A stretch of DNA of 64,000 nt from Trichoplax sp. H2 (taxonomy: Eukaryota): assembly GCA_003344405.1 (NCBI GenBank), contig NOWV01000122.1:124001-188000 (forward strand), given 5' to 3'. The notes below the pieces were generated by a model. That model was not told the origin of the DNA. It was given only the letters and a program-made list of their open reading frames with translations, and did no database searches. This document shows positions 1 through 64,000 of this stretch, in pieces; within the stretch, counting starts at the first letter, position 1; the number at the start of each line of letters is the position of its first letter. Made by a program: the position numbers and the translations under genes.

Positions 1-163
1 TACTTTCTGACATGATAATAATATAGTAGCCTGGCTGGATCATTTCTAAACTTATGTTCATATCCAATGGAACGCCAAGTGCTCAACAACTTCAACAGAC
101 ATGTATTATTAACTTCTCTTTCAATCCTACTATTTTCACCTTGTAGGTAGTTTTGGAGAGATA

Positions 164-3100
164 ATGGAGGAAGATCGATATAAAGTCGATGCTGTCGATG
201 CTTCTACTGTTTCTACTGCTGCTACTGCTGCTGCCGTTAGTATCCAATCCGGTAGTCAATTAAAGAAGCCAAAAATTCAAGTTACTCCATCGGAAATTAT
301 TCGTAAAGCCGACGCTGAAGCACGCTCGGTTAAAATGCAATCCAATGATGAAGTCGATACCATTAGGCGTAAAGCCAAATTAGCTGCCAAAAGTGTTCTT
401 TCCAAGTGTGATCAAGAGATTGATAAATTACAAGATCGTTATGATCGTAGAATCGCTATTATTGAAGGTAGAGCTGATGATAGGATTGCTAGGGTGATCA
501 GAGTTGCACAACAAGAAGCCAACGAAGCTCGAGCTGCTGGTAAGATGAAAGAAGCTAAAAAAATTATGGAAACAGCTGAAATTGAAATTAACAATTTACG
601 AGCTAAAGTGGATTTAGAAATTACTGAGTTAAAGCGTGAACATAACGACACCATTGCTGAAATGAAACGCCAAGCGGAACACGAAGCCAATCAAATTACC
701 ACCGAAGCAGAATTGGATGCCATTAAAATCCTAACTACTGCTCAAAGTCAATATACCTCTATCGTTATGGGAAGTAAAGCGGAAGCAGTACTCTTGCAAA
801 CCGATCCAGACAGCAAGCAAACTGCTTCTAGTAAGCCATCTTCTAAGGTGGAAAATAAGAAAGGAGCACAACCATCCGAACCAGCAGATACATTATTGTC
901 CCGTGCTGAAGGGAAAGCAGCAGCTATTGAATTACAAAAAAATGGCGAGGCTGAGGTAGCCTTAATTCAAGCTGGTGGTGAAGAAAATATTATACGCAAG
1001 AGAGCCATAAGTCGATTACGTGAAGAAGAAATTAAAAAATCCAGTTGTTCTGAAAGTGTTAACCTGTTAAAGAAGGAAGCCGATGCTATTATGGCTAGAG
1101 CGAAAGCTTCCGCTGCTGAAGCTATAGTTAATTCTGAACGAGAATCGGAAAGATCCAAAGGCTATGGCGATGTTACTACAGCGGTAAAAATGACTGCTAA
1201 TGGCACAATTGAAGAGGCAAGAGTGTTAGCTGAAGGCAAAAGTAGAGCACAACAGTTAAAAACCGATGCCAATATTGCAGCCATTACCATTGAAGCCGAA
1301 GAAAAAGCGGCGACAGTTTTAATCAAAGCTGAAGAAGAAGCGCAAATTATTTATAAAAAGGCAAGAGGAGAAGCGGATTCTATTCGATTGAAAGCAGAAG
1401 GTAAAGCGGAATCGATCAAAATTATTGCTGAAGCTCAAGCGGAGATTGCTGAAAAGAATGGCGATCCAGCCAAAGCGGAACAAATTCGAGCTTCTGCTCG
1501 AGCGGAAGCAGCTCAAGTATTAGCACAAGGCAATGCTGAAGCCGCTAAATTGTTAGCTAAAGCTAACATTGAAGCCAAGAAAGTAGAAACCAAGGCTAAA
1601 CTAGAGCATGCTAAATTGCTTTCTGATGTTCAAATTAAATCCATGAAACTGAAAGAAAATGCCGAAATACGATCGAAAGAACTAATTCACGATAGCGAAG
1701 TTGCTACTTTAACCATGAAATTGGAAGCAGATGCTAAAGTAGCTGAAATTAAAAAGGATTTTGTCTACGCTAGTCGATGTAAGGCAGAAAGTAAAGCACA
1801 AAGTAAAATTATGGCGATTAATGTTGAAAAAGAGTTGAAAGAATATCAAGCTAAAAATGCCATCAAATTAGTAGAATTAGAAGGTCAAAATCAACATGAT
1901 CAAGTCATGATTAGTGTCGAAGGCGAAGCGAGTATCATTATTGCTGAAGCGAAAGGAGAAGCGGAAGCCATACGTGAAATTGCCAATGCTAATGCAAATA
2001 TGGTTTTAGCTCAAGCTGAAAAAGAAGCCAACGATGCTCGAGCTGCTGGCAATGAAGCAAAAGCTAAAAAGATACTTGCTGAAGCTAATTATCAAGCTGA
2101 AATATTGAAAGCAGAAGCTGAAATTCAAGCTGTTCAAATATTAAGTGATGCCAAAATAAAAGCCAATCAATTACGCTCTGAAAAAGAAGCAGAAATTATC
2201 AAGCAATGCTACGAAAATGAAGCACGAGTTATAGGTGAAAATTTTACAAGTTTAGATGCTACTGGTGAGAAAGCAGGTAAAGTAAAGAGCGATGCAATTT
2301 TATTGAAAGCAGAAGAGAAATCGACATTTGTTGCTGTCAAAGCTGAACGAGAAGCGAAAGCTGCTGAAAATGATGGTGATCTCATTCGAGCTGCAGAACT
2401 GCGAGCAGAAGCTTGCACAAGTACTCATACCATTAAAGCATTAGCTCAAGCTGATGCCACCTTAGCTGAAGCTGAAGAGAAAGCCGAAGCTATTACAGCT
2501 CAAAGTGAAAGCGATGCTATGGCTGCTATTCGAAAATCAATCGGTGAAGCAGAATCAATCCTTGCTACTACTCGTGCTCAAGCTGAAAATGTTCGAATCG
2601 ATTATAAACGAAAATCCAATGAAATATTACAAAAAGCAAAGATACAATCGCAAAAGTTACGCGCTGAAGGGAAAGAAAAAGCTGCTGATGAATGCTTACG
2701 ACGAGGTGAAGCAGAAGCAGCTAAAGTTGCAGCTGAAGGTGAAGCAAAATGTGGAAAAATTAATGCTGAAGGTGCTGCTAAAGCCGATAAAGCTAAAATT
2801 GCTGGTGAAGAAAAAGCTGTTCAAATTAAAACCGCTGCTAAAGCCAAAGTTACCGAAATGATGCTAGATGCAAAAGCCAATGCCAACAAAGTTAAAGAAG
2901 AAGCCAAAGCGACAGCTGTTCGCGAATCCAATACTATCTTAGCTCGAGGCTATCGTAAATCGCGCGATGAAGTTAAAGCTGTTGCTTTACAAGCTGAAGC
3001 AAATAAGGAATATTCTAAACAGATGGAAAAAGCGCAATCAACGACAGCAAAATTACTTGCACAAAAAGATATTGAAGTAAAAGCAGTCAATGTTCAAGGA

Positions 3101-6100
3101 GAAGCTGAAATGGAAAGATTGAAAACTACTGCAGAAGCGGTTAGCGTTAAATCGCATGCGAAAGCTGCTGCAATCACTGCTATCATGGACGCAGCAGCCG
3201 ATACAGCGGTTAAAAAAATCAACCAAAAGAATGACCAAGTTATCCTACAGTCTGAAATGAAAGGGAGAGAAGATGCTGCTCGCTTATTAAAAGATGGTAT
3301 TACTGAAGCAACAAGGATGATTATTGATGGTGAAGAGAAAGCTCAACGTTTAAAAACTAAAGTAGCTATTGAAGCTGTCCGAGCTAGAGTATCTGCTGAA
3401 AGTGAAATATTACAATATACAGCGGATAAAGCTGAAGAGAAACGTGAAGGGATTCAACAATCGATTAAACAATTGACAGCACAAGCTGAACAAGAAATCA
3501 AGAAAGTCCTTACATCTGGTAATGAAGTTCGTGCTAATGCTATTCGAGAAGATTTAGCAACAAAAATTGAAGTGATGGAAGTAGAAGGACAAGTACTGAC
3601 CAAACATTTAAGTGAACGTGCTAAAATGGAAGCGGAACGTATCAAAATGGCTGGTAAAATTAAAGAAAATAAAATTTTAAAATTTGCCGAAGCTGATATT
3701 ACCATTGCTACTGCAGCAACATTAGCTGAAGCAAGCAAAGAGAAAGCAATTAAAGATGCTGAATTTGTCAAGAATAAATCTTTAGCTGAAGCCAATTTAG
3801 CTAAAAATAAAGGTGAAAAAGAAGAAGTTATTGATGCTATTATCAACGACGGTAAACAAGAAGCGGAAAGAATTACTAAAGATGCTGAAGTAATTTCATT
3901 ACGATTAATGGCAGAAGCACGCGCTAAAGCAACTAAATTAAGAGCCGAAGCAAGTGCTGAAGCTGAATTGTTAACCGCTGAACAAAATGCAGAAGTGTTG
4001 AAAAATCAAATGTCGGAAGCTGCCGATGCAGCGATTGTAACTGGCAAGAAAGAAGCTGCCAGCGTACGCTTAAAAGCGAAAGAAAATGCACGCGAATCGG
4101 ATTTACGCAATAAAAAGAATGCCGCTACTCGTGCATTAGTTAATGGTGAAATAGCTGCTGAAGTTGCCTTAACAAAATCAGTAACAGATTCTATCCAAAA
4201 ACGAGCTCATGGTGAAAATACCGCAGCGGTAACAACGATGGAAGGTAAAGTGAAATCGATTAAAACAATCACTCATGGCGATATTGAGGCTGTCAAGATA
4301 AAATATGATGGTAAAATTGCTGAAGCTCAACTTCTTGGCGATGTTACTAGAGTGGAAGTATTAAAATTACAACGTGATGCTGAAGTGACTAAAATTACAG
4401 CGTTATCCGCTGCTGAATTAAGTCGTGTCAAATCGGAAGAAGAAGCAGCATCGTTATTAGCACGACGTGAAGAAGAAGCTAAAGTAGCTAAATTAAAAGC
4501 TGATCAATGTCGAAGTGCTGAAAATGTCTTATTACTGGAAGATAAAGCAAAAGCGGATATTTCATCAGCCAATGAGTTAGCTCAATCGATACGTGATAGT
4601 GCTGATGAAAAAATCGATGCTGCATTAGCTGATGGTGATGGCGCTGAAGTTGAAAGAATTCGTTCACAAGCTGAAGTGAAAGCAATTAAAGCAGCAACAG
4701 AAGGAATCATCCAAGCTGTTAATCAAAAAGGTGAAGCTCGATTCAATGCTGCATCAGAAGAAGCCAAATTGGTTGCTGAAGCAGCTAAAATCAATGCAGA
4801 AGGTAAAGCATATTCAACAAGAATAGCTGCTAAAGGTGAAGCTAAATGTATACGTGCTAAAGCTGAAGCTGATGCAAAATATGTTAAAGAGATGTCAAGA
4901 GCAAAAGCGAAAGATTGCATGCGAAAAGGCCATGTTAGTGAAGCTGAAGAAGCATTACAAGCTGGTGAAGCTGAAGCAAAAAGGATAATTTCAGAAGCAA
5001 CGATTGCCGCTACAAATTTAATTGCACAACGTGAAGCTGAAGCTATACAATCATTATCAGAAGGTGGTATTGAGCATGAAAAATTAAAAATTGGTAATCC
5101 TGAAACCGTTATCATTAAAGCTGAAATTGAAGCTGAAGTAATGCGTAATAATAGCAATGGTCAAATAGAAGAATGTTTAATACAATCACAAAGTAAAGCA
5201 AGATTAACAACGATTGAAGCTGAAAGGAATGCTAAAGCAGCTTTCTTAGCTGGTGATGAAGCAAAAGCAGCTGAAATCATTCTACAAGGTCATATTGCAT
5301 CGGCTGAAATGATTGCACGAGGTCAAGCGGAAGCCAGTGATATTAAAGCAAAATGTGACGAAGCCATTGCTCTCAAGTTAGCTGATGCTAAAGCAGATGC
5401 TGTTAAATTAAGTTCAGAGAGAGATTCTATGGCTGCTGAAATTGAATCAGAGTTAAAAGTCAAAGCTTTCAAACTTCAAATTGAATCTGCTGCTCAAGCT
5501 GCTGCACGCCGTGGTGATCCAGAAGCTAAACGTTTAACCATTGAAGGTGATAAAAAAATAGCTACTTTAACCTCGGACAATGATGTCAAAGTAAAAGTAA
5601 TGCGTGCTGAAGGAAACGCTGAAGCAATACGATTACAAGCACAAGCTCAATCTGAAGTAGTTCTTATTCAAAGTAAAGCACAAGCGGAAAATATCCGACT
5701 TCAAGCTGATAATGAAGCAAAAGCAGCGATTGCTAAAGCAAAGCATCAAGCTGAAGCTACCCGACAACAATTAATTAATCAAGCCAATAAGGCTAAAGCC
5801 AATGGCAACGAAGATGAAAGTATCAAATTAAGAGCATCAAGTGAAGCACAAGCTGCTAGAATAATCGCTAAAGGTGAAGTGGAGGCTTGTAAAATTCGTG
5901 GTGAAGCCGTAGTCAAAGCATCAGAAGCAATCAATAAAGGGAAATTAGAAGAAAGTAGTATTCTCCATGAGGGAAGTGTTGAATATCATAAGATTAAATC
6001 AGAAGCTGAAGCCCATGCCTTACTTGATAATGATCTAGACAACAGAGCGGAAGAAGTTGCTGATCAAGGTGAAAAGGAAATTAAACGTTTACAACAACAA

Positions 6101-9100
6101 GAAGATACACATGCTGATATCTTACAGTATCGTGCCCAAGCTGAAATGATTATTGCTAATGCTGAAAAAGATTTAGCATGTGAAAAGATATTATTGGAAG
6201 CTGAAATTCAAGCGTCACGTATCGAGGCAGAAGGTAAAAGTTCAATTATAACTGCTAAAATGGACAGAGAGATTGATAATGCAATCGTACGTGGTGATCA
6301 TAAAGCTGCTATGGAAAGTAAAATGAAAGGTGAAATTGATTCAAGTCAAGTGAAGACTAATGCTAACATTGCAGCAATACGTAAAAAAGCAGAAATGGAA
6401 TCGAAAGCAGCGGCTACAATGGCTGAAGCTGAAGCAGAAGCAAGCCAGTTAAGAGCAGCTGAAGAAGCAAGGATTGCATTATCAAAAGATGACGAAGGCC
6501 AAGCAGCTCAAGCAATGGCCGAAGGAGAAGCTGTTGCTATTCTTATTCGAGGTGAAGGCCAAGCTAAATCTAAAATTATTAATTCTACTGCAGACGTTGA
6601 AGTATTACAAGCTGAAGCATCGATGAAGGCCGATGCTGTACAATTAAAAGCTGAAGCAGCCGCTCATAATGCTGAATTGAGTGGCAATTCGTTATTAGCC
6701 GCTGAAATTAGAGCTAAAGGAGATGCCGATAAAGCCGCATTAAAATTACAAGCTGATGCAGAAGCTGCAAAAGTCAATTCTTATGGTGAAGCAGAAGCTG
6801 TTTTAATTCAAGCAAAATCCAAAGAAGAAAGTATTTTATTAAGAGCGAAAGGAAAATCAGAAGAAATAAAAGCATTCGATGAAGAAGAAGCTAATCGTAT
6901 ATTAGATGAAGCTCAAAGAGACGCTGAAAAAGTGATAGCGGAAGGTAATGCAGAAGCTGAACGTTTGAAAAAATTCGGTGATACTGAATATACAAGGCTA
7001 CATGCTATGGCTACAATCGAATCAGACCGGCAAATTGGTCGTGGTCGAGCTCAAACAGTGAAAGAGAGCGGAAAAGAAAAAGAAGCTGCTGAAATTGAAG
7101 GTCAAGTTGAAGCTAAAAATGTAACATCTAGAGCTGAAATAGAAGCCAATGCAGTTAAAAAACAAGCGGAAATTGAAGCTGCTAATATTCGATCACAGGC
7201 CGAGGCTCGTGCCATAGCTGTAGATAAAACTGGTAATAGTAGTGAAGCCGAGAGAATTCGTCGAGATGGAGAAGTCGATGCAACTAAAGCTCTCGCTATT
7301 GGCATGATCGAAGCTGATAGAATTATTGCAATTGGTAAGCTTGAAACTGAGTTGGAATTCGCAATGGCTAAAGTTCAAGCAGCTAAGCTTAAAGGAGATA
7401 AAAATAGTGCCATTCGACTTACAGCAGAAGCTGAAGCAAAAGTTTCTGAGCAAACTAAAATTCTCGATGCAGAAGCGTTATATCAACGTACGGAAGAAGA
7501 AGCAAAAGCATTACAGCGTAAAGGACAAAACGAGATTCAAGCGATTAAAAAAGCAGCTAAACAATATGTCAATAACGCTAAATCAAGTGGTAGTACTATG
7601 GCTGTATCAATTGTTACTGCTCAAGCTGAAGCAGAAATTAATCGAATTGAAGCAGCTAGAAAAGCAGAAGCGGAAAGATTATTGACAAAGGCTAACGCTG
7701 AAAAAACACTTATAAATGCTGAAGGTAAAGTTGAAGCAATCAAAATGATCGCCCGTGGTGAAGCAGATATAGCTGAATTACTGGATGATAATAAGAAAAT
7801 TAAACAAGTTTTAAATACCGCAGAAATGGATTGTGCTAAAATATTAGCCCAAGCAACACAAGAAGCTTCACGAATTGCTGCAGAGGGCGAAGCTAGTGCT
7901 ACTCAAATTCATGCTCAAGGTTTTGCAACATCGGAAAATATTAAAGCGACAACTAATTCAACCGAAATTGAAAATCTTGGTATGAAACATAAGGCGCAAA
8001 GTATAAAAGAGGTTAAAAATGCAGAAACTAAAAGTACAGTTAAATTAGGCAAAATTGAAAGTATAAAAACACAAGAAATTGCAAAAGCTAACGCTGACAA
8101 GCAAGCTGTTGAGCGTGAAACAGAAGCTTTAAAATCGAGCGGAAATGAAGAGCAAGCTATCCTTAAAAAAGCTCAAAGTGACGCAAATTATATTATTGCT
8201 GTTGCTGCAGCTGAAAGTAAAGCTCTTCAAGCCAAAAGTTTAACTCAAGTTGCTGTTGCAAAAGCGGAACTAGAAAGTAAAATCAAGTTAAAGAAAGCGG
8301 AAAAAAATGAAAATGCTATTACTGAAATGACAGGTGAATTAAAAGCAATTGAAATTTTAGCACAAGCTACCGCTGAAATTGATGGTACGTTACAAAATAA
8401 ATTAGCAAAAATTGAAGCCGAAAAAATTATTGCTGAAGGACAAGCTGCAGTAATAAGAATGAAAGGTAATCCAGTGAAGGCAGCAGAGATGACAGCACAG
8501 ATCCAAGCTAAAGCGATTAAAGCAGCTGCTAAAGCTAAAGCGGACGCTCTCAAAAATAAAGCACAATATGAAGCTAAAGCTGAAAAGATAGTAGCTGAAA
8601 GTCGTACTAATGTAGCGGAACGTTCAGGTGATAAAACCAAAGCTGACCTGACCAAAACAGTTGGTGATATTAAAGCCGGACGAATAATAGCTCTTGCTGA
8701 AGCTCAAGCTTCCCAAATTGTTGCAGAAGCGGATGCTGAATCAGATAAGCTAGTTCAATTAGGCAAGGCTGAATCGCTTAAACATAAAGGTGATGGGGCT
8801 GAAGTGAAACAATTACATGCCAAAGCAGAATCCACCTGTTTAAGAGTAAAAGCAAAGGCTTTAGCCGATGCTATTAAAATTAAGAATGAAGTTGAAGTGG
8901 AATCTAAACGCCAAATTGCAATTGCTGAGTCGAAAGCTGTTCGAGCAAACTCAGAAAAGAAGGCAGCTAATTTGGCCAAATCGAACGATAAGATTAATAG
9001 TAAAAAAGCAAAAATTGAAGGAGATATTCAAGCAGCACGTATAATGGCAACTTGGGAAGCTGAAGCAATTACATTAAAAGCGTTTGCTGAATCCGATGCT

Positions 9101-12100
9101 TTACTAGCAACATGTGAATGTGATGCAGCTACGATTGATATCATATCTTCGAATCAGGCTGATCAAATTAATGATGATGGTAATCCATCGAAGGCAACTA
9201 TTTTAAAGAAAGAAGGTGAAGCAGAATCGAAGGGAAAGCGTATCGAAGGTAGATTAGAAGCTGATAAGATTAAAATACAAGGAGATTGCGAAGTGATCCG
9301 ATTAAAAGCTGCAAAACAAGCTGATAATATAAGATTAACAGCAGAGATGCATGCACATTCAGCTGAAGCTGCTAATAATCACTCTGATGCAATCCGCATT
9401 AAAGGTGATGCACAATATGATGCCGCAAAATTTCAGTGCAATGAAGAGATTAAGGCAGCAAAGATGAAATGTCAAGCAAGTGTTGAATCAATACGTAAAA
9501 ATACTGCCAAAAAGATTGAAGCAGTTAAAGTTAGTAGTGAAAGAATTATGGAAGTGCATTCTGTATCAGGTGATGCAGATGAAGCTACTAAACAGCGAAA
9601 GTATTATTTAGGTAAAATATCTGTTATTGAGGCGGAGCAAGCAGCAAATGTAGCTATTGAAAAAGCTGAAGAAGAAGCTGCAATAATAAAAGCTGAAGCG
9701 AAGATAAAAGCAGCACATGTCATTCAAAATGCAGCAAATCAAGCAGCGGAACTATTAAAGCAAGGTAAAAAATTACAAGCCCAAAATATCACTAAACTTG
9801 CTGAAGAGGAAGCTGCTAAAATATCGCGTTTGGCTGAAATTGAAGCTATCAATGTTAGAGCTATCGCAGAAGCAGAAGCTTTAAGATTAGTAGGCAAGGG
9901 AAAAAGTGAGGCGGCACAAATTGAAGGAGATAAAACTAAAGCTCAAAATGAATTATCTGACGCTAGAGCTAGAGCATATCTTATTGAAGCAAACAGTAAA
10001 GCAACAGTAGTGAAAAATACTGCCGAAACTGAAGCCAATTATATATCAAGATTAGCTGAACTTGAAGCTCAAGATGATATCGAGCGTGGTAACGAAGAAG
10101 CTGCTTCCATTAAAATTTCTGAAGCGGAAGTAGAAAGTAATAGAATAAAAGGTGTAGCAGCAGTTGTGGCTGATAATATTATAGCCATTGGTGAAATTGA
10201 TTCAGCATCACAAAAAGAACTTGTAAAAGCCGAATTCTTACAAGCTAATGGCCAAGAAGCTAAAGCTATCTCGGCGAAGGCTGAAGCTTTATCTGATGCA
10301 ATTACCAAGAAAGGTGAAGTTAACGTTACTAAAGAACAAGAACTATTACAAGTTGAAGTGGCGGCTGCCGTACAGAAAGCAGTTGCCAATATTGAAATAG
10401 CCAAGAGTAAAAATGATCAAATTGAAGCTGATAGAATGCTAAAACTTGCAAAATTAGAGGAAGAGAAACTTAGAAAAATCTCGAAGATTAATAGCGATAA
10501 AGTTAAGAAAATATCTGTTACTGATGCCAACCTCTGTAAAGCCACTGCTGAAGCAAATATTGCTAAAGTTAAAGGTGATGCTAACAAATATAGTCAGTTG
10601 ATGAAAGATGCAATTACTACAGCGGCAAAGAAGAAAGCTTCAATCGAAGAGCACGCTCTTAAAGCTTTTTTAGAAGTTAATGTTGCTGATGTACAACAAG
10701 TAGCTAAAAGTAATGCTATTGCTGCAAATCAAAAACATGACAAAGTAGAAGCTGATAAAATTAAAGCTGTGAGTAAGGCCAAAATTGAAAAATTGCAAGC
10801 TAGTACTTCTGCTGAAATTGCTAAATTTCAAGGGATTGCTGCATTGGAAATCAAAGTTAGTAAAACCCTTGCAGAAGCTGGTGTTCACGAAATTAAAGGC
10901 AACAAGACTCGAGCTATTATTACAAGGTCTGAAGCAGAAGCAGAAAAAATAAGACTTACAGCTGATGCAGAAGGAAAACTTGTCGAGAGATTAGCTGAAA
11001 TTGACGCTGAAGCTATAAGAATTTGTACAAAAGAAGACGGTAAAGCAGCAAGATTACATTATACACAACTTGCGAAAAAAGAGCAAGCCGCGGGAAATCT
11101 CTTAGAAGCTGAAAAATTAAAAGCTGAAGGTGAAGCACAAGCATACATATATAATCACCAAGCTGAAATTGAAGCAAGCAAAGCTATAGCTAAGGGAGAA
11201 GCTGATGGCCTAATAGTAAAGGCAACCGGAAATGCGGAAGCTACACAAAAAATATTTGATGGCCAAGCGGAAGTCGCTTCGATCGAAGGGAATACACTAA
11301 AATCAAATACATTAATTAATAACGGCAACGAGGCTTCAATCTTGATCTTGGCGGAAGCTAGTGCCAAAAGAGAGAGAATATTGGCTAAAAATGAAGCGGT
11401 GTCAATACGAACGACTGCTGCTGCAGCGGCGGAAGGGAATAAATTACGAGTTAACGCTGAAGCTGACAATGCCAGAGTTTTGGGTGATAATGTTAAAGCA
11501 GCGCAATTAGATGGCAATTGCGTAGCTGAATATTGGCAAACAGTACGCCTTGGTGAGATCGAATCCGAAAAGAGGCTTGCGCTTCTTGACGCTGAGGTAG
11601 AAATGATACATTCTAAACGTAAGAGTGACTTATCAAAAGCTCTTGGCGATGAAGTTGGTGCTAAAGTCATCATTGAAACTGGTAAAGTTCAATATGAACG
11701 TGCGAAAGCAGAAATTGAAGCAAAGTATGCTAATTTAATTGCAGAAGTCCAGGTTGATGCGACTCTTCAGAAAGCACAGTCCGATGCAAAAGCAGCAGAT
11801 AAACATGGAAAAGCAGAAGCTGCCGATGAATTCCGACAAGCGGGTAAAAATTCAGCTTTTAGCCTCAGAAGAAATAGTGTAAAGCTGCAGCATAAACGTC
11901 AAGGTGATGCTCAAGGTAGTAAATCTAAAGCGGAAGCGCTACGTAAGGCTGAAGAAATTTTATCTAAAAGTAAAAAGTTGGCTGATGGTAGTAGACAAAG
12001 CAATAATTATAGCAGTGCAGTAAAAATTTCAGCAGATGGCCGCGCTAAAGCAATTGATGTTGTCACTACAGGTGAAGCTCGAGCAATTTTAGCATATGCT

Positions 12101-15100
12101 AATGCAGAAGTAAGAATCGCAAAAGATAAAGGTGACGATAAAACAGTTATACAAGCTAGAGTATTAGGTGACCAAGAAGCTGCTAAGTTGCAGGCCTTAG
12201 GTGAAGCGGAAGCACGACGTTTGAATCTGGTGGGTAAAGCTTCAGCATTAAGATTAGATTCACAAAATCAAGCCAATATATTAGATAAAAAGACACTTTC
12301 CGAAATTGAAGCAGCACGTGAAGTTGGTAATAAAGTTGGAGCAATTAATGTACAAGCTGATGGTCATATACGTAAAGAGCAATTACTTGTAGAAGCAACT
12401 GCAGAAGCTATCAAAATTGAAGCGTTAGCAGAAGCTGAATTTTATAGAATCAAAACCTTAGGAGCAATTTCAGCCGCTCAAACTGCAAATGACACATTAG
12501 AAGTCTATAAATTGGAAACATCATCTAAAATCGAAATTGAAAAATTGAAAACAATGGGTGAAATTGAAGCCAATCGTGTCATTGCTATTGGTGAAGTTAA
12601 TAATCAAAATATAAGAGATGAAGCTGAAATCAACAAGGCTGAATTAGCTGGTGATACTGATCGAGCTGATAGATTAAAAGCAGAACATGAAGTAAAAGAT
12701 ATCCAATGGAGAGCCAAAGCAGAAGCAGAATCAGTTAAAGCTAAAGCTGAGCTTAATGCAAAACTAACTATCTTAAATGCTGAAAAAGAAGCTGAGATTA
12801 AACGTCGAGAAGGCGATGAGAAAAATGCACAGCAGATATTAGCTGAAGCTAAAGCAACAGCAAAATGTATACGTGCAGATGGCGATACAGAAGCGACTAG
12901 AATTTTAGCTCTTGCTAATGTTGATTGTGAAAATGTGAAAGCATTGGCTGAACTAAAATCATCGCAAAAAGTTCTTGAAAATCAAATTAATAATGCTGAG
13001 GCTACAGATCAAAAGAAAAATGTAATTCGATTGAAAGCATCACAAGAAATTAATGATGTTTTACAAAAAGCAACAGCAGATGCGAAACGAATATTTGGTA
13101 TTGCCGCTGCTGAAGCTAATGGAGTTAAAGCCGCGTTAGATAATAAAAGTAAATCTGTGGATGATAAGATGGAACAAGCGAAACTGCAAAAATCATCGAA
13201 ATTGGAATCGGAAAAGATAAAATTTATTGGAAATGCTAATTCGACTAAAGCTAATATTCTTGGTGAAATTGAAGCCGAAAGGATCAAAGCTTACAGTGAA
13301 GCAGAAATTGCACGCGTAGATGACAATGAAGAAATTGCAATCCGTTTAGAGACGGCTGCTGATGTCAAGGCAGTTAGGCTTGAAGCAGAAGCTAAAATCA
13401 AGAATGTTAAGGCAGTTGCCTTACAAGAAGCTCAATTTGCAGCATTAAAAATGGAAGCTAATGCAGAACATGCACTCGCAAAAAATGATGAAATTGAAGC
13501 AAATAACCTTAAATACCAAGGTCAATTGGAAGCGCAATTAATTATTAATGTAAGTGATATCGACTCAGCCTTACTAACTAGGTTAGCCGAAATAGAAGCT
13601 AATAAAGTTAGTTTGTTAGAAAAATCAAGAATATCTAAATTGGATAATGATAGTATTGAAGTAGAGAAAGAAATAACTGCAGTTGAAATCAATGCCATCG
13701 AACGAAAAGCTATCGTTAAAGCTGATGCGATGAAAGCGAAAGCTAAATTAAAAGCTGAAGCCGCAAATGAGATTGCCCACAGTAATGCTCAAGCAGCACT
13801 AAAAAAAGGAGATAAAATTTTAGCTGAAAGATTCATTTTGGAAGGTGAAGCGGAATCCAAAAATATTATTGCTAGGAGTGAAGTAGAAGCAGAAGAAATT
13901 CTCGCTTTAGCAGTTGCGGAAACGCAAGAGCTAAAGGCAAATTTAAGCGTGATTATTGCTGAAGTAGAGGATAAAGGAGACCATGAAGCTATCCAATTGG
14001 AAAATGAAGTTAACATTCTTCGAGCGAAAACTAGTGCAGAGGTAAATTACATACTAAAAAGTAAAGAGCTAGACGCACAAGTCTTTGAAGCAAAAGAAAA
14101 ATTTAAAGCTGAAGAATTAGAGAAAAAGGGCAATGCCATTGAAGCTACAAAAATGAGAGCTTACGCCGCCGCTGAAACAAATAAAATTCGTGCCCTAGCT
14201 GATGTTGAAGCTAAGCAGTTACAAACAGAATGTGAAATTGATGTATTAAAAACTCAGGCAATTACTAGAGTTGCCAAAGCAAGACAGTCAGGAGATGCAG
14301 CTAAGGCAATCAATATTGAGACAGAGATGAATGTAGATACAGTCTTATTAGAGACTGCAACAGAAATAGAAAGTATTAGGGCAGCTGCTAGAGCAAACGC
14401 TAATTTGATTATTGAAAAAGCTAGAGCGGATGTAAATGCACTACAATCTCAGTATAATCTAAAAATAGCTCAGGCTAAAGCTAATAATAATATCGAAGAA
14501 GCAGATTCATTGCAAAAGCAGTGTTCTACGGAAGTCTTGGAAATTATTTCAAAAGCTGAAGCTGATGCCTGCATGATTGAAGAAGATGCTAAGGCTGATT
14601 GTGAACGTTTAGAAATGGCATGCAAAGCAAATATTGTTAGACTTAAGGCCGCAAGTTCTGCAGAGAAAGCACGAAATGAGGGTAAATTTGCAGAAGCTGC
14701 TCAATTTGAAATTGATGGTGAGAAACAAGCATTAGAAATAGAGATCGAAGGTGAAATTATTGCTGCAAGAATTCGATCAGAGGCCAAGGCTCAAGCCATC
14801 CTAATTAAATCGAAGGCAGAAGCAGCTGCAGCTAGATTATCAGGAAATGATATGAAAGCGTCAAGAATACTTGCTGAAGGCGAAGCTTTAGCTAATAGCA
14901 CTATTACGGAAGGAGAAGCAACAGCTGATAAATTAAAGCTGGAATTAGCAATCAAGCAATCACAACTTAAGAACGGCTACAGAGAACTGGGTGCCATTGA
15001 AGCTGAATATAAATCAAATACCGAACAAATAAGAGCCGATGGTAGAATAAATGAAATTAGAATGCGCGCTACAGTAGATGCAGAAGCTGCAGTTTTAAAT

Positions 15101-18100
15101 GCTGAACGAAAAGCTGAGGCTGCTAAAGCTTCTGGAAACCATCACGAAGCTGAGCATTTAATCGCTGAGGGTAAAATAAATGCGAAGAAAGTTGTAACTT
15201 TAGCTGACGCCGAAGCTGAACTGTTGAAAGCATTAGATGAAGCTACTACAAATTTAACCCAAGTTAAAGCTCAAGTTGCAGCTCTTAAAGCTTCTGGCGA
15301 TGAAGAGAAAGCAATCAGGATGGAACTCCAAGCTGAAATACGTGCGGCAGAACTCAGAGATGCTGCTAGGATAGCTTATACCAGAAAAAAGGCAAAAGCC
15401 GATTCAGATGCTATTCGTGCTCTTGCTAACAGTAGTGCAGAATTAGCCCGTAAGCAAGGAAATGCAGAAAAAGCAGAAATGATATTAAAGGAAGCAAATA
15501 TTAAACTGAAAGAAGTTGAATTAATCGCTGAAGCAGAAATTGAATCAATTCTGACTGATGGATCGATTCAAAATGAGCTAAAGAAATCATTGGCAGAAGC
15601 GGCGATTGCTAAACTTAAAGGTCATAAGCAAGATGCTGTCAAGCTACAATATGCAGGTGAAGCAAGGGCAGCTATTCGGTCTTCAGAAATTAAAAGTAAT
15701 CTAGAAAAGACAAAGGCCGGCATTTTTGCTGATACAATTTTGCAGCTTGCTGAACTGAAAGCCGAAGAAGCAAAAGCTAAGGGAGATAATGTAGAAGCTG
15801 ATAAAATACTAGCTGAAGCAATGGCCAAAGCAGAATTAAAAAGAGCTTTAGCAGAAGCTGACGCTTTCGAATTAACGTCTGCTGGTAAGATAAATGCAAA
15901 TAGAGCAGAAACAAGTACCGCATCGGAAATCGCAAAATTACGCGGCGATCTGAAAGAATCTAACAAATTACAAACATCGAAGGAGATTAAAACTGCAAAA
16001 CAAACTGCTACAATGCAAGAAACAGTCGCTCAAATGCGCGCTGATGCTAGGGCTAAATATAATGAAGCTTCAGCTGCAACTGCAACCGCAGCATTTAAGT
16101 CAAAAAGTGATGAGATTAACGCTGAAGTTGCTTTAGCTATTAACAAAGCAGATAATGCGAAAATAGCAACCCTAACGAAAATTAAGGGTGACTTACAAAA
16201 GAAATTAGCGGACATTGAAACTCAAAGGCTATCAAAGTTAGGAGAAGCTGAAGCACTTCGATTAAAAGGAGAGATTGAAAAAGCTGATCAGATAGTTATG
16301 GAAGCGAACGCCAAAGCTGCTGTTGAGAAAGCTGAGGCCCAGTCTGCGTCCGTAAGGGCCTCTGCTGAAGCTGAAATTTTATATAACAAGCAATTAGCTG
16401 AAGCTAGAGCTACTGCCGCTAACAAATTAGGAGACCGACAGAAAGCAAATATGATCTTAGCTGAAGACGGTATAGAAGCTACATGTGTCAATGATACTGC
16501 TGAAGCTGAAAGTACGTTAATTGAGAAATTAGCAGACATCGAATCAGAAAAGATATTAAAACTAGGTGAAGCAGCAGCTGCTGCAGCTATTGGCGAAGAT
16601 GAGAAAGCAATTAGGCTAATTGCCACATCTAAAGCTAATGCAGCTAAAAAAGCCGCAGAAGCTAGAGCAGCTTTTACACTGATGCAGGCAGAAGCTGAAG
16701 TCAAAAAAGCGAACAGTTTAGCGAGAGCGGCTACCAAAAATGCGGCAACAGAAATTGAGACTATTGAGGCGAAAATGTTAAAGAATACCGCAGAAGCTCA
16801 TTCAAATTGTATCCAAGATGTAGCAGAAGCTAAGGCATCCCGTGCGATCTTACAGGGTAATGTCGAAGGTCAAGAATTTCATGCTATAGCTGATGCGGAA
16901 ATAGTTCTACTGAAACTTAAAGCGGGTGATATAGCTGAAGATGAGTGTAGAGAATACAAAACAGAAGCAGAAAAGATCAAAGTTAGCAATAAAGTTAATA
17001 AATTATCTACAATTACAAATGAAGATATCCGCGTATCCGATACTATTGCAAAGTCAAAGGCCGAAGAAATTACGAAGACTGCTGTAGAAAAGGCTCTAGC
17101 AGCTAGATCTAAAGCACAATGGATGGCGGCTGAAGCAAGACGTAAAGGAGAACAAGAGCAAGCCGAAGAAAAATCAAAAGACGGTGAATTGGAAGCAATT
17201 AAGTTAAATGCTGAAGGCGAGGCAGAAGCTGTAATTCTACTAGCTGAAGGTGAAGCGGAGGCTGCTGAATACAGTTCAGAATGCGATGCAGCGACTGCTC
17301 TAGCAAAAGCCAATTTTAGAGCTGAAGAAGCCAAACTATATGGTGATGTGGAGAGAGCGATAGAGATTAATAAAGAAGCTGCTGATGATGCTCTTAAATT
17401 TAGAGCTGCAGGTAAAGCCAAAGCAATACGTATCAGGGTCGAAAGTAAAGCACTAGCTGCCATGATAAAATCTGAGGCAGAAGCTGAAATTGCTAGAATG
17501 GTAAATGATGAAGAGAAAGCCGAGGAATTGATTGCTGATGGATTAGTTGAAGTAGAGTTAATAAAATGTGAAGGTGAAGTTGCTGCTGAAAGGCTTCTTG
17601 CTGATGCTGATGTTGCCATATTGCGGAAGAAAGGCCTAGAAGCAGAAGCGGTCACCTTAATAGCTGAGAAGGAAGCACTTATTGCTCGAATAATTGCTGA
17701 AACTGAATCTAGAATTGCAGCTATTCGAGGTAATAAAGAACGCGCTAAGAAGATCATTGCTAAGAATGAACAGTCATCTAAAATGGTTTTCACTGTTGGT
17801 GATATCGCTGCTAAAAATTATCGAATGCGACAAGGCGTATTTAGGCCTAAGCCAGGTCCAAAAGGTGGTCGATTAAATGATATCGGTAACAAAGATTACT
17901 TTTCTCGTGATGGTCAACGTAAACTCGGTCCACCGTTTAATGATAGAGGAATTGGCGATATAGGCACTAAGGCTTATCGATTAAGGGATGGAGATAAGCA
18001 AGACAATCTTTATAAGCATAGAGATCATGATCTACTTGACATTGGAACAAAATTATATCGATTCCGTGAAGCTATCGTAGTGAAAAAAGCTGCTCCGCGG

Positions 18101-19946
18101 ATCTCAGTTGATGACCGAATTAAATTAGCTCAACAAAGATTAATAGAGTTAGAAATGAAGCGACAAGAACACGCTGAACGAAAGCGTGTCCAGAGAGAAG
18201 AGCGAATTAAAAATCTAGATGCTCATAAGCGAGGTTATAAATAATTATAATTTGCTGTTATTCTTAGCTTGTTAAAAGGTTATTGAATAGTTATATTGCT
18301 AATATTTACTGTAGGGTATAATACTTATTTATGTATTGATTAATTTTTACTTCTTATCAATTTCTAATCATTTATGATTTATTTATAGCGATGCGCTTAA
18401 AGTATAAGAAGAGAATAGTTAAGAAACCCCCAGAAAAGTTACAGCCTACCCTACCACCGACAGCGAATGATATGGAGAAATTGATGAAGCAACGAAGACT
18501 TTCTAGGAGATTATCCAAACCTAAGTTGATTAAGGAAAAGACGGAAGTAATTGTTCCCGAAGAGCCACCTAAAGAGCCTGAAGTTGTTGAGGAAGAAGTC
18601 AAGGTTGAAGGTAATTTTTGATCTAAGCGGGTAGTAATTCATATTAAAATTATACTACAAACTCCTTCTGTTACATTTTGTAAAATGAATCGTAATTATA
18701 TTTACTATAATTTAATCGTCTACAGAAAAAGATGAGAAGGCAGAGGAAGCAAAGAGAATGGCTGAGGAGGCCGAAGCCGCTCGCAAACTAGCAGAAAAAG
18801 CAGCTATTGAAGCAGGTACATATTTAACGAATTTTAATTTAAGTAATGTAATTATAAAAGATTTCAATCTAATGTTTTAGTTAGAGCAATTAAATGAAAG
18901 AATTAATTAAATGGTATAATGGTCAACTATATTGAAAATTGAAATTGTAAACGATTATGTTAATCTTAAGTGTTATAAAATGGCACTAGTTGATCGAATT
19001 TCGAATAAGGTGTGTATTTAATTTCAATAGCTAGTGAAAAAGAGAAAGAAGAAGCAGAGGAAGTTCTTAAAGTGGCTGACTCTCAAGCTCGAGCGCAGAA
19101 AAATAAAGCCCTTCGAGCTAATCTCGCATCTGCCGTCTCTGCTCGCGATAGAGTAAAGATTGAAATCGCCATTGAAGAAGTCACACCACTTGTTGAAGAA
19201 ATCCCAGAAGTAAAGGAAGAGATAGATGACGCTACGAAGGTTTACAAACGTTTGACTGGGCAACATTTGGTCGACGTTGCTATTGAAACCCGGAAAATGC
19301 CCGATGTAGAAAAAGCTGTCATTTACGTTAAAAAGGAAGGCTTAGAGGAATTTATTGGTGAAAAATTCAATTATGTTTCCGACGTTTATGGTCGATTGAA
19401 ACGGTTGGAAAAGATGCGACAAGAAGTTGTCAACTTAAAGCAGACGAACGTTGCTGAAATTCGTAGTTATCAGAATCCTCATCCTTCAGTCCGCAATATT
19501 ATGATTGCAACTCACATATTATTGGGACACACTGAAAAAGAGGTTCGTAATTGGAAAGTTATGCAGGCTTTGATTGGTAAAACTGGCAAACAAGGATTAA
19601 AAAGACGTGTCGATGATTGCGATACCGATAATATTCCTCTTCAAGCAGCAAAGAAAGCGCAATCTCTCATTAAAGGATTAGATGTTGATTCTGTTCGTGA
19701 TATTAGCGGTGGAGCTGGTGTTTTCTTTGGTTGGGTATGTATAAAATGTTTATAAATGTATACGAATTAATTATACCTATAGAAATATCTTAAAGATGTT
19801 TTGAAGTCTCTATTTATGCATCATTTATCAACTCTGCATTATTATTGGAGTTGATCAACATTAGAACTTACTATTATTGCTGTAAAATAATTTAGGTCCA
19901 AGGTACTGCCGAAGTGGTATTTACAAGGGAAGAGAAAATTGGTTAA
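164..19946 (+). CDS. Giant (~6378 aa) Ala/Glu/Lys-rich alpha-helical/hendecad repeat protein with C-terminal dynein-stalk MTBD-like domain. Exons 164(147)-18233, 18389-18610, 18726-18815, 19031-19734, 19896-19946
   Basis: The 6026-codon ORF is followed by four GT-AG introns whose phases all match (1,1,1,0), giving 19137 nt ending ...FFGW|VQGTAEVVFTREEKIG*. A polypyrimidine-tgtag acceptor at 145-146 is followed by in-frame codons to ATG 164, so the gene may start upstream of the window. Confidence 0.85.
19423..19910 (+). other. Dynein heavy-chain microtubule-binding-domain (stalk tip)-like domain, split by intron 19735-19895
   Basis: EVVNLKQTNVAEIRSYQNPHPSVRNIMIATHILLG...NWKVMQALI...DTDNIP...SVRDISGGAGVFFGWV follows the MTBD pattern L-x-K-x-(D/N)-x-x-E-(I/L)-(R/K)-S-x-x-x-P-(P)-x-x-V...LLG...W...(D)xxNI...V-x-x-x-S-x-A-x-x-x-x-x-W-V. 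Recognised by eye, not by HMM. Confidence 0.7.
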
Positions 19947-21931
19947 TGCCACTTAGCCATTTATGACAGGATCATATTAAAATTGTCGGTAATACTTATA
20001 TCGTCAACGCTCTAGTTGGATTGTATCTTAATCGATACCATATTGTCCATGTCATAAAATTTATTATACTCATATGAACGTTATAAGTGATGCGTGTGTA
20101 ATATGTTTAATTTTCATTCCTAGTTCAGAATAACAACTATAACATAGATGATGTGCTATGGAATGCTAAGTCGTCTAAATTTTACTTATGTACGTAATGT
20201 CAGTCTAACCCTCGATACCGAATATTGATTTAAAATTTAATTTCAAACCTTATTAATAATTTCTTACTTGCTCTTTATTGCTTTACGCCTATAATAATTA
20301 AATCGAACGATCGATACTAAAAGTACTAGTATCTGAATAACAGGATTCGACAAATCCCAATTATGGACTGCTCTTATTTTATAAGCAAAAAAAGTTTAAC
20401 ATCATTCTTTTTTGTTTTGAAATTAATATTAATCTTCTATATTTCCAATAAAAATTGCATGCCTATTTTTGTATGATTGAAAATACTTTTGATAAAGCAT
20501 TTGGTAAAAATACTAGCTATTATATTTCGTAGTCATGATATCCTAGGTGAAACTTTAACTCCCTAATGCCTTGGTATCTTGGTATAGAATAATGTACATC
20601 AGTTTGATATTAAAATAAAAATAACAAAAAATCAAGTATACCTAAAGAATTATCCCTTACTTTTGCTTTGTTTATTCAGTGTAAACTAAATTTAAAGCTA
20701 TACTATACTTGATACTTGAAATAGTCGTTAAAATGTAGCTAGAATGATGTTAACCTGTACAAAAATAACATTTCGAGTTACCTACCCTTTCGAATGCTAT
20801 AAGTTTGTACGAGCGTAGAATCTGTATAAATTATTCAATTTTTACGTAACTAACGCAATTAGTAACCTATATTTAGTCTAAATTTCTTGTAACCAGCTCG
20901 GCTGCAATCAGTAAACATTCGTCTGACTCTTCCAGTGTGACGTTTGCATTAATAATAATTAAATATTAAGTTGCAGTAGCAACAAATCACTGTTGATTCT
21001 GAGGTTAGAGTAATAACTTGGCTTCAATCGGGCTAAGGAATCCGATAATACAATATCACTAAGAAATCGTTATAGTCAATGTAATAGTTTATCGCTATAT
21101 ATATACACTGTACACGAGTATATATGTATATATATATATATTACAGGCAGTAACCGTTCCAAGATGTATTTTAACAACATCCAAAATGAGCTATACTTTA
21201 ATTAAGCATTCAGGTAAGGCTGAGGGCAGTTAATTATTCCAAACTTCACGATAAATCATTTACAATGACCCTGAGGACATACAGACATACACGACTTTTA
21301 TACACGTGAAGTAGGTTAACGAAGTTTACAAAATAAACATAAGTTTTTAGCGTACTATGCGGAATTTAGTAAGTACAAAAGGTTAGATTCATCATACGAA
21401 ATAAAGATAATTAATAATAAAATGAGCTAAAATAACTAGATAGGACGGATCATATTAATAATAATCAGATTATAGGAGTGTTTTACAAGAGATATTGTTG
21501 AAATTGATATACTGTAAAGAAAAATTGTTATTAGATAATGGTAAAATGAATGAATACATGGAACAAGTAAAGAACACATCATTGAGTAGACTGGAGAATC
21601 ACATAAATTATTATAGCACATGATGCAATTTTTACACTGAATCAGATATACGCAACATTTACAAATGTAGTACTGGCAAAATGGCCTATTCCATTGCAAA
21701 GATCTCTTCCCTTCACAAATTTAAAGCAGCATGATGAAATAATCACGTAAAGAATCAAGACGAAACAATTTAAATACCAGAATATGACAAGCAAATTTGG
21801 AAAAAATCAGGTTAATGTAATTTGAAATGAAAAAAAATCTACAAAGAAAGCTAGATCATGTAAGTATACCACTATTACTAACATACCAGTAATTCAACTG
21901 GGGAACTGTAGATACTGAATAATATTCAATT

Positions 21932-26351
<4,420 letters not shown>

Positions 26352-26479
26352 TAATCGATTCCAATTAGCAGGATTCTATTGCTAAGAGTTCCAATATGGA
26401 GGAGAGAAAATTTTCCAACAACAAGCTTGATCAACGCCTGACTGACCACCACAAGCCATTCAATGGTGTTGAAGTCACT

Positions 26480-28300
26480 TGCTCCCAAGTCATTTTATAT
26501 GGTGTAAAATAGATGTCGTATATCAATTATACAATATACTATGAATTAGGCCTAGTTTATGACATCTACTTTACACGGATGCGTACTATACCCACACTTG
26601 GTCCAAGGACTTGTATGGTCAGCGCAGTAGGTTTTCCTTCTCATACTGAACACTGGTGCTACGCACCAGTTTACGACTGTAGGCTGCCATACTGTCCAAT
26701 GTCCAGTTGTCCATAGTGCTGCATCATGATCTTTCTCGACCTTGAGAACCGTGGGGACGGACGGACAATGGTGGAAATCGCTCATAGTACAGTATACAGA
26801 GCTGGATACATTGTAAAGGTCATTATACTGTAACCCTTGAATAACAGTACTGTTTGTGCACTACCCAGAAAGCTCATTCAAAGCTTCATTCAAGTCATTC
26901 CAATGGTGTAAAGTCAGTCAAGATTGTGTAAAATAGATGTCGCATATAAGCTATACGCTATAGTATTAATAATGCGTAGTTTACGACATCTACTTTACAC
27001 ACAAGGGTACTATACCTACACTTGGTCCATGGACTTGAACGGTATGAGCAGTAGGTTTCCTCCTCTTACTGAACGCTGGTGCGTAGCACCAGTTTATGAC
27101 TGTATGCTACCATACTGTCCAATGTCCAATTGTCCATAGGGTTGCGAAAGACCTTAAGAACCGTTGGACGGACGGACAATGATGAAAATCCTCATAGCAT
27201 ACTGTACTCTAAACTCGTCTACAGGTCTGCATACTGTAACGCTTGAATGACAGTACTGTTTATGCTCAACCCAGAAAGCTCATTTAAAGCTTCATTCAAG
27301 TTATTCAATGGTATAAAGTCAGTCAAGATTGTGTAAAATAGATGTCGTATACAAGCTATACGCTATACTATTAATAATGCGTAGTTTACGACATCTACTT
27401 TACATAAAAGGGTACTACTGTACAGTATACCTACACTTGGTCCATGGACTTGAACGGTATGAACAGTAGGTTTCCTTCTCATACTGAACACTGGTGCGTA
27501 GCACCAGTTTACGACTGTATGCTACCATACTGTCCAATGTCCAATTGTCCATAGGGTTGCGAAAGACCTTAAGAACCGTTGGACGGACGGACAATGAAGA
27601 AAATCCCCATAGTATACTGTACTCTTACAATACTAGTCTACACTCGTCTACAGGTCTGTATACTGTAAGGCTTGAATGACAGTACTGTTTATGCTCTGAC
27701 TGTATGCTACCATACTGTCCAATGTCCAATTGTCCATAGGGTTGCGAAAGACCTTAAGAACCGTTGGACGGACGGACAATGATGAAAATCCCCATAGCAT
27801 ACTGTACTCTTACAATACTAGTCTACACTCGTCTACAGGTCTGCATACTGTAACGCTGGAATGACAGCACTGTTTGTGCACTACCCAGAAAGCTCATTTA
27901 AAGCTTCATTCAAGTTATTCAATGGTGTTCAGTCGGTCTAGATTGTGTAAAATAGATGTCGTATAGAAGCTATACGCTACACAATTAATAATGCCTAGTT
28001 TGCGACATCTACTTTACACACAGCCTTACTATAGCTACACTTGGTCCTTGGACTTGTACGGTAGACGCAGTAGCTTAGCCTTCTCCTACTGAACACTGGG
28101 GCCTAGCACCAGTTTACGACTGTATGCTACCATCCTGTCCAATGTTCAATCGTCCATAGCACTACAGAAGAACTTCCCCGACCTTGAGAACCATGCGGAC
28201 GGACGGACAATGGTGAAAGATCACCCATAGCCCGCTGTACTGTAAATGTCCCTATACTGTAAGACTTGAATGACAGTACTGTTTGTGCACTACGGAGGAA
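26480..28300. repeat. Tandem repeat, ~405-425 bp unit, 4 copies plus an internal partial duplication, between divergent AMMECR1 and CLNS1A
   Basis: gtgtaaaatagatgtcg at ~26502, 26926, 27331 and 27945. The block ctaccatactgtccaatgtccaattgtccatag...ggacggacggacaatg is repeated. Confidence 0.93.
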
Positions 28301-29043
28301 GCTCCTCACGCAGCCATCAAGACTTCGATGGAAAGCTGTTTCTTTTACCTCTTTCATCCTTCCATCTGGACTACTTGTACTATTCCTTGTGTTCCTGATA
28401 TAGTCAGGAAAAGAGAGAGAAGGTGACGCAGTGCCGAAATAGGCAGACTTATCCTCATATTTCGAGTCATTCTACCGCTAAAAATCCTATGTCAGCTTCT
28501 TGGAATAACATGGATGGACATTGGACAGTATAGTGTATGGTTATGGACATACGGTACAGTTCAAATGACCAGTAAAATAATCGCCCTACACGATTTAACT
28601 TAACTGTGTGGCCATGTTCTGTCCGTCTGTAAACCCGTCGGTTACGCCTTATGGCATGGAACTCATACAGAAAGAGGCAAACGAGAAAATTACTTTGGTT
28701 TAGTATCGCCTAACAGATACTACTTGCGCTACGTATTCTTCGTCATCCAGCAGTACGACTACTGCAGCTGAGGTTGCTTTCGACCGACCTCACTACCCGT
28801 TCATGAGGAAATTGCAACATTGCATATCCGAAGCTTCAAGATAGACAGTAAATTCTCTAGAAATAAAGCATCCATTGCATATCTCAATCAATATAACGCG
28901 TTCAGCAAAAGGCATTGAAGGGATAGCTTGCATTTGCAATTTGGTAATATCAGGATACTGTGGTTGCAAACACAATAAAACCACTACCTAGCCCATTGGC
29001 TCTCAGCAAGTCGATCGATCATCTCTATCGTTGCTCTTCCATC

Positions 29044-31690
29044 ATGATTGTTTTAACCCAGGTCGCTATACCCACTGAGAATGTCTTCTGCAAGCAAGAA
29101 AATTGCAAAGCTGTCCTCAATCACCAAGACTATGGTACAGGTACCTTATACATTGCTGCAAGGTAATAACCATGATTTAGCCATCATGTCATTCTAGTGG
29201 ACATGATATTGACGAGTACTGTTTAATCGATCCTGCACTTCATGATGCTGATCGTGAATGAATGCAAACTATCTTGCGATTGTTCAATATCCATACTAAT
29301 ACTGTAATGATTATTAACTACCAGCATGTTAACATGGTCCAACAACGAAGGTAATGGATTGAATCTGGAATACCCTTCCATCTCGCTCCATGGTGTATCG
29401 AAAGATTTGAGCGTTTATCCTCATCCATGCATTTACTGCATGCTTGATTTACAATTGAAGGGTAAGCGTAGAAATAGCAATGCGTACTGACTCAGATGTT
29501 GCAATACTGTAGCATGCAATAACCTGAGATTAATCTTGATGTTGATAGACCAGATCAAAGTACGACTCTTTTATCCCTTCATTTTACCATTAGCTTACAA
29601 CTTCAACAATTCTATACAATCTATTCAAATGGTTACAATTACTAAACTCATATCTAAAGATTGCAATAGCATGGCTCAAGTTAGCAAGAGATTATAATTT
29701 ATGCTTGTGGATGAGATCAAAGTACGACTCTTTCATCCCTTCATTTTTCCACTAGCTTGCAATTTCGACAATTCTATACAATCTCTTTAAATGGTTAGAA
29801 TTACTAAACTCATATCTAAAGATTGCAATAGCACGGCTCAAGTTAACAAGAGATTATAATTTATGCTTGTGGATGAGATCAAAGTACGACTCTTTCATGC
29901 CTTCATTTTCCCACTAGCTTACAATTTCGACAATTCTATACAATCTCTTCAAATGGTTAGAATTACTAAACTCATATCTGAACATTGCAATAGCATAACT
30001 CAAGTTAACAAGAGATTATAATTTATGCTTGTGGATGAGATCAAAATGCGACTCTTTATCCATTAATTTACCTCTAGCCTGCAACTTAGACAATTCTGTA
30101 CAATCTTTTCAAACAAACAGCTAAAACTACTGTACAGTACTGATATCTGTAAGATCGCAATAGCATGCAACAAGCTAACAAGAGATTATCATCATGTTAA
30201 TAGACTAGATAAAAGTACGGCTCTTGATCCCTTAATTGTACTACTAGCTTGCAATTTAGACAATTCTATTCAATCTCTTCAAATAGTTAGAACTTTAGCA
30301 CTAACGTCAGTAACATTACAGTAGCATGCAAACAAGAGATTATCATTTGTATTTATGGATTAGATCAAAGTACGACTCTTTATCCATTAATTTACCCCTT
30401 GCTTGCAACTTAGACAATTCTATACAATATGTTCAAACAGTTAAAACTGCTGTACTGATATCTGCAAGATTGCACTAGTATGCAACAACTCAATAGAGGA
30501 AATTCATCTTCATGCTCATAAAACAGATAAAATACCACTCTTTATCCTTAATTTTAGCTCTAGCTTGCAATTAAGATAATTCTATACAAATATTAAAAAT
30601 GATTACTGCTGTACTACTATCCTACATTGCTGTGTTGAAATTTAGCAACAATAATCATGCTCAATAACTTATTCCTACTAACGATGTATATTGCCTTTTG
30701 CTAACATATCTATATGATAGATGAAAATGGAGACGAGCAGTCTGTCGGCGAACTCATCCTTGCCCCAGAAGAGGAAGCATCATGTAAGCACATCGTACTA
30801 ATCATTATTAATGTTGTCTCAAGTAATACATAAATTGATCCACGTGCCGTCAATAACGTCTAGAAAGATTTTTTTTGGATATTACCATTTCAATACATAC
30901 AGCAAATAACTATATGGGTATGAAAGAGAATTTTCCTATTGCATTCACTACCTAACTGTAATGTTACTATTATACACATAACATAGTGGAAGATATTTAT
31001 AACGCCATAGCAGATTGCCAAGCTTTACATCCAGATGATGAAGATGAGGATTTGGAAGATGGTATGTAGCTTAGTTTGTATCTATACCATTTAACTAATA
31101 TAAGCGTACATTATACCTCAAATGAAAAGCCCTAAATATTTATTTAATAACAGTCGAAGAAGAAGATGAAGATATAAATGAGGTATGCAAATAATGTATA
31201 GTCAAGTTATAAAATTATGATACAATACTACAGTAGTGTTATTGTGGTATAGTTTTCACTACCTCAGGGACATATCTCTATTGATAGTATTATAGCATTA
31301 GTGTTGTTCGTGTGTAGGCTCATTTCACGATCTTGTTTTTATATCGTTTGTAGGAAGGAAATGGGACTAGTTCGGTAGATATGCCAAGTCAGCAAGAATT
31401 TCAACACATGATTGAAGATCAATCCACTTGTGAGTAGCCTATCATAATACTTGCTACTAATGATTGTAAGCAAGATCAATAATAATTCTGCATTGTCGGA
31501 AAAATTAATAAGGGAGCTCTCGTTAACCGTCGGTGTGATGATAGTTATAGAACACCCTAAAGGAATTTTGTTAACTAAAGTGCTGTATATTTATATTTTT
31601 ACAGCTGGCTATCAAGATGGAAATATGGTCTCCACAGAGCAATCAAATCAAAATAATGATGGTCAATTTGATGATGCTGATGACCATTAG
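29044..31690 (+). CDS. CLNS1A: Methylosome subunit pICln (~194 aa). Exons 29044-29162, 29325-29461, 30721-30783, 30987-31061, 31154-31182, 31354-31429, 31605-31690
   Basis: The translation contains GTGTLYIA, LEYPSISLHGVSKD, DCQALHPDDEDED and C-terminal GQFDDADDH, matching pICln motifs. All junctions are GT-AG and in frame (585 nt). Confidence 0.93.
29490..30620. repeat. Tandem repeat, ~162 bp unit, ~7 copies, in CLNS1A intron 2
   Basis: agatcaaagtacgactc-like anchor at 29552, 29714, 29876, 30038, 30207, 30362 and 30525. Confidence 0.92.
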
Positions 31691-33002
31691 CGATTCGATA
31701 TGCCGGAAATCGGATAAACACTCGAAACGTGTTGATGTAAATTTAAAGATATTGACACCTTGACTGTATAATAATATCGAAAACTGGTAAACACTATGGA
31801 TAGAACTAAAACTTTAGTTTTATAGCACGATTAGTATATTAAGAATTGAGGTAAAAGCTTTCGATAATTAATGATGACTCGATTTCACTTTGTAACAAAT
31901 AACTAATAAAAGAGTTCGATGGAGCACTTTTCTTCTGTAATAATGCAAACGTCATTTTTATGTGATCAGAAATAAAATATTTTAATGCAAATATCGGTAA
32001 TAGAAAATTTTCAACAATGATCCAGTTTATCACTCATTAGGTGATAATATTTAAAAAACATATGATTCGACAACCACCGCCAAATATAATAATGATTCAC
32101 AGATACTACGATGTTTCTGGTGTTACAGCTATAGTATATAATAATGGCATAATATCTAATATCGTCAGTGAACAAAGTCTACATCCTGGACATCAGGGAT
32201 GCAGGAATAAAAGATAAACCTGTAAACGAGAACTCTTAGATCAATGATTACTATAATTACCAGAATAAAATGATCACCCTAAGCTATTATTGAATTATGT
32301 GGAGAATAATGCAATTGCAAGTTATCGATTGAATTTTTATTACTACATGATACTTACATGCTACCTATGTACGCGTATTCATATCAGCTAACAATCTATA
32401 CCACATATTGAAAGCCATCATGCATAACTGAAACTTTGCTATTACTGATTCACTTTTCTGCCATGAAGGAAATACTACTGATGATCGTAGTAAGAAAATT
32501 TATTTTTTATACTGTACGCGCATATCAACTGTCAAAATAATATAATCATACCATTGAGTCAAGGCACTGACTAACCACTACAAAATATCAGCGATATTTT
32601 TGTACTGTACTTGGGTAAAAAATCGTGCCATGATATTAGCATTTGAAGGATATGCTTAGTTGTGTAGGATGAAAGTTATTTGAAATCATAAAAATACATC
32701 TTAACCTATTTATCATCCAGCATGAAACAATCTTAAATCTTAGTGTGATCTTTATCTTACATTCTATAATTTTAATCCAACCCTTCGGCTTTAAATCGTA
32801 TTATAAGTTATGACATAGAATTGATTAAAGAAATTAACAAGTATTAAACAAATAGTAGTCAATTAGACAATATATATCATCTTGTCGCTGATCTCTTATG
32901 TTGCCGCAAATATCCTGGTTAAATTGATTTACTGGATTGGCTTCATAAACGATCTAGATTTTCATCCTTTAGTCATCTTTGTTTTCATTATGACTAATCT
33001 TC

Positions 33003-36000
33003 TTAATCAGTAGAATATTCTCTTACAACCGATTTAGAACAACGATGTGACCAAGCATTCTGAAACAAACAATTCATCATTACATCTGGAATTACCCCTT
33101 CGATTAAATTTCAAAGCGCATTTCTTGCGATCAATTAATGAGGTATCAAATAGCTAGAAAGATTAGAGTTACTTTCAGGGTGTAAGGTAATGGTTAATAA
33201 TCATATACAGTATAACGATAATATTGCGACTATGTGGTACTACTCGACACAATTATGCATCCTAAGATGCCAAAATGCTAACCCGTAAATCTGCTAAATT
33301 TAGGTGTTTAAATGTTTCTTTGTCCATACTAAATACAATGGCATTCCCAGCACCTACATGAAAATATTAACATCGATTAGCTTATCTTCATAAGGGGAAA
33401 GTACCGGTACGCAAGCAAGATTGAACAATATTTTAATATAAAAAGACTTTAACCTTTTAAACTTGAGGAAACAATTTGTAATAGGTAAAGGGTAAAGCTC
33501 GCATTATCTGGTTGAACAGTATTTTGTATCCTATTAATTGTATCTTAATATTAGAAAATACCCTACAGAGCTAATGCTTAGCAAAATCAGAGGCTACTGA
33601 AAAATAGAGAGGAGCTGAATTTCATCGTTATAAATAAATAAAAAATGCTGCATTTTTTAATCCCTGCAAAGGTTAATATAGTTACCGATTTACTAGTGGG
33701 AAAATACTAAGTAACAAATATACCAATGGGTACGCCATCAGTGGCTTTACATTTTCTCGCATGAGTTCCTATTTAGTCGACAGAGACAAAAATTGCTAGC
33801 AATCATTAAAAGACTTTATATATCCATAGCAATATGTTGTATAGATACTCTAATAAACGTGATATAATCATGATGCAAGTAAATTATCAATCAGACTGTA
33901 ATCTAAATAATTAACATCAAATTAACTGACTCTTTCTCTTTCGTGGCAACCCGTCCACATGCTAGTCTAGCAATGAAAATAAAATACCATTCTATAAATT
34001 ATTCGTCCCAACCGGCTTCATATATGCGTATTTTAAATCAACTAACACAATTTTGAACACATATTTACCTGTTTTCTAACATACTTAAAGATATAAAAAT
34101 ATACCAAAAATAGTACGAAAATGATCAAGAATCTGGGGCCATACCAGCTATTGGGTCATAAAATTGAAAATAAGTAAACTGTTATCATTACAATCATATA
34201 GCAGCAAGATTTGCTTAAAACTTTTCAAATCTAACATTGCAAAACGCCAGGCAGGGTCATTTTCTATCCAGCTAATTTTAAGTTAAGGATAATAAAAAGG
34301 ATAAAAATAAATTCGAATGCACTAATGCAGGACGTGTATAAGAAAAGCACTGAAAGACCTACATGTATACGAGTATAGGACCTGTACTATAAAATTTTAA
34401 AGTATATTTACTTACCACCATACGCCAGCTGGTCCATACTTATTACTCGAGAAAGGTATTACACTTATGACTACGGGAATACCCCAACCAATAAGATGGT
34501 AGTAACTATGATGTAAACATGGGAAGCATAAAATTTCTTATATATTTGAAAGATATAAATATGATTCAGAATAGTAATCATGCAATGATCATCACTTTAA
34601 GAATGTAAGTTTATGAATATAAAAAAAGTAACTTCACTAAAGATGTAAACTCTTGTAGATGTGATAGAAAGTCTACTAGGGGTAATTATTTTCAAATATG
34701 TTTGCGTTAATAGAATATACATTGGCATACATTTCAAATCTTTCAGTACTTTTCTTAGCAACAGCACTCCAGTATAAATTAAAAGTTATTAATATAACCC
34801 ATAAAAGAATGGCCCACACTAGTTAATCGAAACACGAATATATGAGCATCTCAATACAATTATACAATAAATACAAATAGCAAATAGTAACAGTTAGCAT
34901 ACGTATGATAATTAATAATGACTAGGCTTGTAGATTCGTAAGTATATTTAACTTATTTAGCTAAAAATAGAAGTTGCCAGCGAGTAACTAAAAACAAAAT
35001 TTAATCAAAGCTGACTTGTTGCAACGAATAACAGGATCAAATCTAGTGAATAACGCTACTCTAGCTCTCTCTTCCCTTCTCCTTGATCTAAGTTTGCATG
35101 GCCCTAAATATTGTCTATTTTATGCAATCATACTCATGTAAAAGTTACTAATTTAAACCAGCAACATTATATAATGTTAATTAAGATTAATGTTAGTCAC
35201 TGCACTAACAGTAAAGACCATAACATCAACATCACATTACCAATATAGCAAGCATTGCAACAGTATCAATATGTATAGAATGTTGACTGGTTTTTAAAAT
35301 AAAATAACCTGAAATTCTGCGTATTTTGATAATGCAATACTTATGACAGTAAATGAACTTACCAGATATCGTTATCATGACCGCTTCAAAAGTACATTTA
35401 GGACTAGGTTCTACACTATCAGCCTATAATTAAAAGCAAATTCTGTAAGCTTACAGCAATTATGCATCGATATAATACGTATTCAATTACGAAATTTTTT
35501 CGTTTAGGAAACGCGGAGTAATATTGGTCTAAAGCTTATAGTAAAGTACAAAGCCAGCTAATATTATAATTAGATAATCAGTATGACAATTATAGGTATT
35601 ACTAACATTAAGCATTTTATCTATCAAGCGAATAGCATTATGAAGATCAACCTTCGGCAATAGATGTTATATGAGAGATAGATATCTTATAAGTGACTTT
35701 TGCTAACTAATGTTTATTTTATTTTCGTAAGATAACATACTTTGGTATTATTAAGAATGCCGCTATCTATAACGTCCATTCTTTTATAGATGAACGTATA
35801 GTTTTATGACATTATTTGAATACTGACTATTAATGTTTCTGTAGAGTTACCATAAATTAACTGATTTTGTAATGGATTTCAGGTTCAGTTCTGTCTAAGA
35901 GAGACTAGTGGTATTACTATTCCTCTTGAAGATGGGAAATCGTCAGTATTTATAGTCGTACTGTAGATAAATGTCCGGGGGGGGGGGGAAATTTTTAACA

Positions 36001-37982
36001 AACATGTAGTACTATGTATATTCTATGGAGGAAATAACTACTCACCATAAGAAAAGTAATGCTATTTATTAGGCACGCGATGCTTAGATATAAAAGTAAA
36101 CGCTGTAAATTGTAGATATTAGTACCGGCAATAATTGTTAAGGAAACAGTTGCATTATGGAAGAAGCAATTGTGATCGTAAAAAGTCTAAAAAACTTTTC
36201 AAACCTGAGCAAAGAATTGGTACTTTTTAAACAGCCAAATTAAGAAGATCATAGCGAAACTATAAATAATGAAATTTTATATCATCAGGTTTAGTATTAG
36301 TCCAAAAGAATAAGATTTCCAGTAAGAATTAATGCATATAGTGCAAAAGCTGCCATCATTAATTATGCAGTATATATATATGTTACATATATACAACTGT
36401 TCACGATTTAGTCTAAATTCATATTGATACATATATGTGCTGTATATCTAGATGGCTTTTATAAGTAACAACGGTTTTCTAATCTCAGTATTAAATGCAT
36501 ACTCTTTATTTTCAGCCTAGACCTTTTCTATTAATGTATTATGATTTCCAGCAGTCCCATTACCCCCTCCCCGTCAAATTAAAAGTTTAAAATTTCTATC
36601 AATTTAGCCATTTTGCACGAACGACATACTTGTATACTGTAAATTGTGCAGCTTTTCCACCAGTATAACTAATATTCAATCATGGAAGTAATACGTAAAC
36701 TGAAGATCACATCTGCGATATACAATTTCTGTTGCAAGAGTGCAAGGTTTTGTCCTTTATCAACGTTTTTGCTTAATTCGATACGAACTCCAAAATATAT
36801 TCAATACTTTTACTGCATGTGATCGTAGATAAAATTATGATTTAAAGATGACTTATTATCGTAAAAGCTAGAAATTACTTGGCACTTTAAGATCCTGAAG
36901 CACCTATAATGCCTTATTATCGTTTTAATTACCTTCAACAAGCACAGAAAAAAATTAGTTTTGATGGATTGTGTTATATTATCGTCATTATTATCGAAAG
37001 CATAAGCATCAAGGTCAATACAGCATTACTAACCTGCCAGCAATGGATAAAGAAGCCAAGATTCTTTTGACAAGCAAGATGTTCGTCTAAGCAAAATTAT
37101 ATTGATCTATTCAGTATTAGCTAGAATTGGATTATGTAAAGTCACGCTATTAGTATCGAGTGCAAAACTGTGGTAGTAATTATCTGTGAATATCTTTACA
37201 AACGTGATTACTATTGACAGAAACTTTGCAATCTTATATTGTATTGATTTTTATGCACAACAAACTACATACAACAATTCGTAGAAGACACTATATTAAA
37301 ATACTAAATGATAATATGTACAAATGTCACAATTTGGGTTGCGAGCGGGTCTTAGATAATTAGTCTAGCGATGCCGTCGTATACCAAGATCTCCAACTAA
37401 CTCTGTGGATCTTCGTACATAGTTCTACCTCCAGTAAATGTGCTTAATAAAAATATAACTACTTTATTATCAAGCAGTCTCACATCGAAGAACTGACAGT
37501 TATAAGAATCTTTTAAGAAGAGCTGACTAACTTGCAGTTAATCGCTCGTTCATTTATATTGTTACTCGATCTTAAAGGTTCATATCCGAGCATTATCAGA
37601 TACTATAGCTAGGCACAATTAGCGCTTTGTGAAATATTTATTAGGTGTAAATAATCATGATTTCTTCCAACAATGAATGATTACAGTCTACCATCAATTA
37701 ATCCACACAAGCTAAGATAAATAATAAGATTTAAGCACAGCTATTAGGGAGTATAGCACCGTAACAATAAGCTAATGAAAGTACACGGCCACCGAATAGA
37801 GTAATATGTGCTATTTCTATCCACTTTATTATAATATTGCCTAATATCTCGGCTCATAACCCTTTTAAATTATTTTAATGTCATTAGAATCGGGCTCTAA
37901 TTACCCATTGCATGAGAAGAAGTTGGACACTTACGCAATTACTTTCATCTCCAAGAAAGCAGCTGTAATTGGCTGGTTTCAT
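33003..37982 (-). CDS. cAMP-receptor-like 7TM GPCR (Dicty_CAR/CrlA/GPR157-type), paralog A, 14 exons
   Basis: Spliced translation: MKPANYSCFLGDESNC|TNILLVKRILASLSIAGSFAMIFLIWLFKKYQFFAQ|RLLLYLSIACL...YYHLIGWGIPVVISVIPFSSNKYGPAGVWCWIENDPAWRFAIWYGP...KPLMAYPLVYLLLSIFPLVNRIQN...NAIVFSMDKET...VVREYSTD*. The YGxAGxWCWI motif is typical of this family. Confidence 0.85.
35875..35990 (+). repeat. Diverged dispersed repeat, copy 1 (intron of GPCR A), ending in a G12 run
   Basis: ctaagagagactagt...atcgtcagtattta.agtcgt.ctg is shared with 63142-63245. Confidence 0.6.
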
Positions 37983-39107
37983 CTTTTGACTGGGTTAGCA
38001 ATTGTCAAGTTTAAAAGGCAACTGGAAAGAGAAGTGATGAAAGCTACAGATGGAAATATAGCAATAATGGCGATAAACGTTTTGATCAACGTACGCGTAT
38101 TTTTTTTTAGACAAAAATGGCCTTACGATTCACAGCTACTTAAATATATATATATTGGCTATGTCTTGTTTTATGCAGTAGATTATCGTATTATACCTGT
38201 GTTTATCTCAATTGATTATTTTTGTAGCTATGAAAATATACAAAAGTTGTTCGACTGCGCTATGTAATACAGTAGTTTCTGGGATTAAGCAGCCCGTAAT
38301 AACTATATTCGAGTAAGGTCCTGTTCTGTATATGTTACAATGATGTCAAGAAATGGGTTGATACTCCGATCATACTATTAATATTACCTCAACATATAAA
38401 TTATATTGATCTGTGAGCAATTAACGACAGATTGCAAGATTTTCTATATGCTTTAGATTCGATGATATGATCTGAGACACAGGAATATGATTAAGTATGT
38501 TACAGTGATCAGAATAAAATTATTCACTGGAAATATATTCTTATTAGCACCGACGTGTGTCACACTTTAAATAATTATATCTATGCACTAATACTCTATT
38601 ATTACTTATCCTTTCCGTTATTAAACAACTCGTATACTACTCAAGTTTGTGGTAAGATTTCATATGTATTTCAGTTTCCACTGTAATTTCGATATACGAT
38701 TGACAAGTCCCTGCAAACGATCAACATTATTGCATACTATTACAAAAATTCTTATTGCGACAGTCTGAGCTGATGGAAATATTTCGCTCCACCTAGCTTA
38801 ATTTAGGATGGAAATCACTTTGGCTAATTGTAGCCTCCAAAATATCTCATAACTCATTATTATCTAGCATGAAACCAGTTTTGATCTAAAAGTCCGATTT
38901 TATTCTAAATACTACGTTTTCAATACAACCCTCCAGTTTGATGTCGTAAAACACGTTATTACGTAAAATTAAAAGAAATTGAGAAAGAATTAAATAGGTA
39001 ACAGTCACTCAGATTGTATACATTACTAGATACGTATTTTTGACTCGTTTATAATCTTCACTAATTACAACTGAAATGTACAGGTTAAATTTATTGAGTT
39101 GATTTAG

Positions 39108-42100
39108 TTAAGCACTTGGATTTCCATCCGATAGTTCTTCATTATCTTCTAAATGGCTACTCTCATTAATAACAGGATATTCCCTCACAACCGATTTAGA
39201 ACAGCGTTGCGACCAAGCATTCTAAAATAAGTAAAATTCCACAATTTACTGTTATATCTCGTACAAACAGGCACTGTTAGGATAAAATCGCACGGTATCA
39301 AGCAGTCAGAACATTATAAGTATTGTGAAGCTAACTTATGGTTAATTCTAATAGTAATATGCATAACAACAAACAGTGAAGCTATTACTTAGCACAAATT
39401 ATACATTAAAAGTTATTAAGTGCTAACCCTTAAGTCTGCCCAATTTAAGCGATTAAATGTTTCTCTGTCCATACCAAATACAATAGCATTCACAGCGCCT
39501 AGATGAAATGTCAACATGGATCGATTTATCTTCACAGAAGGAAAAAGCTAGAGCTACGTTGAACAATTTCTTAATACAAAAATTTATTAACCTTGCAAGC
39601 TTGATGAAATAACTTGCAACAGAAAAAGAATAAAAATAGCATGGCTTGGTCTAGCAGCATTTTGTATCCTATCAATTATATCTTAATATTAGTAAAATCT
39701 ACAAAAAATGTGTTTAGTAGAATTTCATCCGTAAAAACTAGGGTAACAGTTTACTGTCCAAAATGCAAAGTCGATTTACCGATTTATTAGTGGGCATATA
39801 TTAAGTAACAAATATATGAAAGGGTACGCCATCAAAGGCCTAACTTCTTTCCGCATTAGTTCCTATTTGATTGATGGATAACAATACTTGTCATCAATAA
39901 TATATATATATATATATGTAATTGTAATACTTGGTACGTCTATGTAAAGATGTGGTAGAAGTACTCTGATAGCCTAGATACGATTACGGTAAAGCAAACT
40001 AATTTATAACAGTTTAAAACTATGCACTTGACTTACTCTATTTCTTTCTATTTCAGGATCGTAGCTACCCGTCCACCTAGTCGCCTAGAAGTGGAATTTA
40101 AACATTTTAATTTACTATTTAATTCCAAAATTTCATCACATCATTTAAATTAGGTATTATAATCCTAATCACCTGTCTTCTAATATATATAAAAATATAA
40201 AGGTATACGCAAAATAATGCGAAAATTATCAAGAACAATGGGCCATACCAACTATAATGAGATAAATTCGAAAGTTTGTAAGTTGTCATCATTTGCAATT
40301 ATACAACAGTAAAGAATTGTTTAAAGCCTAGATCTTACATAGCGAAGCGCCAGGGAGTGTTGTTTTTTATCCAGCTAGTTTTAAATTGAAGACATAATAA
40401 AAGCGACAAAAATTTGATACGTTATACAACACGTAAGTATTGACAGTTCTGCAAGTACATAGAATCTGTATGCTATGTTTTCAAAGTATATTTACTTACC
40501 ACCAAGCGCCAGCTGGTCCATACTGATTGCCAATGAATGGTAATACACTTATGACAACAGGAACACCCCAAGCAACAAGATGGTAGTAGCTACAGCGTCA
40601 TCATGTGAAACATAATAAATCCGATAAATACAAAAGTTATGGATGCACATGCGACATAGCACGATGGCTATCACTATAGGCATTGTAAGGTTGTTAATAT
40701 CTACGGAAATATCTTTGTTAATGATAGGACTGTATACAGTACACGCTGCAAAATGTATGTTAAAGTGATTCATTATTAGGCTGCATCGTATTGATAGTTA
40801 GGCAAAAAGAAACGAGTAAGAATGACATACATTTCAAATCTTTCAGTACTTTTCTTAGCTACAGCATTCCAATATAAATTGAAGGTTATTATTGTAATCC
40901 ATAAAAGTACAGCCCAGTCTAATCAAATGGAAGACATTCAAATATTTTGTAATTAATCATGAAATAATAAGCGTAATAACAAATAGCAATATTACTATAC
41001 GGTAACGACAGCATGGCAATACGTGTAGAACAGTAATACTCTCAAAATAGACTATCTGGACACATGCGAACAATAACTATGTAACTCTTGTAACTGCTAA
41101 CTTACCAAAAATCGATAGCATTACTGCTTCAAAAGTACATAAAGGACCAGCTTCTTGAATATCACCCTACCATTAAATAGAAAGAAAATAGCAATACTTT
41201 GTGAAAAACATATACATTATAATCTATAATTCATCATTTTTCCATGAGGATAACGCTGAAAGAGACTTGTCTAAAGCCTACAGTAAACTACAAAGTCGAT
41301 TAACAATACAATTTGATAATTAGTATTTACAATTCATTACGTAACTATTAACTTTACTATTGATCTTCAAGATTTATGTCCTACAAAATTCCTAATATCT
41401 AGTACTATACAATCTGGTACATGAAATTGGTACTTACCATAACATAAGATACGCTGTCCAATAACGCTGCAATGCTCAGAAACAAAAGTAATCGCTGTTG
41501 TTTAGCAAATAATGGATATTAGTAACAACAAGTACATGGTCCAAATTTCTAGTTGCACAGTAATTAAGAATAAGAAGGATTTTAAAATGTTTATCGCACC
41601 TGGGCAAAGAACTGGTGTTTATTGAATAGCCAAATCAAAAAGATCATTGCAAAGCTGTAGTATCGAAAATTTGACATAAGGTTAGTATTCATTGAAAGTT
41701 ATCACAGCACACCTGTACTACTGTACGTATGGGAGTCTAAAGCTAGTATCTTTGATTGCATTGTATAAGTTACAGTGTATCTTTGTCATTCTCATCAGCC
41801 AAAGCAGCTAGCAGATGCTAAATTGCAAACATTTACACCGCATTTTTAATCTGCCTTACTTCACAGTTAATCTATTAAAGCAATGTGATTGTTATTGGCT
41901 CCATAAACAACGATAAGGCAAACAGTTCAACAAGTCTTGCTACGCTATGGTAAAATTACAATATGCGTTTAAGCCAGAATAACAAGTGAAAAAATTTATA
42001 TGCTACTTATAGCTACCGTATGTTAGAGGAGCGGGACTTGCAGGACTACGACATACACTTTATTAACCGAATTATCACCTTATTAATTACCTGAATATCA

Positions 42101-43520
42101 TGCGTACATTTAATTCACTGTCGTTCATTATTTAATAAACTCGCACGCAATAAGGTAAGGTATAGCCGATTCTAAAATCTCACACTTGCTTTTAGTTGTT
42201 GCTTTCGGAAACATAAATATCATCATCATCATCATCATAACAAATTCAATCATCGTGACATGGCGTACCTGCCAACAATGGATATGGAGGCCAAAATTCT
42301 TTTGACAATTACGATGGTAGACTACACAAAAAACGTGAAATAAAAAGTTATACATCTCCTTAGCATTTAATTAGAACGAATTGTAGATCACTACTGCAAG
42401 CTAAGCCATTCAGTCTTTCGGTTCTCTAGATAGACATTCATTTATAAATAAACGATAAATACATTACCGAATTGGATGGCTTTATTTACAGCTATCATTA
42501 CATCAATATCGATTTATGGACACGTATACTGGGGTCATTACGTCTAGGATAAGATAATGGAGATACCAATTGCTATAGTATGATTTGTCAAACTATCGTT
42601 GCATCGTGTCATTTTCTAGTCCTTGCCTAAAATCCATCTATCCTCTCTTCTATTCCATTAATAAGCTTCGGTATCCCCAAGGCTCGACTCGAAGTTGATA
42701 TGATTATAAATTACTGCTACTGGCGTCAACTACAGAGGAAAACAGTACTGTACATAGATATGTCTATTTTTACTTTATTCCACTTGTTTTCAAAGCTTGT
42801 CATTTTCAGTTAATTGGCACCTTATCGAAAACTAATTCTTCGAAGTTCAACTCAGCAACATGTCTTGTGATAATCGTGAATTGAAAATAGAACAAAATTT
42901 TCATCAAGTCAATGTGCTATTGAACATGCTGTACAAGTTAGACTCGTTTCATTACCCCTAGAATGTAATGATACGCTGAAAGAAGCCATTTTGCCCGATT
43001 GGCTTTGAATCATATGTACTGTATACAGTTACGATAATCAATGAATCCAGTTGTGTCTATGCCGTAGACTTCAAAATAAGGAACACCCCTCCACATTGGG
43101 ATTACTAGAGTATTGGATTTGATCGATAATAATTAATCCTAGGATAGATTGATCTGTAGTACAGTAAAATTGGTTAGGTGACACCAATGATCAAGGATAC
43201 AAGAGTAATTTCTTGAATGATTTTATGTCTTCATCAAGCAAGTCAATTAGATTCCTACTGACGAGATGGGACAGTGCTTGGTTTCAACTGTACAGTATAG
43301 CACTCTAGTCTACTGTCTATTTTAATTTCTTACAGGGACACTTTGAAGTAATTTTATCGTTTTGTGTATTTTTCTTTGGATAGTAGTCTACTGGAGCTTA
43401 AAGTAGGCTGTTTAATCCATGTATAGTACTGATAGCATGCATTTTAGCCATTACACTGGATAGGATACTTACGCATTTACTTTGATCTCCTTGAAACAAG
43501 GTACAATTCATTGAAGTCAT
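39108..43520 (-). CDS. cAMP-receptor-like 7TM GPCR, paralog B, 14 exons
   Basis: MTSMNCTLFQGDQSKC|STIVIVKRILASISIVGS...YGPAGAWCWIKNNTPWRFAIWYGP...ATRWTGSYDPEIERNR...RPLMAYPFIY...NAWSQRCSKSVVREYPVINESSHLEDNEELSDGNPSA*. The exon boundaries checked match those of paralog A. Confidence 0.87.
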
Positions 43521-44054
43521 CTTGAACGATAGGCCAACTACAAGAGCACTGGAAACAACGAAAATGCCAGAGGGAGTAACAGCGCTAATGACGATGATGG
43601 ACGAGTGGATGCTTATATAATATAGGCTTTTCCAGTAATAATCAATGGAAAAGGAATACAACTACTTGACCTTATTCTCTCCAGTCGCCAACACTCGCTA
43701 ACTATTCCTAATTAGTGGGCTATGAAAATTGACAAAAATAGTGCTGACTGTCAGAAATGGCGACGCCTAATGTCCTCCTGCTGTACTGTAGTCTACACTA
43801 CAACATAGATCACCGTCTTGAAGGAAAACACCCAACGATTTTCAATTTCTTTAGCAATGGCAGACTACTGGTGGTTCATATTCAATCTACAAGTCCTCAG
43901 CTATAAGTATTTCAATCCCACTCTTGGGTTTTGCAGCGACGACGTTCAAGAAAATTGGCAATTTATGTCAACTCCGCTACACCAATATTATTCTAACCTA
44001 CCAACCGTTTTGGCGTCGGCTGCCCAACAAGATCGCAGCCCCACCCCTATTCAG

Positions 44055-44800
44055 AGTACTGTACAGTACTGTAGGTGCTGTACTGTACTGTACTGTACAC
44101 TACAGCGTACAGCTTGATCGCTCTTGGACGGACAGACATAGACCGTTCCTACTAGTCATTTTTCAATCGGTCAGAAACATCCGTCTGTCTGAGGTAAGCG
44201 AACAGTCCAGGTCTTCTACAGTAGTACTGTAGTCCATGACTGTACAGTACAGTACAGTGTACTGTACAGTATACACTATACAGTACTGTACACTGTACAG
44301 CGTACGGCTTGATCGCTCTTGGACGGACAGACATAGACCGTTCCTGCTGCCGTAGTCATTTTTCAATCGGTCAGAAACGCCCGTCTGTCTGAGGTGAGCG
44401 AACAGTCCAGGTCTTCTAGTAGTCCATGACTGTACAGTAGGCCCAGCCATAATAACCCCGATTACTCAGATACTCAGCGTAAATAGATTAAACGATGATA
44501 AATAATGTATCATCGTTTAAGCTATTTACGCTGAGTATCTGAGTAATCGGGGTTATTATGGCTGGGCCTACTGTACAGTACCGTACTGTACCGTTTGATC
44601 GCTTCTTGGACGGACAGACATAGACCGTTCCTACTACAGTATTATACAAGTAGTCATTTTTCAATATTGACGACCTCAATCGGTCAGAAACGTCCGTCTG
44701 TCCGAGGCGAGCGAACAGTCCAGGTTGTCTAGTAGTCCATGACAGTGCAGTGTACAAAATAACAAGTCCAATGCAGGACACTGGCGTGCATACTGTACAG
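44055..44800. repeat. Three tandem copies of a ~130-bp unit separated by (TACAG/CTGTA)n low-complexity spacers
   Basis: ttgatcgct(t)cttggacggacagacatagaccgttcct...aatcggtcagaaac...ccgtctgtc.gagg..agcgaacagtccagg at ~44114, 44309 and 44595. Confidence 0.92.
44435..44573. mobile_element. 139-bp fold-back MITE (Tc1/mariner-type CAGT...ACTG ends, TA target-site duplication)
   Basis: Near-perfect palindrome (2 mismatched pairs) centred at 44504 and flanked by TA at 44433-34 and 44574-75. The neighbouring repeat copy shows the empty site gtccatgactgTAcagtac. Confidence 0.8.
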
Positions 44801-46410
44801 TGCACACTCAAGGACTAATCGATACTATTCTACTCTATAGTATGATGACAGCATTGCAAAACACAGACTTCTAACCTGAAGACTACAGTGTAATATGCTT
44901 CTTGCAGTATAAAATGATTGATGTTAAAAGTGATGAACGGTTGAAGAGGAGGTTTTATTGATAGAATGACAGTAAACACACATAGGTAGAACATTCATTA
45001 ATGAACTGTATAATCCATGGACAACTGGACGGCAAGGACCTGAAGAAAAGATGATGTCATCTCTACTTTCCCCGTACAGTACACACTGTGTACAGTACTC
45101 ACGGTGTTAGAGGAAGACCTGGACAGTGGACAGCTGGACTGATCACCTCCCCTCAGGCGGACAGACTTTTCTACAATACCAAATATGGCCGAAAAATAGG
45201 AACAATAACTATTTAGTATGGATCTTCCTAGTCTGTTTTCCCCAAATCACTAGGTCCTAATTGAATTTATTAACTAGAAATTCAATTAAATAAACATTGA
45301 CAATCCTATGCACAATTATACTGTAGCTGTTTCCTAGCAGAACTTTCATGTAGCCATAGAGGTAAGAAGAACGGTTACATTAAAGTTCTGCTGGCAATCC
45401 GATGTAACAGATTCCATGCAATATGAATTATAATAATTTAGTAACAATCAGTCCATTTAGAATTGACCGTCTGCATACTCGGCTGATGCGTGAATATTGG
45501 TGCATCTAGCTTAGTAATCCAAACTTAATTCAAATAATTGCATTCTGTTATTACTTGATAACCCATTTACTACGTGTTAAGAGCTATTGGTTAATTTATA
45601 GTTCATGAATAAAGTACTATCGACGCGTTAATCAAACAAAAATGGTTTGCAATAACATCCTGAAAATCGTAAAATACTCTCTCTTCGAAAGAACTCCTAT
45701 ATAAGTATAGATCGAGCCGAAGGCATTCTTAATATGGCCGGACATCAGTTTAGTCTTGAAATAATCTCACCAGCACTATTTCATCTGTAGTATGATACAG
45801 CTGTGTCGGCAAAGCATGCCTGTAATACATGATCCAAACAATCAAAATAGTATTCATCAATATCAAGCCTAATTCTTTAATTCCATTGGTAATAGTAAAA
45901 GAATAGGTATCAAGCGGTGATGATGAAAAGCATACTTGGGAGTAGTAAATAAAATGATTTTGTTTGCTGCAATAACAGTGTACCGTATTCCCTTATTCAA
46001 TCAATCGTAAATGGTAGACAACAAGCTATTTTATATTGGATTGAATTAGATGCTCTTACCTCCCGCTAAAGGATATTACTCATCAGTCAGTATAAATGTT
46101 TGTACTATCACGTTTATTCGTCCAATCGAACTCATGGCCTTCGGTCACAATCATCAACGTTAATGCTAATATTACCGTCCATCAATAAAATTCTGCAAAA
46201 ACTTACATGGTGTCGGTTATTCCTATTGGTAATGTATTAAATGAATTTCATTACTTTCCTAATGAAGTGTAGCCTTCAAGCATACTGTCGATCATTGGCG
46301 CTACAGTATTAATGTACGATAACTATTTCTGTTAAATTAGATCCCTGATCGATATACGACTTAGGTTATGACAATTTTTTCCCCGCGCAGATGATTAAAG
46401 AACGAAAATA

Positions 46411-47129
46411 ATGAAGGCGTTAATTATACTCGCGTATGCCATATTCTTTCTTCACCAGGCTTCTCTCAGTCATGCTAGCCTTGCTACTATTAACGGACCC
46501 CATGATAAAGAAAAACATGCAAACTATGATGAAAACTATTTTATTAACGGAGAATTCAACGTTGAGGATATTTCATCCCTAGAAGATAGTTTAGCTCATA
46601 ATGCGAATGATCAAGACATTGCCCAAGATGATCTATTGGCAGACGATGACCGACTTGCTGAAGAGGCCACGGAGAAACATCATGTAAGTTCAAATGTCAA
46701 TTTCATTTCATTTCATGCAACAGATGCCTTTAGTTAATAGAGACTTGATAATTACTACCTATAAAAATATTCTACTTTCTACGACGATGGCTAAGACAGT
46801 ATAACAAGTATCTTTCGTCGATTTTAAATGCTTGCGACGCTGATCGATGAATATGAGCCACGTAAAGCTATAAATTGATTTTCGCTTCGTGTGTATTTTG
46901 CTTATTGTTATTTAACTAGTGGATACGTCGTCGTCGTCGTCGCCGCCGTCGTCGCCATTATTTGTCATGGCCTTCTATTAGACATTTTGGTCGTCCTATT
47001 CCTACTTCCAGTTTACCAGGTCATCTATATAATGTGTTTATTAGTCGACGACGCCGCTACAGACCTAGTGATGGCTCTAATCACTACTTTCGAGGCCGAT
47101 ACTACTTTAATCGTCGAAAATATCATTAG
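46411..47129 (+). CDS. Secreted prepropeptide (~160 aa): signal peptide, acidic pro-region, Arg/Tyr/His-rich cationic C-terminal peptide. Exons 46411-46683, 46920-47129
   Basis: MKALIILAYAIFFLHQASLSHA signal peptide, then a D/E-rich segment and a phase-0 intron (cat|gtaagt ... actag|tgg). Exon 2 reads WIRRRRRRRRRRHYLSWPSIRHFGRPIPTSSLPGHLYNVFISRRRRYRPSDGSNHYFRGRYYFNRRKYH*. Confidence 0.8.
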
Positions 47130-49169
47130 TATTGTAATTTCTTGATCTTGCCTATCTAAATGGGCAAGGGTAGTTGGCTCTTGCTACAAGCATGAAAACA
47201 GGTACTATGCTCTCTACCCAAATCTTGCTTTCTCATTTCAATACATTAAATCTGGTTTTGGTGAAGGACCGTGGATAACCAATGGTTTCAGGAAATACAT
47301 TAGAAAATATTTTGACGTTTAGTAAAGAATAAACTATTTGCACCTAATCACTCTCAAGAAAAATGATTTGAATGTTTTCATCATTGCTTTAACTAAATTC
47401 AATCCAAAGCCCTAATCAATAAGGATGTATGATATCTAACTTCTTTACAACTATGGTATTAGAAACTAGCGAATTAATATTTCAAATCTTAATTACGGCG
47501 ACTATTTTAAACGAGCTACGTAGAATTAGTAATAAAATTACTTGTTACACAATATACAGGATGTTAACTATAGTGTCTCTCTCGCTTTCAAAATAAAAAA
47601 TCATCAGTATTAATGTTAATAAAGAGTGCAGCCATTAATATATCTGTCTTACGCTGTGGTATATCACTGTTATGTATAATGTTGGAAAGAAATAGCTATC
47701 TTGTATCAGTAAGCACGTATTCAATCTTCAATAATGTCCATCATGATTGCAGTAATGCTATATTCAAAATAGATAGAGTTGAATAAAATCTTCTCTACGT
47801 AATAAATGTTTTTCCTTAGAGTTAATTAAAGCCTATTACTGTGTCGTTTAAATTGAAGATAAAGCCTAAAATTATTATTGTGAAGAGTTGCGCTTTAAAT
47901 AAGCAAAACAAGTAGCTACAAATAATGCCCAGGTGATGTACTGAGTCATAAATATTTCTCTATATTTGCTTTGTGTTGCAAATTTGCAATGGGAATAGCA
48001 GATTGTAATTTCAACATCTCAAGATATTATATAATAGGGAATTAACTTCAGCTATCACTATCTTAAGGGTTACTGGTACTACCTAAAGTAGCGATAATGA
48101 GGATATCACTCTAAAAACTTGCTTACCATCTAGATCAATTAAAAAAAAATGTAAATATCATCCAATCAGTTATAACAACTAAGAGCTAAAAGTACATGAT
48201 CAGGACAAAGTAGAGCTCAGGTGTGCTAGAGTAAAATTTATCATTTTCTAATTCGAAGCAAACGAGAAGTCGATTTGTAACTGTATCGTCAGTGAAAAGT
48301 TATCCTGAACGCCATACTATATTATCATGAATTCATAATCTACTCTTTGCTGATTTATAAAGTATACGAGTAGATACCTATAGGGCCACGATACTTCTCA
48401 CTCAATACTATATGCCAGACAACAAGCAAAGCATAGACAATTTGCTGTAGGAACTCGCATAAGCCAGTTGTTACAGTGTTAAATACTGTATTACAGTAGA
48501 AATAACTATGTTAGGATAATTCTGTTAGACTATCCTTATTTAGTTAACTTCTAATTTGGATATACTGTATTTTAATATAGCACTGACTTTTTATGACAGT
48601 GACACTTATACACATACTGAAATTATAATAGTTATAATAGGGAATGCAAATCATCTGCTTACAGTTCGAATCATTGTGATTGTAATTTACTTATGATAGA
48701 CTGTAAATTATCATGGAAATGTTCCGTGATAGGACATATCGTAATCTGACTATTCTGTATTAGTCATTATATGTCTATGTTCATAAATACTGTTGTCTGC
48801 ATTAAGGGAGCAGTAGCTAAAATTAATATCTAATTCAGTAAATGATTCTAATGTTAATTGTATTAACTATGACTCATGAACTATTGAGGAATAGTATATA
48901 AATGCAGTATATCGTGAAATAAAGAAGAATTGTCTAACTTAGTGTTTAACGTAAAATACGAGGCGTTTAAGTCTTTGTGTAGTCTGCTAGTAGAGCAAAA
49001 GTGTTTGTGATAGTGCAGATATCGTTCCTTGATACGTGGTTCAAGGAATTGACTTATTGATCGTATATTGCGTTATCTTGTTGCAAAGCTGCTTTGTGAC
49101 ACCAGTTTATGAGCCATTGCAATAACTATTAACTCTAAGACTAACTGCAATTCTATCCATCAGTGCTAA

Positions 49170-49610
49170 CAATATTTGCTTAATAGTCTTTGTAGCACAA
49201 AACGCATAGATCAAATTGATTTAGTAGGGATAGCCTATACAGATCAGGATTGCAAATTAAGATTATAAAAGCCAACGGAAATAATATTAAACTCTTTAAA
49301 AAACGCATAAAAGTTTGCGTAGGGTATCTCTTCGCAATAAGTTTTGCTATGAGCGCGATAGAGACAAACCTAAATAGACCTGGAGTGATAATTAAAATTG
49401 TAAAAGCCAATAGAAATTCTTCATTTCCTACACCATGAACGAAATGAAATATAGTATAAAAGTCTATGTAGGGTATCTCTGCACAAGATCTTGTTATGAA
49501 TTTACGCTGATAAACCTAAATGAAGCAAGATTGTTAATTAATATTTTAAAAGCAATTGAAAGTAATTTTGTACACAATGAAGTATAAAGCCTATACAGGA
49601 TGCTATCTTT
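49170..49610. repeat. Degenerate tandem repeat, ~150 bp unit, 2-3 copies
   Basis: ataaaagt....gtagggtatctct...aaacctaaat...aattaa.att.taaaagc.aa at ~49307 and ~49457, with partial copies either side. Confidence 0.65.
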
Positions 49611-52600
49611 TTAGTCGTAATACCTCGCTATTAATCTTACGATATTATCTGCTTTATTCAGAAAGACCCTAAAAGCACGCATAAAATTACTGCATTAACA
49701 TGGTATATCAGAATGTAGAACATGCTCTGTAATTGGTTTAAACATTATTACTCATAAAAATAGTAAAGAATCTTAATTTAGCTGAAGTCGTTGTCATTCA
49801 TCTAATTGAGCATATGGAATAATACTGGATCAAGCACCGCTAACGAAAAATGTTGTTTTGTAATAAACTAAGACATTAAAACTATATTTCGGTTAGTAAG
49901 TGGCATACTCTATATCTGTCACCAGTTAAATCGGCATTAACGAAAAGGCAAAGTATCAGCGCTTCTTATCGATATAGCAAAGCTACTTGTAGATTAATAA
50001 TACTTACAATTACTATTTGAATGCTAGATCCCATACTGATATTGCAGATAATAACTTCAATTTTTTTGCTACAGAGAGCTATTTATCAACTTGTAGGACT
50101 CTATGCTAGTCATCATGAGCTACTGTTGCAACTCCAACACGATATATCTACATTTTATTGAATGAAAGCAATCCCATTTTAAATAAAAGATTTTTCGTAC
50201 TCGGGTGATCAATAATTTCATTAATATTCTTTATACTAAAAACAACAACAATACTTCAAACATTACTGCTGAGAATACGGAAATACATATATTGATTTAA
50301 ACCACAATTGAGCCGTTACTAATATTCATACCTTACGAACTCGCACAGTAGTATATATATACGAGTATATATATTAATAGTATAGTTTTGTGCATATCGA
50401 GAATAAATTTAATGTAGTAACACCAACTTTTGAGTTTACTTTTTTCAACCCTATTAAATAAATTTAAATAAAAAATTTCATTATTTAAAATTACTCAAAG
50501 TTGAAATTACATAAACTAACCTTAAGTTGAGACCAGTAAGAGAGAATAAGTGATAGTTTCGCTTAACTTGGAGTCACTCAGAAGGATGCTTACATCATTA
50601 AGTAATATTTACTAATATTTTCCGGCCTCGAATTACAGTACTTAAGTAACTCAACTCTAATGAAATTTAAACCAATAGATTTATTAATGCATTGATGTAA
50701 CAGTTTAAGCACTTTCTACGTAGTATCTTAATGTAAGTCTGGCACCAAGGAAGGCAATATTCGACAACATCAATTGCTTTCTAATATTGTAATTCACTAT
50801 ATCCCTACCTTGCGGGTAGTATTGCATTTTGTATCTAATATACATAAATTCATAAATATTTTACCCTTTGTTAGCATAACGATATAGTTTAACAGTCTTA
50901 ATCGAAAATAGTACCGTAGATATAGAAATATATAATAAGGAAAATGATTACTATAATATATGAATAAGTAAATTGAATAGATAGATGATTGTTTTCTCGT
51001 AAAAAGAGTAATACATTTTTTAACTAAAATAACTATCGTCGTATATCATTAATGGTCCATAGGGTAAGCCTGGAACTATAGCATACTCACACAAAAAATT
51101 TGCTAAATGTATCAGTTCGCCATTTCTGCTTACTTACTACCAAGACAGCTACTTCTTCTACAGGTACAGAAACTAATACAATTTTATCTAAGTCTCAGTC
51201 ACGAATAATATGTAAAATAAAAATAAAATTTTAAAATATCTACTTATCACCTATCTTATGTATCTTATTATCTTACGATATTTACTCCGAGAGTAGCTTT
51301 CAAAAATTGATCATTTTGTTCATCAACCTATGTTTACATGCTTTCACTAAGAACGCAACGTACTATCATGATCCGCAAACTCTACTAGCCAAATTTAGGG
51401 CTATGATGTAGGCTATGTTGTCTCATATAGTGAAATCTTACACATCCATATCAAGAGTTACAGACGATTACATATTAATATTAAATCTTACATACTCATC
51501 TATCTTACGTTATAATTGTCATTACTTACTCTGTACAATACTGTACATATCTGCCTATATAAATTTACTTATACTTCTCGTGACAAAGATATACCGGAGA
51601 TATTTCTGCATTTTCACCTATTTCGAACTACAGTATTGATCAAGATTAATTATCCGTGACAGCTATGAACCTTTTCGTTAAGTTTCACGGCAGAAATAAT
51701 ATAGACCTTCCCTTTATGCTCTATTTTAAAATACGCCAGGGTATACATAGAACATGTACAGTCATGATCAGAACATGACCTGACCTTTGAGTCTTCCCAT
51801 AAATTAGGTAAGCTTGATTACTATATTTTATTTCGATGCCGTATTTAACGCTATTGCTCACTAAATAAGCCCACAACTACTTTTAAAAAACTAAGAACTT
51901 TAAAGTAAGTAAGAGAGACCGCATAAATTGTATTATAGCTAATAATCACTAAAGTACCGTGTTACAATCCAATTGCATGTACTGTAATTGTATAATTATT
52001 AATATTATAGCACAACTCAGATGACTATAAATAACTTTGTTATGTCAATGAATATACGCATATCTATTAGTATATTTACAGCATCATAGACCAAAATTGA
52101 CAAGCTATAAATTTATTAGCGTTTCTATTTCGCATTATGTTATCAAATAAGTTAGTCTAATTTACAATTCGCTTTAATTAAATAGATCGTAAATAAAATG
52201 TTGTTATGTTGATCCTGTACTTGATATTATTTTTTAAAGTAGATTAGCGAACGGTATACACCTCCCATAAATTAAATGGAAAGTTTTACTTTAAGTACCT
52301 TTATTTCTTATGCTATATCACTGAATAAATTTAATATAGCATGATAATATAATTCGGTAAGACCGATAATTTATAGAATCTTACAAAGTATAGTATTATT
52401 TCTTTTAAAATGTGGTATCCTGGCGTATAGTTTACTGACGTTTTGAATAACGCTATATCAAATTAAGCTGTGCCAACAAATCATAAAGCTATTAACAGAA
52501 GGCTACATGCACATCACGAACACGTTATTCTAGTCAATAAAAACATGTCATTTTGGATAACCTGTATAATAATGAGTACGTGATTCATAAATAAAAATTA

Positions 52601-55600
52601 GCCAATCATAACTCATTTAACGGTATTTACCAGCTACAGAATATCTGAATAGCATAAATATATTATCAGTATATTTAGTAATATGTTGTTTGAAATTTAC
52701 TATCTATGGCGTTTACTGGAGGTGCTGTATAAGTACTTCGAATTGCAATTAATAATTACTATTTTTGTAAATATCGTATCGCATTAAAACTGAAAAATAG
52801 AACATATGTAGATTATCAATGTATTTGGTACTGTGAGAAATTATTCAAATAAATTTTTATTTATCTACCCAATGATTACTGATTAGTGAAAAGAAATTAG
52901 TTCACTGAGTGGTGAGCGAGGCAGATAGGACTATGTTAACATTGAAATAGGACATCACTATAATTAATAGGATATTATTTTCAATGGCCATCACACCCTT
53001 ATTTTCGCATTATATTTTTGTCAAATTATGCTATATTTATGTAATAACATCAATATATTTATTTATTTATAATTTTTATCTTATTCTTAAGGAGGGCATA
53101 GAGTGAGAGAAAGGGCCTCTGTCAAATATGGTATGGTGTAAGAATAGTAAATCTATTTTTATCACAATCTGGACTACATAATGCGGAAGTGGTATTCACG
53201 AACACTTATCGGGAAAGTTATTTTTTACATTGAGTAATATTCTAAGCTCTAATTCGGCTAATAGCTTCGGTAACCATACGTAATTGAGTCTATTATTTCT
53301 TTCCAACTCCAGAGAAGATCTTCTGCTCCTGGCTAACTTATTTCCTATATAAAATTACGTCAGCACTAATTTCTATTTACTATTTACAAACAAAAAAGTT
53401 CAAAAATCGTTACGATATTATCTTAATTGGTGTAATATTCCATATGAGATGCCGTACACTAGATTGATTCACTACTGAATCTTTACCGAATCAATAAAGC
53501 ACCGATCTTAATTTTATTTATTCACTCATATTTCTCTATAGGCTATAAAATATGGAATTATATCAAATAATTATGGAAGTGAATAAGTAGATAAGTCTGA
53601 AATGTCACGAGATGACATTAATGAAAATCTTATCTAATGAAAATATCTCAAATAATTCTATCTATTTATATTTTATAATAAGGATCTATTGTAAGTATAA
53701 AAATAATTCAATAGAATTTAATTTCATTAGCAGGTTATTTTTCTCATTAAAATGTGTCACTCTTTTATGAGGCAAAAGTTATAAATATTATAATTTGCGA
53801 TGTTCTTTGCGTTAAAGAAATCAGGATAATTTTTACCTGATATTAGTTAAAGCTTAAGTAAACTTGAGAAATCAGTCCATGAGCATAATAATTTCTACTT
53901 TTAGTCCTTCCAAACTTAATATAGCTTCAGTGCTCTACAAAAATATCGAGTAATCAACCTAATTAATGTGTGCACCCCGTATGTAAGTAACGTATATTTA
54001 TCCTTATAAGCATTTCAAAAAAACAAATATCGACTATTATCACCAATTATAAAGAAATATAGTCATTGTCTACAAATTCTTTCCTTAAAGTTTTTAAGAA
54101 AAATTTTAGCTAAGATCTATTAGCTTTAGAGAGATCATTGCCAAACTTTTGATTTAGGCTAAGGAAATAAAATCACTATGGTAATTAACGTTGTGAGTTA
54201 TTCGCGTAGACCAAATATCCGTTTCCAAATTCAATTTCGAGTATTATTAATGTCGATAAATAAGTATGATAAAAATATTCTGCGCTACGGAAGAAAATTT
54301 GCTATTAAACTTATTTATGGAGGTAAAACATACAGTAAGCTAAAAGGTAAGCAACATTCCATCGAAAATTGTTTCGAAAGCCAATTTTAATAACCGACAT
54401 ATATTAATTTGCTGCATTATTGACTATATGCCTTAACTTAAGCCCACTAAGATATAAAACTAAAGATAGGGATTATGATCAAAATTTTACTATCATTATA
54501 GAGCTAACACGGTAAATTATTTTCTTGATAAAAGGCATCAGAGGATTATTATTGTGTGATTGACAAAGAATACCACGGCATGCAAATTCAATTTGATTTT
54601 TGTTATCAATTTTCAATGCTAAATATTCACATTTTCCAAACGTGGGAATATCAGTGATCACTTGTGATAAAATTCGATCGCAAAAATCAGGACTTTATTA
54701 GATCTAATACAAAGACTAGCTACACATACCTCTACTGTAGCCGAATACAACTACTGAAAGACTTCTAGAAAGAACAATCAGATAATCTAATGCCTCCTGC
54801 TTTTATTCTCTCTCGCTACCTTCACAGCTACAATTAGCATAGCAGCATTCCACCATATTTTACACATATTCAGCTTATTAGTAGTTACAATATTTTACTG
54901 TGAATCATCATTAATCCAATATGAAATAATTACGGTATTTTTGTAGACATTATTCCTACCTCTCAAAGTACAATGTACTAAGCATATACTAATATATGAT
55001 TTACAGTTTTATTTCTACCTCTAACCTTGTTAGTTGCTCAGCGTCTTCTTGTATATAGTTATATGTACTCTAGCATAGAGTCTATCCTTACAGTTCATAA
55101 TTATGGGCCACTAAATATCAAAGATAAATATAGAAAAGACACTACCGTACATCAAACTAAACATGGCAAATAGTCTACAATCAAAATATTAAGTTACTTT
55201 GTATGACTGTAAGGATATTTCAGTTAAATTGCAGCTTAAAATCCTAAACTTTCTTTACTATTTTCATTCAATATTATCATCAAGACAAATTCTGCATATT
55301 GTTGATACAGCTTCATAGGTTCAATGCGTCAGATTTAGTCGTAAACAACCTTTTAGGTACGGAAACTATTTAACCGCATATAAAATTAAGCCGTCCATTT
55401 GGGATAATAGTAATAAGGTAGTTTCTTTCATTTAGATTTTAATATAAACTGTCAGCACACAGACTAAAGCAGAATTCTTTATAGTTTCATTTCTGTTCAA
55501 AACAAAAAATAAGAAATCTTATTGTCCTATGGACGTCAGATGTAATTGTTGTGCTTCTTGATTTACTAGCAAATTTCATCCCTGATTGCTTACAAAATGT

Positions 55601-57903
55601 GATAAAATAAGCCATTGTCTGTTGTTATTGACAATGATTATTAACATTATCATTATCTTAAAATATCGCATACAGGTACTGTTGACTCAATAAGACAGTG
55701 AAAGGAAAGTAGGAATACAATCCAGGAAAACAAATTGATGCAATATCGTTGGGCAATTTTAAAATAGTTTCATAAACGTATACATTTCTCCTCACATCCT
55801 TTTATGGGTTTGGTAATAACCACTTAAGGAAAAGATATTGATTAGGGAATTATCCAACTTAAAGATAGTTAGTTATTCGTCGTTTTACTACTATTAAATA
55901 GCAATATGATAAAATTCTATAGTGCAGTACCTATAAAATTTTGAAAAATAAATTCAAACGCCTATCTTCAATGAATTTAGATGATCAGACGCTATTATAC
56001 CGGTGTTATAGAATGGAGAGCTGCAATTTCAATTTCTCAGCAAAATATACATTGTACCAACTAGTAACAACTGCTATTAGTGGACGCTGATGAATAGCTA
56101 CATTTCAGCAATTGTAGGTTTTAAAATGAATTGACAAAATAGTCTATGACTCGTTAATACTCGTAGTTATGTTTGACTCCCCAACATGCTATAGAGTAAC
56201 ATAATGAAATAGATATTGTAAAAAAGAAGGATAGAATTTATCATAGATGAGGTGAATGTCTCTCTACTTATTGGAATAAAAGAAAAACGAAAGACTGAGT
56301 TAGTTTTCATTTGTTTATTCATTGAATTATTCAAATTCCTAATAATTCTCTTGTACCATATGCGTGTGATCATTATTGCAATGGGTTGATGAATAAATAG
56401 AATAGTTCAACAGATCCTAGTTCTATTAGAACTATGTCGAATTAGAATAGACTCATTAAGTTATATTTAGTAATAGTATCATCTTCATTTTGAATACATT
56501 AAACGGTAGAATCGAAACAATTAATACCAATACATAAACCGAACTTTTTTTAACCACATTAACTCTTAAAATTAGAAAGCCACACATTGCTAGGCTATGA
56601 AAAGTTCATATACCAGTAGAAGTGGACGTAATTTATGTCTAATTCGTTATCCATTTTAGCAGTTACGGTAATATAGATAACATATTTCTGGGCAGACCAA
56701 TTTATCTCACACTTTCAGTAATATTTTCATCGACGGACGTAAGAATAAAAAGAGACATAAATATTGCAACAAAGAAAATATTTATACAGTAATTGCCAGA
56801 AAGGATATTAAGTTTAGGCAATTTACAAAATCGTCAACAATGATGGTACATAAGCTTTCAGGCTGAATAATTTATTTCTGATTCTATCTTCAATAAACTT
56901 CTAAATAAAATTGAAATTTAGCAAGCTATACTAATATGATAAATGGAAGAAAGCAATAAAAGTATCATTTTAATGCCATTTCATGCGTTTAAACACCTGT
57001 AAAAAGCGCATTCAAGAAAAATTTTTATACGGTTTGAAACTTGTATAATATCTTTTGGCCAAAAAATTATCTTTCCCTATTAGTAGGTTAATATGATTAA
57101 TTATAATCAATGACACTTTCAATAGAGAAAGTAATTCTTTCAGGTTGTCTATAGGATGAGTTTCTGGTAAGAAGATGATAACTTTTTATATAAGTACATA
57201 GACATCTTGCATCGTCAGGGTGACGAGAAGCAATTGTAACTTTCGGTCTAAATGCTAAAAATACTTTAACCGTTTACAAAACATAGGTTATAATAAAATG
57301 GAAATTTTATCTGTAATTAAGCTATTAATTTACTGTACATGTTATGAAGAAAACTTATCTTTCTATTTATATGTTGCTGATGACCATGACAAAAAAAGAA
57401 ATTTTAATAATTTTTAAATTCATTTCTGGAAGATGTTGAGAAGCAATCTATCAATACAACATTTTCAATCAATTTTTTCTTTGTTTCCCTGAATAATATT
57501 AAATTTCTGCCCCTAGCTAATTTCTAGGCAAGCAGTCTTGACTTATTTAAATCTTGTATATATATTCATATGTAAAATTTAGTCTTATTGAGAATTATAT
57601 AACATAGCGCGTATTAATATCAAGTTTTAGAATTGCTTATGCTTAGTCTATCTATTGGATATTTTATTGAATTCATTGCAATAAAACATTCATCGATTAT
57701 ATTTTTGTTACCTGTACGAGTAAAATATTTAATAGTATTCCATATCATTAAAAGGCTGGATAGTTTTTCGATTATCCGTAAAATATAGCCTAGGCGCTGC
57801 TTTAGCTTTGTTCAGTCATCTCTTCGTTTAATGTTTGAGTGCCCATAATTTACAGTATATGAAAGATGAATGGTATTACATTGAAGAAAAGTTGCGTCCT
57901 TAT

Positions 57904-58980
57904 TTATGCCAATGCAAGATTCGATCCAGTTTGTTTATTTGGTAAAATAATTTCGGGAATTTTAAAGCTATTTGTTATTCCGGGGTTAGGCTTATGTTTT
58001 TTATTACTTAGACATTGAAATCGATGCAACATTTTGCGAAATTCTTGACGATAGTAAGGATTAGTGCTAGCGTAAATGAACGGATTAATAGCAGAATTGA
58101 GTAGGACAAGTAACTTGGTAAGAAAATGGCCATCGTTGCCCGTTTTCAGAAGGTTTAAATTAGCTAATGTGAAATAGACGATATTAGGCAACCAGCACAG
58201 AAAGAAAGCTAATGATGTCACAGCACAAGTAATGGTAATTTTGTTTCTCATTTTATAAGCAGCCGTGTTGCGTTTCATTTGATCAGAAAAGCTGCGAATG
58301 GTCGTTCTCATGTAGCGCAAGATATTAAGATAGCATGCGATTATCATTACCATCGGTAATAAAAACCGTAAGAAAAAATAAAGTGAGTAAATCGTAAAAT
58401 GCAGTGCTTCATCAGGTAAATTTTTCCATACGCATGATGGATTTTCATCTGGATAATAATGAGTTTGCCAGAGGTTGCCTAAAACTAAGACGAAACCCCA
58501 AATCCAGACAAAGACTAACATGATTCGAGTACGAGTTAAAGTAAAATAACGAGGATGCAGATTGGCTTTGACTACGGCATACCGTCTTTCAATACCTAAT
58601 ACTACCAATGTATACATGGATATAAAACCAAATCCAAAGGTAAATACCTCTGAACCAATAGCCACACAAAATATATGAGCACCCAAACCAGGTGGTGGTT
58701 GAATGTAACCATCCCTAATAATATGCTCCGGAGTAACGATAATAAAGATGCCGGTTAGAAAATCGACAAGAGCTAAATTCCAAATTAAAACACCGTGCGG
58801 ATAACTTCGTAATTTACGGCTATACATGAGCACAATGAAGACTAAGGCATTACCAACAACGGAAATACCAGCAACCATACCGAAAGCAATTTGTGTACCG
58901 ATTCCTCCATCATAAACGGATTCAGAAGAATTAGTAGAATTAGTTGTACTAACTGTGGTGCTAAAACCACTACTTGCCAT
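57904..58980 (-). CDS. Class A (rhodopsin-like) GPCR, peptide-receptor-like, coding region intronless (~358 aa)
   Basis: GN in TM1 (VVGNALV), LALVD in TM2, ERR variant of DRY, W in TM4, CWLP in TM6, NPFIY in TM7 and N-glycosylation sequons at the N-terminus. The ATG at 58980 (MASSGF) is preferred over the TTG start in the ORF track. Confidence 0.93.
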   Translation of the reverse strand: MASSGFSTTVSTTNSTNSSESVYDGGIGTQIAFGMVAGISVVGNALVFIVLMYSRKLRSYPHGVLIWNLALVDFLTGIFIIVTPEHIIRDGYIQPPPGLGAHIFCVAIGSEVFTFGFGFISMYTLVVLGIERRYAVVKANLHPRYFTLTRTRIMLVFVWIWGFVLVLGNLWQTHYYPDENPSCVWKNLPDEALHFTIYSLYFFLRFLLPMVMIIACYLNILRYMRTTIRSFSDQMKRNTAAYKMRNKITITCAVTSLAFFLCWLPNIVYFTLANLNLLKTGNDGHFLTKLLVLLNSAINPFIYASTNPYYRQEFRKMLHRFQCLSNKKHKPNPGITNSFKIPEIILPNKQTGSNLALA

Positions 58981-61900
58981 GATGGAATTTGAAAACAAAT
59001 CAAGATTAAATTAAGAAGAAAAAAACGATAGGATAGTTTAAATACTTTAAAATTGATCAACGAAAGTTAGGAAGGTTTTTGGCCCAATGTGATCTTCTTG
59101 AACAGAGACCACTGAAGAAATTAAAACTATTATATTATTATTGAAATGACAGTGACAGCATAAAGCTTTCAGAATTGCACTGACAATTCCTGGATGAATG
59201 GCACAGACGAACGATGAAAGTATTTAGACTTGAATTCAGAAATTATTTTTAATCAACTATAGTTTGGAGCTGCTAATTGATTCTAGAGATGATTTCAAAA
59301 TATTGACTGGTTCCTTTAAATGATGTTGGTCAGTTTTAATTAATGCCTTCAAAGAATAGAAATGGCTACATAAATCAAGTTGGAAAGTCGTGATAAAGTG
59401 GTAATGATCTTACAGCAAGGTTTGAGTAGAGAAAATTCCTTGACAGAGAACAGTTGGCTTCTTCAATAAAAGAAAAGTTGATTTACGGCTGTTAATTTTT
59501 GTAATAATATTTTAAAATAAAAAATTTATTTAAAAAGATTAATATCATTAATACCAATCTGTTATAAATGCAGGAATAAATGATGCTGGTTGTATGTTGG
59601 TTGAGATAGAAAGAAGTTGATAATATTATTTTAATAGGTATACTTCAAATGATAATCGCTTGTTAGGATTTGAAAAGGCATCCAGATCAAAACTATTGGT
59701 TCTGAAAATCTGCTAAATAGCCATCATAAAGCCATGCTATAGTACTGCTGAGAGAAAATGAATTACGGAACTTTAGATACCTTGAAGATATACCCAAGAT
59801 AATTAAATTGATGAGTTTACATTTGATTTGACAGCGGAAAATTCTCATCCATCGAACAATAAATATTCTTTTCTAATTCAACATTAAAGTTATTGAATAG
59901 AAAATAGAATAATAATATCATCTAATAAAAGGTTCTTAATTAGATAAGCATTCTATGTTAAAAGAAAAGATTCCAGTATTTCTCTAAGTTGTTGCATTAA
60001 AATGCACCTGTCGTTAATTCTACACTACTTTCATAGTACATTCTAATTTTATTATTCATAATAAACTTGTGATACGGCCTTGAAATAAGTATGGTCATAG
60101 TCTATCAAGGCCATTAATTATGGATGATGCATAGTTACAATTAATGATTAATAATGGTCTCTTCAAAAGACACTGTGCCATTTTTAATATTTGCGTAGAC
60201 AGTATTATTTTCTGTTGTATTTGAAATAACTTATTGCATTAGCTTACATCTATTTCCTTAAATTAATCGATTTTGATTTACGCCAGCCAAGTAATGAAGC
60301 ATAGTGAAGCTAAATATTGATGCTTAGGAAGACATCAAGATAGCATTACCGATATTTATTTAGCTTATTCGAGTACCTCGGTTATAAGAATACTGTAATT
60401 CAATTTGAACATGCTATATGTAGCATCTAGATAGTATTGATTGAATTAGTTAGTGATAGCGCTTTAGCTAGGACCTATTACTTATTACTTTAGAAATGTA
60501 TAGTTATAGATAGCTATTTTCTAACATTAATTCTAATCCACTAAGCATTGGCTTTTACGTCAAATAATCAAGTTATAAATTGACGGTAAACATAATTTTA
60601 TCGAATTTAAAATGTATATATACATAGAACCAAGTTTGGAAAATATAGAAGTATACACAAGAATGTTTATAAAAAATAATTTAAGCTACGTATAAAAAAT
60701 TGCAGTAATTAATTGATAGAAAAGATGTTTATTGACTTTGTCTAAAAGTAACATAATCGCAGAGGTTACAAAAAAATCATAGCATACTCGTGGACATGAA
60801 TTATTAACTGTGCTATTAGTAATAAAAAATTACAATAGACGTTATCTGGCTTTCAATCAAAATCAATAATTTATTATTATTTGTTTGAAGTAAATTTTAG
60901 AATCCAATACCTTCAACTTTCCCACTGTCTCTCAATACTATAAAATTAGCTTTATTGCTAATCCGAATTTATTCTGGGTTCAAATTAAGTCATATGGATG
61001 CCAAAATTTAGTTGTTTACGACGAGGTCAAAGGATCTTATCATCTTCAATAGTCAAAATAGTATGTAACTGAGAGCTTTATTTGAAACTTGATGCCCTCA
61101 CGTTAGGTCCGGCTTAATTTATTTCCAGGTTCATTAAAATTTTAGTTTTAGCATTTTTGATAAAAATTCAATCATTTACCGAAGCTAACAGCAAAGATTT
61201 CAAAATAGGTTGCTTTAAATAGTTATTGCTTCGTCAGAAGTATTGGTAAGAAAGCCGTAGATGGAATAGAAACTGTACCTAAATTAAATGTAATGTCCAG
61301 TTCACTATTGGATTCCGTATTCATTCACTCAATACACCTTTCTCATAATTGCAAAGGTACAATTGATCAGAATGTCCTAATTTAATCAAAATATTCTAGC
61401 GATTAGAATATCTTTATATTTTAGGCCAATAATTTGCGATTTTGCATGCCAAAAGGTACTTGTTCATTACATTGTGGGGCAATCACTTATTGTAGATAAC
61501 CAGTGGGATCATCTTGATAGGATTGAAACCCTCAATACTTGTATGCTAATATTACAGTGAATCACGAACCAACTTTTAAAGAAAGTAGGCTAACATGATG
61601 TCTAAAATATACACTGTACAGCCTCAACTTAGCTTAAAATTAAAATTATTAATCATCCTGTAACCAATTGCACGTAGAAGTCATGAATTTGGCTGCAAAA
61701 ATTTAGTAGTCTGATTGTAGGTAGATAGTCCTTGATAGCCGTAAGATAAATGTGATTTTTATGTAATGAAGTGAAAGATACAAGAACCTGTAGTTCTTAC
61801 TTCACTATTTTGAAGGGAATTTATTATACTATATACAGCTATTTTTAGTCAGCTTAGCAGTGCATATGAGCACAAATGCGGCGTTTTTTCTTTACAGTAT

Positions 61901-63141
61901 ATTTAAAAAAAATATATCATAACGTAAACTTATACTAGTTATGCACTAACATAATTTCAAATTATTGGGACAACTTTTTAATCGATTGATGTTGATGCAT
62001 ACAATACTGACATGACATCTTCATTATTGTGTAACCTCATAATTAGTTTCATAGTAAAGTTATAAAGTAGCTGATATCATACAAGAAATAATTACTTTAC
62101 CTTTTAAAAACAGATCATGAGCGAGATATTATAATCACGTTTAAAAGATTGTCACGGTACGAACTACCGTGAAGAAATACCTAAATTTGGTTAATACAAT
62201 ATAGTGATAATATATTACGACTAGTTACTTACAATAGGAATTACTCTAATTATAGATGTGTTACTGTAAATTTAATGCTTTGCTGTAATGTGCACTGAAA
62301 TAATTCTGTGAATGGACATATTGCTGTTCGGCTGTGAAAAATTAGTTAGTAGATGTTCTTACCTAAGTATTTTTATAACATAACTCGTGAATGTTAGCTG
62401 CTGTAGAAGGGTATATAAGCCCGTCAGATAGTTGAGTAAAGTAGTTCTCAATTGTCTAGCTGAGTTTAACGTAGAATCAAAGGGGTCTAAATTCTTGTGA
62501 GTAGGAATACTGAATCCGCAGATTTTAAGAGATTTAGAGATTTATTTTACGTTATCCTTGTCACGAAGCTGGTTTGTGACTAAGATATTTACGAATTCGG
62601 AAGATACTGTAAGGATGGACAATATGTACTTTAATTGTCAGCCGTTAATCACATGCGAGGCCTTTAAACAACACTAAACCTAATAAAAAAAGCAATTAAC
62701 AACCTGGATATTATTCTTAAAAAAAAGCTAATAAATACGTTAAACTTTAGAATGGAGGATAGTTTCGGTTTCTGAACGTTGAGAATGCATATAATGACTC
62801 GAGTAAATAAAGCTGCCTTTATTGAATTTCTAAATTATGTGTATGCTGTGTTATGTAAGCGACGCCGATTATGAATTTGCGACCTACACGCTCCATTTTC
62901 ACGTTTTATTAATATTCACCAGTTTATTTATTTGTTAATAGCTGTAACGGAGTAACTTTTGCGTAGCTGTCATAACATAGATTTTATGATAATTCATCTA
63001 GAAATATGTTTAAATAGCGTTATCTATGACTTTTTAAATATTTTTAATAGATAATTGCATAGCTTTATAGCATTATCTATAAATTGATTACTAATATTTG
63101 TATCGATTCGTTATAAATTGACTGACCTTCCAATAAAGTTT

Positions 63142-63245
63142 GGGTTAAGTAATGGCTAAGAGAGACTAGTTGTGTTACCGTTCTTCCTGACTATAGGAGA
63201 TCGTCAGTATTTAGAGTCGTTCTGAGGGTTAATGTCATGGAGGAA
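63142..63245 (+). repeat. Diverged dispersed repeat, copy 2
   Basis: Similar to 35875-35990 (ctaagagagactagt...atcgtcagtattta). Confidence 0.6.
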
Positions 63246-64000
63246 AAATCTGGCAGTAGACTCGTGGTATAGTTTCTACAATAGTTCTAACATTTCCTCG
63301 TTACAAATTTCAGTTTATATCAATAGCATATAAAATTAGCGTTCTGTAATACAAGATCACGATTTCGTGCTAACGTCTTGATTCTTCAGAATTTAATAGG
63401 GGATAAACAAGGTCTTGCATATGATTCAGTTAATGATATCGATACCTGTCAACTAGTACTGCGGAGTAAATATCTTCATAGCTAAGCTAGTAATTCTTAT
63501 AGAAATGAAATTCAAATGCCAGAAATAAAGCTAGATTCTGAAGCTTTAACATTAAATTGATTTTTAACATTGAATTAGAATAGTCTCAACGGATAGAGGA
63601 TGCATAAGAATTGATAACTAAATCTTTTAATTACGGCTGTTACTGTTACTTATCATCGAGCAATTAATTATAAAAAATTAGTTTTAGCGCGATTATGTAC
63701 AACCCTATATCCTACGTAATTGAAGATAGCAATACTACTTAGGAGATTTTTTTCATGAATCGAAAATTTATTATACTTTGACAGCTATTAGAATTTGTAA
63801 ATTTATACGTATCATTTATACTTTCAAGGGCATCCAGTATTAAGTTTGTAGATATTCTTTAGTTTAATTAAGATATAATTATGATATAAGTTATTTTTTA
63901 TCTTAGATCTCAGGAAAATATCCTAACACCGGAGTATTTCTATCGGTAAGACATTGACTAAAACATTCTTACTTTCTCTTGTTCTTATAACAGTATCAAT

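What the first reader, a model, noticed from the sequence alone, without database searches (positions are those of the whole stretch)
164..19946. Giant motor-less protein: ~6000-aa helical rod capped by a dynein MTBD-like domain
Seen: splicing joins the 18-kb A/E/K-rich exon to small exons ending in a domain with the dynein stalk-tip MTBD signature. No AAA+/Walker A motif is visible anywhere in the window. Known: in dynein this domain binds microtubules at the end of an antiparallel coiled-coil stalk. I recall a similar C-terminal module in invertebrate hillarin/KY-like proteins (unverified), so a transglutaminase-like N-terminus could lie upstream. Inference: this may be a very long microtubule-anchored tether or spring (up to ~0.9 um if fully helical at 0.15 nm per residue), e.g. 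a ciliary-rootlet or contractile-cell cytoskeletal element.
Basis: partly seen in the sequence, partly recalled or inferred. Interest (0 to 1): 0.9.

Follow-up and report, generated by a model that had tools for sequence, protein, structure and literature searches.

The report
Giant repeat protein with motor-less dynein tip
An invertebrate animal gene makes a 690-kDa protein in which about 5,900 residues of a previously undescribed helical repeat end in a copy of the small domain that dynein motors use to grip microtubules, with no motor attached.

Summary
Window 113..18244 is one open frame of 6,043 codons. With the ATG at 164 this gives at least 6,378 aa and 690.6 kDa.

The last ~250 aa are homologous to the dynein stalk tip. 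A family profile hits dynein heavy chains in the PDB down to E 7.4e-16. A pLDDT 96 model superposes on dynein microtubule-binding domains at Z 10.6-15.2. The protein ends 16 aa after helix H6, so there is no return coiled coil, and no P-loop motif lies in the gene.

The module has 540 relatives. They sit at the C-terminus of animal KY/transglutaminase-like, CLCA-like, CARD and charged-helix proteins.

The rod matches no known family. It consists of 11-residue repeats broken by about 75 'K-G-D/N' kinks. AlphaFold2 folds a sample as ~50-residue helices packed back on each other, not as one 0.9-µm helix.

Microtubule binding, the true N-terminus and the cell type remain untested.

The parts
147..163 (+). 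First 17 nt of the giant exon, after an AG acceptor at 145-146. Either 5'UTR or coding; the frame is open.
   Evidence: RNA contigs in X1 and X7 carry 24 and 61 letters before place 145 that lie nowhere in window 1-20000 (table 7). The sequence was read.
164..18233 (+). Giant coding exon (18,070 nt, 6,023 codons) from ATG 164 to the donor GAG|GT at 18233.
   Evidence: ORF; contig X1 record 2 covers 145-18231 with 4 differing letters; joint 18233|18389.
191..17812 (+). Rod, residues ~10-5883. Degenerate 11-residue repeats of the type (A/G)-E-A-E-A-I-R-I-K-A-E, interrupted by ~75 'K-G-[DN]-x-x-K-A' kinks spaced 10+11n residues apart (43, 54, 65, 76, 87, 98, 109).
   Evidence: Autocorrelation and Fourier peaks at 11 / 10.8 / 54 / 108 residues. 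85 repeat-HMM matches cover 5,475 of 5,900 residues. Column frequencies, kink spacings. No DNA-level tandem repeat except one 62-nt row.
17801..18088 (+). Basic linker with four copies of a 'D-I-G/A-x-K-x-Y/F-x-x-R' motif, 26-27 residues apart (residues 5880, 5906, 5932, 5959).
   Evidence: 4 copies here, 0 of 176 family proteins carry the motif. Linker plus next exon has pI 10.2. Three of the four motif copies lie within the relative's 144-aa fragment P0182 and are kept there, at 77% identity overall. No Pfam family.
18234..18388 (+). Intron 1 (155 nt, GT..AG). An in-frame TAA lies at 18242-18244 if the intron is retained.
   Evidence: table 5.
18389..18610 (+). Exon (222 nt). Basic, Pro-containing spacer.
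   Evidence: joints on both sides in X1, X5, X7; translation; no Pfam family.
18726..18815 (+). Exon (90 nt). E/K/A-rich helix.
   Evidence: table 5 (joints 18610|18726 and 18815|19031).
19031..19344 (+). First part of the C-terminal module: helices that pack into a bundle ahead of the CC1-like helix (model helices 2-37, 40-55, 60-86, 89-102).
   Evidence: AF2 model m057083137fa2, pLDDT 96.3. The region is alignable across the family. Its resemblance to spectrin-type bundles is only Z 7-8.
19345..19734 (+). CC1-like helix plus dynein MTBD-like six-helix core. Conserved family motifs are IAEIRSY..P, GKTGK.(S/G)LKRR and S.GA..F..W.
   Evidence: Family profile against PDB: E 7.4e-16 to dynein heavy chains. 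VIA: 3err Z 14.4 (rmsd 3.6 over 129), 6kjo Z 12.7 (2.8 over 118), 6rzb Z 11.5 (2.5 over 122). Foldseek: 6kjn rmsd 2.3 over 115 columns. Single-sequence phmmer: 19 of 20 hits are dynein.
19896..19946 (+). Last coding exon: 16 codons that finish helix H6, then TAA at 19944-19946. No room for a CC2 return helix.
   Evidence: Joint 19734|19896 in X1, X5, X7; sequence; translation.
19947..20000 (+). Start of the 3'UTR. The X1 contig has about 600 nt more than was laid, so the transcript probably ends near 20600 (inferred).
   Evidence: table 8: X1 record 2 is 19,807 nt long, of which position 19,210 lies at window 20000.

Best explanation
Shown: this is one expressed animal gene. It encodes a protein of at least 6,378 aa (690.6 kDa) with three parts.

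(1) Residues ~10-5883 are a sequence-orphan array of 11-residue A/E/K/I repeats, punctuated by ~75 conserved K-G-D/N kinks.

(2) About 240 residues follow that are strongly basic and Pro/Gly-containing, with four short D-I-G-x-K-x-Y motifs.

(3) The last ~250 residues are a C-terminal module homologous to the dynein stalk tip. A CC1-like helix leads into the six-helix microtubule-binding domain, but there is no CC2 and no AAA+ motor.

Inferred:
- The kinks read as a Gly C-cap followed by an Asp/Asn N-cap. They cut the rod into roughly 75-110 helices of ~40-100 residues. These fold back on their neighbours into long antiparallel bundles.
- The rod would then be a segmented, possibly extensible strut of roughly 0.1-0.3 µm, not a 0.9-µm single helix.
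- In the C-terminal module the helices upstream of CC1 take the place of CC2. The MTBD would then be held in one fixed register and act as a constitutive, nucleotide-independent anchor.
- Together with the basic linker it would fasten one end of the giant strut to microtubules, either cytoplasmic or axonemal/basal-body associated. The protein would work as a very large structural microtubule-associated tether.

Microtubule binding itself is inferred from homology only.
For: Gene and splicing:
-. 3 of 4 runs show all four GT..AG joints, and one 19.8-kb contig spans them all.
- A relative keeps the linker at 77% identity and the module at 87-88%.

MTBD homology:
- The family profile gives 75 PDB sequences at E<=1. 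The 60 shown are dynein heavy chains or their stalk/MTBD constructs, best 7.4e-16, matched at the stalk.
- The model has pLDDT 96.3 and pTM 0.82.
- 11 of the top 12 VIA rows are dynein stalk/MTBD entries at Z 10.6-15.2, against <=8.2 for unrelated rows.
- 4 of 34 long relatives hit Pfam MT, best E 6e-6.

No CC2:
- The protein ends 16 aa after H6.
- In 132 of 165 family proteins at most 30 residues follow the module.

No motor.

Rod segmentation:
- Kink spacings are 10+11n, with G 60% and D/N 65% at the kink columns.
- The AF2 model has pLDDT 92.9 and pTM 0.80, with helices 5-55, 59-109, 113-153, 156-206, 210-260 and 264-314. The breaks lie at the kinks.
- Residues 155-315 superpose on compact antiparallel three-helix bundles with 137-168 aligned residues at rmsd 3.3-5.7.

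Basic linker: pI 10.2. Basic disordered segments next to a folded microtubule-binding domain are common in microtubule-associated proteins (general knowledge).
Against: - Nothing here shows microtubule binding. I did not map dynein's tubulin-contact residues onto the module.
- The family has its own invariant basic insert (GKTGK..LKRR) where dynein differs, which could mean a different ligand.
- In relatives the module follows CLCA/VWA, EGF-laminin, CD20 and CARD domains. It may therefore be a general adaptor.
- The single sequence is below Pfam's cut-off for MT (13.4 against 24 bits). Foldseek found no match at E<=1e-3 for the whole 235-aa model.
- The rod model rests on an alignment made from the protein's own 17 repeat segments. 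It covers one region chosen for regular spacing, and I could not inspect its coordinates.
- Its best structural matches (Z 9-11.4) are below the ~13 that the tool's note says helical bundles can reach by chance.
- About half of the kink-to-kink segments are 74 residues or more and may behave differently.
- The N-terminus is not defined.
Confidence: 0.5

Rival explanations
1. The dynein-tip fold has been re-used for another partner. The module would be a general C-terminal docking domain, for example for another filament system such as septins, for a membrane-associated partner, or for self-association. The giant protein would not be a microtubule protein at all.
For: - The module is fused to very different N-terminal domains: Ig-like_KY 17, Transglut_core 12, VWA 3, CARD 3, CLCA 2 and CD20 2 of 34.
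- It has a family-specific invariant basic motif that the aligned dynein sequences lack.
- It lacks the CC2 helix that dynein uses to set affinity.
- A passage of PMC3081291 states that hillarin, a KY-related protein, acts through septins. Whether hillarin's W180 domain is this module was not tested.
Against: - The six-helix core superposes on microtubule-bound dynein MTBDs at rmsd 2.5-2.6 Å over 115-124 residues (6rzb, 6rza, 6kio).
- The profile match covers the whole MTBD, including the helix H1 motif.
- The linker beside the module is basic, as in many microtubule binders.
Confidence: 0.3
2. The rod is not a strut. It would be an array of amphipathic 11-mer helices of the apolipoprotein / perilipin / LEA / BAR kind that coats membranes, lipid droplets or vesicles, or protects against desiccation. 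The C-terminal module would tie that surface to microtubules.
For: - 11-residue periodicity.
- The best fold matches are BAR, F-BAR and eisosome domains and apoA-IV, at Z 9.7-11.4.
- The closest sequence-like PDB entries are the membrane-cage proteins HflC (E 0.0095) and flotillin-2 (E 0.82).
Against: - No Pfam match to LEA_4, apolipoprotein, perilipin, BAR or Flot models at E<=1 on the three 2,000-aa thirds, or at E<=10 on two 400-aa pieces.
- The Z values are in the range that helical bundles reach by chance.
- The HflC score carries high compositional bias.
- AF2 folds the fragment as a self-contained bundle with pTM 0.80, without any lipid.
Confidence: 0.12
3. One reading: the rod is one essentially continuous alpha-helix or two-stranded coiled coil of up to ~0.9 µm. 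The 10-residue kink units would be only local skips, as in the myosin rod.
For: - Very low Pro (17 of 6,023) and helix-favouring composition.
- Periodicity is coherent over the whole length: the 10.8-residue peak is 60 times the median.
- Many kink-to-kink segments are 74-142 residues long.
Against: - Gly (60%) is followed by Asp/Asn (65%) at a fixed position of the repeat. This is a helix stop/start signal by general knowledge.
- AF2 breaks the helix at every kink of the sampled region and packs the helices back on each other.
Confidence: 0.08

Closest known systems
Dynein heavy chain stalk tip / microtubule-binding domain (middle of Pfam PF12777 'MT'; PDB 3ERR, 6RZB, 6KJN/6KJO, 6RZA, 5AYH)
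   Same: Homologous CC1-like helix plus six-helix MTBD. Profile E is 7.4e-16; Z is 10.6-15.2 with rmsd 2.5-3.6 Å over 113-129 residues for MTBD-only entries. Shared motifs include I.EIR(S).(K/N)PP..V and the Trp at the start of H3.
   Different: No AAA+ ring, linker or tail. No CC2, so no antiparallel stalk and no register switch. A three-residue insert with an invariant basic motif lies after H3. The single sequence is below Pfam's gathering score.
C-terminal module of invertebrate KY / ltd-1-like transglutaminase proteins (e.g. Pinctada KAK3098481.1, Branchiostoma 'KY' CAH1267353.1, Pecten XP_033763426.1)
   Same: The same ~230-aa module (28-40% identity) at the extreme C-terminus.
   Different: Those proteins are 700-1,900 aa with Transglut_core and Ig-like_KY domains. 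Neither domain is found in the 6,378 aa seen here. Upstream exons could not be examined.
'Trichohyalin-like' proteins of echinoderms, molluscs and corals (Apostichopus PIK57548.1, Plakobranchus GFO37104.1, Acropora XP_074636624.1)
   Same: The closest named relatives of the module (35-39% identity). They share the design principle of a long charged helical region followed directly by the module.
   Different: They are only 540-670 aa. Their helix is E/K/R-rich, not the A/E/K/I hendecad with G-D/N kinks. They also begin with a globular N-terminal domain.
Coiled-coil wall helices of SPFH-family cages (HflC, flotillin-2)
   Same: The nearest thing by sequence to the rod repeat: Ala/Glu-rich helices. 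5 of the 13 PDB hits at E<=10 are HflC or flotillin-2.
   Different: E is only 0.0095-1.1 with strong compositional bias. There is no SPFH domain and no Pfam Flot or Band_7 match. Homology is not shown.
Long antiparallel three-helix bundles (BAR/F-BAR, eisosome Lsp1, apoA-IV, spectrin-type rods)
   Same: The fold of three successive rod helices (Z 9.7-11.4, 137-168 residues aligned). The general idea of a giant rod made of tandem helical bundles.
   Different: No sequence relation. Helices are ~50 residues against ~30 in spectrin. The repeat is built from hendecads. The Z values are within the chance range for helical proteins.
Free-standing, motor-less dynein MTBD genes of protists (earlier scan note e1-644575, unchecked)
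   Same: The dynein tip is used as an independent building block without a motor.
   Different: Those are small stand-alone genes in protists. Here the domain caps a 690-kDa animal protein and belongs to an animal family with its own upstream helices and motifs.

Membership tests
Dynein heavy chain | Ring of six AAA+ modules with P-loops | tested here: not met
   No Pfam AAA or dynein motor family on the three 2,000-aa thirds of the ORF or on the last large exon. No [AG]x4GK[ST] in the gene; the 3 matches elsewhere in the window lie in 12-51-codon frames. Exons upstream of the window were not seen.
Dynein heavy chain | Six-helix microtubule-binding domain fold | tested here: met
   (Z 10.6-15.2; rmsd 2.5-3.6 Å over 113-129 residues).
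Dynein heavy chain | Antiparallel CC1/CC2 coiled-coil stalk carrying the MTBD | tested here: not met
   The protein ends 16 residues after H6. In the AF2 model the CC1-like helix packs on upstream helices instead.
Dynein heavy chain | Binds microtubules at the tubulin intradimer interface | not testable with these tools
   No tubulin sequence of this organism was available, and the complex tool offers only bacterial, archaeal and phage references. It needs a bench assay.
Pfam PF12777 (MT, dynein stalk) | Score at or above the gathering threshold (24 bits) | tested here: not met
   13.4 bits, E 0.04, protein 127-203 against profile 93-169 of 344. 4 of 34 relatives hit at E<=0.01, best 6e-6. Homology is nevertheless shown by the family profile.
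Motor-less MTBD module of animal KY-like and other proteins (no Pfam entry of its own found) | ~230-aa module made of upstream helical pairs, a CC1-like helix and the MTBD core, with motifs IAEIRSY..P, GKTGK..LKRR and S.GA..F..W | tested here: met
   540 relatives at E<=1e-3, 206 at <=1e-10. Invariant E, P and W columns in the 52-sequence alignment.
Motor-less MTBD module of animal KY-like and other proteins (no Pfam entry of its own found) | Position at the extreme C-terminus | tested here: met
   Here 16 residues follow H6. In 132 of 165 family proteins at most 30 residues follow the module, and in 155 of 165 at most 60.
KY / hillarin / ltd-1 transglutaminase-like proteins | Transglutaminase-like core (PF01841) and KY Ig-like domain (PF23265) | tested here: not met
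   Neither was found in the window's 6,378 aa. They could in principle lie in exons upstream of the window, which could not be examined.
SPFH family (HflK/C, flotillin) | SPFH/Band 7 domain followed by an Ala/Glu-rich coiled coil | tested here: inconclusive
   No Band_7 or Flot Pfam hit. The rod profile hits the HflC coiled coil at E 0.0095 with high bias and flotillin-2 at 0.82.
11-mer amphipathic repeat proteins (LEA group 3, apolipoproteins, perilipins) | Match to the family's Pfam models | tested here: not met
   No such family at E<=1 on three 2,000-aa pieces or at E<=10 on two 400-aa pieces. 11-residue periodicity is present, but HMMER's bias filters may hide weak matches.

The most novel reading that the evidence does not exclude
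Animals from sponges to chordates carry a family of motor-less dynein tips that has not been described. Each would be locked in one register by its own upstream helices, and would serve to plug very different proteins onto microtubules: transglutaminase-like KY proteins, CLCA-like membrane proteins, CARD proteins and charged helices.

This gene would be the family's extreme member. Its 5,900-residue rod would be a new kind of giant protein, a chain of ~100 hendecad-built helical hairpins that could unfold or slide as a spring between microtubule arrays and whatever the undefined N-terminus binds.
Probability: 0.3. Interest if true: 0.8.

Novelty: new variant of a known kind. Interest (0 to 1): 0.66.

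Why it matters
The dynein microtubule-binding domain is usually treated as part of the motor. Here it is the C-terminal cap of a 690-kDa non-motor protein and of hundreds of other animal proteins.

If it still binds microtubules, it defines a new class of microtubule-associated proteins. It would also offer a natural 'always-on' version of the dynein tip, without the stalk register switch, for structural and biophysical comparison.

The rod has no detectable relative by sequence, Pfam, language-model features or solved structure. It is still regular enough (hendecads plus fixed kinks) to be a tractable model for how giant helical proteins are built.

My four topic searches of the paper library found nothing on the module outside dynein or on such a rod. 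The W180 word search listed nothing relevant among the 10 rows shown. Subscription journals are not covered.

Tried and rejected
Rod homologues:
- The search for homologous proteins on residues 2001-2600 found nothing at E<=1e-3, with 'near' lengths (1,026 candidates scored) and with 'shorter' (7,999 candidates). Common Ala/Glu words may have crowded out true relatives, so this is weak evidence of absence.
- ESM Atlas with residues 2001-3000 gave a best feature score of 0.76, to a bacterial hypothetical cluster. That is not meaningful.
- phmmer of the same 1,000 aa against PDB sequences gave one hit, TACC3 at E 0.041.
- Pfam gave only sub-threshold noise: ZMYND8_CC, PgaA_barrel, CarA_N, HrpE, DUF4670, PGBA_C, RPC5_C.

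Rod alignment and self-association:
- A first self-alignment with overlapping tiles (A3) came out staggered and was not used.
- Self-association of a 315-aa rod fragment (complex prediction, 2 copies) scored 0.21 against a mark of 0.32. The verdict was 'no answer', so it is not evidence either way.

Genome and earlier notes:
- A search of the window's own genome for the upstream exon failed because no genome is held.
- Earlier scan notes by place and by sequence returned nothing.

Other checks:
- Tandem Repeats Finder on 1-20000 gave only one 62-nt row at 9246-9307. The protein repeats are therefore old and diverged at DNA level, not a recent expansion or an assembly artefact.
- The Walker-A scan gave 3 chance matches outside the gene.
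- Run X2 shows no splice joints; it looks like DNA or unspliced RNA.
- Loose ends inside the giant exon at 1671 and 12775 are 21-nt touches of an unrelated 1,796-nt contig, not splicing. The other internal loose ends (474, 3683, 3922, 6006, 8391, 10800, 12064) were not followed up (tables 7-8).

Literature:
- 'MTBD-like' + dynein gave 2 TTLL11 papers (listing only).
- hillarin + microtubule gave 3 papers. I read passages of PMC3081291 only.
- 'W180' as a whole word matched 1,242 papers. None of the 10 listed was relevant.
- dynein heavy chain / coiled coil stalk / transglutaminase-like / kyphoscoliosis gave 0 papers.
- hendecad + giant protein gave 0 papers.
- For PMC6629372 I read only passages. 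They did not list enough contact residues to map onto the module.
- The identity of PDB chain 7jtk_C was not resolved (listing only).

Considered and rejected: 'chance ORF or not a gene' (ruled out) and 'dynein pseudogene fragment' (the module is conserved, spliced, expressed, and belongs to a 540-member family).

Full report
1. THE OBSERVATION

The + strand holds a stop-to-stop frame at 113..18244 of 6,043 codons. An ATG lies at 164 in a good context. In DNA of 36-41% G+C a frame of this length cannot be chance.

I laid contigs of four public runs on window 1-20000.
- Three runs (X1, X5, X7; two of them on record as RNA) carry the joints 18233|18389, 18610|18726, 18815|19031 and 19734|19896, all GT..AG.
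- In X1 one contig of 19,807 nt runs from 145 through all four joints to beyond 20000.
- X2 shows no joint; its contig runs through the introns.
- The share of words held by the best runs (0.71-0.79) fits a transcript without the introns.

The spliced CDS from ATG 164 is 19,137 nt, giving 6,378 aa, 690.6 kDa and pI 5.9.

Two runs carry 24 and 61 letters in front of position 145/147 that lie nowhere in window 1-20000. So there is at least one upstream exon outside the window. The frame stays open through the 30 letters shown, so the N-terminus is not defined. No genome is held for the window.

2. THE C-TERMINAL MODULE

Sequence evidence:
- The 235-aa translation of 19033-19737 hits Pfam MT (dynein stalk) only weakly: E 0.04, 13.4 bits against a cut-off of 24. 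The match falls on the right part of the profile.
- A search of 1.84 billion representatives found 540 relatives at E<=1e-3 and 206 at <=1e-10.
- A profile of 52 of them (A2) searched against all PDB sequences gave 75 hits at E<=1. The 60 shown are dynein heavy chains or stalk/MTBD constructs, matched at the stalk tip. The best is 7.4e-16, to DNAH6.
- The last 130 aa alone, as a single sequence, give 20 hits at E<=10, of which 19 are dynein, best 0.014.

Structural evidence:
- AlphaFold2 on A2 gave pLDDT 96.3 and pTM 0.82.
- Foldseek found no match at E<=1e-3 for the whole model, but rows 1-46 are dynein or axoneme entries. The yeast MTBD superposes at rmsd 2.3 Å over 115 columns.
- VIA-align gave Z 10.6-15.2 for 11 dynein stalk/MTBD entries among the top 12. 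Examples are 3err at Z 14.4 (rmsd 3.6 over 129) and 6rzb at Z 11.5 (rmsd 2.5 over 122). Unrelated rows reach at most 8.2.
- The twelfth entry is a radial-spoke chain, 7jtk_C, at Z 12.1. I did not resolve its identity.

What differs from dynein:
- The protein ends 16 residues after helix H6. In 132 of 165 family proteins at most 30 residues follow the module. There is therefore no CC2 and no antiparallel stalk.
- In the model the CC1-like helix (residues 110-133) packs on four upstream helices.
- The family has an invariant basic stretch, GKTGK..LKRR, where dynein is three residues shorter.
- I infer that the module is a register-locked, nucleotide-independent version of the dynein tip. High- and low-affinity yeast structures match equally well (Z 13.6 against 12.7, a tie), so the state cannot be told.

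3. THE FAMILY

I looked up 30 clusters.
- Taxa named: molluscs, an annelid, a brachiopod, an echinoderm, a hemichordate, amphioxus, tunicates, a coral, two sponges and an orthonectid.
- Names given: 'KY', 'kyphoscoliosis peptidase-like', 'ltd-1-like', 'KY-like immunoglobulin-like domain-containing', 'trichohyalin-like', 'calcium-activated chloride channel regulator 1-like' and 'CARD domain-containing'.
- None is named hillarin.

Of 34 long relatives scanned with Pfam:
- 17 carry Ig-like_KY and 12 carry Transglut_core.
- 4 hit MT (best E 6e-6).
- 3 carry VWA, 3 CARD, 2 CLCA and 2 CD20.

The closest named relatives, from Apostichopus and Acropora (38-39% identity), have a globular N-terminal domain, a long E/K/R-rich helix and then the module. 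This is a miniature of the present design.

Unnamed fragments at 87-88% identity for the module (P0002, P0152) and 77% for the linker (P0182) show that at least one related species has the same gene with the same exon ends.

4. THE ROD

Composition and periodicity:
- Residues 1-6,023 are 19.6% Ala, 12.7% Glu, 11.4% Lys and 8.2% Ile, with 17 Pro.
- Identity autocorrelation peaks at lags 11, 54 and 108.
- Hydrophobic residues and Gly both show a Fourier peak at 10.8 residues, about 60 times the median.

Repeat structure:
- An HMM iterated on the protein itself finds 85 matches covering 5,475 of 5,900 residues, from residue 10 to 5883.
- The unit is an 11-mer of the type (A/G)-E-A-E-A-I-R-I-K-A-E. 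A special 10-residue unit carries K-G-[D/N]-x-x-K-A, with Gly in 60% and Asp/Asn in 65% of copies.
- I located 75 such kinks. Their spacings are 54 (15 of 74), 65 (13 of 74), then 76, 87, 98 and 108-109, that is 10+11n.
- At DNA level there is no tandem repeat apart from one 62-nt row. The array is therefore old.

No relatives found:
- Pfam.
- PDB sequences.
- Two database searches on residues 2001-2600.
- ESM Atlas.
- A profile of 17 rod segments gave only marginal, bias-laden hits: HflC at E 0.0095 and flotillin-2 at E 0.82, to the Ala/Glu-rich wall helices.

Predicted structure:
- I ran AF2 on a 315-aa stretch with regular spacing, using those 17 segments as the alignment (A4). It gave pLDDT 92.9 and pTM 0.80.
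- The model has six helices: 5-55, 59-109, 113-153, 156-206, 210-260 and 264-314. Each is separated from the next by 2-3 residues at the kinks.
- Foldseek found nothing at E<=1e-3.
- The exhaustive VIA search aligned residues ~155-315 (three helices) to compact antiparallel three-helix bundles: BAR, F-BAR, Lsp1 and apoA-IV. Z was 9.7-11.4 with 137-168 residues aligned at rmsd 3.3-5.7.
- These Z values are within the range the tool's note gives for chance among helical proteins. They show an arrangement, not kinship.

My reading is inferred:
- The G-D/N kinks are helix stop/start signals, and successive helices fold back on each other.
- About 75-110 helices of ~7.5 nm would give a strut of order 0.1 µm if stacked side by side, or about 0.3 µm as end-to-end three-helix bundles. 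Neither is 0.9 µm.
- Caveats: the alignment is made of the protein's own repeats, one favourable region was modelled, I could not see the coordinates, and half of the kink-to-kink segments are 74 residues or longer.

5. THE LINKER

Residues ~5880-5975 hold four copies of D-I-G/A-x-K-x-Y/F-x-x-R, 26-27 residues apart. None of the 176 family proteins has the motif, but the three copies that the related species' fragment covers are kept there. Linker plus next exon has pI 10.2 and no Pfam family. A basic, probably disordered segment beside a folded microtubule-binding domain is typical of microtubule-associated proteins (general knowledge).

6. HOW IT MOST LIKELY WORKS

Shown: an expressed giant protein with an orphan helical repeat rod, a basic linker and a motor-less dynein-tip homologue at the very C-terminus.

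Inferred, at about 50%: the C-terminus anchors the protein constitutively on microtubules, and the rod is a segmented, possibly extensible strut whose other end (the undefined N-terminus) binds something else.

Rivals:
- The module binds a non-microtubule partner (about 30%).
- The rod is a membrane- or lipid-coating 11-mer array tied to microtubules (about 12%).
- The rod is one continuous helix or coiled coil (about 8%).

7. COMPARISON AND NOVELTY

- It works like the dynein tip but is not a dynein. The motor and the antiparallel stalk were tested and not met.
- It is a member of the animal motor-less MTBD-module family, which has no Pfam entry of its own in the copy searched. My literature searches returned no paper on that family.
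- It is not shown to be a KY/transglutaminase protein.
- The rod is new by every test available here.
- I rate it a new variant of a known kind. Nothing about cell type or function has been tested.

8. ELSEWHERE IN THE WINDOW

Downstream of the gene lie satellite-like tandem arrays, a diverged ~6-kb duplication and a single-exon rhodopsin-type GPCR.

Noticed in passing
window 57904-59010 (-): Single-exon ORF of 368 aa that matches Pfam 7tm_1 (rhodopsin-family GPCR) at E 5.6e-30 over the full 260-position profile. It is the only other clear gene seen in the window.
   Followed up: partly
window 24166-25471, 26488-28304, 29520-30647: Three blocks of satellite-like tandem repeats, with periods of about 195 nt, about 400-600 nt and 162 nt. 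They lie in the two G+C-richer stretches just downstream of the giant gene.
   Followed up: no
window 33414-35434 and 39552-41177: Five direct-repeat families all spaced about 6.1 kb apart at 75-83% identity, which suggests a diverged ~2-kb segmental duplication.
   Followed up: no
window 44163-44751: Three copies of a 76-nt repeat and a 75-nt perfect-hairpin inverted repeat (44429-44503 / 44505-44579, 97% complementary, 1 nt apart). Possibly a small mobile element or a satellite.
   Followed up: no
window 18242-18244: An in-frame TAA lies 9 nt into intron 1. A transcript that retains this intron would give the whole rod without the basic spacer and the dynein-like module. Run X2's contig runs through the intron, but it may be DNA.
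   Followed up: partly
model m057083137fa2, residues 70-235 (window 19240-19737): A chain of the Chlamydomonas radial spoke 1 structure (7jtk_C, residues 438-576) matches the module at Z 12.1. A Toxoplasma intraconoidal-microtubule protein (9ya2_L) matches at Z 8.1. Other non-dynein proteins on microtubule structures may therefore share this fold. The proteins were not identified.
   Followed up: partly
window 3454-17817 (-): Several antisense ORFs of 105-312 aa lie inside the giant exon, for example 16879-17817. They are probably by-products of the Ala/Glu/Lys codon bias rather than genes.
   Followed up: no
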